Numbered from the stretch's first letter, positions 1 through 56,690 are shown. The stretch: DNA of 56,690 bases from Candidatus Thalassarchaeum sp. (GCA_030748335.1 JASMMD010000003.1:1-56690), one strand, 5' to 3'. Numbers and translations: made by a program. Notes: generated by a model from the letters alone, not told the origin.

Positions 1-541
1 TCAGCTCCTCCGCAGCCTCTATGGCCAGCTCCGTCAGGTGCTGCCCAACCGCCGAATCGACCTTGCCCGAGATCGAGGTAGCTACGACCGAGCGTAGCTC
101 GGAATCATCCCCAGGAGTTCTGGAGATCCGCTCCATCTCGTCAAGAGATTCAGCCAGAGCGATTTGGTACCCATTCATGATGATCGACGGGTGTACGCCA
201 GAGCGAACCAGTTCGAGCGCGTTCTGCAACAATTCAGAGATGAGTATGACGGTCGTCGTTGTTCCATCGCGAGCAGCTCTGTCCTGGGCCGACGAGGTAG
301 AGATGAGCAGCCTCGCGGTGGGATGCTCTACCTTTGCGGCCTCGAGGACGGTGACACCGTCGTTGGTAACTGTAGCGGGACCACCATCTTCCACCAGCAT
401 CTTGTCGAGGCCGCGCGGACCGAGGGTGGAGCGGACCGCCCCGGCAAGCGCCGTTGCGGCCTTGACATTGTTCACCAGTGCCGAGCGCCCGTGCAGACGG
501 TCGGTGTCCTCTAGGGCGACCTCATGCTCCGTCTCGGCCAT
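1..541 (-). CDS. ths: Thermosome (group II chaperonin) subunit, N-terminal part; gene runs off the left edge
   Basis: Manual minus-strand translation from ATG at 541-539 gives MAETEHEVALEDTDRLHGRSALVNNVKAATALAGAVRSTLGPRGLDKMLV...TNDGVTVLEAAKVEHPTARLL...RDGTTTTVILISELL...GVHPSIIMNGY. These are classic TCP-1/thermosome motifs. The ORF has no stop inside the window, which explains its absence from the ORF track. The plus-strand ORFs 21..602 and 164..514 are its antisense shadows. Confidence 0.85.
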   Translation of the reverse strand, partial: MAETEHEVALEDTDRLHGRSALVNNVKAATALAGAVRSTLGPRGLDKMLVEDGGPATVTNDGVTVLEAAKVEHPTARLLISTSSAQDRAARDGTTTTVILISELLQNALELVRSGVHPSIIMNGYQIALAESLDEMERISRTPGDDSELRSVVATSISGKVDSAVGQHLTELAIEAAEEL

Positions 542-653
542 CTGGGCCGCCGTAAGGCAGCCTTGCTTTGAACCCGTCCGTGGGCGCGGCATGCGCGCCT
601 AGCGCGCGGGTGCGACCGTGCGGTTCATATACGGCAGCACTATCGCACTATAC

Positions 654-664
654 AACCTCAGGTT
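654..664. promoter_or_regulatory. Palindrome AACCTCAGGTT in the divergent thermosome/hsp20 intergenic region, next to TATA-like CACTATACAA (646-655)
   Basis: Seen directly, 16-26 nt upstream of the hsp20 ATG (680). Could be an operator or a 5' leader hairpin. No functional evidence. Confidence 0.2.
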
Positions 665-679
665 GAGTAGTGGTATCTG

Positions 680-1279
680 ATGGACGATAACGAGCGTGAT
701 GAGTGGGCGGACGACATGTTCGCCGAGATGGCTAGGATGTTCGAGCAGATGGGCATGCCCATTGACGTGAAAGCACTCGAGGAGATGATGAAGAGGGTCA
801 CCGAGCAGTTCGAGCAGATGGGCATCGATCCCACTAAGATATCCAATTCCCAGTTCAAGGTCGAATCCAACGTCGACCCGGAGGAGTTGCGCCGCATGAT
901 GGATTCGATGATGAACACCCCGGGGGGCTTCTCGGACCTATTCAAGAAGATGGGTGTCAACATAGAGGTCGAGGGTCAGACCGAGAAGGCACAGGCCGAG
1001 GTCGATGAGCCTGAGGAGTCCGAGGTCGCCGATCTTCCCAGAGAGGACGTCTACGTGCTCGACGGCAGGATGTCGGCCACCATAGATATCTCGAGGTTCC
1101 TTGACATCAGGCACGATGACATCGAACTCGTGCTCAGCAGCGGCGGTGAGGTACTGCAGCTGATGAGGAAGACGCAGTCGCGTCCGCTCAAGCGATTCAT
1201 ACTACCCGAGGCAGCGGAACAGATTAGCGAGTGGAACCTCAACAACGGTATCCTAGACATCACATTCGATTTGGCGTAA
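680..1279 (+). CDS. Small heat-shock protein (Hsp20/alpha-crystallin domain) with a Met/Glu-rich N-terminal extension
   Basis: The C-terminal ~90 aa fit the alpha-crystallin pattern: [62 protein letters not shown]. The N-terminus carries a repeated FEQMG(M/I)..ID motif. The gene lies directly upstream of dnaK. Confidence 0.6.
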
Positions 1280-1307
1280 GGCCGAACTGAACCATTGGAG
1301 GAATAGA

Positions 1308-3185
<1,878 letters not shown>

Positions 3186-4715
3186 TCAGCCATCGTTGAT
3201 GAGTCGGTGCAGGGTCCTCACGTGGACTCCCGAGACGCCGAACTCGAACAGCGGGTTGGCGCCCTCGGAGCGAGCCTTCGAACCGGGTCCCCAAGCGGTC
3301 CCGGCGATGTCTAGGTGCACCCAGGGAATCTTGTCGGCATCCTCATCGTAGCCGCGGTGCGGCACGAAGTATTCGAGGAACGAGGCAGCGGTGTTAGAGG
3401 AACCCGCCTTGCCGCCTATCGAACCGTTACGGATGTCCGCGAATGCGGAATCGGTCATGTACTTCCTGAACTGGGCATTCAGCGGCATCCTCCAGACCGG
3501 CTCGCCCGACCTGTTGGCCGCCTTCCTGACTCGCTTGCCGATTCCATCGTCGTTGGCCCACATGCCAGTGATCTGGTTGCCTAGGGCGACCACGATGGCA
3601 CCGGTCAGGGTAGCGAGGTCGACGATGTACTCAGGGTCGAACTCGCCGGCCTTCCACAGCCCGTCCGCGAGTACATTGCGCCCCTCTGCATCGGTGCTGA
3701 ACACCTCCACGGTCTTGCCCGAGTAGGTCTCGAACACGTCACCCGGACGGTATGCTCCCGACCCTGGCATGTTCTCTGCCAAGCAGGCGACTCCGTTGAC
3801 CCGGCGTTCGTAACCGGTCGCGTGCAGGGCCTCCATCAGCCCGAACACGGTGGCCGCCCCGCACATGTCGTACTTCATGTCCCACATGCCCCCCGAGGGC
3901 TTGATTGAGATCCCTCCGGTGTCAAACGTGATTCCCTTGCCGACTATGCATGGCCTCTGGACACCCTTGTCTGCTTTGGGGTTGAGTGTGAACAGCACCA
4001 TACACGGCTTCCTGTCACTACCCTTGCCGACGTTAATCAGGCCACCCATTCCGAGTTCCTGCAGCTTGTCCCAGTCGTAGACCTCGACGGAGACATTCTC
4101 CTTCCCGTCGGCCCATTCGACCGCCCTGCGGGCGTACTCCATAGGGTACAGCACGTTGGCAGGCTCGTTTCCGAGGTCCCGAGCTAGGTGGACCCCCCCT
4201 ACGACCGAGTGGATTCTCGATAGTCCCTCTGTGAGTGCTTCCTGATGGCGCGGACTGGCCTGAAAGGCCACGGACCATGGCTCTGCTATGTGCTCGTCGT
4301 CGACCGCTTGGTGCTCAAGAAACTCATAGTCCCGTAGCATCATACCCTCAGCGAAGTCGAGCATGCGCTCGCTCGACCAGCCCGAGGTGAATCTGACAGT
4401 CAGCGCCGTACCGTTCTTCTTCGAAAGGGCGGACATCACCCGTGCACCGATGTTCCGGGCCTTCCTGTGCCCGAACTCACCCTTGTCGCCCATGCCCAGC
4501 AGAATCACCCTGCACCCGGGAGTCCAGACCACCATCCTCTGACCCTTTTTGCCCTCAAAGTCATCCGAGGATATCGCCTCCCGGACAAGGCTCCGCTGGC
4601 TCCGGCTCAATCCCGAGAGAGCGTTGTTTGGGGCCTTCCCGGTCCCCTCGAACAGGGGCAGCAGCACTTGGCTTCCAGCTTCTCCGAATTCGTCATTGCT
4701 CCATTCCATAATCAC
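3186..4715 (-). CDS. pepA: Leucyl aminopeptidase, M17 family
   Basis: Motifs VGKGITFDTGGISIKP, MKYDMCGAA, STDAEGRNVLAD. Its stop codon abuts the dnaK stop with zero spacer (convergent). Confidence 0.9.
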   Translation of the reverse strand: MIMEWSNDEFGEAGSQVLLPLFEGTGKAPNNALSGLSRSQRSLVREAISSDDFEGKKGQRMVVWTPGCRVILLGMGDKGEFGHRKARNIGARVMSALSKKNGTALTVRFTSGWSSERMLDFAEGMMLRDYEFLEHQAVDDEHIAEPWSVAFQASPRHQEALTEGLSRIHSVVGGVHLARDLGNEPANVLYPMEYARRAVEWADGKENVSVEVYDWDKLQELGMGGLINVGKGSDRKPCMVLFTLNPKADKGVQRPCIVGKGITFDTGGISIKPSGGMWDMKYDMCGAATVFGLMEALHATGYERRVNGVACLAENMPGSGAYRPGDVFETYSGKTVEVFSTDAEGRNVLADGLWKAGEFDPEYIVDLATLTGAIVVALGNQITGMWANDDGIGKRVRKAANRSGEPVWRMPLNAQFRKYMTDSAFADIRNGSIGGKAGSSNTAASFLEYFVPHRGYDEDADKIPWVHLDIAGTAWGPGSKARSEGANPLFEFGVSGVHVRTLHRLINDG

Positions 4716-4806
4716 GCCGAACCCTCCGATTCGGTAGTGATATACAAAGAATTGCCCTCAAAAAACCAAGTTTAGAGGCCATTTTATATTCAAATATTCT
4801 GAATTA

Positions 4807-6279
4807 TCACTCAAACTTGCGATTTCGGCTGTTTATCGCCGCTAGAGCGAAGGCGACGAAAACAAGTAGTATCGAAGGGGCCGGAAGCAGACCCGAGCCG
4901 TCAGCCTTCATCTCTACGACGCTCTCATTGACAGATTCGTTGACCCACATCGAGGAATCTATCACACGCTTCTGGTACACTAGGTAGAACTGTCCTTCGC
5001 TGGAAATCGGAGCGCCTCCAAAATCGAGGGTTGTGACGGTGCTATTAGTGGCATTGACTCCAAAACCACATCCTAGAATGGAGAAGTTGAATCCTATCTC
5101 ATCACCACAGGAGTAAACCTCCCTCATCTCTCCTACATGATCAAGAAATATCCCCCCAATTCCACCAGGGGCCCACCACTCACCATCTTCATCCAAGTAT
5201 AACAGTGTGGCATTTGACGTGCTCGCGTGTCCCAAGTTCGAAACGCTCAGATGCACTTTTCCATCTTCAACCTCTAGGGAATCGACAACAAGACGGGCCC
5301 TCCAGTACCATACATTCTGAATCAGATAGCGCATCACATCGAGTTCCTCCCCCAATCTGTCCGAGAGAGCCTCTACTGTTCCCAGAAGGAATTGTTCATC
5401 ATCGGTTTCGAAGGTGAATGTGGGGTACCCCATCACCCCGTAGCCATAATCGCGGCTGGTTCCACAGTTTGGGTAGAGGCCTTGGTTTGCATTCCTAATC
5501 GGAATGTCGGAAATGTTGGCATGGACATCATCACGGATGAAATGAAACAATTCCCAGTCTGACGGTTGTTCGGGCCATTTGCCCCAAGGATAGAGCATAA
5601 TCCAAACACCTGTGTGCATAGTGATATACAAGTCAGCATGAGGCACTACCTCGTTCATGTAAATCGAATTTGAATGAGTTTCTGATTCACTGAATGCAGC
5701 ACTCCCAGGCTGGGTCGTCGGGCAGGTGTTCCAGTAGTGATCGTAGTTTCTATTCAGATCCACTTGGTTAACATTCCATCTTGTGTCGAAGTCATTGCCA
5801 TCCGCATTCAGCATGATGAGGATGTGCAATTCAGTGGTCGCCAATACATCGAGTACCTCCTGTTCGCCATCAGCCCAACCCTCGATGTAATACTCTGCAA
5901 CTAGGAAAGCAAGCTCCGTGCCCAGATGTTCATTCCCATGGTGTCCACCATCGATGTATACCACTTCCTTGGAGGTCCCATCGGGTTTGGTTTCCAGACT
6001 CCAATCAGAGATCTGCAGCATCCAGAGATTTCTCCCCATCTCAGTTTGGCCGACAACGAGTAGGTTTACGATTTCGGGATAATCATCCGCCCATGCATTG
6101 ACGTCCAAGGTCAGTGTTGCATAGGAATGGTACCAGTGCTCCTGAACGATGTCCGGCTGACCAACCTGTGCTGTTGCAGCCGGCGCTGCCGATACTGAGA
6201 GCATCACGGATGCGAGGATGATTGCTGCCCAGCGGCGCATAGCGCCGCTGAGAGGGTGATCACCTACAATCGTTGTCAC
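4807..6279 (-). CDS. Exported zinc carboxypeptidase, M14 family, with a C-terminal hydrophobic anchor
   Basis: Motifs HHGNEHLG, NADGNDF, NRNYDHYW. N-terminal signal-like segment (AAIILASVMLSVSAAPA) and C-terminal TM (LLPAPSILLVFVAFALAAI) followed by basic residues. Confidence 0.8.
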   Translation of the reverse strand: MTTIVGDHPLSGAMRRWAAIILASVMLSVSAAPAATAQVGQPDIVQEHWYHSYATLTLDVNAWADDYPEIVNLLVVGQTEMGRNLWMLQISDWSLETKPDGTSKEVVYIDGGHHGNEHLGTELAFLVAEYYIEGWADGEQEVLDVLATTELHILIMLNADGNDFDTRWNVNQVDLNRNYDHYWNTCPTTQPGSAAFSESETHSNSIYMNEVVPHADLYITMHTGVWIMLYPWGKWPEQPSDWELFHFIRDDVHANISDIPIRNANQGLYPNCGTSRDYGYGVMGYPTFTFETDDEQFLLGTVEALSDRLGEELDVMRYLIQNVWYWRARLVVDSLEVEDGKVHLSVSNLGHASTSNATLLYLDEDGEWWAPGGIGGIFLDHVGEMREVYSCGDEIGFNFSILGCGFGVNATNSTVTTLDFGGAPISSEGQFYLVYQKRVIDSSMWVNESVNESVVEMKADGSGLLPAPSILLVFVAFALAAINSRNRKFE

Positions 6280-6300
6280 TTTCTGTGAGCCTATTGTCTA

Positions 6301-7218
6301 CTAACCACGGCTAGCGATGTGAGCGGCCATAATCTTGGTGGCGATGAGTGCGGCGTTGAACTGAGTCAACCGGTCCTCTCCGGGCACAATTTCGTTCACG
6401 TCCGCTCCTATGACCTCCGCACCACTCGCGAAGAGGCGCTCTAGGATCTCAACCGCACCCCAGTGACTCAGACCTCCTGGAACCGGGGTGCCGGTGTCCG
6501 GGACAAGCGACCCGTCTAGACCATCGACATCAAAGGTCAGCCAGACAGGACCCTCTATGCTGTCAATTCTATCCACAAGGGCAGCCCATCCGGCCTGCCC
6601 GTCGCACACTCCCATGAAGTCGCGAGCGAACCAAGTCTCCACCCGCCCGTCGTCCTCGGCGAAGGCGGCCTCCTCACGGGACAGAGCCCGCGTTCCAATC
6701 TGCATCACCCTGCCGACGCCGGCATCGAGAGCCCGGCGCACGGCGGTACCGTGCGAGAAACGCTCTCCACCGAGCTCGTCTCTCAGATCGGCGTGGGCGT
6801 CGACCTGCACCAGCGTCAGGCGGCCTAGGTCGCCACCAATCTCGGGGTGCCCCGACGCCGCCTGCATCAGTGGCGGCAGAATGCCGTGCTCGCCGCCGAG
6901 GACGACCGGGAACTGAGCCCCGTTGAACCACTTTGCGGCGTAGTCGCGAATCGAGTCTAGCTGTTCTAGCAGGGTGCCCGCCTCGGAGCCCCATGCCTCG
7001 GCGGTGTGTATGCTCAGGCCGCACGGTAGGTCGTCTGGCAGCATTGGGTCGTAGAGTTCGACCTGCGAACTCGCTTCGATGCAGGCCGCCGGTCCCTTCT
7101 CGGTGCCCTCTCCCCAGCTGGTTGTCATCTCAAACGGTACTGGCAGAACGACAATGTCCCAAGGCCCAGAGTCAGACTCATTCAGCCCTAGGAATCTCGG
7201 TCTGGACGGTCCTTTCAC
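6301..7218 (-). CDS. speB: Agmatinase / ureohydrolase (arginase family)
   Basis: Mn-binding motifs GGEHGI, DAHADLRDE, SHGTAVRR, FDVDGLDGSLVPDTGTPVPGGLS. Substrate specificity is not determinable from sequence alone. Confidence 0.75.
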   Translation of the reverse strand: MKGPSRPRFLGLNESDSGPWDIVVLPVPFEMTTSWGEGTEKGPAACIEASSQVELYDPMLPDDLPCGLSIHTAEAWGSEAGTLLEQLDSIRDYAAKWFNGAQFPVVLGGEHGILPPLMQAASGHPEIGGDLGRLTLVQVDAHADLRDELGGERFSHGTAVRRALDAGVGRVMQIGTRALSREEAAFAEDDGRVETWFARDFMGVCDGQAGWAALVDRIDSIEGPVWLTFDVDGLDGSLVPDTGTPVPGGLSHWGAVEILERLFASGAEVIGADVNEIVPGEDRLTQFNAALIATKIMAAHIASRG

Positions 7219-7318
7219 GACACCGCGAAAGTAGCGAGCAGATTAACCGCTTCGGAGGCAGAATGGCGAAAAACGAGGCCGGACGAAGGACTGTTGAAAT
7301 AGCGCGGCCTTCCATATT

Positions 7319-7753
7319 ATGCCACCGGGGGCGGACGCGATGGGTCTAACACTAGCACAACTAACCCAGGCAATTCGCCGCAAGGTCGATATCGACATGG
7401 AGACTATCGTGGCCGAGTCCATAGCCGAGCACGCATTGGGCTTTTTCGGCTTCTCCAACCGTATCATCGACAATGCGCTTGAGCCGACTGATCGCAACCT
7501 GTTCTACCAGCTGCAGGACTACGATCTGCTGACCACTGAATCCGAAGAGACCACTCTGTGGGACGGCAGGGAGTGGAGAATCCACTACTGGAAGTTCAAG
7601 GCCAACGCCGAGGAACTGGCTCGTCTGTCTGAGGAGGACGAGGACTCAGGCGAGGACGAGGACCCCTACGCCGGTATCTACGAGGACGTCCCCGTCTCCT
7701 TGTGGCGCGAGCGCTCCGGTGAGGATGACGACTACGAAGAGCCACTGTTCTGA
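7319..7753 (+). CDS. Hypothetical acidic cytoplasmic protein
   Basis: Clean ORF with an extremely acidic C-terminus (EEDEDSGEDEDPY..GEDDDYEEPLF). TATA-like CCATATTAT at 7309-7317 suggests the real start may be the ATG at 7340 (leaderless). Confidence 0.5.
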   Translation: MPPGADAMGLTLAQLTQAIRRKVDIDMETIVAESIAEHALGFFGFSNRIIDNALEPTDRNLFYQLQDYDLLTTESEETTLWDGREWRIHYWKFKANAEELARLSEEDEDSGEDEDPYAGIYEDVPVSLWRERSGEDDDYEEPLF

Positions 7754-7768
7754 GCAGCAGGACAGGAA

Positions 7769-10700
7769 TTGGTTCATATCCTCGGGGACGAGGCACGTTC
7801 CGTGCCTCGCGTGAGAGCCTCCGTCGTCGTGCTGATGTTGCTGCTTCTCAGCGGACCTGCCTCGATGGCGCTTGGAGAGGGGGACGAGCCGACGAGCTGC
7901 ACGGTACTGGTCGACTGGGGCATTGAGGAGCACTGGGACGGCGGATGGAACCTCACATACGACGTCCTGCACCGTTACCTAGTCATCTTCGATCCTGAGT
8001 TCACCAACGGCAGTTCGCCGAGCGCCCTCAGCGTCGAGGTAGAGCATAACAGGGACGGCGAGCAGATAGCAGGCGCCACCAACACCTCCGTGCTGAGTGC
8101 CGGTGGAGAGGTCGACATCGTGCTCTCCACCGAACCTTTGTTCGGTGACTCGGTGTCAATCTCAGTGGTCACCGACGAAGCATCCTGCTCCAGAAGCCTC
8201 TCGATTACTAATTGGAACCAACCGGTTGCGGACCACGAGATAACTCGGGAGACCACTTGGTCCATGGAGGGTGCCGAGGAGGGTAACGGGATTGAGTTCG
8301 AAGGCCGGGGCTGGCAGCAGAGGACCGGGACCTTGCTCGAATCCAACGAGCTGGGCAACGGGACACTGTCGCTGGATTCGATGAACGGCAGCGAAGGAAT
8401 GCTCCTCGAGCTAAATCTCGATCGAATCTGGCTCAACGAGACCTACGACGGCATCGAGTTGCTCCGACAGGACTTCGAGATGAGCGGGAATGGATCACTC
8501 TCCCTAAATTCCACCGAGCAGGGGGACGGCGGCGAGAGCGACGGCTTCTCGGTGGACGTCCAAGTCAACGACGTCTACGTCCTCCGCTCCTGGGACGAGG
8601 GCGAGTTGACTGAGCGTTTCCTCATCGATGGTACGGGATGGCTCTCCTTCAACGGAGGGGACAACAACAGTAGCGGAGGAGGCTTCGGACAACTCTCGTC
8701 GTTCTATTACGAGACCTGGGACGAGGACGACCGTCGGCGCCTACAGCACCTGCAGATCGAGGCCAACGCCACCTTGCGGATCTACGGAGCTGGTGACGAG
8801 TACTTCTCTTTCGACCTTGACGAATTCAGGGTATTGGAGCGCTGGGAGGATGGCACGAGGGAGCAGCAGCACTTCCTGATTCTAGGAGGGGGAGAATTCG
8901 GCTTCGTCATAGAGGATGAGTTCTTCGAGGTCGAGGTCAACGGCACCATTCCGGTGATTCACATCGAGACCCAAGGCGGCGAGACCGTAGCAGAAACCAT
9001 ACGGGTCGATGGCACCTACGATGGCGATGCCGAGGGTAGCTTCGGCTTCATCAGGAGGATTGTCGACTCGGGCTCGCAGACCAATGCCACCGGGTCGATG
9101 TTCGAGGTCGACAAGATTGAGAACGAGCTCTGGTTCAATGTCTCAGCCACGCCTATAGGCCCAATCACCGAGGAATGGGAGGCCGAGCACAACCTGACCT
9201 ACGAGTTCACCGTTCCTCAGACGGACTGGGACAACCGCACCATCCGATACCAGTACATCGAGGACAACGGCACAGTCAACAACGAGTACCCCGAGAACTC
9301 GCCCATCATCATGCAGGCCGAGGCCCCCGAGGCCGAGGTCATGTTCGAGAATCACATCTCGAGGGAGACCGGCGCCGCCCCGGAGATTGTCGTCACCGGC
9401 GACCGCTTCTCGTTAGTGGGCAATGACGCGATGATACTGAGCATCGAGGTGATGGCCATAGTCGAAGGCGAGATGGACGGCCACACTGTCGAGGTCGCCG
9501 AATGGCTCGGCGACTACGGCGAGAGCAGTCACGCCTCGGGCAGCATCGTCAACGAGGGCCCCCTAGCCGGACTACTCAACGAGATTCACCGCTGGGTGGA
9601 GTTCGACATGGGCGACAACGGCTCAGTCGAAGGCTTCGCCTTCGTCGAGCACCAGTTGGTTGACAGAGTATTGTCGCCCTCGGTGATATCAGAGGAGGAG
9701 AACACGCCTCCCTCACTGATCTCTGTCGGCTTCCGCGAAGGTAGACTGCTCACCGAGGGCGACTCGGCCCACTTGGAGGTACTCGTGTACGACTTCGACA
9801 CAGACGTGACCAGAGTCACCGCCGACCTGTCCGACCTAGGGCTCGGAGTGGTCGAGCTCTCCGACTCAGGCCTGTTCGGCGATCACACTATCCACGACGA
9901 TATCTGGACCGCTCAGGTCACTTACGACGGTCTCGAGCATGGGATTTTCGACGTATCTCTGAGCATCGAGGACTTCTGGCTCACCGTCGAGGAGCACGCG
10001 CCGATCGAGATCACCAACGCTGCGCCCAGAATGCTCTCGTTGGACTTCTCTCCCGACACCGCCAGACGTGGCCAGATCGTCGACGTGATCGTGGCCGCAG
10101 TGGACGGTCATGGCGTCACCTCGGTCGATATTGACCTCTTGAGCGCGGGTGGCGAGCTAAGCCCCCTCTCTGAGTCAAATGGTATTTGGGTGGGCCAGTT
10201 CGTCGTGCCTGATGGGATCTCACCAGGCGAGCGCCCCATCCCGGTCAGAATCACCGACGGCGACGGCGAGACCGTGATGGCGATCCACATCCACCCCAAC
10301 GGCTACCCCGTCGATGCCCCCATGCTGACCATAGAGAACGAGGCTCCATCAATCACTTCAGTCAGCGTTCTCAGGTCCGGAGAGGTGGTTGAGGCAATTC
10401 AGATCCCAAGCAGCGGCGATGCCCTGACTCATACCCTCGAAGCGACCATCGAAGACCCGGACGGAATCTCGTCCGCGCAGGCCAAGATAGGCAGACTCGC
10501 TCCGATAGGGAGCTCGGATGCGTGGCTACTCATGGTCGATGACGGGACGGGCGGGGACCGAATCGCATACGACGGCGTCTACACAATGCAGTTCGACGCC
10601 CGGGCTAGTCTTCCCGAGGGCAACATAACCATACAAGTTCGGGCTACGGACACCTATCTGTCAACCACGCCGAGCATCGAGCAGAGTCATACGCTAGCAC

Positions 10701-10846
10701 TTGAGAAGCTGGGCTCCGGTGGTGGTGGGGGGAGCTGGTTCAGCGAGAACTCGACCACACTGGTCTTCGTTGCCTTGGGCCTCCTACTCGTAGTCGGGGT
10801 GACAGCCGTCACCATCTCGCTGAGGAAGTCGGACACCGATTGGTGA
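7769..10846 (+). CDS. Giant exported surface protein (adhesin or S-layer-like), C-terminally membrane anchored
   Basis: N-terminal signal/TM (VVVLMLLLLSGPASMALG). About 20 N-x-S/T sequons. Three tandem ~100-aa beta-sandwich-like repeats in the C-terminal third, carrying D-G-x-G-G-D..Y-D-G-V-Y type motifs. Gly5 linker plus TM (LVFVALGLLLVVGVTAVTI) and a basic tail. Confidence 0.75.
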   Translation: MVHILGDEARSVPRVRASVVVLMLLLLSGPASMALGEGDEPTSCTVLVDWGIEEHWDGGWNLTYDVLHRYLVIFDPEFTNGSSPSALSVEVEHNRDGEQIAGATNTSVLSAGGEVDIVLSTEPLFGDSVSISVVTDEASCSRSLSITNWNQPVADHEITRETTWSMEGAEEGNGIEFEGRGWQQRTGTLLESNELGNGTLSLDSMNGSEGMLLELNLDRIWLNETYDGIELLRQDFEMSGNGSLSLNSTEQGDGGESDGFSVDVQVNDVYVLRSWDEGELTERFLIDGTGWLSFNGGDNNSSGGGFGQLSSFYYETWDEDDRRRLQHLQIEANATLRIYGAGDEYFSFDLDEFRVLERWEDGTREQQHFLILGGGEFGFVIEDEFFEVEVNGTIPVIHIETQGGETVAETIRVDGTYDGDAEGSFGFIRRIVDSGSQTNATGSMFEVDKIENELWFNVSATPIGPITEEWEAEHNLTYEFTVPQTDWDNRTIRYQYIEDNGTVNNEYPENSPIIMQAEAPEAEVMFENHISRETGAAPEIVVTGDRFSLVGNDAMILSIEVMAIVEGEMDGHTVEVAEWLGDYGESSHASGSIVNEGPLAGLLNEIHRWVEFDMGDNGSVEGFAFVEHQLVDRVLSPSVISEEENTPPSLISVGFREGRLLTEGDSAHLEVLVYDFDTDVTRVTADLSDLGLGVVELSDSGLFGDHTIHDDIWTAQVTYDGLEHGIFDVSLSIEDFWLTVEEHAPIEITNAAPRMLSLDFSPDTARRGQIVDVIVAAVDGHGVTSVDIDLLSAGGELSPLSESNGIWVGQFVVPDGISPGERPIPVRITDGDGETVMAIHIHPNGYPVDAPMLTIENEAPSITSVSVLRSGEVVEAIQIPSSGDALTHTLEATIEDPDGISSAQAKIGRLAPIGSSDAWLLMVDDGTGGDRIAYDGVYTMQFDARASLPEGNITIQVRATDTYLSTTPSIEQSHTLALEKLGSGGGGGSWFSENSTTLVFVALGLLLVVGVTAVTISLRKSDTDW

Positions 10847-10908
10847 GAAACAGCACAGGCACCTCGTATGTCGAGTTGCATGAATCTCATAAGACGCTGC
10901 GCAGTCGA

Positions 10909-12333
10909 GTGGGCGTGCACACGCGCGAGGAGTTGTATATCGCAGGCAACTGGGTCGAGCCTCACGGCGAGGGCACCATCGAAGTAACCAATCCCTCGAA
11001 CGAGCAGTTGATCGGTTCTGTCCCGGTTGGCTCAGCAGCCGACGTGGACGCTGCGGTGGCCGCAGCTAGCGCGGCTTTCCTGTCATGGTCGCAGACTACC
11101 ACCGAAGAACGCGCTGAGTATCTGAACAGGCTGTCCTCGGCCATCAAGGAGCGGGCTGAGGACCTGTCACAGCTCATAACGGCCGAGGTCGGCACGCCAA
11201 TCAACTACTCTAGGATGGCAATGGTCGGCACCCCCAAGGTAGTCTCCCGCTCCTACGCGAAGATCCTTGAGGGCTTTGAGTGGGAGCACGAAGTCCGCAA
11301 CTCACTGGTTGTCAAGGAGCCGATTGGCGTGGTGGCAATGATTACTCCCTGGAACTTCCCCCTCCACCAGATCATCGGCAAGATCGCACCCGCGATAGCA
11401 GCTGGGTGCACGATGGTTGTCAAGCCTTCTAAGGAGGCACCGCTGAACGCCTTCGCGCTGGCGGATATCATCGACGAGATTGGGCTGCCAGCAGGGGTCT
11501 TCAACCTCGTATCGGGCCATGGCAGGGAGATCGGCGAGGTCCTGAGCAGCCACCCGGATGTCGACATGGTCAGCTTCACCGGTTCGACCAACGCCGGGGT
11601 CAGGGTGAGCGAACTCGCCTCCCCCGGGGTCAAGAGAGTCACCTTAGAGCTCGGCGGCAAGAGCGCCAACATAATTCTCGACGATGCCAATATCGCCAAG
11701 GCCTCGGGCTCCGCCATCTACGACTGCTTCAACAACTCCGGCCAGGAGTGCTCTGCTCTGAGCAGGCTACTCGTTCCCGAGTCGAAGCGGGACGAAGTCA
11801 TCGAGGTGATATCAGCGAAGATGGTCAAGTACTCGGTCGGCGACCCACTCGACGAGTCGATTCGCTGCGGGCCAATGGTTTCGAAGAGGCAGCAGGAGAG
11901 CGTGGCCTCGTACATCGCGAGCGGGATTGAGGAGGGTGCCACTCTAGTCGCAGGGGGTGCCGGGATGCCAGAGGGCCTAGACGAAGGGTACTTCGTCAGG
12001 CCAACCGTGTTCGCTGACGTGACCACTGAGATGACGATATTCAGGGAGGAGATTTTCGGCCCTGTCCTGTCCATCTCCACCTACTCTACCGAGGAAGAGG
12101 CCATCGCCATGGCCAACGACTCCGAGTACGGACTCTCGGGGGGCGTCTGGTCGGGCGACGAGGAGAGGGCCATGCGGGTGGCTCGTCAGATGCGCACGGG
12201 GCAGGTCAGCATTAACGGGGGCGCATTCAACGTCTCAGCCCCATTCGGTGGGTACAAACTCTCGGGCAACGGGCGCGAGCTCGGGGTCCACGGCCTTGAG
12301 GAATACCTCGAGATCAAGTCGATTCAACGTTGA
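10909..12333 (+). CDS. NAD(P)+-dependent aldehyde dehydrogenase
   Basis: Motifs ITPWNFPL, VTLELGGKS, FNNSGQECSA, EEIFGPV. The ORF track starts at 10840 (TTG). A GTG at 10909, just before ...EELYIAGNWVEP, fits the usual ALDH N-terminus better. Confidence 0.9.
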   Translation: MGVHTREELYIAGNWVEPHGEGTIEVTNPSNEQLIGSVPVGSAADVDAAVAAASAAFLSWSQTTTEERAEYLNRLSSAIKERAEDLSQLITAEVGTPINYSRMAMVGTPKVVSRSYAKILEGFEWEHEVRNSLVVKEPIGVVAMITPWNFPLHQIIGKIAPAIAAGCTMVVKPSKEAPLNAFALADIIDEIGLPAGVFNLVSGHGREIGEVLSSHPDVDMVSFTGSTNAGVRVSELASPGVKRVTLELGGKSANIILDDANIAKASGSAIYDCFNNSGQECSALSRLLVPESKRDEVIEVISAKMVKYSVGDPLDESIRCGPMVSKRQQESVASYIASGIEEGATLVAGGAGMPEGLDEGYFVRPTVFADVTTEMTIFREEIFGPVLSISTYSTEEEAIAMANDSEYGLSGGVWSGDEERAMRVARQMRTGQVSINGGAFNVSAPFGGYKLSGNGRELGVHGLEEYLEIKSIQR

Positions 12334-12341
12334 GGGCCGCT

Positions 12342-12926
12342 ATGAGCAGACCTCGGCTGTTGGTCGTCTCCGGCAGCAGCGGTGTGGGCAAGTCTACGAT
12401 ATCTGCTAGGGCGGCATCCTCCTTGGGATTCTCCAAGGTAGCCTCCACGGACACAATCCGGGAGACTCTGAGGACCCAGTTCGACGCCGAGCAAGAGCCT
12501 GCACTCCATCGCTCCTCCTTCGAACCAGCTGGAGGTGGTGCGGTTGAGGACTGGCACGATACTGTCGAAGTCCTATCGGACGCAGTTCAGGCGGTGATTG
12601 ACAGAGCCGTTTCGAAGCGCTCCGACCTACTCCTAGAAGGCGTTCACATAATACCCTCCAGCTCCGTTCTGGATGGTTGGAGGGAATCCGGGGGAGTTGC
12701 CACCGGAGTGTTACTCCACGTCGACGATGAGGATACCCACCGTAGATTCATCAGCACGAGGGAGAGGCACAACGAGAGGGGGTTGGGACACTATCTGGGC
12801 AACCTGAATCGCATCAGGGCGATTCAGGATGAGATGATTAGCAATGCCAGCGAATCGGGCTGGCTGGTGCTCGATGCCAGCAGGGCCGACCCCATAGGCG
12901 AGATAGCCGATTCTCTGCAGGACTAG
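12342..12926 (+). CDS. P-loop kinase, 2-phosphoglycerate-kinase-like (COG2074-like)
   Basis: LLVVSGSSGVGKSTISARAASSLGFSKVASTDTIRETLR resembles the archaeal 2PGK N-terminal region, but the protein is shorter than the classical enzymes. ATG at 12342 preferred over TTG at 12330. Confidence 0.45.
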   Translation: MSRPRLLVVSGSSGVGKSTISARAASSLGFSKVASTDTIRETLRTQFDAEQEPALHRSSFEPAGGGAVEDWHDTVEVLSDAVQAVIDRAVSKRSDLLLEGVHIIPSSSVLDGWRESGGVATGVLLHVDDEDTHRRFISTRERHNERGLGHYLGNLNRIRAIQDEMISNASESGWLVLDASRADPIGEIADSLQD

Positions 12927-13471
12927 AATCCAAGAGTCTCGAGAATCATCTCGGTTCTACTCTCCAGTTCCTCGAGGGACCCGTCGTTGAGTACGACGGC
13001 ATGAGCCTGCTCGATCAACATCTCGAGACCCCATCCCCACTCACGCTCCTCGCGCTCGACGAATTCCGTCACTCCTCCGTCCTCTCCTCGTCCGCGCTCC
13101 TCAAGCCATTCCATCCTCAAGCCTGGCGAGGCCGACATCGCGATTACAGTGACGTCCTCGACATGCTTCCTGAGGTACTCCATTTCCTCTGGCTGCCGCA
13201 TACCGTCGATTAGTACGTTCGACGCTTCTAATGCGCTCGTCAGGCTAGGAATCAACCTCTCGACGACAATTTCCTCTCCGTGCTCCTCGCGCATCGAGAG
13301 TGCAGTCAGGCCCACGTTCTCCGGAGTCTCCGGCAACCCCCTCGATGTCATCTCGGCTCGAACTATGTCGCCCAGTGAGAGGATGCTCATGCCTCTCTCG
13401 GAGGCCACTCGCGCTACAACGCCCTTGCCGGCCCCAGGGGGGCCGCACAGCACAAGCACCCGCCCGGCCAT
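12923..13471 (-). CDS. P-loop nucleotide kinase-like protein (adenylate kinase / UPF0200-like)
   Basis: MAGRVLVLCGPPGAGKGVVARVASERGMSILSLGDIVRAEM (Walker A plus NMP-binding-like segment). Its stop overlaps the convergent upstream gene stop within CTAG (12923-12926). Confidence 0.5.
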   Translation of the reverse strand: MAGRVLVLCGPPGAGKGVVARVASERGMSILSLGDIVRAEMTSRGLPETPENVGLTALSMREEHGEEIVVERLIPSLTSALEASNVLIDGMRQPEEMEYLRKHVEDVTVIAMSASPGLRMEWLEERGRGEDGGVTEFVEREEREWGWGLEMLIEQAHAVVLNDGSLEELESRTEMILETLGF

Positions 13472-13515
13472 AGAATGCCCTATCGTCTCTCGGACATGAC
13501 GCTTGCTGGGATATT

Positions 13516-14349
13516 CTACCTGCCAACCCATTCTGCGTCCTTGCGTTCAAGGAAGGCCGAGACTCCAATCTCCTTGTCCTCGGTGTCGAACAGGGCCACG
13601 AACTCCGAGCGCTCGGCGAGCACCCCCTCGGTGAATGGCAGGTCCAGAGCAGCGCGAACCACCCGCTTCGCCACTCTGACCGTGTAAGGCGACTTCCTCG
13701 CTATGTTCTCGGCGAGCTCGAGCGCCCCCCTCTCCAGATCCTCGGGCTCGACGACCTTGTTGACTAGACCGATTCTGAGTGCCTCATCGGCCCCCACCAT
13801 CTCACCGGTTAGGGTCATCTCCATCGCCTTGCCGTATCCCAGCAACCTACACAGACGCTGGGTTCCTCCTCCACCTGGAATCAGTCCGAGGTTAATCTCC
13901 GGCTGCCCGAACTTGGCTCTGGTAGAAGCGACCCGCAGGTCGCAGGCCAGCGCAAGCTCAGTCCCACCGCCAAGAGCGAAACCATCGACCATCGCTATGG
14001 TCGGCTTGGAGAGGTCCCACACCGCCTCCCAAGCGTTGTTTCCGAAGAACTCGCGAACGTCGTCGGAATTCTTTCCTGCAAACTCAGAGATGTCGGCACC
14101 CGCGGCGAAGGCCGCTGGCTTGGGTTTCGCGCCATCCTCAGGTACTGGCGCCGCGGCACCGCGGATGACGATGGCCCTGACGGAGTCGTCGGACTCGACC
14201 CTGACGCACTGCTCCTTGATGGCTGCGTGCGAGTCCCGATTCAGGGCGTTGAGCTTCTCCGGACGATTCAGCGTCCAGACGGCAACAACCCCTCCTGGGG
14301 GGCTGCAGCCTTCGACAGGAACGTCCTCTGCAATCAGAACCTCGCTCAC
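13516..14349 (-). CDS. Enoyl-CoA hydratase/isomerase (crotonase family)
   Basis: Motifs LNRPEKLNAL, VDGFALGGGTELALACDLRVAS, GLIPGGGGTQRL. Confidence 0.85.
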   Translation of the reverse strand: MSEVLIAEDVPVEGCSPPGGVVAVWTLNRPEKLNALNRDSHAAIKEQCVRVESDDSVRAIVIRGAAAPVPEDGAKPKPAAFAAGADISEFAGKNSDDVREFFGNNAWEAVWDLSKPTIAMVDGFALGGGTELALACDLRVASTRAKFGQPEINLGLIPGGGGTQRLCRLLGYGKAMEMTLTGEMVGADEALRIGLVNKVVEPEDLERGALELAENIARKSPYTVRVAKRVVRAALDLPFTEGVLAERSEFVALFDTEDKEIGVSAFLERKDAEWVGR

Positions 14350-14396
14350 AGGACACCCACAGCACCCTCGTGCTTGAACATTCAGTTAGGCGGCCA

Positions 14397-15302
14397 CTAC
14401 TCGTCCTTGGTGACTGGCGGTGGCATCGGCGGCATGCCCGGTGGAGGCGGCAGCGGCGGCATCCCAGGAGGGGATGGCATGTCATCTAGAGAAGGAATTT
14501 GCACCTCCGGAGGTTCCCCCGCGGCTTTCGGAGACTCCTCCTTCGCCGGCATTTCTAGGGGAATTCTGACCTTCAGGATGCGTCCGTCGTCAATCCTGAC
14601 GTAGGATACTCCCTGCGGTTTGCTGTGATCTGCCTCTTCGGGCTCCTCGAGGACAGTAAGCCCGTGGTTCGGGTCCTTGAGCAGCGTAGCAAGGTCCTCT
14701 CCATCCTCAACAGCCGACCAAGCCCTCGCCTTCGAAGCCCTCCTCTCCGCTAGTTCCATGCGGCGTTTCCTGACCAGTTGCGAGCGTATCTCGGCTCGCT
14801 TGACCCTGCGATCGCTGACGAATGCCTCGACCTCCGCCATCTCTCCCGACTGGGCGTCGGACTGTGCGACATACCTCGATGCAACCACCGTGCCATCACC
14901 CGGAATAGGGGGCATCGGAGACACAGGCCCATCACTGCCCTCCGCCGCTGAAATCGGAGGCGGCACAGGAATAGGTGGAGGCATCTCCTTGGAGGGCTGT
15001 TGAGCCGCTTTGCCTCTGCTGCGCTGAATCTTCTCCTCGCGACGCTCACTCGCTCCCTCAAGTTCCAGAACCGGCTCTGGAAGGTTGAACTCGGCCGTGG
15101 GCTCCTCCACCACCACGGCCTTGGACTTAGGCGGTTTGGGCACTGGGGAACGCCCTGAGAACATCAGGATGGACACTAGGGCGAGCAGTATCGTGCCACC
15201 TGCGATTCTAGTAATCATGCTCGCCTCGCCCTGTAGGACCAGAAACAGCGGAATTCCTATCAGAACCGCCGCCCAGAGGACCAAACGAGTCAGTGAGACC
15301 AT
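14397..15302 (-). CDS. Membrane-anchored protein with a charged coiled region and Pro-rich tail
   Basis: Two N-terminal hydrophobic helices, then a K/E/R-rich low-complexity stretch, and a PPGMPPLPPPPGMPPMPPP C-terminus. No family recognised. Confidence 0.45.
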   Translation of the reverse strand: MVSLTRLVLWAAVLIGIPLFLVLQGEASMITRIAGGTILLALVSILMFSGRSPVPKPPKSKAVVVEEPTAEFNLPEPVLELEGASERREEKIQRSRGKAAQQPSKEMPPPIPVPPPISAAEGSDGPVSPMPPIPGDGTVVASRYVAQSDAQSGEMAEVEAFVSDRRVKRAEIRSQLVRKRRMELAERRASKARAWSAVEDGEDLATLLKDPNHGLTVLEEPEEADHSKPQGVSYVRIDDGRILKVRIPLEMPAKEESPKAAGEPPEVQIPSLDDMPSPPGMPPLPPPPGMPPMPPPVTKDE

Positions 15303-15335
15303 GCCTACCGGTCTGTCACGGAGAGCGCCCCGCCT

Positions 15336-15929
15336 TCACCTTGACGGGGACCCGAGGAGCTCCGCGAGACGGTTCATCGCCTTCGCTCTGTGCGTGATTC
15401 GGCTGCTTTTCCCATCTCCCCACTCCCCGAAGGTACGTCCATCGCCGTCATCAGGGACAAAGATGGGGTCATAGCCGAAACCCTCGTCCCCCCTCGCCTT
15501 ATCTGAGATTCTACCTCTGCATACGCCCGTCCCGACCCACATCCCGAACCCGTCGGAGACGATGGCGACGGCTCGGTACTCAGCACCTCTCTGACGACCG
15601 TCGGAAAGCATGCTCAGGACTCCATCGAGTCCGATATCCCTCTCGACGTCAGAGGACTCCGCCCCGGGCCAGTCATCGAATGCATCTAGGAAGATTCCGG
15701 AATCTTCTACCATGATTGCCGACCCCTCTAGCCCCGTGCCTCGAATGAGTCCTAGGGCCTGCTGGATCTTGGCCACGGCCACTGCTTCGAGGCCGAGCTC
15801 TTTCGGCTCGTCGAAGTCGGGCGACTCGCCATCTAGCAGTAGTTGCTCGACCCGGTGACCGGATAGGCCGAGCACCGAGGATGCCTCCTCGACCTTGTTG
15901 GAATTGCTGGTCGCGAAAAGTATCCTCAT
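15336..15929 (-). CDS. rdgB: Non-canonical purine NTP pyrophosphatase (HAM1/RdgB/ITPase)
   Basis: Motifs MRILFATSNSNKVEE, VEDSGIFLDA, GFGYDPIFVP. Start moved to the ATG at 15929; the longer ORF-track N-terminus is Arg/Gly-rich junk overlapping bud32. Confidence 0.85.
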   Translation of the reverse strand: MRILFATSNSNKVEEASSVLGLSGHRVEQLLLDGESPDFDEPKELGLEAVAVAKIQQALGLIRGTGLEGSAIMVEDSGIFLDAFDDWPGAESSDVERDIGLDGVLSMLSDGRQRGAEYRAVAIVSDGFGMWVGTGVCRGRISDKARGDEGFGYDPIFVPDDGDGRTFGEWGDGKSSRITHRAKAMNRLAELLGSPSR

Positions 15930-15937
15930 CGCATCGC

Positions 15938-16651
15938 CTATCCGTGATACCTGACCCTGCCTCTGATGTCTTCGAACCTCGAGACCACTTCCTTGGCCCT
16001 GAATTCCGCATCGCCGCGTTCGAGATAGCCCTCCAGCATCGCCTCGACAGCGCCGCCTATCTCCGAGTGACTGGCCGTGAGGCACTCGTTGAGAACCTGC
16101 AGGTCCAGACCCATGTGCTCGAGTTCGGGGGAGATCCTAGCCAGACCGAAGTCGATCATACTCAGACCCCCCGAGCCATCGACGAGGATGTTGTGCGTGG
16201 TCATGTCTCCATGCGAGAACCCAGCCTCGTGCAGGCGCCTGATCAGCGCCCCTACCGACCTCACCTCGTCGAGTCCGGCCGAGCCGTCTCTGAGTGCATC
16301 GCAGAGGGGCCTGCCGCTCAAGCGTGACAGGACCATCCAGCCCGCCTCGACGTTAAGATCGTGCAGCGAGGGCGAGGGGAAACTCATGTGTTGCAGCCTA
16401 CCGAGTACTCTAGCCTCCACGGATATCCGCTGACGGGTCAACATACGGTCCAGATCGGGGTGCCTGTAGCCGCGTGGTCTGCGCAATTTCAGGACTGCGG
16501 GCTTACCCATCCAAGTACCAGAAGTCACCGTGGCCTCGGCACCTTCGTGAAGCACCTCGGAGGGCGCCCAGGCCGGTATCGCGCCGGTGGCCATGCAACT
16601 CCGATGAGAGATGCCTTCAAAGCGGTTGCACATAACGAAGGTCTGAGACAT
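15938..16651 (-). CDS. bud32: Bud32/PRPK atypical protein kinase (KEOPS subunit)
   Basis: Motifs HGDMTTHNILV, MIDFGLA, and a Lys in AVLKLRRPRGYRHP. The start at 16651 overlaps the nadA ATG within CATG, so the true start may be the internal Met at 16591 (MATGAIPAW). Confidence 0.8.
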   Translation of the reverse strand: MSQTFVMCNRFEGISHRSCMATGAIPAWAPSEVLHEGAEATVTSGTWMGKPAVLKLRRPRGYRHPDLDRMLTRQRISVEARVLGRLQHMSFPSPSLHDLNVEAGWMVLSRLSGRPLCDALRDGSAGLDEVRSVGALIRRLHEAGFSHGDMTTHNILVDGSGGLSMIDFGLARISPELEHMGLDLQVLNECLTASHSEIGGAVEAMLEGYLERGDAEFRAKEVVSRFEDIRGRVRYHG

Positions 16652-17753
16652 GACGATTGAGCTTCCGTCCGCCCCGATGCCGCGTGGTAGCCTGATTCCC
16701 GGCTCTTACTCGGATTTCGAAATTGAGATCGAGGCAAGGCGTCTTCAGGGTGCTATAAAACAGCCCGTGAGATGGAGTCTGGACACCTGTAGGGCAATTG
16801 CTCCACTCACGCTCGAGATTAACGATTTGAAGCAGGAGAAGGACGTCTTCCTAATCGCCCACTCATACCAGACACCGGACATCACCTACGGGGTCGCCGA
16901 CTCTGTTGCAGACAGCTACGCGCTCTCCAAGGACGCTCGGGACGCGCCGCAGCAGACCATCCTGTTCTCCAGCGTCCGCTTCATGGCGGAGACCGCCAAA
17001 ATAGTCAGCCCTCACAAGCTCGTCCTCCACCCGTCCCCCGATGCGGGTTGCTCCCTCAGCGACGGGATTACCGCTCAGGACGTGCGCGATCTGAGGGAGA
17101 AGTATCCGGGAGCCCCTGTCGTTTGCTACATCAATACCAGCGCCGAGGTCAAGGCCGAGTGCGACGTCTGCGTTACCAGCAGCAACTACATGAGAATCTG
17201 CGAGATGCTTCCTGGGGACAGGTTGATCTTCGTTCCTGACCGCTTCATGGGCAAGCACCTGCAGAACCACCTAGCAGGCAAGAAGGAAATTATCGTCTTC
17301 GATGGGGAGTGCGAGGTGCACGCGGCTTTCACCGGTGACAAGATCCGCAACTGGAGGAAGCGCACGGCCTCGGTGGGAATCGATCTGAGGGTGCTCAGTC
17401 ACCCCGAGTGCGATGCCGACGTCATCGAGGAGAGTGACTTCGTCGGTAGCAGTGAGGTGCTGATGAACGAGGCCCTACGCCTCTCCTCGAAGGGCAAGAA
17501 GGACCTGATGCTGATTACTGAGTGCGGCACCGTCGACAGGGTGATTGCTGAATCCGACAACGATCTGAACCTCATTGGGGCCTGTGTGATGTGCCCCCAC
17601 ATGAAGAAGACGCAGTTGGAGGACATCCTGCAGGCGCTGAGGAAACCCCTCCCGGAACAGGTCATCGAACTGGATGCGGATGTCATTGAGAGGGCGGGCC
17701 AATGCCTAGACGAGATGTTCAGGCTGACCGAGCAGTCAGCCGCGACGCTCTGA
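16650..17753 (+). CDS. nadA: Quinolinate synthase NadA
   Basis: Motifs FLIAHSYQ, CYINTSAEVKAECDVCVTSSN, LSHPEC, CVMCPHMKKT. Confidence 0.9.
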   Translation: MTIELPSAPMPRGSLIPGSYSDFEIEIEARRLQGAIKQPVRWSLDTCRAIAPLTLEINDLKQEKDVFLIAHSYQTPDITYGVADSVADSYALSKDARDAPQQTILFSSVRFMAETAKIVSPHKLVLHPSPDAGCSLSDGITAQDVRDLREKYPGAPVVCYINTSAEVKAECDVCVTSSNYMRICEMLPGDRLIFVPDRFMGKHLQNHLAGKKEIIVFDGECEVHAAFTGDKIRNWRKRTASVGIDLRVLSHPECDADVIEESDFVGSSEVLMNEALRLSSKGKKDLMLITECGTVDRVIAESDNDLNLIGACVMCPHMKKTQLEDILQALRKPLPEQVIELDADVIERAGQCLDEMFRLTEQSAATL

Positions 17754-19823
17754 TGCGGCTTGGTACGCCCACAGAAACAGCAGAGGAATCAGCATCAGGA
17801 TGGCAGCCTGCAGGATGACCGATGAGTACGGCTGGAAAGTCTCACCCGAGTAGACTTTCAGAGAAGGTATCCCGTCCGAATCGACCTCGACCCATGCCAC
17901 GTCCTCCAGCAGCACTTGAGGGTCCATCTGATCGACGTCATCATCGTGGGTTATCGCCAGAGTGGTGTTAGCATCTATGTCATGCAGGTAGACGTCGTTG
18001 ACGGTGGCGACTTCCTCTGGTTCGAGAGAAGGGTCCCAGAAAGGAATCTGCAGGAATGCTACCCGCCCGTGTGCCACGCTGGGGGATGATGACTGCCAGA
18101 TCGGGTCAGAGAGGACCGACTGCTCACCGGTCAGTATGTTCACCAGCACAGTTCTGTTGACCGGTCCGACGTCGACCACCGCTACCACCCAAGAGTCGTC
18201 CATATCGATGTCAATGACCTCGGCCTCGCTGTAGTCCACAGCGATTCCCGAGATCTCCTCGAGGTACGCATCCTCGTCCTCAGAGGCAGTCACATCTAGG
18301 ATTAGGCCAATCGAGATGCTGCCTGAGATCGAAGTCACGTTGACGGTGGGAGACTGGGATTCCGCGTCGGCCCAGGCCAGAAGCTGCCCGGACGCGGCCA
18401 TGACGGAGAAGCCCCCTTCTGCGCCCTCGAAGTCCACAGGTGCCTGCTCGTCATCCATGACCTCCAGACGGTCCTCGTACACCTTCACGAGCAGGGGCTG
18501 CCCCGCTTCCGACTCGGCTATGGCCACATCGAGCAGCGCCTCGCCCTCCTGCAGGCTGAATTTCGGCGTGAACTCCGTGTCGTCTGACCCGAGTTCGTAG
18601 TAGTCAAGCCTGCTTAAGTCGTGGAGGACCAGCGATGAGCCTGATATCGCCACAGAAGGTGAGGAGGCCCAGAACTCGCCCGAGATCATACTCCCCTTCT
18701 CATCGCTGACGTTCCAGACGCTAATCGAGACGCTGAAGGTCTCAGGGTCCTCCTCAACCGAGACCAGCCAGCCGTCAGAACCAGCAGCCGAGGTGGGCCA
18801 CTCGACGCCCTCGACGGGAAAGTCCTGGTGCGTCGCGTCCCAGAGCAGAACCAGCCCGGTGGAGAGCAGCAGCGCCGCGATGATCGCGCTGGTTTGCTTC
18901 CTACTGGGTTCTCGAAGCGGCGCAAATGCGGAGATGATGCTGCCGAACGTGCCTCGAATGGACTTGCTCGGATCGGCGATGGCGCGGGCCAGCCTGCGAC
19001 TGAACAGGCGCTCGTCCGCGAAGTTCCAAACAGGTTGGTTCGTCTTTGAGGTCAATTGGACTGCTATGATTCCGACCGCCATCCCCCCGATGATGTCGAC
19101 CATCCAGTGGATTCCGAGGTAGATGATGGCAAAGGCGGTCAGGACAATGAAACCCATCAAGAAGCCGCGATATCTCTCCCACCTGCCGTCGTCATCCCAC
19201 CTGTGCATGGTAAGCCAGATAGCGAATGGCAGTCCTATGTGCAGGCTCGGCATGCCGTTTGAGAACGGGTCTATGCGAGTGAACCAGTTGTTAATCTCGG
19301 GAGTAAGGTCGTAGGCTATTGCCTGCATCGCTGGGATATGGTTCCCTGTAACTCCGACATTGAAGAACAGGTAGAACGGGATGGCAATGACGTATACCCA
19401 GAACATGGACAACGAGACCCTGTCGGCCATGTACCGGTCATCGAAGTATATCGGGTACAGGAAGGAGGCGAAGGTGGCAGTCATGAAGCCCATGACGTAG
19501 AAGTGGGTGAGCGCTTCGTCGAGCAGGACGTTGCGAAGCCCCTGCTGAATCCACAGTACTATGTCGCCTTCTATGGCGTAGACGTAGGGGGTCATGTCCA
19601 ACTGGGTGTTTGCCATGAGGACCCTGTCTATGCCATCTAACAAGTCCTTCCACAAGTATACCGAGAAGACGACGATCATATGCGCCCAGTAACGCCTGAA
19701 CATGTCGATGAAACCCTCAAGGCTGAGTTTCGCGTACTTTGGCTTGAACAGTGGCATCATCACAATGCTGAGTATGATAGCACCCGTGACCCAGGTGATG
19801 TAGATGCCAGTGCCCGCAGCCAT
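17736..19823 (-). CDS. Polytopic membrane protein: PAP2-like phosphatase/transferase core fused to a large extracytoplasmic domain and a terminal TM
   Basis: PSLHIGLPFAIW and IHWMVDIIGGMAVG resemble PAP2 motifs C2/C3 (PSGH, HxxxD). This is followed by a ~380-aa acidic beta-rich region (TolB/PD40-like SDPIWQSSSPSVAHGRVAF) and a final TM helix. Confidence 0.55.
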   Translation of the reverse strand: MAAGTGIYITWVTGAIILSIVMMPLFKPKYAKLSLEGFIDMFRRYWAHMIVVFSVYLWKDLLDGIDRVLMANTQLDMTPYVYAIEGDIVLWIQQGLRNVLLDEALTHFYVMGFMTATFASFLYPIYFDDRYMADRVSLSMFWVYVIAIPFYLFFNVGVTGNHIPAMQAIAYDLTPEINNWFTRIDPFSNGMPSLHIGLPFAIWLTMHRWDDDGRWERYRGFLMGFIVLTAFAIIYLGIHWMVDIIGGMAVGIIAVQLTSKTNQPVWNFADERLFSRRLARAIADPSKSIRGTFGSIISAFAPLREPSRKQTSAIIAALLLSTGLVLLWDATHQDFPVEGVEWPTSAAGSDGWLVSVEEDPETFSVSISVWNVSDEKGSMISGEFWASSPSVAISGSSLVLHDLSRLDYYELGSDDTEFTPKFSLQEGEALLDVAIAESEAGQPLLVKVYEDRLEVMDDEQAPVDFEGAEGGFSVMAASGQLLAWADAESQSPTVNVTSISGSISIGLILDVTASEDEDAYLEEISGIAVDYSEAEVIDIDMDDSWVVAVVDVGPVNRTVLVNILTGEQSVLSDPIWQSSSPSVAHGRVAFLQIPFWDPSLEPEEVATVNDVYLHDIDANTTLAITHDDDVDQMDPQVLLEDVAWVEVDSDGIPSLKVYSGETFQPYSSVILQAAILMLIPLLFLWAYQAASERRG

Positions 19824-19882
19824 GTCTCATCCTACGGGGGTCGCGAGTTCGCCATCAATTCGACCCCTATGTGGGGCCTCGT

Positions 19883-20896
19883 TCAAGTAATACGCACCTG
19901 TGAATCCGAACCCTCGTCCAAGGTGGCTAGGACGTTGTCGACTATCGAGTCGAATGAGTCAGCAGTCTCACCATCGGGCTCCGCGACGATTCGATGCACA
20001 CCGTCATCGCCCCCCCTGACTATGCCCGGGTCGAACGGTAGCGAACCGAGGAAGGGAACATCGAGTTCCGCTGCGGCGGAGGCACCTCCTCCTGACTTGA
20101 AGACGTCCAGCGTCAGCGACCAGTTCCCCGCCTCGTCCGCCATTGCCTGCAGTGGTACCCCCCCTGGACCCATGACAGATACCTCAGATCCGGGTTCGGC
20201 AGTGCCTCGGATGGTGTAACCGCTCATGTTCTCGACCACGCCAAGCACCGGGACTGAGAGAGTCTTGGCGAAGTTGATTGACTTGCGACTGTCAAGCAGC
20301 GCTACCTCTTGGGGGGTAGTCACGATTACCACGCCATCGATTCCCGGCAGGTTCTGACTGACTGTCAACGGCTCGTCACTGGTTCCCGGCGGGAAGTCGA
20401 TGATGAGCGCATCCAATTCGCCCCATGCTACGTCTCCGATGAACTGCTGGATGGCCCCGAGCTTGATTGGACCTCTCCAGATGACGGGCTTGTCAGGATC
20501 CTCCAGAAGGAAGGCCATCGATATCACCTTCAACCCGTGAGGGCCGGTGGCAGGGTGAATCTGACCGTCTTCGACATTCAGTTCAGCTGCCTCTATTCCA
20601 AGCATCTTCGGCACATTCGGTCCAGTGATGTCTATGTCCATCAGTCCGACCTTCATGCCCCTGCGCGCGAGGCAAAGCGCCAGTCCAGTGGCGACGGTGG
20701 ACTTTCCGACCCCGCCCTTCCCGGACAGGACCATCACCTTGCGCTTGATGTCCTCGTCCAGCTTTGTCATCCGCAGTTTGCGCTGCATCTGCTGGTAGGC
20801 CTGCTCCATCTGTGCCTTCTGCTCCGGAGAAGCACCCTCCTCCTCGGGCTTGTCGACCACACCTCCCGTGTGGTGGCTGATTGGTGAATCCGCCAT
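19883..20896 (-). CDS. Mrp/NBP35/ApbC-family P-loop ATPase lacking the CxxC cluster-ligand motif
   Basis: Motifs VMVLSGKGGVGKSTVATGLA (deviant Walker A), DFPPGTSDE, VVENMS. Where Mrp proteins carry CxxC, this one has a ~35-aa Cys-free insert. Confidence 0.75.
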   Translation of the reverse strand: MADSPISHHTGGVVDKPEEEGASPEQKAQMEQAYQQMQRKLRMTKLDEDIKRKVMVLSGKGGVGKSTVATGLALCLARRGMKVGLMDIDITGPNVPKMLGIEAAELNVEDGQIHPATGPHGLKVISMAFLLEDPDKPVIWRGPIKLGAIQQFIGDVAWGELDALIIDFPPGTSDEPLTVSQNLPGIDGVVIVTTPQEVALLDSRKSINFAKTLSVPVLGVVENMSGYTIRGTAEPGSEVSVMGPGGVPLQAMADEAGNWSLTLDVFKSGGGASAAAELDVPFLGSLPFDPGIVRGGDDGVHRIVAEPDGETADSFDSIVDNVLATLDEGSDSQVRIT

Positions 20897-21004
20897 GCTT
20901 CTCTCGCGGCATGAGGCGTACTTGAATCCTGTTCAGGCCCCCTCACGTAACTTACTGCGAATATTGTGGTTTAGTTCATTAAACCCGGACGGCACACGCA
21001 TTCC

Positions 21005-21364
21005 ATGCGCCTGCTTTTCGTCTGCGTCGGCAACACCTGCCGCAGCCAGATGGCCGAGTCGGTCGCTAAGAGTATGGGGCACGAGGCCGAATCGGCCGGG
21101 ACGAGCCCGGGTTTCGAAGTGGCTCGGGATGCGATTAGGGTGACGGGGGAGATTGGCATAGACATGAGCGGCCAGTACCCCAAATCGGTGGACGATGTCG
21201 ACGCCTCAGGCTTCGACCGAATAATCAGCATGGGCTGCGGCGTGGAGTGTCCGGCCTTGCCCATAGACGATGATTGGGGCCTTGAGGACCCGGTGGGTCG
21301 GGGCGAGGATTTCTACAGGAGCACGCTTGAGGAAATCAAGCAGCGCCTATTGACTCTACAATAA
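21005..21364 (+). CDS. arsC: Arsenate reductase / low-molecular-weight phosphotyrosine phosphatase family
   Basis: MRLLFVCVGNTCRSQMAE (CX5R P-loop) plus a downstream Cys pair, MGCGVECP, as in thioredoxin-coupled ArsC. Confidence 0.7.
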   Translation: MRLLFVCVGNTCRSQMAESVAKSMGHEAESAGTSPGFEVARDAIRVTGEIGIDMSGQYPKSVDDVDASGFDRIISMGCGVECPALPIDDDWGLEDPVGRGEDFYRSTLEEIKQRLLTLQ

Positions 21365-21409
21365 GCAAACCGACGCTTAGAAAAGCGATTCACGCCTCCC
21401 CGATTCCGC

Positions 21410-21484
21410 ACGAGTGTAGTGTAGTGGTTATCACCGGGCGTTGCCAACGCCTGAACCCGGGTTCAAATCCCGGCACTCGTACCA
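21410..21484 (+). tRNA. tRNA-Gly(GCC), CCA encoded
   Basis: Hand-folded cloverleaf. Acceptor ACGAGTG/CACTCGT; D arm GTGT-AGTGGTTA-TCAC; anticodon arm GGGCG-TTGCCAA-CGCCT; 4-nt variable loop; T arm CCGGG-TTCAAAT-CCCGG; discriminator A then CCA. Has an unusual A1:U72 pair. Confidence 0.88.
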
Positions 21485-21564
21485 ATCTGCTGCGTCCCCC
21501 CCCTCCTTCATGCCATGGAGATGGCTTCGACAGATTCAATATGTGAGGCCCGTGACTACGCTCC

Positions 21565-21909
21565 ATGAAGGAATTCAGAATCAACATGAGTGACGAACCC
21601 GGCTCCCTAGCAGAGCACTGCGAGGCCATAGCTTCCGGAGACGTGAACATACTGGCCATCGTTGCCATAGCGGGCGACTCCGCATCTGCCGCGATACTTA
21701 CTGACAACGCAGATGCCACCATCTCAGCGCTAGATAGGATGGGTGCCGATTACTCGGTGTCCGAACTCAAGTCGGCCAAGATGGAGCACAAGCCCGGCTC
21801 ATTGGCCGCCTTCACGAGGGGAATGGCAAACTCGGGAGTGAATCTCAGATCGCTGTACGTCATGTCGATGGACGGCGAAAGCGCAACTATCGGTTACACT
21901 ACCGAGTGA
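21565..21909 (+). CDS. ACT-domain protein (two ACT-like halves)
   Basis: FRINMSDEPGSLAEHCEAIASGDVNILAI and MEHKPGSLAAFTRGMANSGVNLRSLYV both fit the ACT beta-alpha-beta start pattern. The gene lies between the two tRNA-Gly genes. Confidence 0.6.
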   Translation: MKEFRINMSDEPGSLAEHCEAIASGDVNILAIVAIAGDSASAAILTDNADATISALDRMGADYSVSELKSAKMEHKPGSLAAFTRGMANSGVNLRSLYVMSMDGESATIGYTTE

Positions 21910-21914
21910 TACGA

Positions 21915-21989
21915 GCGGACATGGTCTAGTGGTTATGACAGCAGGTTCCCAACCTGCTAACCCGGGTTCAACTCCCGGTGTCCGCACCA
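21915..21989 (+). tRNA. tRNA-Gly(CCC), CCA encoded
   Basis: Acceptor GCGGACA/TGTCCGC; D arm GTCT-AGTGGTTA-TGAC; anticodon arm GCAGG-TTCCCAA-CCTGC; T arm CCGGG-TTCAACT-CCCGG; discriminator A then CCA. Confidence 0.9.
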
Positions 21990-22046
21990 ATCGCTCGAAG
22001 ACCAATCAGCAACGCTAATCCGCAAATCGGAATTCGCACGGCCACA

Positions 22047-22124
22047 GGGCCCGTGGGTTAGCTTGGCCTATACTTGGCGCTTCGGGGGCGTTAGACCCCA
22101 GTTCAAATCTGGGCGGGCCCACCA
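22047..22124 (+). tRNA. tRNA-Pro(CGG), CCA encoded
   Basis: Acceptor GGGCCCG/CGGGCCC; D arm GGTT-AGCTTGGCCTA-TACT; anticodon arm GGCGC-TTCGGGG-GCGTT (G37 as expected for Pro); T arm CCCAG-TTCAAAT-CTGGG; discriminator A then CCA. Confidence 0.85.
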
Positions 22125-22454
22125 CTAGTAGTGACCTATGGTCGTGAGGCAACGCTCGATCAGACTCGCCACCTCGCTGATCAACGGATCCTCCTCCTCG
22201 GCGAACCTGAGCGTCGCGGCCCCGTGCCTCCTAGGGGCGAGGCCGTCAGGCAGTGTGTGAGGGTGATAGTAGAGCGGCAGCAGGTAAAGCCCGACGTGGC
22301 GGAGTTGAATCCTGACTGTGGCGAATGGCCTGCCCGCCTCGGTCTCGATTCGCAGGTCTCCAGGCTCGTCCACGATGACCGGTAGCCCTGCACAGCCCTC
22401 CCGGACGATATCGGCCAACCTAGCCCAGAGGAACAGGTAATCAGGATTCTTCAT
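22125..22454 (-). CDS. Small conserved-looking protein, possibly DUF1801/YdhG-like
   Basis: 109 aa. Its start overlaps the hbd stop as ATGA, so it is the last gene of the boxB-like operon. Family assignment rests on weak pattern memory only (..HVGLYLLP..ATLRFAEEEDPLISEVASLIERC). Confidence 0.4.
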   Translation of the reverse strand: MKNPDYLFLWARLADIVREGCAGLPVIVDEPGDLRIETEAGRPFATVRIQLRHVGLYLLPLYYHPHTLPDGLAPRRHGAATLRFAEEEDPLISEVASLIERCLTTIGHY

Positions 22455-23326
22455 CGCTCGACCTTCTCGCCACTGGTCCAGTCATAGATTCCCTTACCGG
22501 TCTTCTTGCCTAGATCGCCAGCCCCAACCAACCGGTCAAGCATGGGGTGCGGACGGTAACTCTCGTCATCGAAGGCCTCGGCCAGATTGTTGAGTATGTC
22601 ACGTCGTACGTCCAGACCGACTAGGTCACTGAGTTCCAGAGGTCCCATTGGATGCCTGTAGCCAAGACGCATCGCAGTATCTATGTCGCTGGCCGAGGCG
22701 ACTCCCTCAGCTAACATCCGTATCGCCTCGTTGCCGAGCACCACGCCGAGCCTGCTGGTGGCGAACCCAGGGACATCGCGAACCAGTATGGTCTCCTTTC
22801 CCATCGCAGAACCGATCGACTGCGCGGCTGCAATGGTCGCATCCGAGCATGAATCATGGCGGACTAACTCAAGCAGACTCATTAGTGGGACCGGATTGAA
22901 GAAGTGCATACCGATAACACGCTCTGCACAATCGGTCGCATCAGCAATCTCTCCTATGGGTAAGCCGGAGGTGTTGGTCGCAAGCACTGCGTGAGCGGGA
23001 GACAGTGTCTCCAACTCACGGAAGAGATCCTGCTTGAGATCCATGTTCTCAGGCACGGCCTCGATGACCAGATCCGCACCAGATACGGCCTCGGCCATGT
23101 TCTCACAGGCACTCAGATTGATCGACCACTCCGACTTCTGCTGCTCGGTTGTCTTCCCACGAGCAATCCCCTTGTCCCAGAAGGCGTGAATAGAATCCAT
23201 CCCCTTCTGCAGACCCTCTGGGAATGCGTCGTAGAGCCGGGTGTTCCAACCGGTCTGGGCACTGACCTGCGCAATTCCAGCGCCCATCGTCCCGGCGCCG
23301 ATGACGGCGACGGTACTGACATCCAT
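22451..23326 (-). CDS. hbd: 3-hydroxyacyl-CoA (3-hydroxybutyryl-CoA) dehydrogenase
   Basis: VAVIGAGTMGAGIAQV Rossmann motif, plus HFFNPVPLM and the C-terminal dimerisation domain. Start set to MDVSTVAVIGAG (ATG at 23326). Confidence 0.9.
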   Translation of the reverse strand: MDVSTVAVIGAGTMGAGIAQVSAQTGWNTRLYDAFPEGLQKGMDSIHAFWDKGIARGKTTEQQKSEWSINLSACENMAEAVSGADLVIEAVPENMDLKQDLFRELETLSPAHAVLATNTSGLPIGEIADATDCAERVIGMHFFNPVPLMSLLELVRHDSCSDATIAAAQSIGSAMGKETILVRDVPGFATSRLGVVLGNEAIRMLAEGVASASDIDTAMRLGYRHPMGPLELSDLVGLDVRRDILNNLAEAFDDESYRPHPMLDRLVGAGDLGKKTGKGIYDWTSGEKVER

Positions 23327-23330
23327 TGAA

Positions 23331-23891
23331 TCACTCCCGGCCGTATGCTGCAAGCGCGGCTTGGAACAGCCGCTGCCGTGGCACATCGTGCTCTATGAAG
23401 CAGGTGAAAGGAGCTACATCCTTGAGCAGCTCGATTGCACTGACGTAGGCTCCGTAAACGAACGGGTCAGCTGATTCGGTGTAAGGTATTTCGATACCAA
23501 GTTTGGCTAGCCCCCTCCGGGTGTCTTCATCCCATATGGCATAGGTATGGTTGGTGAAGTGCAGGTATGCGGAGAGCCTGCGAAGGTCCGACCTAGCCTT
23601 TTCGGTAAAACTCTCGAGCAGGAGAGTGTCGGGATACCTGATGGCGTACAGCGCCAGCATCACCTCTCTCTGAGTCTCCTCGCGCCAGTCTCTCTCGTCC
23701 AGCCCCATCCAGGCGTCGATCATGTCCAGCATCTCAGGAGTGTATGGTTTGCGAACCCGATACAGCAGTTCCTCGTAACCCTCGGCATTCCCCTGCTCGG
23801 AGTGGTGGTACTGGTGGAAGTAGTCAGTCAGCATATCGAAGAACGGAGCGCATCGCTCCTTGTCAAACGATGACAGAGCCACATGCTGCAT
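23331..23891 (-). CDS. Hypothetical protein (His/aromatic-rich), operonic between the boxB-like gene and hbd
   Basis: 186-aa ORF with normal composition, tightly packed (gaps of 16 nt and 4 nt). No family recognised. Confidence 0.5.
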   Translation of the reverse strand: MQHVALSSFDKERCAPFFDMLTDYFHQYHHSEQGNAEGYEELLYRVRKPYTPEMLDMIDAWMGLDERDWREETQREVMLALYAIRYPDTLLLESFTEKARSDLRRLSAYLHFTNHTYAIWDEDTRRGLAKLGIEIPYTESADPFVYGAYVSAIELLKDVAPFTCFIEHDVPRQRLFQAALAAYGRE

Positions 23892-23907
23892 GCGGAAGCC
23901 CCCAGGC

Positions 23908-25050
23908 TCAGTCGCCCTTCCACTCGCGGTACTGTATCCACTCTTCCTTCATGTACTCGTTGATCAGCTTCTCCTCGTCCTCCTCAGTGGGTAGGACGGC
24001 CGAGAGGTACTCATCCCAAGCAACATCATCGCCCTCGAAGTCCTCGCCATGTACTGTGTAGCGCTTACCGGCGTACTTGCCGATTCCGCGCTTGAACTTG
24101 TCAGATGGGATGTAGAGCTCCGGCTCGCCCTCCTTGCGGACCTTGCTGATTCTGCGCATCTCGTCGCGCAACTCCTGGAAATACAATTCTCTGCTGGCTT
24201 CGTTCAGATGCTCTCTGTCTGCGGGCTCCTGCGCCTCTCGTTCGTCGTATCTGCCCTTGACTCCGTAGACATATGCCCACTGTGCACTAGTAGAGTCGTC
24301 CGTACCGAACAGATCCAGGCCTGTACTAACCCACTTGTTGAGGTACTTCTGAAGCAACGCGCAGGGGATTACGCCCTGTTTCACTATCCGTCGCAGGCCA
24401 TTGGCTCCAGTTCCGAGATGGAAAGACTCCTCTTTGAGCATCGGACCCATGCTAGCGGCTAGTGGCTTGAAAGACGAGGTGCTAAGCATCTTGAGTTGAT
24501 ATTTGCCATCACGGTCGATGAAGTGGGTGAAGCAGAAGAAGTCAAGCCAGTGGTCGATTGGTGCGTTGAAAGAGCCCAGAATCCTAGTGCCCTCCTGAGC
24601 GTTCCTCTCGAGTAGCTTGGCTGCCTCGCGCATACCCTGCTCACCAAAGAATGTGCAAAGAAGATAGGCCATCTGCCAGCCGTGCCGCTGCTCTTCACAC
24701 ATGATTCGCAGAGCCGATTTACGGTCGTACTCGGTCGGCGCCGAGGCCAGCAGATGATTCTGTTGCTCAACTGATGCGAACTCTGTGTCGCCTTGGACAC
24801 TCACCATGTTGATGATGGCGTCTCGAATGGTCTGCTGGGGGATTTGCATCCTACGATTCCACTTCGGTTTGCCTTCGAAGTCGCCGAACTCGATTTGGTT
24901 ACCAGCAGTGTCCCAGTCGAACTTGATGTCGAAGCGGTAGTCACCGAGCCACGAAGGATCGAAGCCTATTCTGGTCTGCCACTCATTGAAGTCGTCAATC
25001 CATCCCTCAAAGTTCTGAGTGTAGTCAGCGACCACTTCAGTATCCGCCAT
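23908..25050 (-). CDS. Diiron-carboxylate oxygenase resembling benzoyl-CoA 2,3-epoxidase subunit B (BoxB) / PaaA superfamily
   Basis: Two ExxH motifs (CEEQRHGWQMAYLL and LKEESFHLGTG). Blocks VQGDTEFASVEQQNHL and FTHFIDRDGKYQLKML match my recollection of BoxB-family conserved blocks. Start set to MADTEV (ATG at 25050). Confidence 0.65.
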   Translation of the reverse strand: MADTEVVADYTQNFEGWIDDFNEWQTRIGFDPSWLGDYRFDIKFDWDTAGNQIEFGDFEGKPKWNRRMQIPQQTIRDAIINMVSVQGDTEFASVEQQNHLLASAPTEYDRKSALRIMCEEQRHGWQMAYLLCTFFGEQGMREAAKLLERNAQEGTRILGSFNAPIDHWLDFFCFTHFIDRDGKYQLKMLSTSSFKPLAASMGPMLKEESFHLGTGANGLRRIVKQGVIPCALLQKYLNKWVSTGLDLFGTDDSTSAQWAYVYGVKGRYDEREAQEPADREHLNEASRELYFQELRDEMRRISKVRKEGEPELYIPSDKFKRGIGKYAGKRYTVHGEDFEGDDVAWDEYLSAVLPTEEDEEKLINEYMKEEWIQYREWKGD

Positions 25051-25099
25051 AATCTCCCGACTCCCTTTTCGCTTTTGAAGTAATATCCGAACGTACAAA

Positions 25100-25753
25100 T
25101 CAATCCTTGGGGCTCTTTCTCCGGACCGAGTCGGAGAATTCTTCGATTATCCTGTGCTCGATGAGTTGAATCATCTCGCAGAGTGTCGATTTGGAGACGT
25201 CTACCTTACTTGCCAAATTAGTCAAGGTAATCCTCCTCGGAGTGTCGTAGTACCCGTGCCTCACTGCGAGATCGAAGACTTCTCTCTGTCGCACAGTGAG
25301 CAATCTCGACTCCCCTACCTTCGATAGTGAGTGAATCTTGTGATGCAATCCTAACTTATTCAGCCCCTCCACCAGATTCTTCATGTGCATGTTGTCAGTG
25401 ACGAATTCCCAATCTACCCAGCCGTCCCTGACTTCGAATGGGGTGTGGGGTAGCACCTCAGCCTCGATCAGAGGCCGCAGGAACCCGCCCCCCCCTTTCA
25501 TGATGGTGATGTTGATTTCGACCGAGTCGGCGTGTTCATCGAAGAATAAGACAGCCTCGACCCCTGGGTGTGAAGACAGTTCATCCTTGAACTTCTGCAG
25601 TCCGTACCCGCTGGCCCTCCCTCGAGCCGAGCCACGGCCCTTGGATAGGGCCATGTGCTCTTCTATTCGCAAAATGATATGGTGGTTGGACCTCGAAACA
25701 TCACCGGCCCAGTGACCGTCCGGCAGACGTATCGATATGTACAGATGCTGCAT
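25100..25753 (-). CDS. HTH_10 (Bat/DmsR/NarO-type) transcription regulator
   Basis: C-terminal LTVRQREVFDLAVRHGYYDTPRRITLTNLASKVDVSKSTLCEMIQLIEHRII is the typical haloarchaeal-type HTH_10 domain. Start set to MQHLYISIRLPDGHW (ATG at 25753), which matches the usual N-terminus of this family. Confidence 0.75.
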   Translation of the reverse strand: MQHLYISIRLPDGHWAGDVSRSNHHIILRIEEHMALSKGRGSARGRASGYGLQKFKDELSSHPGVEAVLFFDEHADSVEINITIMKGGGGFLRPLIEAEVLPHTPFEVRDGWVDWEFVTDNMHMKNLVEGLNKLGLHHKIHSLSKVGESRLLTVRQREVFDLAVRHGYYDTPRRITLTNLASKVDVSKSTLCEMIQLIEHRIIEEFSDSVRRKSPKD

Positions 25754-25784
25754 CGCCACCCCTGCTCCTCTCAAGGCTCCTTCT

Positions 25785-26438
25785 TTATTCATCTTCGTCA
25801 CTCACCTCTGTCCTCGCACCACCATGCGGGATGATGTGGACTATGATTAATGAGGCCGCAAGACCGAGCAGGAACGGGGGCATCAAACTGGGCTCCCCCG
25901 CTCCAGGGGAATCGTCACTGGGTGGCCCCTTCATCAATCCGGTGAGCACCGACCACGCGTCGTCGGAATCAGCGGTACCATCTCCATCTACGGTGTTCGC
26001 ATACACGCGGTAACTGATGTCGCGGGCGTATGAGGATGGCGCAGTCCAGATGACAGTCCACGTCCTGTCCATATTGCCCGACTCTGTATGGGTGGCCTCA
26101 CCGTCCACCACATGCACCGCATCGTCGAGTACAGACAGGCTTCCGGCATCCACATGCAGGTTGAATCCCCCCAAGGCGCTGCCGTCCTCACTGACCGAGC
26201 TCAGGGCGGTGATTGAGATCTCGTACTTGACAGAGGCTTCCCACTTCTCTGGGAATCCTGTGACTTCTATGCTCACGCTGTCGCTAGCTATCCCTCCACC
26301 ATGGCACAAGCAGCCGTGCTCCACCGCTTCTCCAGTGATGCCAATGGGATAGGACATTGTGGTGGGGGCCAAGACGGTGAAAATAATGAAGAAAAAGCAT
26401 GCCAGCCATCTAGAGACACAAGGTCCCTTATTTTCCAT
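25785..26438 (-). CDS. Exported, C-terminally anchored protein made of one Reeler-like CxCH domain (paralog of the CoxA N-terminal domain)
   Basis: Signal peptide (WLACFFFIIFTVLAPTT), domain with GCLCHGG..GGFNLHV..ATHTESGN..WTVIWTAPSS..NTVDGDG, Pro-rich linker, TM (FLLGLAASLIIVHII), acidic tail. Clearly alignable to residues ~45-190 of the 26524..28713 ORF. Confidence 0.8.
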   Translation of the reverse strand: MENKGPCVSRWLACFFFIIFTVLAPTTMSYPIGITGEAVEHGCLCHGGGIASDSVSIEVTGFPEKWEASVKYEISITALSSVSEDGSALGGFNLHVDAGSLSVLDDAVHVVDGEATHTESGNMDRTWTVIWTAPSSYARDISYRVYANTVDGDGTADSDDAWSVLTGLMKGPPSDDSPGAGEPSLMPPFLLGLAASLIIVHIIPHGGARTEVSDEDE

Positions 26439-26446
26439 CTAGACCC

Positions 26447-26499
26447 CCGAACATGGGTGGTATACCGAAGTCAATCACACTCGTCCCGAACATGTTCGG
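26447..26499. promoter_or_regulatory. Candidate operator pair upstream of the Reeler-like gene: perfect palindrome CCGAACATGTTCGG (26486-26499) plus half-site CGAACATGGGTGG (26448-26460), flanking TATA-like GGTATACC
   Basis: Read directly. The palindrome core is CGAA-N4-TTCG. The same words recur upstream of coxC and nirK. Confidence 0.45.
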
Positions 26500-26523
26500 T
26501 TCATTCTGTTAGTGTGTCTACCA

Positions 26524-28689
26524 TCACTCAGTCATCTCAGGAAGCACATCGAAGTCGTGCTTAGGAGGTGGGGAGGAGGTGGACCATTCGAAAGTGGTAG
26601 CGTTCCAAGGGTTGTCACCTGCCTCATCGCCTGATTTCATGCTACGGATGAAGTTCCAGAAGAATATCAGCTGGGCTACGAATACCACCAACGAGCCGAT
26701 TGTGGAGAACATCTGCTCGGTTGCCCAGCCAGTGCTTTCTTCGTAGACATAGATCCTGCGGGGCATGTCCCACATCCCGAAGAGTGGGATGAAAGTTAGA
26801 TTGATTCCGAGGAAAGTCAGCCAGAAATGCCACCAACCAAGGGTCTGGTCCAGCATCCGGCCGAACATCTTTGGGTACCAGTAGTAGATTCCGCCGAGAG
26901 TCATAACCGCAACAGAACCTAGGGTGTAGTGGAAGTGAGCCACAAGGTAGTAGGTTCCTCTGAGTTGAACGTCCATCGCTAAGCTGGAGAGGTAAACTCC
27001 GGTAATTCCGCCAATTAGGAAGATACCAATTGCCCCCATAACAAACGCTAGAGGAAGTTTGGTGAAGTCAGGTTTTGATTTGTAGAAAGTACCCAATAAA
27101 CTCAGGTATATTAGCCCGAAAGGCACAGAGATGAGTTCGGTTCCAATACTTTCGATTTTCCTGAAGGTTGGATCTATTCCAGTGAGGAACATGTGATGGG
27201 CCCAGACGAGTACGCTGAGAACAGTTGCCACAGTCAAGGCCCAGAGGATTATTCGCCGGCCATACAGATGCCGTCGTACAAACGTCGGAACAATCTCCAT
27301 TGCCATGCCTAGTCCAGGTAGTAGCACGACGTAGACCTCAGGGTGTCCAAAGAACCAGAAGATGTGTAGCCACCAAGTAGTACCATCAATGGAAGGATCG
27401 AAGAACATCGTACCGAAAACCCGGTCACCGACCAGCATCAACACCGCGCCTAGGAGTGCTGGGAATATCACCAACATCAGAATTACAGTAAATAGCATTG
27501 TCCAAGTGTACATCGGCATTTGCATCAATCCCATACTGGGGATACGGTGTCTGAGAATTGTGACTAGGAAGTTGATGGTCGAAGCAGTAACGGATAGGAT
27601 TAGCAGGACCAGACCCGCTCCAGCGAGAGACACCCCCGCACCAGGAGTGTACTCGATGCTAGTCAATGGCGAGTAGAAGGTCCATCCCACATTCGCAGCA
27701 CCACCAAAGAAGAAGCCCGAGGCTGCAGTCAGTCCGCCTAGCACATAGGCCCAGAACGAGAATGCGTTCAGCCTTGGGAAAGCCATGTCCCTAGCCCCAA
27801 TTTGCAAGGGGACCATGTAGTTCGCGAATGCGAACGCCATCGGAGAGACGGCGAAGAGCACCATTACAGCACCGTGCATGGTGACTGCTTCGTTGAACAA
27901 TCCCCCTGTCATGAAGTCGTTATTCGGCACCACTAGTTGCAGGCGAATAAGTATGGATAGTGCTAGGCCTATCACGGTGAAAATAATCGATGCCCACAGG
28001 TAAAGCAATCCGATGTCCTTGTGGTTAGTCGTGCTCAGCCAGTGGATGAGTTCGGCCTTGCCGAAGTTCTCCTTGCGCCACAACACGATGACGATGTGCA
28101 GTATGATTACCAGCAGCGCGCCTACAATAATCAACCAGGCTGGCTCGTATATGTCGATGAGCGATCCAGAGCCAGCGTTCACTCCCGCGACTTTGAACTC
28201 GAGAATGTTCCAGTGGTCTTCCGAGTTCGCTGTGGAATCACCATTCACCGAGTTCACCAGGAGGACGAACTCAGCGACAACGTTGTCGGAGCTGGGTGTG
28301 ACCCACTCGATTTGCCAAGCACGCTGGTCATTGCCCTCTTCGGTGTGTGTGGCAGAACTTTCCATAATCTGAACCGATTCGTCGACGGCGACCAGACTGC
28401 CTCGGTCGACCTTCAGGTTGAAGCCGCCAAGATTCTCTCCGCCAGCATCAGGCCCGCCAGTGAACGAGATGTCCAAGATATAGGCCTCCCCAGCGACAAA
28501 GGTCTCCGGCAGACCTTCAATTGATGGAATCACGCTTTCATCTGCCACAGAGCTGTGGCAGCTACATCCGTTGTTGATGCTTGCACCGTTAATCCCCGAC
28601 GGCAGAGCGCCTAACTGCGGAGTCAGGGCCAACAACAGCGATAGAGCCAGCAGGGCACCGAGGTAGCGCTTCTGTCGCATTGGGAGCAT
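26524..28689 (-). CDS. coxA: Heme-copper oxidase subunit I (A-type) with an N-terminal exported Reeler-like CxCH domain and one extra TM helix
   Basis: The canonical core starts at HWLSTTNHKDIGLLYLW and includes WFFGHPEVY, WAHHMF and VAHFHY. It is preceded by a signal-like MRQKRYLGALLALSLLLAL, a ~150-aa domain (NGCSCHSS..GGFNLKV..ATHTEEGN..WQIEWVTPSS..NSVNGDS) and TM0 (PAWLIIVGALLVIILHIVIVLW). The start at 28689 overlaps the coxB stop (TGATG). Confidence 0.9.
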   Translation of the reverse strand: MLPMRQKRYLGALLALSLLLALTPQLGALPSGINGASINNGCSCHSSVADESVIPSIEGLPETFVAGEAYILDISFTGGPDAGGENLGGFNLKVDRGSLVAVDESVQIMESSATHTEEGNDQRAWQIEWVTPSSDNVVAEFVLLVNSVNGDSTANSEDHWNILEFKVAGVNAGSGSLIDIYEPAWLIIVGALLVIILHIVIVLWRKENFGKAELIHWLSTTNHKDIGLLYLWASIIFTVIGLALSILIRLQLVVPNNDFMTGGLFNEAVTMHGAVMVLFAVSPMAFAFANYMVPLQIGARDMAFPRLNAFSFWAYVLGGLTAASGFFFGGAANVGWTFYSPLTSIEYTPGAGVSLAGAGLVLLILSVTASTINFLVTILRHRIPSMGLMQMPMYTWTMLFTVILMLVIFPALLGAVLMLVGDRVFGTMFFDPSIDGTTWWLHIFWFFGHPEVYVVLLPGLGMAMEIVPTFVRRHLYGRRIILWALTVATVLSVLVWAHHMFLTGIDPTFRKIESIGTELISVPFGLIYLSLLGTFYKSKPDFTKLPLAFVMGAIGIFLIGGITGVYLSSLAMDVQLRGTYYLVAHFHYTLGSVAVMTLGGIYYWYPKMFGRMLDQTLGWWHFWLTFLGINLTFIPLFGMWDMPRRIYVYEESTGWATEQMFSTIGSLVVFVAQLIFFWNFIRSMKSGDEAGDNPWNATTFEWSTSSPPPKHDFDVLPEMTE

Positions 28690-29423
28690 CAGGCAACACC
28701 TCCAGAATACCACATATCGAAGTCATCCTTCTCCATCACTTCTAACACACCTATCATGATGGTGTGTTCGTCACCACATAATTCGAAACACCTGACTGGG
28801 TATGTTCCAGTCTCCTCAGCCTGAATCCAACCGGTGTTCACACGCCCCGGTATCGCATCCACCTTGATTCGGTGTTCGGGCAGGGCATAGGAGTGGAAGA
28901 CGTCACCACTCGTCACCTCGAAGACGACGGGCACATCCACCGGCACACGCAAAGGCTCTCCTGATGCGCTGGTGTAGGATATTCCATTGGGATACTGGTA
29001 GTCCCAGTAGTACTGATATCCCGTGATTTCGACAGTGAACGAGTCATCGGTAGTGTGCTCTTCGTGCTTCTCAAAGAAATCGATGGAATCGAATGTGACG
29101 TCGGAGAGCACTAATAGGAACAGGGCGATGACAATAGTAATGCCCCACGCGACCCTATTGTCTCCCCTCTCTTCCGGTCTCTGACCGATTCTCATGTCAT
29201 CACCCGATCCGTCAGATTCGGTTGTCAGCAGCCACAGGAAGTAGATGTACACCCCCATGCCTATCACAGTGCCTAGGCCCCAGTAAAGAGTGAACAACTC
29301 GTCATACACCTCAGCATGGGCACCCGTGCCCCCAAGTCCCTGAAACCAGTTGAAGATGGAAGCGAAGGTCAGTGCTAGGATGACGATGCTGGCGGAAATA
29401 ATGCCAAATGTTCTCCTATCCAT
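28689..29423 (-). CDS. coxB: Heme-copper oxidase subunit II (CuA), no cytochrome c domain
   Basis: Two N-terminal TMs. CuA ligands in FHSYALPE...CFELCGDEHTIM. The start at 29423 overlaps the coxC stop (TGATG). Confidence 0.9.
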   Translation of the reverse strand: MDRRTFGIISASIVILALTFASIFNWFQGLGGTGAHAEVYDELFTLYWGLGTVIGMGVYIYFLWLLTTESDGSGDDMRIGQRPEERGDNRVAWGITIVIALFLLVLSDVTFDSIDFFEKHEEHTTDDSFTVEITGYQYYWDYQYPNGISYTSASGEPLRVPVDVPVVFEVTSGDVFHSYALPEHRIKVDAIPGRVNTGWIQAEETGTYPVRCFELCGDEHTIMIGVLEVMEKDDFDMWYSGGVA

Positions 29424-30229
29424 CAAATCACCTCCAGATAGACGACGAGGAAGAGGACGATCCAAACGGCATCGACGAAGTGCCAGTACATCGTGACAGC
29501 GCGGTAACCGTCGTGCCTGTCTGTAGACATGTGCCCGTTACGCATCAGCACTGCTACCACGATGAACACCAGCAGCCCGACCAGGACGTGCAGTCCATGC
29601 AGCCCTGTCAGTGAGAAGAAGGCGGTGCCGTAGGGATGATCGCCCCACAGGAACCCGGCATTGGAGTACTCGTACATCTGGATTGCCAAGAAGGCCAAGC
29701 CCAATGCTATAGCCGCATAGAGCGACTTGCCCGCCTCTTGCAGACGCCCTTCGCTGTGAAAACCGGCTGAGTAGTGCGCGAGCACGCCCGAGGATAGCAG
29801 CAGGACGGTGTTCAGGCCGACCAGAGCTATGTCGTGCTCCACCCCGGTCGCTGGCCATGAGCCCCCCACCGCATTTTCCCAACTCAATGTGTGCCAGCGG
29901 GCCCAGAACCAGTACGCGAAGAACGAGGCGAATATTATGCACTCGGTTATGATAATCCACACCATCGCCCATGAGGCGTCCCCCCAATCCCCTGCCGAGG
30001 ACCGAGTGGGTCGGTAAGGCCAGAGGTCGACTTCTTCTCTCATCCAGTTAGATATCGAGAGCACGAGGAGTGGTATCCCGAGGACAGCGAGGGGCCATAT
30101 CAGCAGTCCACCGAGACACAGCGTCACGGAGAGAGCGAGCATGATTGGAGCGAGACTGGAATGAACTTCTCCCTCTCCGTCTTTCTCAACATACTCAGAC
30201 ACAATGTTCTCTACTTCACTAGCGGACAT
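29423..30229 (-). CDS. coxC: Heme-copper oxidase subunit III
   Basis: Motifs FFSLTGLHGLHVLVGLL and MYWHFVDAVWIVLFLVVY; polytopic. GGTGAGG Shine-Dalgarno-like sequence just upstream of the ATG. Confidence 0.88.
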   Translation of the reverse strand: MSASEVENIVSEYVEKDGEGEVHSSLAPIMLALSVTLCLGGLLIWPLAVLGIPLLVLSISNWMREEVDLWPYRPTRSSAGDWGDASWAMVWIIITECIIFASFFAYWFWARWHTLSWENAVGGSWPATGVEHDIALVGLNTVLLLSSGVLAHYSAGFHSEGRLQEAGKSLYAAIALGLAFLAIQMYEYSNAGFLWGDHPYGTAFFSLTGLHGLHVLVGLLVFIVVAVLMRNGHMSTDRHDGYRAVTMYWHFVDAVWIVLFLVVYLEVI

Positions 30230-30282
30230 GACCTCACCGCTTGTGGCCTAGATACACGGAGCATTACTGAGTCGCCTTACAA

Positions 30283-30318
30283 GTTCGGTGATGCCATTAA
30301 CACCGAACCGGTTCGGTG
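30283..30318. promoter_or_regulatory. Candidate operator upstream of coxC (and of the divergent 30353 gene): perfect 18-bp palindrome CACCGAACCGGTTCGGTG (30301-30318) plus an extra GTTCGGTG copy (30283-30290)
   Basis: Read directly. The core is CGAA-CCGG-TTCG, located 54-90 nt upstream of the coxC ATG. Confidence 0.45.
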
Positions 30319-30352
30319 AGAATAGCAACTCCTTCCTCCCTATCCGCGACCC

Positions 30353-30970
30353 GTGGAGGAACCATCAGGCCAGGAAACGCCCCGCCGACTCCTAATCTTT
30401 CCAGTGCTCTTGGCATTGCTTCTGGCGGTCTCGCCGATTCTTCTGTTCGGAGACGATGCGGACAGCGGGGCGGTCTTGAGAGAGGATCTATCCGAGGCGC
30501 AGTTAGAGACTCTAGCGGGACTCGACTTCGCGAGGACGCCTGCAGATGTGAGGGGAGGTATGACCGCATTGAACCAGGCTTTCCTTCTGGATTCTGGCTC
30601 ACTGATTGTGGCGGGGACGTGGGAAGGTTCACTGGAGCTTGGAAATTGGTCCGATGAGTCCGTTGGCGGTAGGGATCTCTTCGTAGCTGAGTTGACTGCT
30701 GATGGAGATTGGTCCTCAGCCCATTTCGCTGGCTCTTCAGGCGAGGATTCTATCGCGTTACTCTCGATATCAGGAGATAGACTGTCCGTATGGGGTCGGG
30801 TGAACGGCGAAGCACGATTCGCCTCTGAGATTCTTGACCATCACACTGGATGGTCGCCGACAGCCTTCGAGGCACATCTCTACATTGACGAGGGTTGGCA
30901 GAGAGTCTGGCAGATAGACGATGAACTGCTGCCCGTTTCCTCAACCAGCCTGTGGTGCGGCTTCGCGTGA
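30353..30970 (+). CDS. Hypothetical exported protein
   Basis: GTG start, signal/TM (LLIFPVLLALLLAVSPILLF), then an acidic beta-rich region (..LFVAELTADGDW..). No family recognised. Confidence 0.45.
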   Translation: MEEPSGQETPRRLLIFPVLLALLLAVSPILLFGDDADSGAVLREDLSEAQLETLAGLDFARTPADVRGGMTALNQAFLLDSGSLIVAGTWEGSLELGNWSDESVGGRDLFVAELTADGDWSSAHFAGSSGEDSIALLSISGDRLSVWGRVNGEARFASEILDHHTGWSPTAFEAHLYIDEGWQRVWQIDDELLPVSSTSLWCGFA

Positions 30971-30971
30971 T

Positions 30972-31415
30972 TCACATCTGCTCGAAAATCTGTTGCATCC
31001 CAACTATCAGATTCATAGTCTCCTCGAGACAACCCGTCTGAGTCACCCGGCCAATGATTTCGCCGTCCGCGTTTACCACGTATAGCCGACGAATCTCCTC
31101 CATCAACAGCATTTTCAGGACCGAACCTACGGGCAGATCCTCTTCGATAGTCACTAGGGGGTAACTCATGATGTCACTCAATTCCATCTCAGAAGGGTCT
31201 TCACCCGGACGGAAGCATTTTCTGAGCAAGTCTCTCTCTGTCACAACTCCTTCAGGCTGCCCCCTACGGGTCACAATGACAGACCAGACTCCAGCATTAT
31301 GCATGGATTCCATCGCCTCGGTGACTTTCGTACGTTCACTCAGGCAAACCACGTTATTGTCAATCATCTTGCTCATGCTGAATTCGAAATTCATCATCCA
31401 TCCCTTATCATTCAA
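30972..31415 (-). CDS. CBS-domain pair protein
   Basis: Two CBS repeats (VVCLSERTKVTEAMESMHNAGVWSVIVT..GVVTERDLL and PLVTIEEDLPVGSVLKMLLMEEIRRLYVVNADGEIIGRVT). Confidence 0.8.
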   Translation of the reverse strand: MNDKGWMMNFEFSMSKMIDNNVVCLSERTKVTEAMESMHNAGVWSVIVTRRGQPEGVVTERDLLRKCFRPGEDPSEMELSDIMSYPLVTIEEDLPVGSVLKMLLMEEIRRLYVVNADGEIIGRVTQTGCLEETMNLIVGMQQIFEQM

Positions 31416-31445
31416 TTTCCTGCACTACAGAATAGGTTCCCGGCT

Positions 31446-32879
31446 TTACTCGCCGTTTTCGTCATAGACAGTCGTGTCTTCAGCACCAGTGACTTCGATG
31501 ATTCCGATAGCTCCCTTGTGGAAAGCACGGGTCAAAGCGTGGTCAACTAGGATGTAGTTTGCTGGTACTTCGAATGATAGGTCGACAACAACTGCTCCAC
31601 CAGGTGGTACGAGTACAGTTTGTACACTCACCATAGGATCATCACCTACGGCTCCATAATTCCAAACAGTGTCAAAGATTTCTCCGATGACGTGGAAGGA
31701 TGAGATTGTGTTAGGCCCCCCAACTCCGAAGTAAATTCGCATGGTTTCACCAACGTTTGCCTTGATGGTGTTCTCTCCGGTGAATCCGTGGAACTTGCCG
31801 TTGAAGACAACATATGTTGGGTTTTCATCGAACATTGCAACATCGTCGAACTCTTGGTGACCATCCGTTCCAGGCTTCCACTTTGTGTAAATGTCGCCTT
31901 GCATGATGTAAATCTCTTTGTCAACTGTCGGGAGAGGAGTCTCCGGCTCGATGAGAATCATTCCATACATTCCCTTGCTGATGTGAGTTGGCACGTCAGG
32001 TGTGGCACAGTGGTAGACGAATAGTCCAGCGTGTTGTGCAAGGAAGGAGAAGGAAGTAGTCTCTCCAGGTGCGGTTCCGGTAGCTGCTGCCCCGCCTCCT
32101 TGCCCAGTAACTGCGTGAAAGTCGACGTTGTGGTTCATTGTGCTCTCAGCGTTATTGCTGAAGTGAACGACCACAGTGTCCCCAACACGTGCTCGGAACA
32201 TTGGACCAGGAACTGTACCATTATATGTCCAGTAGGCGAAAGTTGTACCATCTTCAATCTCTGCAGTCACTTCGACAGCTTCCATGTAAATATGAACAGT
32301 TTCAGCTATATCACGGTCGATCGGTGCTGGCATCAAGAAAGGATTGCGGGAAATATCGTCAGTATCTACAGCGAGTGCAGCACCAATTTCCTCAACAATT
32401 GCTCCGGTGTTACCACCTTCGCCGACAATGAATGCGCCTTCCATGCCGCCGGAACGGTGGCCTGGAATTGTACAGTAGTAAGCGAATGTCCCTTCATCGT
32501 CTGCGATGAAAGTAAAGGAATCTTGGCTTCCTTCAGCATTCAATTGCTCAGTAGCGATGTTGTATCCTTCGATTTCAATATCGTGGATATTGATTTCTCC
32601 CATGGTTAGTGTTATGGTGACTTGGTCACCAACATCAACAGCAAGATCAGGATTTACTAATCCGTCAATATCGCCACCGACACCAATAAATTGCATCATT
32701 TCGGCACGCAGTGTGTAGGAAACTTCGTCGAATGTAACAACTGGTACACACTCATCTCCAACTAGTCCTGTGCCATCACCGCACACAATATCAGGGCCTC
32801 CTCCAACACACCCCGCAATCGAAGTAACTATCAACAGCAATGCCAAGGAAGTCGCTCCAGTTTTCTTCATTCCATTCAT
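31446..32879 (-). CDS. nirK: Copper-containing nitrite reductase NirK with an N-terminal fused cupredoxin domain; lipobox-like signal
   Basis: LLLIVTSIAGC lipobox-like signal. Extra type-1 Cu domain (NIHDIEI..YYCTIPGHRSGGM). NirK core: HNVDFHAVTG, VYHCATPDVPTHISKGMYGMILIEP, SFHVIGEIFD, LVDHALTRAFHKGAIG. Start set to MNGMKK (ATG at 32879); the ORF track TTG is at 32930. Confidence 0.8.
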   Translation of the reverse strand: MNGMKKTGATSLALLLIVTSIAGCVGGGPDIVCGDGTGLVGDECVPVVTFDEVSYTLRAEMMQFIGVGGDIDGLVNPDLAVDVGDQVTITLTMGEINIHDIEIEGYNIATEQLNAEGSQDSFTFIADDEGTFAYYCTIPGHRSGGMEGAFIVGEGGNTGAIVEEIGAALAVDTDDISRNPFLMPAPIDRDIAETVHIYMEAVEVTAEIEDGTTFAYWTYNGTVPGPMFRARVGDTVVVHFSNNAESTMNHNVDFHAVTGQGGGAAATGTAPGETTSFSFLAQHAGLFVYHCATPDVPTHISKGMYGMILIEPETPLPTVDKEIYIMQGDIYTKWKPGTDGHQEFDDVAMFDENPTYVVFNGKFHGFTGENTIKANVGETMRIYFGVGGPNTISSFHVIGEIFDTVWNYGAVGDDPMVSVQTVLVPPGGAVVVDLSFEVPANYILVDHALTRAFHKGAIGIIEVTGAEDTTVYDENGE

Positions 32880-32967
32880 TTTCACTATCTTATTTTTCAA
32901 GGTCTTCTCCTCCGCGGGTTTTGCCCACAATGGGTAGGGGAATGAAACCTAACTTACAACATAGTCA

Positions 32968-33026
32968 CGAACATGGGAGGTGTTTGAAATCACACCTAGT
33001 GCCTGTTCGGAGATGTTCGGAACAGG
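32968..33026. promoter_or_regulatory. Candidate operator cluster upstream of nirK: CGAACATGGGAGGT (32968-32981), hairpin AGGTGT-N8-ACACCT (32978-32997), and inverted repeat CCTGTTC-N11-GAACAGG (33002-33026) containing a tandem GTTCGGA x2
   Basis: Read directly. CGAACATGGG(A/T)GGT is shared with 26448-26461, and CCGAACAT (complement of 33013-33020) is shared with the 26486 palindrome. Confidence 0.4.
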
Positions 33027-33056
33027 AGTTAGGGCAGACTCCGGAATTCCAATCCT

Positions 33057-33491
33057 GTGGCATTTGATTTACACACCTTGAGATTGGCAGGCGGAGAGGC
33101 AGCTGCACAGTGGGCAATGGAGCAGGAGAACTGGGTTATCATCGGTATCGACCACGAGGAGGACCACCTTAGTCTGAGATTAGTCAGAGAGTTGCAGAAA
33201 CTCGGTAAATCGGTACATCTGGTTTGTCCTAGATGTGCTAGGGATGGAATCAAGCTGCTCGGTCTGCCAGTTTACGAGTTCATCGAGGACATAGACGAGC
33301 AGGTGGATGTCATCAGCCTGCATGGAGACGTGGATCAGTGGACATTAGCCCCTCATATCTCACAGAGAATGCAGTGGTACGGAGACATCAAGGTGATTTG
33401 GCCTCCCGAGAATTTAGTCGACGATAGGTGGGTGTCCGAGATGTACGATTACGGAATTGCAGTTGCCTACAACTGTCGGCTGCCCATATAG
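33057..33491 (+). CDS. CoA-binding-domain protein (YccU/COG1832-like)
   Basis: NWVIIGIDHEEDHLSLRLVRELQKLGKSVHLV..GLPVYEFIEDIDEQVDVISL fits the small Rossmann-like CoA-binding fold pattern. An alternative ATG start lies at 33117. Confidence 0.45.
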   Translation: MAFDLHTLRLAGGEAAAQWAMEQENWVIIGIDHEEDHLSLRLVRELQKLGKSVHLVCPRCARDGIKLLGLPVYEFIEDIDEQVDVISLHGDVDQWTLAPHISQRMQWYGDIKVIWPPENLVDDRWVSEMYDYGIAVAYNCRLPI

Positions 33492-33507
33492 AGGCCGATT
33501 CGGATTC

Positions 33508-34398
33508 TCAATTCCCATCGAACTCTGGTACTTCTCGCTTGACGTAGGCGGCTATGCCCTTCTTGGCATCACCGCTTTGGAAGAGGTCTGACTGCAACTC
33601 CCTCTCGAGAGCGAGATGGTACTCAAGAGGTATTTCCATGCCGCTCTGGACACTGCGCTTGATGTTCCCAATTGCCTTGCTGGCAGCATAGGGTAGGGTG
33701 AACTGGCCAGCGTAGTCTAGGATGTCCTGGCGAAACTCGTCGAGGCTACCGGCCCAGACGTCATGAACTAGATCCATTTCCTTAGCTTCCTCATACGAGA
33801 ACTTACGTCCAGTGACCATAATCTCCATTGCCTTCGCTTTACCGACCAGACGAGACAGTCTGGCGGTTCCGCCGGTACCCGCGAGGACGCCTAGGGAGAC
33901 CTCGGGCAGACCGACCTGTCCAGAGTCCTTGCGACCGATTCGAATGTCGGCCGCCATGGCAATTTCGAGGCCGCCTCCGACGGCGTGACCGTTGAGGGCG
34001 GCGATAACGAGCTTGGGGGTCTGCTCAAGCCTGCTCAGGGTCTCGTTGGCGTGAAGGCAGAAGAAATACTTGAATCCAGGACTGACAGAATCAAGCATAC
34101 TGATGCTGGCTCCTGCTGAGAAGAACTTCTCGCCGTGCCCTGTCAGCATGATTACCGTCACATCATCGTCGAAGCGAGCCTTCAGTACGGCCTCGTCGAT
34201 GTCCCGCATCATCGCGTGGGTGTAGGTGTTCACCGGGGTCTTTCCCTCGGTCAATGGGTCACCGGCCGAATCTGAGCACAGCTCGATGACGGCTATTCCG
34301 TTGTCCGTCACGCCGTAGTTCACGAGGTTGTTCGGCATTGGCTGCATATCTGGCCAAGAGGTCATGCCTGCGCCAATGAGGGACTCCATATCAACCAA
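33508..34398 (-). CDS. Enoyl-CoA hydratase/isomerase family protein
   Basis: Motifs FFSAGASISML, LNGHAVGGGLEIAMAADIRIG, GLPEVSLGVLAGTGGTARL. Confidence 0.8.
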   Translation of the reverse strand: MVDMESLIGAGMTSWPDMQPMPNNLVNYGVTDNGIAVIELCSDSAGDPLTEGKTPVNTYTHAMMRDIDEAVLKARFDDDVTVIMLTGHGEKFFSAGASISMLDSVSPGFKYFFCLHANETLSRLEQTPKLVIAALNGHAVGGGLEIAMAADIRIGRKDSGQVGLPEVSLGVLAGTGGTARLSRLVGKAKAMEIMVTGRKFSYEEAKEMDLVHDVWAGSLDEFRQDILDYAGQFTLPYAASKAIGNIKRSVQSGMEIPLEYHLALERELQSDLFQSGDAKKGIAAYVKREVPEFDGN

Positions 34399-34419
34399 AC
34401 GGAGCAGGAAGGACGCCTT

Positions 34420-35646
34420 TCAGGCGTCGCTCTCACCGAACGAGGTCCTGCCCCCTCCTCTGCGAATCACATCCCACTCGTCGCCTATCTCCTCGGCCCT
34501 CGGGCTTGGTTCCCAGACATCGCGAGCAAGCGACTTCCTGAACGGCATGCGACTGACCACCCTGCCGTCGGCGAGCTGCTTTCTACGGAGCATCCCGAGT
34601 CTGACCACCGGCCACAGGAGCCGGCGCATCAGGCCGGGCTTATACAGCCAGCGCATGAAGGCGAGCCCGTCTCCCTTCCTGCGTTGGTCTCTCATCCAGT
34701 GGTTGGCAACCATCTTGAATCCGCGATTCCCTACCCTGTTCATCAGGAATCGGTTGATGGCACTGGCTCTAACCAATGGCACCAGACCCTTGCGGACCTC
34801 GGTCTCGTAGTTGCACTCGCCTAGCACCGCTTTGGCGGCGAGTACACCGCTGGTGACGGCGTACCGCATTCCAAAACCCCACATGAAGTCCTGCAGTCCT
34901 CCCGCCTCGCCCACGTAATAGCGACCCTCGTGGATGTACTTGTCAGGCATCGAGAAGTCTCCCTTACCTCCGACCCTCTTTATCGGCTTGCGATTCAACT
35001 CGTAGTGCTGCTCGTACCACGCGATGGTCTCGTTGAGGTAGCGCGAGGTCCTCTTCTGTTGGCGCCATAGGCAGGTGCAAATCAGGCCTATGCCGTCAAT
35101 CACGATGAGGTAGGAATACGCTCCCGGAGCGAGTTTGTCATTCAGTTGGAAGGTGACGTGATTGGGGTGGTCGGTGTGGAATATCTCCCCGAAGGCCACC
35201 GCACTGGACTCCTTAGGACCGGCGGCTACTATGTGACAGTCCTCGGGACTCCTACGCGTGTCGTAGTGGATTTGCGCTCCAGCCTCCAGTGCCATTCGCT
35301 TGAAGCCCTGGTCGATGCAGTGTTCGGCAGTTCCACGCTCCACGACTCGGAAAGCTACACTCGAGGTTCGCGGTTGAGTTACCTCGTCGTCAGGGTGGAC
35401 TAGATCGATGACATCAAACGCGTCGGATTTGAACTGCTCAGGGTCGAAGCCCCAGCCACGCATCTCGTCAAAGAAGTCGGAGCCGCTGGTCCAGTTCTCA
35501 ATGCCTTGGAAGTCTCCGTCGAAGCGAGCACCGCTGTCCGAGCGGATTTCGTGGACGTGGACCTCTCGCCCAGCCTTCGCAAGGTAGGCTGCCGCGGCGA
35601 GGCCCGACAGGCCCGCTCCGAGGACGTGGATTGGCTCACTGCTCAC
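34420..35646 (-). CDS. FAD-dependent oxidoreductase, geranylgeranyl-reductase/FixC-like (COG0644-like)
   Basis: IHVLGAGLSGLAAAAYLAKAGREVHVHE dinucleotide fold, and YVGEAGGLQDFMWGFGMRYAVTSGVLAA near the C-terminal third. Basic C-terminal extension. Confidence 0.55.
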   Translation of the reverse strand: MSSEPIHVLGAGLSGLAAAAYLAKAGREVHVHEIRSDSGARFDGDFQGIENWTSGSDFFDEMRGWGFDPEQFKSDAFDVIDLVHPDDEVTQPRTSSVAFRVVERGTAEHCIDQGFKRMALEAGAQIHYDTRRSPEDCHIVAAGPKESSAVAFGEIFHTDHPNHVTFQLNDKLAPGAYSYLIVIDGIGLICTCLWRQQKRTSRYLNETIAWYEQHYELNRKPIKRVGGKGDFSMPDKYIHEGRYYVGEAGGLQDFMWGFGMRYAVTSGVLAAKAVLGECNYETEVRKGLVPLVRASAINRFLMNRVGNRGFKMVANHWMRDQRRKGDGLAFMRWLYKPGLMRRLLWPVVRLGMLRRKQLADGRVVSRMPFRKSLARDVWEPSPRAEEIGDEWDVIRRGGGRTSFGESDA

Positions 35647-35668
35647 ATCTCCGCGACTTCAGCCCCCT

Positions 35669-35706
35669 CGCTTGAACGGTTGGGTCGAGTCCGTCGCGTT
35701 CAAGCG
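35669..35706. repeat. Perfect 10-bp inverted repeat CGCTTGAACG-N18-CGTTCAAGCG in the divergent oxidoreductase/moaE intergenic region
   Basis: Read directly. Function unknown (operator or RNA hairpin). Confidence 0.35.
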
Positions 35707-35726
35707 CAGCACCCGGATGGCACTGC

Positions 35727-36149
35727 ATGACGCGAGCACGGGCACTCATCGAGCCAGAGCGTCTGGACCCTGAGGCACTCCGCGAGATGCTGGATTCAGA
35801 GGGCTGCGGGAGCGTGGTCAGCTTCGTTGGTCTGACGCGAGGTGAGGAAGGAGGGACGAAGGTCGAGCGACTCGAGTTCGATGCATGGGAGGAAAGACTA
35901 CCCGGAGTGCTGAATGAGCTCGCAGAGCGGGCCATCGAGCTATTCGGCGTACTCTCAGTGGTGATGGCCCACCGCACCGGCTCGGTCGGCCCGGGCGAGC
36001 CCATCGTGTGCATCCACGTCGCCTCGCCTCATAGGGCCGAGGGCTTCGAGGCCTGCAGCTGGCTGATTGACGAACTGAAGCGGCAGGCCCCGCTATGGAA
36101 GAAGGAGATCAGAGCCGACGGCGAGGTCTGGAAGGCCGGCCTCGGATGA
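35727..36149 (+). CDS. moaE: Molybdopterin synthase catalytic subunit MoaE
   Basis: Motifs GSVVSFVGLTR, VMAHRTGSVGPGEPIVCIHVASPHRAEGFEACSWLIDELKRQAPLWKKE. Confidence 0.85.
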   Translation: MTRARALIEPERLDPEALREMLDSEGCGSVVSFVGLTRGEEGGTKVERLEFDAWEERLPGVLNELAERAIELFGVLSVVMAHRTGSVGPGEPIVCIHVASPHRAEGFEACSWLIDELKRQAPLWKKEIRADGEVWKAGLG

Positions 36150-37487
36150 CTACATCGTACTACTGACATCTGCCACTGCGCCCGGGACGTTCGACGCTAT
36201 TCCCTCGACCATCATCCAGCCATGACCCTTGACTCCATCACCGACGAGGCGAATCCCATCTACCCCCACGTCGGAGGGCAGTTCTGCGCCTTGTGGGGCG
36301 CGGTTGCACGGCCAGTTCCTGTGATAGGTATGGACGCAAAGCTCCTCACCGTGGTCGGCGAGCCACGGGATGGCCTCGTAGAGGTCCTCGCGACCCTTGG
36401 AAATCTCGGACTTCACGCTCGGGTCCGGTACGTACTGGTGCGTGATCATCATGTGCTTGCCTTCGGGTGCTAGACTGGGGTCCGAGAAGGTCGGGATGAC
36501 GTAGCCCCCGACCCTGTCCAAGCCGGGCAGCATGGTCACCCCGCTTCCTCGATGGGGGATGTCGTCATCCAGAGCGAACACGAAGCCGATGCCACCCACG
36601 GCCTGAGTGTCGCGGACCTGCTCCCTGACTCCGTCTGTCACTTCGAAGTCGTCAGAGAGCGCCTTCAGCAGGTTCGGATGGCCGCCGTTGTGGATGATAG
36701 CATCCGCCCCCACCCATACCCCCTCGTCGCGACCGCGACGCCTGACGCCGATGCAGAAGCGATTGCCCTTGGTGGACTCCTCAGCATCTCCGGGCAAGAT
36801 CTCGGTGACCTCGTGGGACAGCTTGACACGGGCCCCGTTCTCGCGCAGGTCGGCCCTCAGGCCGTCGATGACCCCCTTGCATCCTCCTTTGGGCACATGT
36901 GGTCTGTCGCTCCAGAATGAGTTCTGCAGCATCCTCACTACAGTCGAGGCAGGCATCTGCTCGAACCTCAGACTGATGGCGAAGTTGGAGAAGGCATCGA
37001 CAAAGTCGATGAAGTCGGGAGAGAAGTACCTCGACATCCAGGTCTTGCCGTCCTCGGTCTCATTCCCCCATGGCTTCTTGGCCGGCTTCATCAGCAGTCG
37101 CGGCAGGTTCAGCGTGTCCTTGAGGGTGAACCACGGCAGCACACCGTAGATTGAGTTGGCCCGGTACAGCCTGCCGTCCTTAATCTGGCAAGCGAACTTG
37201 GTGGTGGGCAGGAAATCGACCCCGTGCCGACCGAGATTGAGCCCGCCTCTGCTGCGCTTGCCTAGAATCAGTCTAGCGAAAGGTCCCTTTTTTCCATGAG
37301 GAATCATGTGGACAGCGCCGGTGGGAATCTGGAAACCATCGTGATCGTGCTGGGTGAACCTACCTCCGGCGAAGGACATCCTCTCGTACACAGTGACCTC
37401 GTGTTCGCCCGCCTGCGCGAGGCTGGCAGCGGATGCCAGGCCCCCGACACCCGCGCCAATGACTACTGCCTTCCCTGGCTCGCCCAT
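36150..37487 (-). CDS. FAD/NAD(P)-dependent oxidoreductase, phytoene-desaturase-like (COG1233-like)
   Basis: AVVIGAGVGGLASAASLAQAG..VTVYERMSFAGGR N-terminal motif. Length and C-terminal GDGV..G motif fit the amine-oxidase/CrtI superfamily. Substrate unknown. Confidence 0.6.
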   Translation of the reverse strand: MGEPGKAVVIGAGVGGLASAASLAQAGEHEVTVYERMSFAGGRFTQHDHDGFQIPTGAVHMIPHGKKGPFARLILGKRSRGGLNLGRHGVDFLPTTKFACQIKDGRLYRANSIYGVLPWFTLKDTLNLPRLLMKPAKKPWGNETEDGKTWMSRYFSPDFIDFVDAFSNFAISLRFEQMPASTVVRMLQNSFWSDRPHVPKGGCKGVIDGLRADLRENGARVKLSHEVTEILPGDAEESTKGNRFCIGVRRRGRDEGVWVGADAIIHNGGHPNLLKALSDDFEVTDGVREQVRDTQAVGGIGFVFALDDDIPHRGSGVTMLPGLDRVGGYVIPTFSDPSLAPEGKHMMITHQYVPDPSVKSEISKGREDLYEAIPWLADHGEELCVHTYHRNWPCNRAPQGAELPSDVGVDGIRLVGDGVKGHGWMMVEGIASNVPGAVADVSSTM

Positions 37488-37496
37488 CCGTCCACC

Positions 37497-37757
37497 TCAG
37501 GAGTAAACCAACGCTCCTGTCGGACACCAGAGCAGGCACCTCAGACAGTCTGTGCAGTTGTCCTCTATCACTTCGCAAAGACCCTCCACGATGAGAGCAT
37601 CGTCCTTGCAGGCCATCAGGCAGTACGAGCAGCCGACACAGAGCTCGTCGATGACGTTGAGCTTCACTCCGTCAGTGATTGGCCTGTCATGGGTGATGCC
37701 CGACTCCAGCTCCGGAACCGCGCCCGGAGTCGCCTTGCTTCGAAACGCCTCGGCCAC
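37497..37757 (-). CDS. 2x[4Fe-4S] ferredoxin
   Basis: CVGCSYCLMAC and CTDCLRCLLWCP cluster motifs. Lies 9 nt upstream of, and co-directional with, the CrtI-like oxidoreductase. Confidence 0.8.
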   Translation of the reverse strand: MAEAFRSKATPGAVPELESGITHDRPITDGVKLNVIDELCVGCSYCLMACKDDALIVEGLCEVIEDNCTDCLRCLLWCPTGALVYS

Positions 37758-37884
37758 GGCATCCCATTGCCGCCGAGTATTTCAGGTGTTATCCACAGTC
37801 TCGCCACATAGCCAAATCTGCCAGTCCGCCGGTTTCCTGAATAGTGATGATGGGCTCGCGTGCCCCGAGGGCGGGGTGCGTACT

Positions 37885-38346
37885 ATGGACGAGGAGTCGT
37901 GGACGGGGATAGTCGACGTCGGTTCCAAGCCCGTGGTGTCGCGAGAGGCCGTCGCCACCGGGCTGTTGATTCTGTCCGAGGAAGGCCTCGACGTCGTCGC
38001 CAACGGCCGCTCCCCCAAGGGCGATGTCAGGGAGGCATCGACAGTCGCTGCCATACAGGCGGTGAAGGAGACCCCTCGAACCCTGCCTCACTGCCATCCC
38101 ATCCCCATCGAGGGCTGTACTGTCGATTGGAGGGTCGAGGAGAACGGACTGCGCTGCACTGTCTCCGTACGCACTCACTGGACCACCGGTGTGGAGATGG
38201 AGGCTTTGTGCGGTGTCAATGCAGGTCTGCTGTGCGCATGGGACATGCTCAAGCCTATCGAGAAGGATCCTCAGGGCCAGTATCCGACTTCTAGGATGGA
38301 AGGGATCCGGGTTTTGCGAAAGAGCAAGGGCGACCCGCATGATTGA
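37885..38346 (+). CDS. moaC: Cyclic pyranopterin monophosphate synthase accessory protein MoaC
   Basis: VDVGSKPVVSREAVATG.., HPIPIEG.., TTGVEMEALCGVNAGLLCAWDMLK. Start set to the ATG at 37885; the longer ORF-track N-terminus overlaps the ferredoxin gene in antisense. Confidence 0.85.
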   Translation: MDEESWTGIVDVGSKPVVSREAVATGLLILSEEGLDVVANGRSPKGDVREASTVAAIQAVKETPRTLPHCHPIPIEGCTVDWRVEENGLRCTVSVRTHWTTGVEMEALCGVNAGLLCAWDMLKPIEKDPQGQYPTSRMEGIRVLRKSKGDPHD

Positions 38347-39318
38347 ATGCTGAGGCGTATTCGGCGAAGCGTGGCAACCACCGACCTCGTCCAGCACTTC
38401 CTGCAGGCGACCGAGGCTGCGGCTGTAGCGGCCTCGGCGTGGAGAGGTCTGGGTGACCGAAAGGCCGCGGACGGAGCAGCCGTTGAGGCAATGCGCGAGG
38501 TGTTCGACAGCGTTCCCTTCGACGGACGCGTCGCAATCGGTGAGGGTGAGCGCGACGACGCCCCGATGCTGTGGATCGGGGAACCCCTCGGGTCGATGCA
38601 GGGCGTACCCCACGCACCTTCCATCGACATCGCAGTCGATCCACTGGAGTGCACCAATCACGTCGCACTCGATCTCCCCAACGCAATGGCGGTCCTAGCA
38701 GCAGCTCCTCGTGGCAGTCTGCTACACGCTCCCGACTGCTACATGGACAAGATAGCCGGACCTGCAGCCCTCACGGGAGAGGTCAGCCTAGAGGCCGACA
38801 CCTCGTACAATGTCGAGGCCGCCGCCGCCGCCCTCGCCAAGCCACCCTCGCAACTGCGAGTGGTGGTCATGGACAGACCGAGACACGAGCAGCTGATACG
38901 CGAGTTGAAGCAGCACGATGTGGATATAGTGCTCATCGGAGACGGCGATATCGCCGCTGCCCTCAACGCCGCCGACCCCAACTCTGACATCGACATGCTG
39001 ATGGGGATAGGGGCTGCCCCTGAGGGGGTAATCACGGCGACTGCCCTGAGGGGCTTGAAGGCCCCATTCGAGGGGCGGCTTGTATTCAAGAATGAGGGCC
39101 ACCGCGAGCGCGCCGAGGCCATGATTGAGGATGACGTGGACAGGCTCTGGGGTCGCGACGAGCTCTGCTCCTCGGATGACTCCGTTTTCATCGGCTCGGG
39201 GGTCTGTCCCGGCCGGACCCGAGGCGTCGAGCAAACTGAGGACGGCAGGCACTCGATTCACTCTGAGGTGATAGATGTGAAATCCGGTGAGCACTACTTC
39301 GTGTCCTCGGTGCGATGA
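38347..39318 (+). CDS. glpX: Fructose-1,6-bisphosphatase class II (GlpX type)
   Basis: Motifs AAVEAMREVF, GEGERDDAPML, IDIAVDPLECTN, YMDKIAGP, GIGAAPEGVITA. The ATG immediately follows the moaC stop. Confidence 0.88.
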   Translation: MLRRIRRSVATTDLVQHFLQATEAAAVAASAWRGLGDRKAADGAAVEAMREVFDSVPFDGRVAIGEGERDDAPMLWIGEPLGSMQGVPHAPSIDIAVDPLECTNHVALDLPNAMAVLAAAPRGSLLHAPDCYMDKIAGPAALTGEVSLEADTSYNVEAAAAALAKPPSQLRVVVMDRPRHEQLIRELKQHDVDIVLIGDGDIAAALNAADPNSDIDMLMGIGAAPEGVITATALRGLKAPFEGRLVFKNEGHRERAEAMIEDDVDRLWGRDELCSSDDSVFIGSGVCPGRTRGVEQTEDGRHSIHSEVIDVKSGEHYFVSSVR

Positions 39319-40379
39319 GTTCTTCTCCTACTACCCTCACGTGGGCACGAGGTCAGAGGATGGACACCGAACTGCTAGAGAGGACCGCTAGTGAGTTGGT
39401 GGCGCCGGGTAAGGGGATACTTGCTGCAGATGAGAGCAACGGTACGATGTCAAAGAGATTGGCTGCCGTCGGGGTCGACCCCTCTTCCGAGACTCGACGC
39501 TCCTACCGCGCCAATCTACTCTCTACAGATGGATACGAGTCCGCAGTCGGCGGCGTGATTCTGTTCGACGAGACAATCAGGCAGAGCATGGACGATGGCA
39601 CCCCAATCGCTGAGGCGCTGAACTCCCGGGGAATCCATCCAGGCATCAAGGTCGACACCGGGGCTAAGGAACTCGCTAACCATCCCGGTGAGAAGATTAC
39701 AGAGGGCCTCGATGGGCTCAGGGAGCGCTGCGAGGAGTACTTCGAGATGGGCGCACGTTTTGCCAAGTGGAGAGCCGTCATTCGAATCGACGACGGGATG
39801 CCGAGCGCTGCATGCGTATCCACCAACGCGCACGCCCTAGCTCGATACGCTGCGATTTGCCAGGAGCAGGGATTGGTCCCGATTATCGAACCCGAGGTGC
39901 TGATGGACGGCACCCACGACGCGCAACGCTGCTACGACGTGACTGCCGAGATCCTCGATGCGACATTCGCCGCCTGTACTGAGCAAGGCGTCCATATCCC
40001 CGGGGCCCTGCTCAAGCCAAACATGATTATCGCTGGTAACGACTGCACGGACCAGACCTCACGTGAGGAGGTGGCTAGACTGACCGTAGACTGCCTGACC
40101 AACCACGTCCCGCACAATCTCCCCGGAATCGTCTTCCTATCAGGCGGTCAGTCCGATGAGGATGCCACAGCACACCTCAATCTGATGAACCAGATGAACG
40201 TCGATCATCCATGGCAACTCTCCTATTCGTACGGCAGGGCGCTGCAGGCCCACGCGCTTAGGACATGGGCCGAGGGTGGCGCCGAGTCGGCAGCCGCCAG
40301 CCGCAGTATGTTCGCTCACCGGGCTAGCATGAACAGCTTGGCTAGGAGTGGTGACTGGAGCCTCGACCTAGAGGCCTAA
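39315..40379 (+). CDS. fba: Fructose-bisphosphate aldolase, class I (classical Schiff-base type)
   Basis: Motifs GKGILAADESNGTMSKRL, the LLKPNM Schiff-base Lys region, FLSGGQSDEDATAHLN, LSYSYGRALQ. ATGA overlap with the glpX stop. Confidence 0.9.
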   Translation: MSSSPTTLTWARGQRMDTELLERTASELVAPGKGILAADESNGTMSKRLAAVGVDPSSETRRSYRANLLSTDGYESAVGGVILFDETIRQSMDDGTPIAEALNSRGIHPGIKVDTGAKELANHPGEKITEGLDGLRERCEEYFEMGARFAKWRAVIRIDDGMPSAACVSTNAHALARYAAICQEQGLVPIIEPEVLMDGTHDAQRCYDVTAEILDATFAACTEQGVHIPGALLKPNMIIAGNDCTDQTSREEVARLTVDCLTNHVPHNLPGIVFLSGGQSDEDATAHLNLMNQMNVDHPWQLSYSYGRALQAHALRTWAEGGAESAAASRSMFAHRASMNSLARSGDWSLDLEA

Positions 40380-40631
40380 TCAGTTGTCGTCCAGCGCCCC
40401 CGGCCTCAGTTGCCAGACACAGATCTCGTAGCGTCCGGACAGCGCACCGCCGCGCTTGGTCGTTGCGACCTTCATGATGTCCTTGTCCTTGGACAGGACA
40501 TTCCCCAGTTGTTGGGGCGTTGTGCCGTGACGCATGGTCGAGTTCACGTGCTCGAGAATCTCCGTGGTATTCGCCTCTCCCCTGTCGTCTAGGAACTTCT
40601 TTATCTTCTGCCGTAGTCTTGTTGTCCTCAT
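40380..40631 (-). CDS. Small (83 aa) winged-helix-like protein, paralog A
   Basis: Predicted helix-helix-recognition helix-wing layout (RLRQKIKKFLDD / TTEILEHV / TPQQLGNVLSKDKD / IMKVATTKRGG..YEICVWQL). Alignable with the neighbouring 88-aa ORF. Confidence 0.55.
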   Translation of the reverse strand: MRTTRLRQKIKKFLDDRGEANTTEILEHVNSTMRHGTTPQQLGNVLSKDKDIMKVATTKRGGALSGRYEICVWQLRPGALDDN

Positions 40632-40642
40632 CTGTATCTCTC

Positions 40643-40909
40643 CTAATCTCTCTCAGGCTTGGCACGCTCGTGGTGCCTTACCCACTCCTCGGTCGCCCAT
40701 TCCGATAGTGGGGGGGTGCTGCCGGTCATCCCACTCTTGCGAACCGTGCCGATTCGAACGATATTCGAATCCGACTCCATCAGGGATGTGAGATCCAAGC
40801 TTCCCGAGTATCCTTCCTGACCAGCCAGCCAGGCTGCTATCTCAGCACTGTTCCTTGGCTGCTCGGAGAGGTACTTGCGAATGACGAGTCGGATTTTTTC
40901 CGCTTCCAT
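40643..40909 (-). CDS. Small (88 aa) winged-helix-like protein, paralog B
   Basis: KIRLVIRKYLSEQPRNSAEIAAWL..SNIVRIGTVRKSGMTGS has the same layout as paralog A. The two are tandem with an 11-nt spacer. Confidence 0.55.
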   Translation of the reverse strand: MEAEKIRLVIRKYLSEQPRNSAEIAAWLAGQEGYSGSLDLTSLMESDSNIVRIGTVRKSGMTGSTPPLSEWATEEWVRHHERAKPERD

Positions 40910-41163
40910 CTGTTATTCCTCAGCACGCTCTCGGGTCCGATAGTCGGCCCGATGCGCATAGGATGGCGGGCGCTGATATAACCGTTCTGCACGAAATCAC
41001 ACTTTTTCGTTACAGATAGTTGCTAGAAAACGGGTTGTTTTCAAGATTGAACCAAGTGCGAAAATGAAACTGATACATTCTCCATAGGAAATATGTAATC
41101 AAATGTAACAAAATAAGATAATATAATACACCAACATTACTTAGATGTATTGAGAGGTGGTGT
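40910..41163. other. Strongly AT-rich intergenic island (divergent promoter region; possible DNA-unwinding/origin-like or xenogeneic remnant)
   Basis: By eye roughly one third G+C against a clearly GC-rich background. Contains TCTCCATAGGAAAT (mini-ORB-like dyad TCCA..GGAA), direct repeat ATGTAA(T/C)CAAATGTAAC, inverted GTTACA...TGTAAC, TATA-like AAGATAATATAATA, and GAGGTGG before the GTG start at 41164. Confidence 0.4.
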
Positions 41164-43785
41164 GTGGTGTCAGAGGAACCCCCCGGGGCGCAGAAACCGG
41201 ATTACTCCGACAGTGCTTGGAAAATCCGTAGCAAGCACCGTAGGAGGCTGTTGGACCGACTCACTGAGGGTGGCGCCACGGTCAGCGAACTGGCTCGGGA
41301 CGCAGATCTCAGAGTCCCTCATGCTTCAGCCGAGATAAAACGTCTGAGAACCGATGGACTGGTCTCCAGTGATCTATCTGCAGGGAGTCGCGGAGCCAAG
41401 ATACACCTCACCGAGTCAGGCTGGGAGTCAGTGAGGGCCGACGAGTGGGCGAGGGCATCCGGGGCCTCCCCTATGCCCGATGACTCGAGCATGTGCTGCC
41501 TGTTGTCACGCGACGGACCGAACCTTTTGCTGGGCATGATGGAAACTCGCGACTCTCCACTGTTGCTGATTCCCGATCGCCCCCCGGTCCCGATACCTGG
41601 GGATTCCGGGTCCACCGGAAGCGATGGGGTCCCTTGGAGCTGGGCGGTGCTGAGGGAGAGGAATCCACGATGGTTCGACCTCTCGTCGATGGAGCCCAAG
41701 CCCAATCCCCCTCCTCCCTCAGACCCTGAGAACATAGACGCTTATTCGGGAGAGCGCACCGTGGTCGGGATAATCCGGGCGCGCCTGCTCGACGCCGAGC
41801 GACCGATAGCGATAGCACCAGGGCAGTGGTTCTCGACCCCGGACTTCCGACCCGCGCCCCCGTTGCCGGAGAGGGAATACCACAGGGGACAGTGGGTTCT
41901 TGGCTCGTGCCACGAAATGTCACCGGAGATTAGGCCGAAGGAGCCTGTCGTCGCAGTGATGGAAGACATGCTACCGCGATCCATGCTTCTTAGGACGGCT
42001 AGGATTAACTCGCTCGTCATCGCGGACCTAGGGGGTTTGGACACCGAGGGCGACCCCTATCCTCTAGCAGCCCTCGACCCCTGGATAGAGAGCGCTCATC
42101 CGCGCCTGAGCGATGCTGAGAGGAGGCGCAGACTGGGGGCATTGAGGGATAGGGTCAGCAAGTCCCGGAAGGTCAGGACCGAAGACTCCACCTGGCGGCG
42201 GTTCAGGAGGGACTGGGGCGAGTCCACCTTCACTGAGGAAACCGACTCGATTAGCGTACTGGACTTGAGAGGTCTGAGAGGTTCCGCTGCCGAGGCACTC
42301 ATCAGATGGGCGGTCAACGACGATGCCAAACCTCCTCTCACCGTGGAAGTCGGCTCGGATGTGTCCGACGAACTGGTCTCCTCGATCGCCTCCCACTCCA
42401 ACCTCCGACTCGCCCTCCTAGGGAGCGAGGCAACCGCCTTCGCCGGCTTCGACAGACTAGATCCCGACCCCCTCAGGCCACTGCCTTGGCTACGCTTCAC
42501 CACGAAGGGAGGGAGTGTACTGCCGATGCGACTGGTCGAACCCGCACAGGCACCGGTGCACCCGGGCGGTGGAGAGGCCGTGGAACCGGATTGGCATTCG
42601 TTGGGGGTGGAAGTCGAGGCGCTCGGAGAGATAGACGAAGGCCATCTCTCAGTCATCAACTCGGCCATGGCACAGCATCCTAGCGGCAACGAGGAGTGGG
42701 CTAACCAGATGGAGGCCAAGTACCCGATAGCAGCTTGGATCGCCTCCCCCGCTAGCACTAGGTGGCCACGCTGGCAGAGGCTCAGGAATCGCCTCAGCTC
42801 AGAGTGGCTGGTTCTAATGGACATGGATGATCTCCCCCTAGAGAGACTATCCGAGGTCGCCGACGAGGCATCCGATACTGTGCTGCAGGAATTCGCGACA
42901 AAAATCGCCAGTAGACTGAGGACGGATTCCGAGGCGGCTCTAAGGACTAGGCCGGCCACGGATCCGAAGGAAGCCACTCGTGGGACCTCATGGGTGGCAG
43001 CTCAAATGCTGTCTAACGCCCCTTGGTTGCCAGAGCACATGCACTCCGATTTACTCAGCTGGGCACTGGAGGCGTGGCTCTCGAATCCCCCTAGCGATTC
43101 GATGCCAGCCCTGCAGGGCGTCGCGTGGCTACACTCCTCGGGATGGAGTGACGAAACCACCTTCAGGCCAGTACTGGAGGGGATTCGAAGCAAGGGCAGA
43201 GAGTCGCCGGCAGGTCACGACCTGCACACTTGGGCCAATCTCGCAGACATAATCCTAGACGACTTGGAGATTGGGCCGGGTGACTTGGAAGGCATACTGG
43301 AACTGCCTCCTGGATGGTGGGCACCAATCTCTGTCAGGATTCTCTCAGGCCTGTTGGAGGAGGAGGGTACTACGGAATGGGTCATAGCCAATCCGGTGCC
43401 ATGGTGCGCGGCGGTACTGCGCCCCGTAGGGGATCGCTGCGAGGCACCCGGACTACGTTCATTCGAGCACCCCGGATGTGACTCGGAGCTTCACTCACAC
43501 CTGTCCCGCAGGCTGAGGGGCCGACGCGAGCGCGCAGGCCTGCCCGAGAGCGCCGACCCACTGCTCGACCTGCTGGATGCCTTGGACGCTGTGAACGACT
43601 CGCGCCCCCCTCCCCAGGGACGGACCCACCCACTGTCGGGTTGGCTAGCCCAACCTCTTGAGAAATGGCCGGATTTCTCATCGACGGAGGCCATGGATGG
43701 CGATGCCCATATCGCAGAGAGACTCTTGCTGAGAAGCTCTGGTTACCATACGGGAATCGTCCCAGCCACTTCGATTTCGGGATGA
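41164..43785 (+). CDS. Large (873 aa) orphan protein with an N-terminal ArsR/TrmB-like wHTH
   Basis: RRRLLDRLTEGGATVSELARDADLRVPHASAEIKRLRTDGLVSS is a convincing wHTH. The remaining ~790 aa show no motif I recognise: no P-loop, no nuclease or metal motif, and a Trp/Pro/Arg-rich composition. Confidence 0.6.
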   Translation: MVSEEPPGAQKPDYSDSAWKIRSKHRRRLLDRLTEGGATVSELARDADLRVPHASAEIKRLRTDGLVSSDLSAGSRGAKIHLTESGWESVRADEWARASGASPMPDDSSMCCLLSRDGPNLLLGMMETRDSPLLLIPDRPPVPIPGDSGSTGSDGVPWSWAVLRERNPRWFDLSSMEPKPNPPPPSDPENIDAYSGERTVVGIIRARLLDAERPIAIAPGQWFSTPDFRPAPPLPEREYHRGQWVLGSCHEMSPEIRPKEPVVAVMEDMLPRSMLLRTARINSLVIADLGGLDTEGDPYPLAALDPWIESAHPRLSDAERRRRLGALRDRVSKSRKVRTEDSTWRRFRRDWGESTFTEETDSISVLDLRGLRGSAAEALIRWAVNDDAKPPLTVEVGSDVSDELVSSIASHSNLRLALLGSEATAFAGFDRLDPDPLRPLPWLRFTTKGGSVLPMRLVEPAQAPVHPGGGEAVEPDWHSLGVEVEALGEIDEGHLSVINSAMAQHPSGNEEWANQMEAKYPIAAWIASPASTRWPRWQRLRNRLSSEWLVLMDMDDLPLERLSEVADEASDTVLQEFATKIASRLRTDSEAALRTRPATDPKEATRGTSWVAAQMLSNAPWLPEHMHSDLLSWALEAWLSNPPSDSMPALQGVAWLHSSGWSDETTFRPVLEGIRSKGRESPAGHDLHTWANLADIILDDLEIGPGDLEGILELPPGWWAPISVRILSGLLEEEGTTEWVIANPVPWCAAVLRPVGDRCEAPGLRSFEHPGCDSELHSHLSRRLRGRRERAGLPESADPLLDLLDALDAVNDSRPPPQGRTHPLSGWLAQPLEKWPDFSSTEAMDGDAHIAERLLLRSSGYHTGIVPATSISG

Positions 43786-43797
43786 AATCCCGGTTTT
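43778..43797 (+). terminator. Hairpin CGGGA-TGAAA-TCCCG followed by GTTTT, overlapping the stop codon of the 873-aa gene
   Basis: Read directly. Archaeal termination typically uses T-tracts, but this hairpin is short. Confidence 0.3.
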
Positions 43798-44145
43798 CAG
43801 CGACCGAGGGGTTCTTGACCACCTCCAATGGCCGATGTATGCCCGAGCTGCAACACCGTGGCGACGAAGCCCCCCGCTGGAGGAATAGGATGAATCACGG
43901 TACCAAGCTCGGGTCACCACTTGTCGAAGACCAGTGTGACCAGCTGCAACGGAATGATCACTGGAGCAAAACAAGTGGACGGATTGTGTTAGGTCCCCGG
44001 ATGACTGAAAGGAATGAATCAAGGGACTACCCCACAATTCGACAGACGTCCCGGGGTGGGTCAGGAGCCCGAGCTTCGCTGTGAAGGCCTCCGTTACGCC
44101 CCGGGGCACACACTCTAATTGTCCACAAGAAGAGGCGGGAATCTA

Positions 44146-45159
44146 ATGCACGACGTCGGGCTTATCGGCGGCACCTTCGATCGCTTCCATGCAGGCCATA
44201 TGGCACTGATGGCCACCGGCCTGTCAGAGTGCTCCTCCATCGAGGTCTGGCTGACTGCCGACTCGATGGCCCAGTCGAAGGATCCACGGGTGAACCCATG
44301 GGGCGTCAGGGTCATGGAGATGAAGGAGGCCTTGAGAGGGGATGCCGAAAGGGTCGACTTCCACGTTCTAGAGGACAGTCACGGACCCGCACCCTCGCAT
44401 CTCGATGCCACTGCCATAGTCTGCACCGATGAGACCCGTTCTGAGTGCGAGGAAATCAACCTCCTCAGAGAGAGAGGGGGACTGCCACCTCTGCATATCA
44501 TCGTCTCCGACCACTCCCTAGCATGGGATGACGAGCCGATATCCAGTTCCAGGATTAGAGCGGGAGAAATCGACCGGGAGGGACGCCCCTGGGTTCCACG
44601 GCAGATCAGAGAGAGCAAGATGGTCATGACCCCCCAAGTCGAAGCCGAGCTCAAGGAGCCATTCGGTCAGTTGTTCGCGGGCCCGGAGGACGACCCATTG
44701 GTCGCCATGTCCCAAGTCATCGCCCACATCGAATCTGGCTCTGGACCGGTTATCGCCGTCGGAGACGTCACTGTGCGCACCCTACAGGACCTCGGCCGAC
44801 CGGCCGACATCGCCCTGATTGACGGACTCACCAAGAGGGAGCCCTGGGAGGGCGCCGTTGGAATCGATGCATCTCTGTACGACGGGACCCTGAGCTGCTC
44901 CAGTCCAGCCGGCTGCCTGACGCCCTCTCTGTTGGAGGCTTGCGAGGAAGCCATCGAATCTTGGAAGAACTCGGGGCATACCAGCTTAATCGACATCGAC
45001 GGCGAGGAGGACCTCGCCCCGCTCGTGCTTCACCCGCTGGCCCCGCTTGGCGCAGCGGTACTGTACGGCCAACCGGACAAGGGAGTGGTGGTGAGGTGGT
45101 GCGGCGAGGACGCCAAACAGCGCTGCCGCAAACTGCTCAGCGAATTCGCCCCAGCCTAG
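44146..45159 (+). CDS. Fusion protein: archaeal-type phosphopantetheine adenylyltransferase (N) + DUF359 GTP-dependent dephospho-CoA kinase (C)
   Basis: N-terminal part: GLIGGTFDRFHAGHMAL...ISSSRIRAGEIDREGR (cytidylyltransferase HxGH plus ISST-like motif). C-terminal part: LKEPFGQLF..VIAVGDVTVRTL..ALIDGLTKRE..IDIDGEEDLAPL..VLYGQPDKGVVV, the DUF359 pattern. ATG at 44146 preferred over TTG at 44119. Confidence 0.8.
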   Translation: MHDVGLIGGTFDRFHAGHMALMATGLSECSSIEVWLTADSMAQSKDPRVNPWGVRVMEMKEALRGDAERVDFHVLEDSHGPAPSHLDATAIVCTDETRSECEEINLLRERGGLPPLHIIVSDHSLAWDDEPISSSRIRAGEIDREGRPWVPRQIRESKMVMTPQVEAELKEPFGQLFAGPEDDPLVAMSQVIAHIESGSGPVIAVGDVTVRTLQDLGRPADIALIDGLTKREPWEGAVGIDASLYDGTLSCSSPAGCLTPSLLEACEEAIESWKNSGHTSLIDIDGEEDLAPLVLHPLAPLGAAVLYGQPDKGVVVRWCGEDAKQRCRKLLSEFAPA

Positions 45160-45161
45160 TA

Positions 45162-45695
45162 TCAGGACTCGGCATCAGCCATCGTGTGCATGGCGAAGCC
45201 GAAACACACCAACACGATCATCACGGCGTAGACTCCCGGGTCGACCCAAGTCGTGTTCACCGCGCTCCAGCACAGGTAGAACCCGACGCCCAAGGCGATC
45301 ATCCAACTAGCCATTGTCCGATTGACGCCGCTCTCTGGGGAGAATAGGCTGGACAGTATCGCGCCTTGTGGGAGCTCGCCGACCCATGCCGAGAAGCCAC
45401 CTTCGACGGCTTTCCCGACTCCCATCGCGCCTAGCCCGAGGAGGGCGACTCCAATCAATCCGAAGACGATGTCGTCAGCCACCACTTCCAGACCATCGTG
45501 GGCTATGTTCGAAGCAGCACTGTCGCCGGTGACGAATCCTATCCAAAGTACCTTCATCCCCGAAGAGTAAGCTCCCCAAACCAGATTCACTAAAGTGAGC
45601 AGCAGCACCCATAAGCCGAGCAGGACCGCGGCACCCGAAGCAGCTCTGCTGGGCCTAGTTAGGGCGCTTCCCCATTCAGACTCCAGCATGGACAT
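45162..45695 (-). CDS. Hypothetical integral membrane protein (about 4-5 TM)
   Basis: Hydrophobic helices throughout. Start set to MSMLESEW (ATG at 45695) so that it does not overlap orc1. Confidence 0.5.
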   Translation of the reverse strand: MSMLESEWGSALTRPSRAASGAAVLLGLWVLLLTLVNLVWGAYSSGMKVLWIGFVTGDSAASNIAHDGLEVVADDIVFGLIGVALLGLGAMGVGKAVEGGFSAWVGELPQGAILSSLFSPESGVNRTMASWMIALGVGFYLCWSAVNTTWVDPGVYAVMIVLVCFGFAMHTMADAES

Positions 45696-45750
45696 CGAGC
45701 CGGCGACCTTACCATTCGGTTTAACGATTGTCTGAGCGGGAAGTCGGCCC

Positions 45751-46989
45751 TCACAACAGACCCTGCAGGTTGTACCTGCCCAAAGCGGCCTCGGCAATCA
45801 GAGGCTCACTCTCGCTCATCGTGGTGATGGCGTCCACCGCTTTGGGTATGGCCGAGTTGACCTGCTTACTCCTACCACCGCGTCCCTTGCTGACATTCCT
45901 AGCCATGATCAGCCCGAGCGTATCAAGCTCGTTGAGTAGTGACGAGATCCTCCTAGGGGTGAGCGGCTCGACCCTGATCTTCATGCAAGCCTCGGAGTAG
46001 GTTCGGTATGTCTCGCCGGTAGAAATGTTCCTGAGTCCATTCTCTTCGTTCAGCCTGATAGAGAAAAGCAACAGCTTCTGGTGCAGAGGCAGGGTCTTCA
46101 GGACAGGAGTCACTTGGTCGTACTCAAGCTGGCTCTGCGCCATCCTGACGTGCCTCGGGTCCACGCTCTTCTGAGATCTTTGCTCCGCTTTCTGCACCGA
46201 GATGCGAAGCAGGTCAAGCGCCCGACGCGCGTCGCCGTGCTCCTGCGCGGCCAATGCCGAGCAGAGCTCGAGCACACCCGGCCCGAGAACATCCTCGCGC
46301 AGGCCGGTGCTAACGCGCTCAAGTAGGATGTCGCTGATCTCAGGAGCCCCATATGGATGGAAGACAATGTCCTCTTGGCTCAGCCTCGAACTGACCCGGG
46401 GATCTAACTGCTGAGTGAAGTGCAAGTCGTTGCTGATTCCGATGATGCAGCAGCGCGAGTTTCGCAGGGAGGTGTTGAGACTGGTCAGGTTGTACAGCAG
46501 CCCGTCGCCGGCCCTAGCCACGAGGTTGTCAATCTCGTCGAGCACGATTATGTGCACCCCGCCAGCCCCGTCCATCCTCTCGATCAGTGCGTCCAACACC
46601 CTGTCGGTAGGCCAACCGGTGAAAGGGATGGGGGTGTCCCCGCGCCTAGCCAGTTGCGTCGCGATGGTCTGGAAGACCCGGTACTTGGTGTCCACGACCC
46701 GGCAGTTAATCTCGTACGTCTCGACCCTCTGCCCCATCTCCTCGCCCTTGTCAAGGAGCTGTCCCAAGACGAACCTCGTGACCACGGTCTTGCCCGAACC
46801 AGGGACTCCATAGAGCAGCATGTTCGAAGGGATATGTCCGTTCAGGGCATCTACCAGATTTCGCACTAGGGCCTCCACCTCGTGGTCCCTGTGGGGCAGC
46901 GTGGAAGGCTCGAAGGCGTGGTCGAAGGCACGTCTGTCGACGAAGAGGCTGTCATGGCCGAGAATTTTTTCGAAAATGTTTCCTTCCAT
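45751..46989 (-). CDS. orc1: Orc1/Cdc6 replication initiator
   Basis: Walker A LLYGVPGSGKT, Walker B HIIVLDEID, sensor regions, and a C-terminal winged helix (TGETYRTYSEACMKIRVEPLTPRRISSLLNELDTLGLI). Confidence 0.92.
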   Translation of the reverse strand: MEGNIFEKILGHDSLFVDRRAFDHAFEPSTLPHRDHEVEALVRNLVDALNGHIPSNMLLYGVPGSGKTVVTRFVLGQLLDKGEEMGQRVETYEINCRVVDTKYRVFQTIATQLARRGDTPIPFTGWPTDRVLDALIERMDGAGGVHIIVLDEIDNLVARAGDGLLYNLTSLNTSLRNSRCCIIGISNDLHFTQQLDPRVSSRLSQEDIVFHPYGAPEISDILLERVSTGLREDVLGPGVLELCSALAAQEHGDARRALDLLRISVQKAEQRSQKSVDPRHVRMAQSQLEYDQVTPVLKTLPLHQKLLLFSIRLNEENGLRNISTGETYRTYSEACMKIRVEPLTPRRISSLLNELDTLGLIMARNVSKGRGGRSKQVNSAIPKAVDAITTMSESEPLIAEAALGRYNLQGLL

Positions 46990-47389
46990 TTTCTTTCACC
47001 AGAGCGCCAACCACGTATTCAGCCTCATCCCTTACTCGGGTGGAGTGGGGTTCGGCCAACGCGGATTCTCAGCGACTGTGTCGGGGGTAATAAGAGTGTC
47101 CGAGAAGTTCCGATGTCCGGATGATTTCCCCGTCCCTAAAGGCCTTTGTTTGATGGCCCTAGAAAACCACATCATACTCCATTCTATTTCCTCTCAGTGA
47201 TTCGTTTTCAAAACATACGAAGTGGTGTATTTTCTGCATTTACCTATGTTCTAATACCACTCTTTGGGAACCAGTCTATTTTGACGATAATCGAGCACGC
47301 GGGAGCGTCCATGTCAGCACCTTGAAACTCCATTTGATGCCGTGCTAAAGCGAGTTACATGCTCGCCAATATAAGTCAAGATATATTTC
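46990..47389. other. Candidate replication origin / orc1 promoter region (AT-rich core at about 47160-47390)
   Basis: 400-bp non-coding stretch directly upstream of orc1, unusually long for this dense window. The core is visibly AT-rich. G-tract words GGAGTGGGGT and TGTCGGGGGT, direct repeat ACTCCATT (47176 and 47327), and palindrome GTTTTCAAAAC. I could not define clear ORB consensus copies. Confidence 0.4.
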
Positions 47390-48205
47390 TCATAAATTTC
47401 TTTGCAGTGACAATTGACCCTCATCGCCTATCTCCAAGCAATCCCCGTCCTCCAGCTGGACAATCGAGTCGGGCAGTTCAGGTATCTTGAATCCCGACTT
47501 AAACCCAGTCGCGCTGGCGTAGTTGTGAGTTACCAAGACCATCGCGTGAGGATGCCTGCCAGCGAAAGCGACGGCATCCGAGGGGGTGTGATGGTGAGGG
47601 CTGTCGACGAAGTCCGGGATCCCCATCTCAAGTAGGACGGCGTCGGCATTCCGGGCCCTCTGTTCGATGCCCTCGCACGGCCCCGAGTCTCCGCAGTGCA
47701 GGAGCCTGAAACCACTCCTATGGACCAGCTCGTAGCCATGCGGGTCAGTCTCCGGAGTGTGACTCACCGGGAATCTCTCGAAGCTCCAATCCGTCCCCGC
47801 CAACTCACCTGACTCGGAGTGCGACCACTCTACACCGTCGTCCACGGTGTCATCTAGGCTGCCGGGGAATCCAGTCGTGCACAAGCCAGTAAGCAACTCC
47901 CTCCCTCCGGGTCTGAGATGGACTCCAAGGGAGTTCTCTGACCCGGGGTCGGAGATGTACTTCCTCTCAAGCAAGACGAATGGGAAGCCGAAGGTGTGGT
48001 CGGCGTGCCAATGGGTGATTAGCAGGTGCTTGAGGTCTGCGGGCGAGACCTCGGCACGCCGCAACTGGACAAGCACCGTCGGAGGCGCGTCCACGAGCAC
48101 ACTGCCGTCGAGTAGAGCGAGTGTGTGCATCCGGCCTGGGGGCGAGAAGGCATTGCCCGTGCCTAGGAAATCGATACGCGCCACGAGCCGCGATGAGGGC
48201 ACCAT
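47390..48205 (-). CDS. MBL-fold metallo-hydrolase (RNase Z/beta-lactamase superfamily)
   Basis: Motifs LITHWHADHTFGFP, LHCGDSG, and a late His in VTHNY. Confidence 0.75.
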   Translation of the reverse strand: MVPSSRLVARIDFLGTGNAFSPPGRMHTLALLDGSVLVDAPPTVLVQLRRAEVSPADLKHLLITHWHADHTFGFPFVLLERKYISDPGSENSLGVHLRPGGRELLTGLCTTGFPGSLDDTVDDGVEWSHSESGELAGTDWSFERFPVSHTPETDPHGYELVHRSGFRLLHCGDSGPCEGIEQRARNADAVLLEMGIPDFVDSPHHHTPSDAVAFAGRHPHAMVLVTHNYASATGFKSGFKIPELPDSIVQLEDGDCLEIGDEGQLSLQRNL

Positions 48206-48311
48206 GACTTGACCTCATCGCCTTGTCTCTCTGGGTGCTCGCAGCGCCCGTTCAGCATTGCTTCATAAACGGGTTTTGTTTCGCGGGGGGCGAGCAATCA
48301 GGTGTCTGGAC

Positions 48312-49592
48312 ATGTCGGATTGGAGCGCGAAGAATCCATACTCCTCCAATTTGACTGAGAACTTTGTTCTCAACGGCGAGGGCTCGCGCAAGGAGACCCG
48401 CCATATCGTCTTCGACCTAGGGGACTCGGGACTGCAGTACAAGGCCGGTGATGCGCTGGGCGTAATCCCCCGCTGCCCCCCTGATCTGGTCGAGGACGTT
48501 CTGACCTCCTGCGGCTTCTCGGGTGACGAGGAGGTAGACACTCATCTGGGGCTGTGTGGCCTTCGTCAGGCGCTGACGGAGAGGTACGAGATACACAGAA
48601 TATCAAAGAAGTGGATCGAGGGGCTCGGACCGAGGCTGTCATCAGGGGATGCCGACATAGAGATTCGGATCGTGCAACGAAGGAGGGCATCATCGCGAGA
48701 CGGCTCCGTGCTGATGGACTGGCACGGCAGCGGAAGCGAGGACGACGTCCCGGATGGATATGTCGAAATCGGCTCGATCAGCGACCCCGCTGAGACACTC
48801 TGGGCGGAGTTGACTGGCGACAGCAAGGCCATGGAGGATTACATCTGGTCGCGTGACTACATCGACGGTCTCGCGGACTTTGGCCATATCGGATTCACCC
48901 CTCAGCAACTGGTTGACGGCATGGACCGTCTCAAGCCTAGGCTATATTCAATCGCAAGTAGCCCCGACTTCGAGCCGGGCATGGTCCATCTCACAGTCGC
49001 TATCGTACGCTACAACCACCACGACCGCGATCGAGCCGGACTGTGTACCGGATTCATGGCGGACCGCTGCGATATCGGGGAGACCGACATCGGCGTATTC
49101 ATGTCGCCGACCAGATCATTTGTGCTTCCCGAGGACGGGTCGACGGACATCATCATGGTCGGCCCGGGAACTGGAATCGCTCCGTTCAGGGCGTTCTTGC
49201 AGCAGCGTCAGATAGAAGGGGACTCAGGACGAAACTGGTTGTTCTTCGGTGACTGGACCGAGGAGGGAGAGTACCTGTACCGCGACGAGATGGAGGCCTG
49301 GAGGGAGAATGGTTTGATTGACCACCACGACCTTGCATGGTCGCGCGCGGGTCCGGATAAGGTCTACGTCCAGCACTTGATGGAGCAGCACGGTGAAGAG
49401 ATCTGGAACTGGATCGACGGCGGTGCGTACTTCTACGTCTGCGGCGACAAGAACTACATGGCCAGAGACGTCCACTCCACCCTAATCGAAATCTGCTCCG
49501 AGTACGGCGGGATGTCCGAAGAAGAGGCCAAGGAGTACGTCGAGAGCGGCCTGATGAAGACCGAGAAGCGGTATCTACGCGACGTATACTGA
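48312..49592 (+). CDS. FAD/NADPH-binding reductase of the CysJ/CPR ferredoxin-reductase type, without a flavodoxin domain
   Basis: Motifs KETRHIVFDLGDSGLQYKAGDALGV, RLYSIASSP, VGPGTGIAPFRAFLQQR, YFYVCGD, terminal RYLRDVY. Has a ~55-aa acidic/basic insert in the connecting region. ATG at 48312. Confidence 0.8.
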   Translation: MSDWSAKNPYSSNLTENFVLNGEGSRKETRHIVFDLGDSGLQYKAGDALGVIPRCPPDLVEDVLTSCGFSGDEEVDTHLGLCGLRQALTERYEIHRISKKWIEGLGPRLSSGDADIEIRIVQRRRASSRDGSVLMDWHGSGSEDDVPDGYVEIGSISDPAETLWAELTGDSKAMEDYIWSRDYIDGLADFGHIGFTPQQLVDGMDRLKPRLYSIASSPDFEPGMVHLTVAIVRYNHHDRDRAGLCTGFMADRCDIGETDIGVFMSPTRSFVLPEDGSTDIIMVGPGTGIAPFRAFLQQRQIEGDSGRNWLFFGDWTEEGEYLYRDEMEAWRENGLIDHHDLAWSRAGPDKVYVQHLMEQHGEEIWNWIDGGAYFYVCGDKNYMARDVHSTLIEICSEYGGMSEEEAKEYVESGLMKTEKRYLRDVY

Positions 49593-49637
49593 CGACTCTC
49601 CGCATTGCTCATACGGCGGTTGCCGGAGCGCCTTGCC

Positions 49638-50981
49638 ATGTTCCGCCGCGTACTGATAGCGAATCGCGGCGAAATCGCACTCAGAATACTCCGCTCTCTG
49701 GGTTCGCTGGGAATCGAGGGCGTGGTGGTGCACGGACGTGAGGACAGACTCACTCTGCCTGTCAGGCTGGCAGACGAGGGGGCCTTCATCTCGCGCGACG
49801 ACCCCCTCGCATCCTACCTCGACATAGAGGCTGTGGTCGCGGCTGCCAAGGAGGTGGGAGCGGATGCAGTGCATCCCGGATACGGCTTCCTAGCGGAGAA
49901 CGCCACCCTCGCCGAGAGACTCGCCGAGGAAGGAATCGTATTCATCGGTCCGAGCCCAGAGGTGCTGAGGCTGCTGGGTGACAAGATTTCGGCCAGAGAG
50001 ACGATGGTGAAGGCAGGCTTGCCGGTGGCGAAAGGCTCAGGCAAGCCAATCTCAGACGAGTCCGAGGCGCTCGGTATGGCAGAGGAGATCGGCTACCCGG
50101 TGATGATCAAGGCCGCCGCCGGGGGTGGCGGAATAGGTATGCAAGTGGTAAGCTCGGGGGACGAGTTCGAATCTGCCCTTAGGCTGTGTCAGGGCCGGGC
50201 TCTCTCTGCCTTCGGTGACGACAGGGTGTTCGTCGAGAAGTACATCGACGGCGCGCAACACATCGAGTTCCAGGTGCTGGCTGACGGTTCCAATGCGATT
50301 CACTTCGGCGAGAGATTCTGCTCGATTCAGAGGAGGCATCAGAAGATAATCGAGGAGGGCCCATGGCTCTCCGATGAGGTGCGCGAGGAGCTCGGTGCCA
50401 AGGTAGTGGCCGGAGCGGAGGCGGTCGGCTACAAGGGACTCGCGACCTTTGAGTTCCTGCGAGACGCCGACGGCGAGTTCTACTTCCTTGAAGTGAATCC
50501 GAGAGTACAGGTCGAGCACACGGTCACAGAGATGATTGCCGGGGTGGATTTGGTCTCACTAGGAATCAGGGTCGCGGCAGGAGAGCCCCTACCGATGAGC
50601 CAAGAAGAAGTAAGGATCTCTGGACACGCCATCCAGACGAGGATTAACGCAGAGAATCCCTACACCCTCGAACCATCACCTGGGCGGATATGGGAGTGCC
50701 ATTGGCCTGGGGGCCCAGGCGTGCGCGTGGACACGCACGCTCACACAGGGTATGACATGCCGCCCTCCTTTGACTCCCTGTTGGCCAAGGTAATCGTGTG
50801 GGCGCCAAGTCGCAACGAGGCCATATCCAAGATAGACTCGGCCTTGGCGGAGACAATCATCATCGGTGTCGACACTCTAATCCCGCTCCATCGCGCCATC
50901 CTCAAAGAGACGGACTTCCGCAATAGAGAAGTCACAATAGGATACCTCGATGAGCACCCGGGACTGCTGGGCGGAGCGTGA
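49638..50981 (+). CDS. accC: Biotin carboxylase (ATP-grasp; subunit of acetyl/propionyl-CoA or pyruvate carboxylase)
   Basis: Motifs RVLIANRGEIALRI, GYPVMIKAAAGGGGIGM, YFLEVNPRVQVEHTVTE. No BCCP or carboxyltransferase gene in this window. Confidence 0.9.
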   Translation: MFRRVLIANRGEIALRILRSLGSLGIEGVVVHGREDRLTLPVRLADEGAFISRDDPLASYLDIEAVVAAAKEVGADAVHPGYGFLAENATLAERLAEEGIVFIGPSPEVLRLLGDKISARETMVKAGLPVAKGSGKPISDESEALGMAEEIGYPVMIKAAAGGGGIGMQVVSSGDEFESALRLCQGRALSAFGDDRVFVEKYIDGAQHIEFQVLADGSNAIHFGERFCSIQRRHQKIIEEGPWLSDEVREELGAKVVAGAEAVGYKGLATFEFLRDADGEFYFLEVNPRVQVEHTVTEMIAGVDLVSLGIRVAAGEPLPMSQEEVRISGHAIQTRINAENPYTLEPSPGRIWECHWPGGPGVRVDTHAHTGYDMPPSFDSLLAKVIVWAPSRNEAISKIDSALAETIIIGVDTLIPLHRAILKETDFRNREVTIGYLDEHPGLLGGA

Positions 50982-50991
50982 TAGCGTGGAG

Positions 50992-51948
50992 ATGGTGATT
51001 GTCGGGAGCATAGGCTTCGACGACATCGACACTCCAGAGGCCAGCGGCTCGGACCTGCTCGGAGGGGCCGCCACTCACGCTGGCCTAGCTTCCGGGTTCC
51101 ACCTCCCCTTGACCCCACGCAAGCCACCCAGGGTTGGACTTGTTAGCGCGGTTGGCACCGATTTTCCGCAGGGAGCCCAGGAGATACTCGAGGACTCCGG
51201 GCTGAACCTAGCGGGGGTAGTCAGAAGGGACGGGGACACGTTTCGTTGGGCTGGCAGGTATGAGGGCTCGATGGAAGACGTCCAGACCATATCCACCGAG
51301 GTCAACGTGCTCGAGGACTTCATGCCGGAGGTGCCCCAGTCGTGGAGGTCGCCCGAGGTCCTGCTCTGCGCCAACACACACCCGCGTACACAGGTTTCCG
51401 TTCTCGACCAGTGCCCTAGCGCGGTGGTGACCGCCTTGGACTCGTTCATGCTCTGGATAGAGACCGAGTTCGAGTTGCTCTCCGAGGCGCTGCGCAAGGT
51501 CGACATAGCCATCCTCAACGAAGAGGAGGTTTGTTCTCTAGCTGGCGAGGACGTCCTTCACAGGGCAGTGGAGGCGATACGCTCCGGCAAGGCTCTGTAT
51601 GGGGGGGCGGAGGCTGGGACGGGCCCTCGGAGCATGGTAATCAAGCGCGGTGGCAGTGGCTCTGTAGCCTACCTGCCCTGTGGCACCATCACACTGCCCG
51701 CGTACCCTACCGACGACTTGGTCGACCCGACGGGGGCGGGCGACTCGTTCGCGGGCGCCCTGCTGGCCAACGTGGCCGGCAGGAAGGGTGCGTTGAACCA
51801 GGCTGAGACGATGCGAAACGCCTTGGTCCACGCTACGGTGACGGCGTCCTTCACCATTGAGGGCCTTGGCGCATCTGCTCTGTACCGCCTCGAGAGGGGC
51901 AAGTACCATGCTAGGGCGGACAAGTATCGTAGAATGGTCGGACTCTAA
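50992..51948 (+). CDS. PfkB-family carbohydrate/nucleoside kinase
   Basis: MVIVGSIGFDDI N-terminus and the DPTGAGDSFAGALLA anion-hole motif. Confidence 0.8.
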   Translation: MVIVGSIGFDDIDTPEASGSDLLGGAATHAGLASGFHLPLTPRKPPRVGLVSAVGTDFPQGAQEILEDSGLNLAGVVRRDGDTFRWAGRYEGSMEDVQTISTEVNVLEDFMPEVPQSWRSPEVLLCANTHPRTQVSVLDQCPSAVVTALDSFMLWIETEFELLSEALRKVDIAILNEEEVCSLAGEDVLHRAVEAIRSGKALYGGAEAGTGPRSMVIKRGGSGSVAYLPCGTITLPAYPTDDLVDPTGAGDSFAGALLANVAGRKGALNQAETMRNALVHATVTASFTIEGLGASALYRLERGKYHARADKYRRMVGL

Positions 51949-53628
51949 TCACTCGAGCCGCCTGATTCCTGGAAGTGGGTGAGGGTCTCCCTTGGACGAG
52001 GTCCTCCTCAGTTGAGAGAATCTGAGTCCACCCTCTTGGTCGGTCAGCTCGATGGGTGCGCGATCCTCTCCTCCCGATACCCGGTCCACCAGACGATCCA
52101 TCACGTCCTTGGCCGAGGCCGGGGGATTGTCCGGACTCTGCCTAGCCCTTACCGCCAAGTCAGCTTGGTGATCCTGGTCGCTGCGCAGACGGATGTGCTG
52201 CGACGACAGGAACCTCGATTCAGACCGTGCCTCCTGCCCGTCCTCGTCACCGTACTCGGAGGCGTAGGTGCTGTCCGTGTTGCGGATCGCGGGGGTGGTC
52301 GCGCCCAGCAGGGCGCTGATCCAGCCCGGCCTTCGGGAAACCTTCCTCCTCGGCGCCCTGACTCTACCTGAGTTCATCGAAGTGGCGATTCTGGAAAGTC
52401 CGGGAAATTCCTCTAGACTTGAGGCATCAAGCACCGGGGACTGGTGCATCTCCCCGCTCCCCAGCAACGCCTGCCTCGCACGTGCCTGTTTGACGACGCC
52501 CGGCCGACACTCCTCGCGTATGGCCGAATCCGTAGGGGCCGGCAGGCTTGGCCCTGTGTAGGGACCGGTCTCGCCAAACCTGTTCTGAGCCCGCCTTATC
52601 ATTTGGGAGCTGGTAGGCTGTCTCGATTCGACGGCCGGAGGGTCTGCTGCGTTGATGTAGCCCCCGGCCTCGGGAGCAGGGTGACTCGCCATTGGCTGTG
52701 GGGTCGTGGGAGGTGAGTAGCTGGCCGGCGGCTCCGCATCGAAGATGCCGCCTTCGCCGAACAGGTCCATTCCTACGGCAGCCTCGCCTAGAGCTGAGTC
52801 TATCCTGCTGCCGACAGCCTTCTCCTCATACCACGGGGGAGACTCCTCCCTTCCCCAGGCCCTCTCGTAAGCCGAACGGCCCCCCTCTTGGGGTGCAGGC
52901 GGTGACTCGTATATCGGGACAGGATCCGCCGCAACATTGGACTCCCAGGGGAAGATTGGCTCCGTATCAGCAGCCGTGGGAGCAGTGGGGACCGGTGGTG
53001 GCGGAGCCGAAAAGCCGGTGAAGAGAGGTTCAGGTTCAGGCTCCGGAACTGTGGCGAGAATAGATTCCTCCTCGGGTGCGCCAAGCAACCCCTTTGGCTC
53101 GGGTAGCCCTCCGCTGGCGTCAGTGAACGCCGGGTACGCAGGAAGTTCCGCATCGATGTGCTCCAGCCCCATGCGGGCCTCCTCGATCGTACTACCGTGA
53201 CGGACCCTGTCCACCATCAGGCAGAGCCTGAGCAGCACCCCCTCGCTGCCGGAGATGATGTGACGATCCCCGGCCTCCGTCTCCACGGCTAGGACCGAGG
53301 TCCGCGAAAGCACGTAGCCCAGAAGCGTCAACGAACCCCCTACCATCGCGACCATCGCGTACGGCGGCATCAGGACGCTCGCGCCGAGGTAGATGGCCAG
53401 CAATCCTAGAGGGATTGCACCCGAGGGGAACAATGGGACCTTCATGTGGCGCATTCTTGAAATCGAGGCTAAGGAGAGTCGGATGCCATGCCCGTCGAAC
53501 CTCTCCAGTGTCAGCTGACGCTTGGTGAGGACCGCTACAAACCTCCCTCCAGACCCGACCAGACTAAGATTGCCGAACAGTTCCGACTTTCCCTCATCTC
53601 GGTCGGGCGTAAGCCCGACTGAATACAT
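51949..53628 (-). CDS. Membrane protein: N-terminal PH-like/YdbT-like module with 2 TM helices, then a ~380-aa Pro-rich disordered tail
   Basis: FVAVLTKRQLTLERFDGHGIRLSLASISRM followed by hydrophobic helices (PLGLLAIYLGASVLMPPYAMVAMVGGSLTLLGYVL). The rest is low-complexity P/A/S/E. Start set to MYSVGL (ATG at 53628). Confidence 0.45.
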   Translation of the reverse strand: MYSVGLTPDRDEGKSELFGNLSLVGSGGRFVAVLTKRQLTLERFDGHGIRLSLASISRMRHMKVPLFPSGAIPLGLLAIYLGASVLMPPYAMVAMVGGSLTLLGYVLSRTSVLAVETEAGDRHIISGSEGVLLRLCLMVDRVRHGSTIEEARMGLEHIDAELPAYPAFTDASGGLPEPKGLLGAPEEESILATVPEPEPEPLFTGFSAPPPPVPTAPTAADTEPIFPWESNVAADPVPIYESPPAPQEGGRSAYERAWGREESPPWYEEKAVGSRIDSALGEAAVGMDLFGEGGIFDAEPPASYSPPTTPQPMASHPAPEAGGYINAADPPAVESRQPTSSQMIRRAQNRFGETGPYTGPSLPAPTDSAIREECRPGVVKQARARQALLGSGEMHQSPVLDASSLEEFPGLSRIATSMNSGRVRAPRRKVSRRPGWISALLGATTPAIRNTDSTYASEYGDEDGQEARSESRFLSSQHIRLRSDQDHQADLAVRARQSPDNPPASAKDVMDRLVDRVSGGEDRAPIELTDQEGGLRFSQLRRTSSKGDPHPLPGIRRLE

Positions 53629-53756
53629 CCCGAAGTTCCAGCAGTTCTGATTGGCTATAACTGCTCGGGGTGCCGAGTGCTCGCGCGCGCCCCTTACGCG
53701 CACACGAGTAGGACGCCGAAACACGCCCCTAAGTCATATTATCAGAACACCGCTGC

Positions 53757-54206
53757 TCATCCCATAGCGTCGCGGGCGGCTTGTGCCCTGTTCCACAGTC
53801 CCTTCTCCTCGTCCGTGGATGGCGAGAATTGCGGGATTTCCGTCGGACTCATCTCAGAGTCGACTGCAACCATGAAGAAGAAGCCAGAGCAAATCTCCTC
53901 GCCCTCCCACTCAGAGCGCGAGAGTCGGCATGAGATCACATGAACGCCAGCGGTGTGCGGCGAGGTCCAGACGACCCTCGAGGTGGTGCGGATGATGTCC
54001 CCCTGATAGGCCGGTCTGCGGAACTTGAGAGCGTCGACGGACACGGTCACGAATTCCTTGTGCGCATACTTGCTCGAAACCATACCGGCAGCGGTATCCA
54101 TAATCGACATCAGACGACCCCCGTATAGAGTATCCATCGAGTTGGTATGTCCAGGAAACACTTCGTTCAGCAGCACGACGGGCTCGAGGGAGTAGGGTTC
54201 GGACAT
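53757..54206 (-). CDS. Acyl-CoA thioesterase (hotdog fold, YciA/Acot-like)
   Basis: VLLNEVFPGHTNSMDTLYGGRLMSIMDTAAGMVSSKY is typical. ATG at 54206 preferred over GTG at 54233. Confidence 0.75.
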   Translation of the reverse strand: MSEPYSLEPVVLLNEVFPGHTNSMDTLYGGRLMSIMDTAAGMVSSKYAHKEFVTVSVDALKFRRPAYQGDIIRTTSRVVWTSPHTAGVHVISCRLSRSEWEGEEICSGFFFMVAVDSEMSPTEIPQFSPSTDEEKGLWNRAQAARDAMG

Positions 54207-54262
54207 GACTCTCAAACGGTCTCGAGAGCCCACCCCCCTTCAATCCTACATTTCGGCAATCT

Positions 54263-55120
54263 TTGTTGAATCGGTTCTTTGACCGTTGTCTTCAATCGAG
54301 GGTGGCCGCTCGCAGCCCCGTGGAAGTGCCACAGCTGCGTTGGAATCCGACCGTCTTAGACGACCCCGACGGAGGCCGCATCGTGTTGTGGCCGCACCTC
54401 CCTTGCGTTCGCATGCCGAACTCACTGAGGTACCGGGAATCGTGGGACGGCCTCGCACTGCTGTTCAGCCTCAGCGATCTCAGTGGGTGGAGGCATGACG
54501 AGAAGCAGGACAGGGAGAGCCCCGGCGTGCACATCGAGGCCGCCATAGCCTCGGGAACAGTGCTGGGGCGGCTGATGAAGGACCTGCAGGAGTACGACGT
54601 CGATGGCCCGAAGATTCCCGATCCGGAGCAGGTCCGACTACTGTTTCACGCCGACAATGCTAGGGGCGGCATGCCAATCTACGCCATCGAGCCGGAGTTG
54701 GATGACTCGGACTGGGCGGATTGGGAGGGTAGGAGCGCCGACGAGAAGTCGCGGGTGTCCAATCTGCTAGCGACCCTAACAACCTCGCGTCGCTGGCGCA
54801 AGACCCGCTCGGCGGCGGTTCAGATGGTCGAGAGGCCGAATGACGCGGACCCAGACCTAGGGGCCGCTGCGGCATCATGCGCGGCTTGGTGGATTGAGGA
54901 GCAGGGGGCCTTGACAGCCGAGCTATTATCGGAGCGCAACAACCGCTTCGCCTCCCGTTTGAGGGGCGCACTCGCAGAATTGAGGAACAGCAGGGTTGAT
55001 GATGCGGAGGCATCTGACTCTACCTTGCTGGTACCGGTCCACCAAGCATGGCTGCCCTCCTTGGAGGCTGCAGTCGCTGCTTGGCCGGACCTGGAACCGG
55101 TGAGCAGGGAGGAGAGATGA
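54263..55120 (+). CDS. Hypothetical protein, weakly TraB/GumN-like at the C-terminus
   Basis: ERNNRFASRLRGAL....TLLVPVHQAWLPSLEAAV is reminiscent of the TraB-family ERDxxMAxxL...VGxGH layout. Start uncertain (TTG at 54263). Confidence 0.35.
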   Translation: MLNRFFDRCLQSRVAARSPVEVPQLRWNPTVLDDPDGGRIVLWPHLPCVRMPNSLRYRESWDGLALLFSLSDLSGWRHDEKQDRESPGVHIEAAIASGTVLGRLMKDLQEYDVDGPKIPDPEQVRLLFHADNARGGMPIYAIEPELDDSDWADWEGRSADEKSRVSNLLATLTTSRRWRKTRSAAVQMVERPNDADPDLGAAAASCAAWWIEEQGALTAELLSERNNRFASRLRGALAELRNSRVDDAEASDSTLLVPVHQAWLPSLEAAVAAWPDLEPVSREER

Positions 55121-55647
55121 TGGAGGAAGGCAGGATAGTGGTCGCGATTGAGACCCAGACATTCAGGTTCACTCCATCGTCGCCGATTGACCATCAGGAT
55201 GCCGTGTCGATGGCCGGTGGCACGAGGAGCGGCCCCTATGTCGTGGTGAGCCACGAGCAGCCCCGAGCCACCTTCGTCGTGGAGCCGGAGGGTTCCGTGC
55301 TCGTGCACGGCATCGCCAGAGCCGAGGTCGCGAGAATCGCCATTCAGGAGTTGCTGCTGACGCTGGGGATGTCTGAGGAGAACCTGACGATGGAGATGGG
55401 AGGTATGCTGATTAGGTTCTCAATGGGCAGGGCGGTGATGATCGAGCTTGCAGCCGAGAGGTTCGCCGACATCGAGTTCGACGATAGGCTAGGGGCCCTG
55501 AGAATCAACGCCGCGCTGCACAACGCACAGATTCTGCTGTTCAACAACGGCCTTGGTGTCGTACTGGGCCAGTCCTCAAAGAAGATTGCCGAGATGGCGG
55601 TGCGGCACTGGGCAGGACTTCTCGACGAAGAGGGAGCCCTAGCGTGA
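55117..55647 (+). CDS. Divergent two-repeat TBP-fold (TATA-binding-protein-like) protein
   Basis: 176 aa with an internal duplication. The second half, FSMGRAVMIELAAERFADIEFDDRLGALRINAALHNAQILLFNNGLGVVLGQSSKKIAEMAVRHW, aligns by eye with the TBP repeat pattern (..EYEPEQFPGxxYR...xxxLLFSSGKxVxTGAKS..A.......). ATGA overlap with the upstream gene. Confidence 0.45.
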   Translation: MMEEGRIVVAIETQTFRFTPSSPIDHQDAVSMAGGTRSGPYVVVSHEQPRATFVVEPEGSVLVHGIARAEVARIAIQELLLTLGMSEENLTMEMGGMLIRFSMGRAVMIELAAERFADIEFDDRLGALRINAALHNAQILLFNNGLGVVLGQSSKKIAEMAVRHWAGLLDEEGALA

Positions 55648-55651
55648 GAGC

Positions 55652-56536
55652 ATGCTGACGGACGGGCGCTGGAAAGGCCCCATCCTCGACCAGCACATGC
55701 ATCTGGATAGGTCCAACAGGTTCCTCGACGCGGTTTCTGAATTCTCCCGGGCTGGAGGCACCGGGATTATGCTCGTCCACAAGCCCGGCTTCTCCTCAGA
55801 ACTGCCCACCGACCTAGACGGATATCGGGCAGCCTACTCGGAAACACTCTCGATGGCTGAGGAGGTCAGGGCGTCAGGGATAGAAGCAGGAGTCATACTG
55901 GGCCCGCATCCAGTGGCATGGGAGCACCAGATTGAGCCGCTCGGCCTGGCGAGAGCGACCGAACTCCATCTAGAGGCTGTGGGCTTGGCGCTAGACCACA
56001 TCGAGGCCGGTAATGCCGTCTGCCTTGGTGAGGTCGGCAGGCCACACTACCCGGTCTCCGACGAGACCTGGGAAGCTGCCAATGACATGCTCAGGGAGAT
56101 TATGGTCATGGCCGCTGCAGCGGGCACATCGGTACAGTTGCACGTTGAGGACAACGGTGCAGTCACTTACCGAGAGATTGCCGCGCTTTGCGACGATGCA
56201 GGCCTCGCCAGGGACAGAGCAATCCGCCACTATGCGCCCGCCGATGTCGGGGCTGACTTCACGCACGGCCTCGCTGCGACAGTCAGCGTGGGCAGTAGCA
56301 GCGTGGAGACGATTGCGGCCACCGCTACAAGCGCCAACGCTCCCTGGGGGATGGAGACCGACTTCCTCGACGATCCGCGTAGGCCTGGCGCAGTGCTTGG
56401 GCCCAAGATTGTCCCCAAGCGCACGCAACAACTGTGCTCCGCGTTGCTGGAGGCAAATTGGGAAGAGGAAGAGGTCAGCGATTTGATGACGAAGATTCAC
56501 AGCGACTGGCCCTCACGGCTTTACTCTACTCAGTAA
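55652..56536 (+). CDS. TatD-related metal-dependent hydrolase (archaeal TatD family)
   Basis: ILDQHMHLDRSN at the N-terminus, later GEVGRPHY, QLHVED and a downstream Asp. TIM-barrel amidohydrolase pattern. Confidence 0.65.
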   Translation: MLTDGRWKGPILDQHMHLDRSNRFLDAVSEFSRAGGTGIMLVHKPGFSSELPTDLDGYRAAYSETLSMAEEVRASGIEAGVILGPHPVAWEHQIEPLGLARATELHLEAVGLALDHIEAGNAVCLGEVGRPHYPVSDETWEAANDMLREIMVMAAAAGTSVQLHVEDNGAVTYREIAALCDDAGLARDRAIRHYAPADVGADFTHGLAATVSVGSSSVETIAATATSANAPWGMETDFLDDPRRPGAVLGPKIVPKRTQQLCSALLEANWEEEEVSDLMTKIHSDWPSRLYSTQ

Positions 56537-56690
56537 TTCGTTGGATTCTAGGGCCGATTAGCAACCCCGCCCCCACCACGAACAGAACTAGGGTCAGGAA
56601 GAATCCCTGGAATTCCCCCAGCGGGACCTCGTATCCGAGTTCCGAGAGCACCATCCTCCACAACGGGCCGTTGATTGGCATGAACATGAG
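56526..56690 (-). CDS. C-terminal fragment of a membrane protein (gene starts beyond the right edge)
   Basis: Manual minus-strand translation: ..MFMPINGPLWRMVLSELGYEVPLGEFQGFFLTLVLFVVGAGLLIGPRIQRITE, stop at 56526-56528. Overlaps the tatD-like 3' end by 11 nt (convergent). Confidence 0.45.
   Translation of the reverse strand, partial: LMFMPINGPLWRMVLSELGYEVPLGEFQGFFLTLVLFVVGAGLLIGPRIQRITE

What the first reader, a model, noticed from the sequence alone, without database searches (positions are those of the whole stretch)
25785..30229. Terminal oxidase operon in which subunit I is fused to an exported Reeler-like CxCH domain, with a free-standing anchored paralog downstream
Seen in the sequence:
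- coxC-coxB-coxA are translationally coupled through TGATG junctions at 29421-29425 and 28687-28691.
- The coxA ORF opens with a signal-like peptide, a ~150-aa beta-rich domain and one extra TM helix before the canonical subunit I start (HWLSTTNHKDIGLLYLW).
- The next gene (25785..26438) consists of a signal peptide, the same domain, a Pro-rich linker and a C-terminal TM anchor.
- Conserved blocks occur in the same order in both copies: G-C-x-C-H, GGFNL, ATHTE-x-G, W-x-x-x-W-x-x-P-S-S, N-x-V-x-G-D.

Inference:
- The extra TM makes the topology consistent. The domain sits outside and the CoxA N-terminus inside, so both copies lie on the outer face where CuA of CoxB accepts electrons.
- The operon has no cytochrome c gene and no CxxCH motif.
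- The block order resembles the Reeler domain (C..P.H / F.GF / .tH. / W.aP), which in animal FRRS1 sits with DOMON and cytochrome b561 redox modules.
- The domain could therefore be an electron-entry, metal-delivery or quinol/O2-related accessory module.
- I do not know of a characterised heme-copper oxidase subunit I with such a fusion.
Basis: partly seen in the sequence, partly recalled or inferred. Interest (0 to 1): 0.78.

Follow-up and report, generated by a model that had tools for sequence, protein, structure and literature searches.

The report
Reeler-like exodomain on archaeal respiratory oxidase
In Marine Group II archaea the core subunit of the oxygen-reducing respiratory enzyme carries an extra outward-facing domain related to the animal Reeler domain, with a near-invariant Cys-x-Cys-His motif. 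Free membrane-anchored copies of the same domain sit next to the oxidase and nitrate-reductase genes, which points to an undescribed accessory part of respiration in very abundant ocean microbes.

Summary
The minus-strand operon is coxC-coxB-coxA-paralog. CoxA reads: signal peptide, ~140-aa beta-sandwich, extra TM helix, then a canonical A-type subunit I.

- **Domain identity.** It matches NCBIfam NF041895 ("choice-of-anchor V", no function assigned). Its AlphaFold model hits the F-spondin Reeler domain first. 21 of 147 family representatives also match Pfam Reeler.
- **Conservation.** The fusion occurs across Poseidoniales, in two divergent oxidase operon types, both found in one MAG.
- **Origin.** The nearest unfused relative encodes the domain as a separate gene overlapping the coxA stop.
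- **Second complex.** A distinct clade of free copies sits directly upstream of narGHJI.
- **Other fusions.** Rare relatives are fused to a plastocyanin-like domain or to a b561-like 4-His membrane module.
- **Conserved site.** Cys44 and His45 are kept in 146/146 sequences, Cys42 in 144/146 and His115 in 141/146.
- **What it is not.** It is not Sco, PCuAC, Cox11, DOMON or a canonical cytochrome c.

The function is unproven. My best guess (0.35) is a cofactor-bearing subunit on the outer face that relays or docks electrons in a chain lacking cytochrome c. The rivals are copper delivery and a non-redox scaffold.

The parts
29423..30229 (-). coxC, heme-copper oxidase subunit III
   Evidence: Pfam COX3, E = 7e-38. 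Its stop overlaps the coxB ATG in TGATG at 29425-29421.
28689..29423 (-). coxB, subunit II with a complete CuA ligand set (H...CFELCGDEHTIM) and the YYWDY electron-entry Trp
   Evidence: Pfam COX2. NCBIfam TIGR02866 CoxB scores 152.6 bits against a cut-off of 147.7. Sequence.
26524..28689 (-). coxA fusion gene (721 aa from the ATG at 28689): signal peptide + Reeler-like domain + TM0 + A-type subunit I
   Evidence: A 98%-identical full-length homologue is P0186.
28606..28689 (-). Sec-type signal peptide of CoxA (aa 1-28, MLPMRQKRYLGALLALSLLLALTPQLGA)
   Evidence: Hydrophobic 19-mers start at aa 9-12. AlphaFold helix spans aa 4-27. There is no twin-arginine motif.
28180..28605 (-). Reeler-like domain (RLD; NCBIfam choice-of-anchor V), fused copy, aa 29-170
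   Evidence: NF041895 scores 81 bits against a cut-off of 42. AlphaFold pLDDT 89.4, pTM 0.84. Foldseek top hits are the F-spondin Reeler domain.
28555..28566 (-). C42-S-C44-H45 motif on the N-terminal arm of the fused RLD
   Evidence: C44 and H45 are kept in 146/146 and C42 in 144/146 family representatives.
28345..28347 (-). His115 (ATHTE block), fourth member of the conserved Cys2His2 set
   Evidence: Kept in 141/146 sequences (3 Gln, 2 Phe). Invariant in alignments A1 and A3.
28063..28140 (-). Extra transmembrane helix TM0 (aa 184-209), running from outside to inside
   Evidence: AlphaFold helix spans aa 184-209. It aligns with the paralog's C-terminal anchor. There is a weak GG_III-CTERM hit. 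The unfused relatives' ORFs leave only about 24 residues (L047) or about 43 residues (L046) upstream of the aligned COX1 core, too few for an RLD-plus-TM0 segment.
26527..28041 (-). Canonical A-type COX1 core (aa 217-721; GHPEVY motif present)
   Evidence: Pfam COX1, 416.9 bits. TIGR02891 aligns over aa 217-718.
25785..26438 (-). Free-standing RLD paralog: signal peptide, RLD (C43-L-C45-H46 at 26301-26312), Pro-rich linker, C-terminal TM anchor (25821-25883)
   Evidence: NF041895 scores 69.2 bits. HMM E = 7e-71. The same position is occupied in L017-L019, L021, L022, L034, L048, L050, L052, L053, L055 and L059.
26439..26523 (-). 85-nt coxA-paralog spacer with the perfect palindrome CGAACATGTTCG (26487-26498) and a second CATGTTCGGG copy
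   Evidence: There is a single occurrence in the window. Its role was not tested.
31446..32930 (-). Context: copper nitrite reductase NirK with an N-terminal cupredoxin extension
   Evidence: TIGR02376 scores 349.4 bits against a cut-off of 296.3. Pfam Copper-bind plus Cu-oxidase_3/2. Syntenic with type-1 cox operons.
30353..30970 (+). Context: conserved 205-aa membrane or secreted protein of unknown family, transcribed divergently from coxC
   Evidence: No Pfam or NCBIfam hit. A homologue holds the same position at most type-1 loci that extend upstream of coxC.
25100..25801 (-). Context: HTH_10 regulator immediately downstream of the paralog
   Evidence: Pfam HTH_10. The RLD-HTH_10-PaaA order is conserved.

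Best explanation
**Shown.**
- The window comes from a Poseidoniales (Marine Group II, Thalassarchaeaceae-like) chromosome.
- Its A-type, CuA-containing oxidase has a subunit I preceded by a Sec signal peptide, a Reeler-like beta-sandwich (RLD) and one extra TM helix. The RLD therefore sits on the outer face, tethered next to subunit I.
- The fusion is ancient and order-wide, and it is present in both oxidase operon types.
- It arose from a free, C-terminally anchored RLD gene that sat next to coxA.
- Related free RLDs are the first gene of narGHJI operons.

**Inferred.**
- The RLD is a permanent accessory subunit of the terminal respiratory enzymes, not a transient factor.
- Its near-invariant Cys42-x-Cys44-His45 arm and His115, together with the Gly-rich loops, form one pocket at the pole of the sandwich away from the membrane. 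That pocket holds a redox-active cofactor, either heme iron or copper.
- With this cofactor the RLD acts as a built-in relay or docking site on the outer face. It connects membrane heme subunits (CoxA/CoxB-CuA, NarI) to the cupredoxin-based carrier pool of a lineage that has cytochrome b and Rieske protein but no cytochrome c1 or c.

The identity of the cofactor and the direction of electron flow are not established.
For: - **Anatomy and topology:**
- **Family and fold:** NF041895 above its cut-off. F-spondin Reeler is the top Foldseek hit for two independent models. Pfam Reeler matches 21/147 relatives.
- **Permanence of the fusion:** about 60 full-length fused clusters at 38-98% identity. 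At least 20 of 29 GTDB species loci and at least 48 of 64 metagenome loci are fused, in two operon types. Both types occur in MAG UBA623 (L017, L028).
- **Origin:** the unfused relative L047 has coxA-RLD with a 4-nt overlap. TM0 aligns with the paralog's anchor.
- **Link to a second complex:** RLD lies 12-19 nt upstream of narG in L011 and L014, and directly upstream of narG in all other nar loci. That is 5 nar loci among L011-L045 plus 10 of the 64 metagenome loci, and they form their own clade. NarG has no Tat signal, so only NarI is exposed outside. The nar genes were acquired horizontally (PMC6461757), which implies the RLD was added as a host-specific adaptor.
- **Redox partners elsewhere:** RLD+CARDB+plastocyanin (P0036), and RLD+Ig repeats+DUF4079 with four His-bearing TM helices and sub-threshold b561 hits (P0111). 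This parallels animal Reeler-DOMON-b561 proteins (PMC10691727).
- **Site conservation:** C44/H45 100% > C42 98.6% (Ala variants) > H115 96.6%, with some CxxCH variants. This is the ranking expected for a heme-c-like (C/A)XnCH site with a distal His. The A4 profile weakly aligns this arm to the heme motif of class I cytochromes c (E 0.3-0.5).
- **Lineage context:** MGII lack cytochrome c1 (PMC6336850). The RLD-free relative L046 has Sco and cytochrome c genes in its cox cluster, whereas no Poseidoniales locus examined does.
Against: - No cofactor has been demonstrated.
- CxCH is not an established natural heme-c motif. It is listed only as a search pattern in one pipeline (PMC11218250).
- No Ccm/Ccs-like WWD protein was found in about 1.5 Mb of held Poseidoniales DNA. 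Cytochromes c are generally absent from this part of the Archaea (PMC4429474).
- The cytochrome c alignments are not statistically significant.
- AlphaFold places the CxCH arm with only moderate or low confidence, and I could not measure residue distances.
- NarGHI needs no external redox partner in the textbook mechanism.
- CoxB has an intact CuA entry site that cupredoxins could use directly.
- Many family members are tips of Ig/fn3/PKD stalk proteins that look like adhesins.
- The plastocyanin and DUF4079 fusions are single clusters.
Confidence: 0.35

Rival explanations
1. **Copper capture or insertion module.** The Cys-x-Cys-His arm and His115 bind Cu(I)/Cu(II) outside the cell and hand it to CuA or CuB of the oxidase and to NirK and small cupredoxins. 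This would make the RLD a functional analogue of Sco, PCuAC, Cox11 or PmoD in a copper-dependent lineage without cytochrome c that lives in copper-poor seawater.
For: - The type-1 cox locus is full of copper genes: CuA/CuB oxidase, NirK with a cupredoxin extension, and small cupredoxin-like ORFs.
- CopD sits exactly where the free paralog sits in L005/L020/L054, and upstream in L018.
- The RLD-free relative L046 has Sco in front of coxB. No Sco homologue lies within 10 kb of any Poseidoniales cox operon examined.
- One relative is fused to a plastocyanin-like domain.
- CXC motifs in Ig-like copper chaperones (Cox11 CFCF, CCS CXC) are a precedent (own knowledge, not checked here).
- The architecture of signal peptide, beta-sandwich and C-terminal anchor is typical of such factors.
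Against: - A chaperone would not need to stay covalently fused 1:1 to subunit I in both oxidase types across a whole order.
- A dedicated RLD clade belongs to narGHJI, which contains no copper.
- There is no conserved Met.
- C42 can be Ala while C44-H45 never varies.
- There is no HMM or fold similarity to any known copper chaperone.
- The conserved surface (nine near-invariant Gly, the NxVNG loop, Asp158) is larger than a single metal ion needs.
Confidence: 0.25
2. **Cofactor-free scaffold or docking domain.** Like animal Reeler domains that bind heparin or microbial glycans, the RLD binds a cell-envelope component (S-layer or glycan) or a protein partner such as halocyanin, and so positions or stabilises respiratory complexes. 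The Cys/His residues would be structural (disulfide or zinc).
For: - The fold and family are those of an adhesion-type domain.
- Most multi-domain relatives are stalks of Ig, fn3, PKD, CARDB or TSP3 repeats with the RLD at the tip and variable C-terminal anchors. That variability is the basis of the 'choice-of-anchor' name.
- Some free RLDs lie in surface or glycosylation neighbourhoods (L012).
- The idea explains attachment to unrelated complexes (Cox, Nar) without a shared chemistry.
- The Reeler domain of CYBDOM proteins is described as an adhesion module of unknown function (PMC10691727).
Against: - Near-absolute conservation of a Cys-His dipeptide plus a second Cys and His, in a family whose mean column identity is otherwise low, is unusual for a purely structural role.
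- F-spondin, the adhesion paradigm, lacks these residues in the aligned region.
- In the two scans seeded on the cox and nar subfamilies, at least 88% of the loci recovered (82 of 93) are fused to or adjacent to respiratory genes.
Confidence: 0.22
3. **Protection against nitrosative or oxidative stress, or a sensing module.** A metal site on the outer face binds or detoxifies NO, nitrite-derived species or superoxide produced around Nar, NirK and the oxidase.
For: - NirK lies next to type-1 cox operons.
- A second RLD is followed by a 4-nt-overlapping ScdA/hemerythrin (RIC) gene beside nar in L029; the same gene order is seen in L074 and L076. RIC also lies near cox in L047 and L051.
- Hemerythrin lies near nar in L011.
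Against: - The evidence is purely contextual.
- Type-2 cox operons carry the fusion with no such neighbours.
- There is no similarity to known NO-binding proteins.
Confidence: 0.08
4. **Assembly or annotation artefact.** The fusion would be a chimeric contig or a frameshift joining an upstream gene to coxA.
For: None found. The only weak point is that the source appears to be a metagenome-assembled genome.
Against: - The same reading frame, from signal peptide through TM0 into COX1, is found in about 60 protein clusters and more than 70 independent contigs from NCBI, JGI, ENA, Tara and Logan. Identities range from 38% to 98%.
Confidence: 0.01

Closest known systems
NCBIfam NF041895, choice-of-anchor V domain-containing protein
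   Same: Both window copies score above the curated cut-off (81 and 69 bits against 42). The layout of signal peptide, domain and variable C-terminal anchor is the same. PGF-CTERM and GG_III-like anchors are seen in relatives.
   Different: The model is a domain-level label with no function. Neither the N-terminal fusion to COX1 nor the nar linkage is part of its description as far as these tools show. The fused proteins are named only 'cbb3-type cytochrome c oxidase subunit I' or 'cytochrome ubiquinol oxidase subunit I'.
Reeler domain (Pfam PF02014; F-spondin structures 2ZOT, 2ZOU, 3COO) and animal Reeler-DOMON-cytochrome b561 proteins (FRRS1/SDR2, CG8399)
   Same: It is the best structural match (TM 0.50-0.58). 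It is also the top-ranked though weak PDB sequence match (E 0.05-0.09). 21 of 147 relatives hit the Pfam model. The domain sits at the extracellular N-terminal tip. One prokaryotic relative (P0111) joins it to a b561-like 4-His module, echoing FRRS1.
   Different: The window copies themselves do not reach the Pfam model. Identity to F-spondin is 16-18%. F-spondin lacks the CxCH/His set in the aligned region. There is no DOMON domain here, and the partner is a heme-copper oxidase or NarGHJI rather than b561.
caa3-type oxidases with cytochrome c fused to subunit II, and Thermus NarC encoded first in narCGHJIK (own knowledge, not checked here)
   Same: Both are membrane-tethered modules on the outer face, hard-wired to or co-encoded with a terminal reductase. 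The gene position, first in a nar operon, matches.
   Different: Those modules are canonical CxxCH cytochromes c matured by Ccm/Ccs and are attached to subunit II. Here the module is a Reeler-like beta-sandwich with CxCH, attached to the N-terminus of subunit I, in a lineage with no detected cytochrome c machinery.
Extracytoplasmic copper chaperones of oxidases: Sco (PF02630), PCuAC, Cox11/CtaG, PmoD (own knowledge for their properties)
   Same: They are membrane-anchored domains on the outer face with conserved Cys/His, encoded beside copper enzyme genes. Sco occupies the cox cluster of the RLD-free relative L046.
   Different: There is no HMM match and no fold match in the top 50. The RLD is permanently fused and is also linked to the copper-free Nar.
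Quinol oxidase subunit I (CyoB/QoxB) with an extra N-terminal helix TM0
   Same: There is an extra helix before TM1 that places the N-terminus outside. The CyoB and QoxB models extend their alignment over it (aa 179/191 onward).
   Different: Here TM0 aligns with the C-terminal anchor of free RLD proteins and carries an exported domain. Subunit II keeps all CuA ligands, so the enzyme is not a quinol oxidase of the bo3 type.
Rieske box II motif C-x-C-H-G
   Same: The local motif is identical (PMC4122944).
   Different: There is no box I (C-x-H-x-G-C) and no Rieske fold. The signal peptides are mostly Sec-type, which fits poorly with an exported Fe-S cluster.

Membership tests
NCBIfam NF041895 choice-of-anchor V | HMM score above the curated cut-off (42 bits) | tested here: met
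   81.0 bits (CoxA aa 20-164) and 69.2 bits (paralog aa 21-163). 77.5 bits on full-length CoxA.
NCBIfam NF041895 choice-of-anchor V | The same domain occurs with alternative C-terminal anchors | tested here: met
   PGF-CTERM in P0007 and P0021 and in 2 of 147 representatives. Plain TM anchors. A weak GG_III-CTERM hit. Fusion to COX1.
Reeler domain (Pfam PF02014) | Pfam HMM match at or above the gathering score (21 bits) | tested here: not met
   Neither window copy matches, even at E <= 10. Relatives do: P0068 scores 25.3 bits, and 21/147 match at E <= 0.01 with a best of 3e-7. Membership is therefore at superfamily level, through intermediates.
Reeler domain (Pfam PF02014) | Reeler beta-sandwich fold | tested here: met
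The top 7 Foldseek PDB hits are F-spondin Reeler chains (E 3e-6 to 4e-5, TM 0.50-0.58) for a model with pLDDT 89.4.
Reeler domain (Pfam PF02014) | Glycan, heparin or matrix binding | not testable with these tools
   Requires biochemistry.
A-type heme-copper oxidase, subunits I/II/III | COX1, COX2 and COX3 HMMs, CuA ligands in subunit II, GHPEVY in subunit I | tested here: met
   PF00115 416.9 bits, PF00116 68.7 bits, PF00510 131.3 bits. TIGR02866 is above its cut-off. TIGR02891 scores 555.9 bits, below the equivalog cut-off of 670.75. Motifs were read.
Cox copper chaperones (Sco, PCuAC, Cox11/CtaG) | HMM or fold similarity to the family | tested here: not met
   No Pfam hit at E <= 10. None appears among the top 50 Foldseek PDB hits.
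Cox copper chaperones (Sco, PCuAC, Cox11/CtaG) | Copper binding and transfer to CuA or CuB | not testable with these tools
   Only context is available: NirK, CopD and cupredoxins nearby, and no Sco within 10 kb.
c-type cytochrome | CxxCH heme attachment motif | tested here: not met
   The motif is CxCH in 154/167 family proteins, and at least 3 have CxxCH at the same site. There is no CxxCH in the operon.
c-type cytochrome | Cytochrome c maturation genes (Ccm/Ccs) in the organism | tested here: inconclusive
   No WWD-motif ORF in about 1.5 Mb of held loci. These are fragments around cox and nar, not whole genomes. The literature survey places cytochromes c outside this group (PMC4429474).
DOMON / EB_dh heme-b domains | HMM or fold similarity | tested here: not met
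   No Pfam hit. No such structure in the Foldseek top 50.
Rieske [2Fe-2S] protein | Box I CxHxGC together with box II CxCH | tested here: not met
   Only the CxCH element is present. A regex for both boxes found nothing in any held locus.

The most novel reading that the evidence does not exclude
The RLD is a previously unrecognised class of redox domain. It would be a Reeler-fold beta-sandwich carrying a heme (thioether- or Cys/His-ligated at the (C/A)-x(1-2)-C-H arm, with His115 as the distal ligand) or a novel Cys2His2 copper centre. It would stand in for cytochrome c1/c as the hard-wired electron port of both oxidases and of Nar in Poseidoniales, a lineage without cytochrome c. It would also reveal the ancestral, redox-linked role of the Reeler domain that survives in animal Reeler-DOMON-b561 ferric reductases.
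Probability: 0.2. Interest if true: 0.9.

Novelty: new variant of a known kind. Interest (0 to 1): 0.68.

Why it matters
- **Abundance.** Poseidoniales are among the most abundant archaea in the surface ocean and remain uncultured.
- **An open question in their respiration.** Their chain has a cytochrome b/Rieske complex without cytochrome c1 (PMC6336850). How electrons reach the CuA oxidase is unknown.
- **A concrete candidate.** An order-wide, hard-wired outer-face domain with a near-invariant Cys2His2 set sits on both oxidases, and a dedicated paralog sits on the horizontally acquired nitrate reductase. This domain can be expressed and tested for the missing component, whether that is a relay, a docking site or a copper feeder.
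- **A clue to the Reeler domain.** The finding gives the first functional context for a large curated but function-less prokaryotic family (more than 3500 clusters at 50% identity). It links that family to the animal Reeler domain, whose role in b561 ferric reductases is also unknown.
- **Annotation.** Current labels such as 'cbb3-type cytochrome c oxidase subunit I' hide the feature.

Tried and rejected
- **Pfam on the two domain copies at E <= 10:** nothing. Reeler homology had to be shown through relatives and fold.
- **PDB sequence search with the narrow profile A1:** only noise, namely antibody chains and the COX1 start.
- **The search for related loci with A1:** failed for lack of a conserved stretch. 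It worked with the tighter alignment A2.
- **Neighbourhoods of the plastocyanin fusion (P0036), the DUF4079 fusion (P0111) and the CxxCH variant (P0153):** housekeeping genes only, uninformative.
- **Cluster look-ups for taxonomy of multi-domain relatives:** no names returned. The spread of the family beyond Poseidoniales and Thermoplasmatota is therefore undetermined.
- **Rieske-type cluster:** rejected, because there is no box I and the signal peptides are Sec-type.
- **TM0 as a CyoB-like quinol-site helix:** rejected in favour of descent from the RLD anchor.
- **Literature searches:** terms covered choice-of-anchor, Reeler+heme, Reeler+DOMON+b561, MGII+oxidase+halocyanin, Poseidoniales+heme-copper oxidase, DUF4079 and CXCH. 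No description of this fusion was found.
- **PDB search with the DUF4079 module:** only spurious GPCR hits.
- **Palindrome in the coxA-paralog spacer:** no other copy in the window.
- **Not possible with these tools:** I could not inspect model coordinates, so the proximity of C42, C44, H45 and H115 is inferred from strand order, not measured.

Full report
**1. Observation**

The minus strand between 25785 and 30229 carries four consecutive ORFs.
- Pfam assigns them to COX3 (29423-30229), COX2 (28689-29465 as listed) and COX1 (26524-28713 as listed). The last ORF (25785-26438) gets no family.
- Reading the DNA shows that the coxC stop and the coxB ATG share TGATG at 29425-29421. The coxB stop and the coxA ATG share TGATG at 28691-28687. 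Each start is preceded by GGAGGTG.
- The true products are therefore CoxB of 244 aa and CoxA of 721 aa.
- The COX1 match begins only at about residue 217-233. Ahead of it lie:
  - a hydrophobic signal peptide (aa 1-28, no twin arginine);
  - a beta-rich segment;
  - a second hydrophobic helix (aa 184-209) followed by WRKENFGK.
- This gives the orientation signal peptide in, domain out, TM0 out-to-in, then the normal cytoplasmic start of COX1.
- The downstream ORF has a signal peptide, the same domain, a Pro/Gly/Asp-rich linker and a C-terminal TM anchor.
- The two copies are 35% identical (E = 2e-36). The alignment continues into TM0 and the anchor.
- There is no CxxCH in the operon or in any long ORF of the window.
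- One correction: the paralog is separated from coxA by an 85-nt spacer rather than being coupled.

**2. What the domain is**

- Pfam gives nothing, even at E <= 10.
- NCBIfam NF041895, "choice-of-anchor V domain", matches both copies well above its cut-off: 81 and 69 bits against 42.
- AlphaFold2 gives a nine-strand beta-sandwich:
  - with a 20-sequence alignment, pLDDT is 82.7;
  - for the domain alone with 55 sequences, pLDDT is 89.4 and pTM 0.84.
- For both models the best PDB fold matches are the F-spondin Reeler domain structures 2ZOT, 2ZOU and 3COO (E about 3e-6, TM 0.50-0.58). Generic Ig-like folds follow.
- No Sco, PCuAC, Cox11, CopC, cupredoxin or DOMON structure appears in the top 50.
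- An exhaustive profile search finds 3556 cluster representatives (1065 at E <= 1e-10). Most are about 200-230 aa, consisting of signal peptide, domain and anchor.
- Of 147 representatives scanned, 21 match Pfam Reeler (best E = 3e-7; P0068 scores 25.3 bits against a gathering score of 21).
- A profile of these 147 ranks Spondin-1 first among all PDB sequences, though weakly (E 0.05-0.09).

I call the domain RLD (Reeler-like domain).

**3. The fusion is genuine and old**

- Domain-only searches returned fragments that run from the RLD through a TM helix into "EWLTSTDHKKIGTLYF", the start of COX1.
- A full-length search gives about 60 clusters (at 90% identity) that cover 97-100% of the query. 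They fall into two groups:
  - 64-98% identity and about 720 aa, from both Thalassarchaeaceae and Poseidoniaceae;
  - 38-40% identity and about 773 aa, including Thalassarchaeum betae.
- One cluster member alone is seen on 116 contigs.
- Gene maps and my HMM/phmmer scan of 29 GTDB species-representative loci and 64 metagenome loci show two operon types:
  - type 1 is coxC-coxB-[RLD-coxA], as in the window;
  - type 2 is coxB-[RLD-coxA]-coxC(-coxD).
- At least 20 of 29 GTDB loci and at least 48 of 64 metagenome loci carry a fused coxA.
- MAG UBA623 has a type-1 locus whose RLD is 98% identical to the window's (L017). It also has a type-2 locus (L028). One genome therefore keeps the RLD on both oxidases.
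- Public annotation calls these proteins "cbb3-type cytochrome c oxidase subunit I" or "cytochrome ubiquinol oxidase subunit I".
- I found no paper that mentions the fusion.

**4. Origin**

- The closest unfused COX1 (P0226, 62% identical to the core, 511 aa, little room for a TM0) sits in coxC-coxB-coxA. A 205-aa anchored RLD gene overlaps the coxA stop by 4 nt (E = 3e-58).
- A more distant unfused relative (P0233, 53%) has no RLD. Its cluster is the textbook set Sco-coxB-coxA-coxC-coxD-ctaA-ctaB plus cytochrome c genes.
- No Sco, CtaA or CtaB homologue lies within 10 kb of any Poseidoniales cox operon examined.
- TM0 aligns with the paralog's anchor and gives a weak GG_III-CTERM hit.
- The simplest history is that a free, anchored RLD gene already attached to the cox operon was duplicated, and one copy fused to the 5' end of coxA.
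- The free copy persists downstream of type-1 coxA in the window and in L017-L019, L021, L022, L034, L048, L050, L052, L053, L055, L059, L087 and L088.
- In L005/L020/L054 a CopD gene occupies that position instead.
- A rough NJ tree mixes some downstream copies with fused type-1 domains. This suggests repeated duplication or conversion.

**5. A second respiratory complex**

- Free RLDs P0013 and P0006 (56% identical to each other) lie 19 and 12 nt upstream of narG in narGHJI-narK operons.
- The same arrangement recurs in L029, L033 and L041 (GTDB) and in ten metagenome loci. These RLDs form their own clade.
- NarG starts with the usual cytoplasmic FS0 motif and has no Tat signal. Only NarI faces the outside, where the RLD sits.
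- Rinke et al. infer that the Poseidoniales nar genes came from Proteobacteria by horizontal transfer (PMC6461757).
- The RLD therefore looks like a lineage-specific part bolted onto an imported enzyme.
- In the two scans together, 82 of 93 loci (at least 88%) have the RLD fused to or adjacent to cox or nar genes. The search pattern was derived from these subfamilies, so this is not an unbiased estimate.

**6. Other architectures**

- Among the top 150 representatives, most long proteins carry the RLD at the N-terminal tip of Ig, fn3, PKD, CARDB or TSP3 stalks.
- Two are redox-flavoured:
  - P0036 is RLD + CARDB repeats + a plastocyanin-type domain with Cys/His/Met ligands + an anchor;
  - P0111 is RLD + Ig repeats + a DUF4079 module of four TM helices, each with a His. 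This module also gives sub-threshold hits to prokaryotic and eukaryotic cytochrome b561 models.
- The second echoes animal Reeler-DOMON-b561 proteins, whose Reeler domain has no known function (PMC10691727).
- Both are single clusters with uninformative neighbours.

**7. The conserved site**

- Across 147 representatives, C44 and H45 are kept in 146/146 aligned sequences, C42 in 144/146 (two Ala) and H115 in 141/146 (Gln or Phe).
- G89, G97, W125, W129, D158, F90 and the N-x-V-N-G loop are also nearly invariant, although overall column identity is low.
- At least three proteins have CxxCH at the same place.
- From the strand order in the model, the following all lie at the same pole of the sandwich:
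  - the N-terminal arm;
  - the FTGGP and GGF loops;
  - His115-Gly119-Asn120;
  - the NSVNG loop;
  - Asp158.
- The linker to TM0 leaves from the opposite pole. This is an inference. I could not read coordinates, and the arm itself has only moderate confidence (pLDDT about 71).
- Three cofactor readings were considered.
  - **Heme-c-like.** The ranking CH > first Cys > distal His is the one seen in c-type cytochromes. The profile weakly aligns the arm to the CxxCH region of class I cytochromes c (E 0.3-0.5, not significant). One pipeline lists CXCH as a heme motif (PMC11218250). Against this, no Ccm/Ccs-like ORF was seen in about 1.5 Mb of held DNA, and cytochromes c are not reported for this lineage (PMC4429474).
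  - **Copper.** The CXC-His arrangement and the copper-rich neighbourhood fit: NirK at 31446-32930 (TIGR02376, 349 bits against 296), small cupredoxin-like ORFs and CopD.
  - **Rieske-like.** CxCHG is also Rieske box II (PMC4122944), but box I is absent and the signal peptides are Sec-type.

**8. Mechanism**

- A factor needed only during assembly would not have to stay covalently attached to both oxidases throughout an order, nor be added to an imported Nar. I therefore favour a role in the mature enzymes.
- MGII have cytochrome b and Rieske protein but no cytochrome c1 (PMC6336850). They transcribe halocyanin and plastocyanin genes highly (PMC9723583).
- CoxB keeps an intact CuA entry site.
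- My best-supported reading (0.35) is that the RLD is a cofactor-bearing relay or docking port on the outer face. It would link membrane heme subunits with the cupredoxin pool.
- The rivals are copper capture or insertion (0.25), a cofactor-free scaffold or adhesion domain (0.22), a nitrosative or oxidative protection module (0.08) and an artefact (0.01).
- None of these can be settled without biochemistry. The decisive experiments are listed separately.

**9. Verdict**

- The finding is real.
- The domain family is catalogued but has no assigned function.
- Its fusion to subunit I, its order-wide conservation on two oxidases, its split state in the nearest relative and its recruitment to nar operons are, as far as I could find, undescribed.
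- I rate it a new variant of a known kind, a heme-copper oxidase with a novel built-in exodomain, with interest 0.68. There is a 0.2 chance that it represents a new class of redox domain.

Noticed in passing
window 31446-32930 (-): This is a copper-containing nitrite reductase (NirK; TIGR02376, 349 bits against a cut-off of 296) with an N-terminal plastocyanin-like extension. It is syntenic with type-1 cox operons in many Poseidoniales loci, although the group is usually described as an obligate aerobic heterotroph.
   Followed up: partly
window 30353-30970 (+): A 205-aa protein with an N-terminal hydrophobic segment and no Pfam or NCBIfam family is transcribed divergently from coxC. A homologue holds the same position at most type-1 cox loci that extend upstream of coxC, including Poseidonia. 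It is a possible further oxidase accessory factor.
   Followed up: partly
window 24001-34000: G+C drops to 0.51-0.55 across the PaaA/HTH_10/RLD/cox/NirK block, against about 0.58-0.62 in the flanks. This may reflect membrane-protein composition or a different history of the block.
   Followed up: no
window 26439-26523: The 85-nt coxA-paralog spacer holds a perfect palindrome CGAACATGTTCG (26487-26498) and a second CATGTTCGGG copy (26446-26455). It is unique in the window and could be an operator, for example for the adjacent HTH_10 regulator, or a hairpin.
   Followed up: partly
L005/L020/L054 about 12170-12700 (-); L018 4213-4719: A short CopD-family membrane protein (162-170 aa) occupies the slot of the free RLD paralog in the Guaymas MAG and lies upstream of the cox block in another MAG. 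This suggests some interchange between a copper-handling gene and the RLD at this locus.
   Followed up: partly
L029 9941-11349; L074, L076: Beside narGHJI, a second, divergently transcribed RLD gene is followed by an ScdA_N+hemerythrin (RIC, repair of iron centres) gene; in L029 the two genes overlap by 4 nt. RIC also lies near cox/NirK in L047 and L051.
   Followed up: partly
L028 (MAG UBA623) and 15 other GTDB loci: A second oxidase operon type, coxB-[RLD-coxA]-coxC-coxD, encodes a CoxA only 38-40% identical to the window's. The same MAG carries the type-1 operon. The physiological division of labour between the two oxidases is unknown.
   Followed up: partly
P0111 (L004 1864-4260): This protein combines RLD, about five Ig-like repeats and a DUF4079 four-helix module with one His per helix. 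The module gives sub-threshold cytochrome b561 hits. It is a prokaryotic counterpart of the animal Reeler-DOMON-b561 layout and a single metagenomic cluster.
   Followed up: partly
L023, L026/L063, L035: Another free RLD subgroup is followed by a GpsA-like glycerol-3-phosphate dehydrogenase gene. In L023 and L026/L063 an FTR1-family iron permease gene lies on the opposite strand beyond it.
   Followed up: no
L047 10848-11288: A 146-aa ORF with a COX1 Pfam hit (a subunit I fragment) lies between the cox operon and NirK in the unfused relative.
   Followed up: no
L012 7877-9244; L111: RLD genes occur in tandem. In L012 two anchored copies lie next to large TSP3-repeat and glycosylation genes. 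In L111 two long RLD proteins of 572 and 675 aa lie side by side. These RLDs have no respiratory neighbours.
   Followed up: no
window 21410-22124: A cluster of three tRNA genes (Gly-GCC, Gly-CCC, Pro-CGG) lies about 3.7 kb downstream of the cox block.
   Followed up: no

Follow-up and report, generated by a model that had tools for sequence, protein, structure and literature searches.

Genes and repeated elements of the locus

The window, i.e., the whole 56,690-nt stretch of DNA analysed here, belongs to a Poseidoniales MAG (Marine Group II, Thalassarchaeaceae). It contains an island (Table 1) bounded at about 24.1-24.7 kb on one side and 34.0-34.3 kb on the other; in the flanks, identity to the congeneric MAG UBA623 drops to about 80%. 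GC content is 51-55% within the island and about 60% outside. Twelve congeners show an empty site, in which ECH adjoins the PaaA-like gene. As judged from these comparisons, the island is a horizontally exchanged, transferable unit in which the regulator and all its sites move together.

The product of the BoxB/PaaA-like gene reaches 213 bits against the TIGR03225 BoxB model, under the 499-bit cut-off. The Reeler-like gene is the first in the operon of an HTH_10 regulator and is separated from the regulator ATG by a 31-nt gap. The cox operon codes for an accessory oxidase, whose subunit I has an N-terminal fused choice-of-anchor V domain; a second, native cox operon is located on contig C28. 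No family match was found for the divergently encoded 205-aa protein in profile searches. nirK scores 349 bits with TIGR02376 (cut-off 296 bits) and is followed by a gene with a CBS domain.

Table 1. Genes and candidate regulatory elements of the locus (window positions; a point stands where no strand is assigned)
Feature	Position	Strand	Remarks
Island, about 10 kb	24100..34300	.	98-100% identical to congeneric MAG UBA623
BoxB/PaaA-like diiron oxygenase gene	23911..25050	-	Pfam PaaA_PaaC
Half-site GTTCGG (minus strand), PaaA-like promoter	25087..25092	-	ends 37 nt before ATG 25050
Regulator, 217 aa	25100..25753	-	start ATG at 25753; orthologues also begin MQHL
Choice-of-anchor V ("Reeler-like") exported protein	25785..26438	-	NCBIfam NF041895, 3.8e-19
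Proximal word ACCACCCATGTTCG	26448..26461	-	9 nt before ATG 26438; overlaps predicted transcription start
Perfect palindrome CCGAACATGTTCGG, predicted choice-of-anchor-V/regulator operator	26486..26499	.	12-mer ends 48 nt before ATG
coxC-coxB-coxA operon, accessory aa3-type oxidase	26524..30229	-	
Degenerate site CCGAACTTGTAAGG (cox orientation)	30275..30288	-	ends 46 nt before coxC ATG
18-bp palindrome, core CCGAACCGGTTCGG	30301..30318	.	GTTCG ends 37 nt before divergent GTG 30353
Membrane-anchored or secreted protein, 205 aa	30353..30970	+	syntenic with cox across the order
nirK (three-domain copper nitrite reductase), then CBS-pair gene	30972..32930	-	
nirK half-site ACCTCCCATGTTCG	32968..32981	-	ends 37 nt before the predicted start of transcription at 32930
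Near-palindrome CGGAGATGTTCG (33008-33019) in CCTGTTC..GAACAGG	33002..33026	+	ends 37 nt before GTG 33057
CoA-binding-domain protein gene, last of island	33057..33491	+	syntenic in G237

Every sequence feature described in the initial annotation was found again in the window, apart from one coordinate slip: the half-site of the BoxB-like gene, placed at 25082-25087, is CCGAAC at 25087-25092. The palindrome CACCGAACCGGTTCGGTG upstream of coxC is perfect over its 18 bp and is accompanied by a third copy of the short word, GTTCGGTG, at a distance of 10 nt (30283-30290). The palindrome upstream of the Reeler-like gene is perfect as well, the inverted repeat near nirK is present, and the second words do lie 42 nt (Reeler-like) and 43 nt (nirK) away. 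The proximal words of these two promoters have the 14-mer CGAACATGGG(T/A)GGT in common.

The full palindrome is rare. CCGAAC-N2-GTTCGG has three copies in the 1.16-Mb genome: two are intergenic, both of them in this window, and the third (C5:34953) is within coding-looking DNA reading ...PNMFGDI.... CCGAACNNGTTCGG has two perfect matches in the window, while shuffles give 0.17 even with one mismatch allowed, and a chance origin of the full palindromes is excluded. The short word CCATGTTCG alone, found twice against 0.58 expected in the window, is not significant and becomes meaningful only because of its position and the orthologous promoters. Likewise, the sites at nirK, the PaaA-like gene and the second cox position are half or degenerate, and on sequence alone each of them could be due to chance.

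Conservation of the sites and their linkage to the regulator

Since the Reeler-like palindrome stands at the head of the regulator's operon too, autoregulation is implied; the regulator-operon promoters of orthologues carry CCCGAA(C/T)AT(G/A)TTCGGG. The proximal word of this promoter may serve as a half-site, either auxiliary or for negative autoregulation.

The sites of the cox promoter region exist as annotated, but the assignment of the 18-bp palindrome to cox does not hold: by position it would serve the divergent gene at 30353. In G061, the orthologue of this gene has a site 37 nt before an ATG opening the same MEE... N-terminus. The cox operator, as far as position tells, is the third copy at 30275-30288. 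The coxC-proximal position is also occupied in G061 (CCGAACCGGTTTGG) and G237 (CCGAACAAGTAAGG), and two sites are retained in diverged cox promoters.

A similar correction applies to nirK. Both elements are there, but the distal one has the right placement for the divergent CoA-binding gene, and the proximal word is the predicted nirK operator. From the end of this half-site it is 67 nt to the TTG at 32900, which has an SD ahead of it; in G096 the position of the half-site is taken by the full palindrome CGAATATGTTCG. nirK is present in 9/301 genomes. An alignment of nirK promoters shows no variation in ATGTTCG. Of the nine promoters, eight contain either exact ATGTTCG or the full palindrome; in the ninth, from G237, the variants CGAACATATACG and AACATGTTCTGG deviate by one mismatch each. 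Footprinting of cox, nirK and regulator-operon upstream regions in relatives has found full or half sites retained.

Among the targets, the BoxB/PaaA-like gene, and not cox or nirK, is the oldest and the best conserved. It adjoins the regulator in nearly all 80 loci compared; as partner and target of the regulator it is ancestral and found order-wide. In 67/67 Poseidoniaceae loci a perfect palindrome begins exactly 48 nt before the PaaA-like ATG and is followed by a conserved TATA-like ATAAGG and then by 20 freely varying nt. The half-site at 25087..25092 has the same position and is, by this alignment, a remnant of the PaaA-like operator. The single regulon suggested by the initial annotation is supported and would cover the oxidase, nirK, the Reeler-like and the BoxB-like genes.

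The comparison set consists of 80 Poseidoniales loci with regulator orthologues, 800 kb in all, with a GC content of 41-64% and a protein identity of 43-57%. In these loci every perfect copy of CGAACATGTTCG, 81 in total, adjoins the regulator gene and 76 of the 80 loci have one, while a reversed control pattern has no occurrence in the same 800 kb. Poseidoniaceae genomes mostly contain one perfect copy per roughly 2 Mb, at the regulator/PaaA-like locus. Together with the 67/67 fixed spacing, the 81/81 adjacency effectively refutes a non-regulatory origin of the repeats, whether as chance palindromes or as structural or mobile-element features (e.g., att sites, terminators, island borders). Location in a recently exchanged island and the lack of significance of the short proximal word on its own could speak for such an origin, but the island borders are not at the palindromes, a loop-less 12-16-bp palindrome makes no terminator, the start-codon distance is fixed in non-island contexts, and the two perfect matches far exceed the shuffled expectation. 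We regard it as extremely improbable.

In Poseidoniaceae the site sits between the regulator and the PaaA-like gene, so linkage alone cannot tell the regulator's site from the target's; the two are separated only by loci with a site upstream of the regulator and by congeners without the regulator. The latter amount to a natural knockout: in 12 congeners the PaaA-like gene is kept while both regulator and site are absent. The palindromes are genuine and conserved sites. Their most likely binder is the neighbouring HTH_10 regulator, already named as the obvious candidate and by far the best one given its co-occurrence with the site (76/80 loci) and their joint absence in the 12 congeners. These two observations, and the travelling of the regulator with all its sites on one 10-kb island, make it very improbable that the palindromes are operators of a different, unlinked factor, with the HTH_10 gene a passenger or co-target. 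Such a factor might be sought in a second HTH_10 gene on C26 or, as the haloarchaeal motif was attributed to a protein with another N-terminal domain (PMC10062603), in NarO. However, the C26 gene, the only other HTH_10 match in the genome, is a 62-aa open frame, and no NarO-like protein was found in this genome.

The HTH_10 regulator and its haloarchaeal relatives

The regulator consists of an N-terminal tandem ferredoxin-like (divergent BAT-like) domain and a C-terminal HTH_10 domain (PF04967, residues 152-204, 8e-15, 54.8 bits against the 23.1-bit Pfam cut-off). Its AF2 model has a pLDDT of 88; Foldseek found no solved relative of the sensor domain, the best match having a TM of 0.44. The search for the BAT domain (PF15915) gave no match at E <= 1 for the window regulator; against the 25.8-bit cut-off, a Poseidoniaceae orthologue scores 16, the H. 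gibbonsii homologue 21 and the Halomicrobium one 29 bits. PFEVRDG and GHWxGD are the signatures of the family. Residues conserved across 38 regulator orthologues include H14, W15, M34, W112 and W115, and no cysteine column is invariant or nearly so across these orthologues. The conserved N-terminal cysteines of NarO have reportedly been proposed as an O2 or redox sensor. As a guess, the signal sensed by the window regulator is O2, NO or redox state.

The haloarchaeal CGAA-N4-TTCG motif mentioned in the initial annotation is real. With the consensus CGAAYATDKTYG, it is present in Haloferax mediterranei nar, nirK, nor and nos promoters (PMC10062603, PMC11218638). The nos and nor promoters carry CGAACATGTTCG, their activity is lowered when the motif is mutated, and motif-to-start distances are 66-79 nt (PMC10062603). 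In H. volcanii the motif was assigned to NarO, whose N-terminal domain differs (PMC10062603); NarO is an HTH_10 regulator required for denitrification of this species according to Hattori et al. (2016), as cited in PMC10062603. In the window, 26487-26498 within the Reeler-like promoter matches the consensus exactly, while 30304-30315 (CGAACCGGTTCG) keeps both arms with two central mismatches; CGAATATGTTCG and CGAACATATTCG are variants of the motif seen in orthologues. The Marine Group II palindromes match this haloarchaeal motif.

The likeness to H. mediterranei extends beyond the identical core: in both cases the motif occurs in nirK and respiratory metalloenzyme promoters, and in several promoters of one cluster. 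The host, on the other hand, is an oceanic member of Thermoplasmatota (Poseidoniales) and not of Halobacteria, the window regulon includes an aa3 oxidase, a BoxB/PaaA-like oxygenase and the regulator's operon but no nar, nor or nos, and in most Poseidoniaceae genomes the only perfect copy precedes the PaaA-like gene.

The haloarchaeal motif was confirmed; orthology of the regulator to NarO was rejected. BLASTP aligns only residues 95-208 (HTH_10 and linker) with H. volcanii NarO, at 26% identity, and the genomic context differs, with no nar genes within the examined 22-37.5 kb and with cox, nirK and the PaaA-like gene as neighbours. NarO shares with the regulator the C-terminal HTH_10, a length of about 210 aa, a location next to respiratory genes and a CGAA-N4-TTCG site (CGAATCCGTTCG), found in the narO-nar spacer. 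Its N-terminal domain, however, is unrelated and has neither the PFEVRDG nor the GHWxGD signature. The H. gibbonsii homologue of the regulator aligns with NarO over only 52 residues.

Full-length haloarchaeal homologues of the regulator do exist: they have 26-32% identity over 95-100% of the protein and a common PFEVRDG block, and a pairwise alignment with one of them reaches E 5e-28 over residues 1-211. A tblastn search with the regulator has matched 29 haloarchaeal plasmid records (at least 80% coverage, 24-32% identity). Homologues located within nirK/nor/nos clusters include those of H. gibbonsii (WP_115821563), H. borinquense (WP_006054673) and Halomarina (WP_254547008), and probably represent the group of H. 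mediterranei E6P09_00735, to judge by the description in the paper. In H. borinquense, CCGAACATGTTCGG lies 44 nt before the homologue's own gene. In three haloarchaeal loci (L148, L191, L193) 12 of the 14 sites are intergenic and the control pattern gives none. Like the window regulator, members of this haloarchaeal BAT/HTH_10 group are found in a nirK cluster with the motif in neighbouring promoters and before their own gene; unlike it, they reach or approach the Pfam BAT threshold, and the homology is distant. This distance, and the equally distant BAT/HTH_10 homologues of other Thermoplasmatota, count against the reading of the sites as operators of this regulator.

We tentatively suggest, at somewhat less than even chances, that the BAT-like/HTH_10 subfamily (GHWxGD...PFEVRDG) is the cognate binder of CGAAC-N2-GTTCG in both Halobacteria and Poseidoniales. 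If so, haloarchaeal nirK, nor and nos would have in this subfamily the master activator that has been missing, H. mediterranei being without NarO; regulator and operators would form an ancient cassette that crosses phyla and travels with respiratory metalloenzyme genes by horizontal transfer, and activation would follow one fixed geometry, with 37-38 bp between the site edge and the start.

Geometry of the sites and predicted mode of control

Site-to-start distances in the window are 37 nt for the PaaA-like gene, orf205, the CoA-binding gene and the predicted nirK transcription start; the two SD-led genes have 46 and 48 nt. In haloarchaeal loci, eight gene distances at seven sites fall within 38-40 nt and three within 67-69 nt. 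The haloarchaeal distances agree with the H. mediterranei range, and the 37 and 67 nt of the window match them.

From the sites themselves, their rarity, conservation, fixed geometry and co-occurrence with the regulator, all demonstrated by sequence comparison, we infer binding by this regulator and activation. The palindromes are thus quite probably operators of an autoregulated, probably activating BAT-like/HTH_10 regulator controlling all six island units. A dimer of the 217-aa protein would read CGAAC-N2-GTTCG, with CCCGAACATGTTCGGG as the optimum and the promoter-proximal half ATGTTCG(G) as the indispensable part of the operator. Each of the six transcription units would carry a site: the BoxB/PaaA-like oxygenase operon, the choice-of-anchor-V/regulator operon, coxCBA, the unknown exported protein, nirK-CBS and the CoA-binding protein.

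Alternatively, the same regulator may use these operators as a repressor or dual regulator, keeping the island silent until the signal comes. Negative control is frequent among autoregulated operons, the extra half-site of the Reeler-like promoter overlaps the predicted transcription start (26448-26457), and in G212 and G248 the perfect palindrome is downstream of a TATATAT box. We consider repression unlikely, since the site invariably occupies -48 to -37, just upstream of a weak TATA-like box, which is an archaeal activator position, and since the H. mediterranei mutations lowered rather than raised nos/nor promoter activity (PMC10062603).

In the preferred, activating mode the promoter-proximal edge of the site would be 36-38 bp upstream of the predicted transcription start and immediately ahead of the BRE/TATA region, in the position of archaeal activators helping to recruit TFB and TBP. 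Activators with a site abutting BRE/TATA, e.g., Ptr2 or TFB-RF1, are known in archaea. The present system, known from sequence, involves a different protein family but resembles them in having the operator edge at about 36-38 bp upstream of the start, just upstream of a weak TATA-like box.

Exchanged island and its promoter sites

The regulator gene lies together with an accessory cox operon and nirK in a region which is an exchanged island (genes and sequence elements are collected in the table). Between ~24.1-24.7 kb and ~34.0-34.3 kb, the DNA has 98-100% identity to the congeneric MAG UBA623 (G002; loci L035 and L036) and a GC content of 51-55% versus ~60% outside, while the flanking DNA has ~80% identity to UBA623. 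The breakpoints fall inside two genes, the PaaA-like one and the one for enoyl-CoA hydratase. In 12 other congeners these two genes directly adjoin each other, and the empty site lacks the regulator, cox and nirK. The ~10-kb island looks like a recent transfer via homologous recombination, the whole putative regulon and its regulator moving between species as one 10-kb unit. The island borders do not coincide with the palindromes, so a role of these as att sites or border elements was rejected. The genome has also retained its native cox operon, a second one, on contig C28. Both cytochrome oxidase subunit I genes (26524-28713 in the window and C28:2078-4210) code for an N-terminal choice-of-anchor V fusion with a CxCH motif; free-standing choice-of-anchor V paralogues are found on contigs C19, C42 and C62.

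Genes and sequence elements of the island and its edges in the window
Feature	Position	Strand	Remark
BoxB/PaaA-like diiron oxygenase gene	23911-25050	-	
HTH_10 regulator gene	25100-25753	-	
Choice-of-anchor V protein ("Reeler-like") gene	25785-26438	-	
coxA (fused to choice-of-anchor V domain), coxB, coxC	26524-30229	-	
orf205, exported protein without known family	30353-30970	+	
CBS-pair gene and bona fide nirK	30972-32930	-	TIGR02376, 349 bits vs 296-bit cut-off
CoA-binding protein gene	33057-33491	+	
Half-site before the boxB-like gene	25087-25092		
Common 14-mer	26448-26461 and 32968-32981		offsets 42 nt and 43 nt
CCGAACATGTTCGG	26486-26499		
GTTCGGTG copy	30283-30290		10 nt from 18-bp palindrome
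18-bp palindrome	30301-30318		
Inverted repeat	33002-33026		

Re-reading of the window recovered all the sequence features listed in the initial annotation (the 18-bp palindrome, CCGAACATGTTCGG, the common 14-mer with its offsets and the inverted repeat); the boxB-like half-site had been placed 5 positions off. The window contains CCGAACNNGTTCGG twice without mismatch, against 0.17 matches in shuffles even with one mismatch allowed, and the whole 1.16-Mb assembly contains it three times, the third copy being in coding DNA. Taken alone, the short proximal word does not reach significance in the window. In Poseidoniaceae the generic CGAACNNGTTCG pattern shows no genome-wide enrichment, its counts being close to those of the reversed control pattern. 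Only one form stands out, the ATG-centred one found at the regulator locus.

Several matches outside the window were considered. The one at C5:34953, the third copy of CCGAACNNGTTCGG, was rejected as a further target, as it sits in coding DNA. At C5:27229-27242, in the spacer of a purN-like gene and a gene for a small membrane protein, there is CCGGATATGTTCGG, one mismatch from the CCGAATATGTTCGG variant; this match (C5:27231) could be a further member of the regulon or have arisen by chance. CGAACTAGTTCG at C7:390-401 is in the leader region of 16S rRNA, a short way upstream of the gene; it may form part of an rRNA processing stem, and a link to the regulon is improbable. Half-sites placed 36-38 nt ahead of the first start codon of an ORF were only weakly in excess in a genome-wide scan, which gave no convincing further target.

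Distances were counted from the final G of the promoter-proximal GTTCG up to the start codon. In the window, the PaaA-like gene, orf205 and the CoA-binding gene all have a distance of 37 nt. The orf205 start is confirmed by the orthologue in another Poseidoniales genome (G061), where an ATG 37 nt after the site opens the same MEE... N-terminus; the orf205 starts were read by eye, in the window, G061 and G237. The nirK site is 37 nt from position 32930 and 67 nt from the TTG at 32900, the two being separated by a 30-nt leader with GGAGGAG, and in relatives the position 37 nt past the nirK site has a Shine-Dalgarno sequence and ATG after it, within 8-25 nt. For cox site 2 and the choice-of-anchor V gene the distances are 46 and 48 nt, and both have short SD-like leaders. 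By these distances, the perfect palindrome previously attributed to cox would serve the divergent orf205, leaving the weaker copy at 30275-30288 to cox, and the "distal nirK" element would serve the divergent CoA-binding gene, with the proximal word serving nirK. The site-to-gene assignment is changed by position in both cases. A site is present at 6/6 transcription units of the island.

Association of the site with the regulator gene in Poseidoniales

The locus set comprised 80 loci with regulator orthologues (43-57% identity, GC 41-64%, 800 kb in total). It contains 81 perfect copies of CGAACATGTTCG, and every copy adjoins the regulator gene, at most 120 nt downstream of it in 68 loci and upstream in 13; the reversed control pattern has no occurrence in the same 80 loci. 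Four loci are without a perfect copy: three of them have one-mismatch variants, and in the other a run of N takes up the position. In L024 and L088, from the CM001443 MG-II chromosome, an N run exactly covers the regulator/PaaA-like spacer where the palindrome is expected.

The palindromes are conserved in relatives. Poseidoniaceae genomes mostly have one perfect copy, at the regulator locus, and in 67/67 Poseidoniaceae loci its start lies exactly 48 nt ahead of the ATG of the PaaA-like gene. It is followed by 6-7 nt, a TATA-like ATAAGG and then ~20 nt which vary freely, and in most of these loci a half-site lies 14 nt upstream. This is a clean phylogenetic footprint of a predicted operator abutting BRE/TATA on a leaderless PaaA-like gene. 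In congeners which keep the PaaA-like gene without the regulator the motif is also absent and an unrelated palindrome is found instead, so the site tracks the regulator, not the target. In these island-less congeners (L169-L180) the spacer between the enoyl-CoA hydratase and PaaA-like genes includes a conserved inverted repeat, CGCACTCTnTAGAGTGCG, and then TTTGATATACC before the PaaA-like gene; the repeat may serve the upstream gene as a terminator, or it may be an operator of another regulator. In three cox and nirK loci (L111, L128, L162) the orthologue is immediately preceded by a paralogue of the regulator (33-36% identity), which has its own perfect palindrome and a half-site 14 nt downstream.

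In Thalassarchaeaceae loci of the order cox, choice-of-anchor V gene, regulator, PaaA-like gene, CCCGAA(C/T)AT(G/A)TTCGGG precedes the choice-of-anchor V gene, and where this gene is missing the same sequence directly precedes the regulator, which points to autoregulation. The most likely mechanism is autoregulated activation from a position directly ahead of BRE/TATA, where the regulator would activate six island promoters, that of its own operon included; binding by the regulator, the sign of regulation and the signal are inferred. This prediction is concrete enough for a test in vitro, as it involves a single protein, a site of 12-16 bp, six promoters and a constant spacing of 37 bp. Marine Group II archaea, which are uncultured, count among the most abundant archaea in surface seawater and in oxygen-minimum zones. 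We found no operator-regulator pair described for them in the literature searched; this one is apparently the first that is testable. It bears on how a lineage switches on its accessory oxidase and nitrite reductase genes, which matter for the loss of nitrogen from waters low in oxygen.

Sites in cox and nirK promoters

Two sites are kept in diverged cox promoters, at -86 and -58 in the window, G061 and G237; other cox loci have a distal near-palindrome and CCAACATGTTCGGG. An order-wide search has found nirK in 9/301 Poseidoniales genomes, scattered over both families, with nirK identity of 69-93%. Exact ATGTTCG or full palindromes are present in 8/9 nirK promoters, and in the ninth (G237) the variants CGAACATATACG and AACATGTTCTGG have one mismatch each. 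G096 has CGAACATATTCG and CGAATATGTTCG at the two nirK-promoter positions where the window copies are degenerate. The G237 promoter (L164) also contains a ~62-nt tandem duplication which doubles both CGAACATATACGAAC and AACATGTTCTGG elements. MAGs in which the regulator and cox are syntenic include several from oxygen-minimum zones or other oxygen-poor sites (ETNP, Saanich Inlet, Arabian Sea, Guaymas). Together with the scattered, rare nirK this suggests that the module has spread laterally more than once.

The regulator and its haloarchaeal counterparts

The haloarchaeal CGAA-N4-TTCG-type motif named in the initial annotation is documented in denitrification promoters of H. mediterranei, as CGAACATGTTCG at nos and nor and as CGAATATGTTCG at nirK. 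Its consensus is CGAAYATDKTYG, its position 66-79 nt before ATG, and motif mutation lowers nos and nor promoter activity (PMC10062603). A similar motif was reported, and NarO proposed as its regulator, by Hattori et al. (2016, as cited in PMC10062603), but NarO is absent from H. mediterranei (PMC10062603). The BAT/HTH_10 protein E6P09_00735 of the nirK-nor cluster has been proposed (PMC11218638).

Orthology of the window regulator to NarO was rejected, as only the HTH_10 domain can be aligned with H. volcanii NarO and the remainder of the protein cannot. In contrast, full-length homologues (26-32% identity, common PFEVRDG block) are BAT/HTH_10 proteins encoded on haloarchaeal megaplasmids, inside nirK/nor/nos clusters. 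The initial reading holds in substance: a single regulon, an operator of haloarchaeal type and, as the probable binder, the HTH_10 protein encoded alongside. Its NarO orthology, site assignment and core target need correction.

In the AF2 model (pLDDT 88) two beta-alpha-beta-beta-alpha-beta units of an ACT/ferredoxin-like fold precede the HTH. A Foldseek search with this model gave no informative solved relative (best match Ta1207, TM 0.44; none with E <= 0.001). H14, W15, M34, a GGGGF loop, PFEVxDGWVxW and the HTH are invariant or nearly invariant in orthologues. As there is no conserved cysteine among them, a NarO-like thiol sensor is unlikely.

Three of the five haloarchaeal loci examined have 4-5 CGAA-N4-TTCG sites each; 12/14 sites are intergenic, and the control pattern has no match in these three loci. 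The distance from site to annotated start is 38-40 nt or 67-69 nt, and in H. borinquense CCGAACATGTTCGG is located 44 nt before the gene of the regulator homologue. BAT/HTH_10 proteins of other Thermoplasmatota are about as distant from the regulator as the haloarchaeal homologues. Since this homology is distant, the cross-phylum claim rests on the common operator, context and geometry rather than on close sequence relatedness. These point to a non-NarO BAT/HTH_10 family as the candidate regulator for the haloarchaeal denitrification motif, nominating a specific family where the motif is known and the regulator unsettled. On Halogeometricum borinquense pHBOR02 (L191:5250-5261) a single CGAACGTGTTCG is located exactly 38 nt from the starts of the divergent DUF2249 and radical SAM genes, and it looks like a symmetric bidirectional operator.
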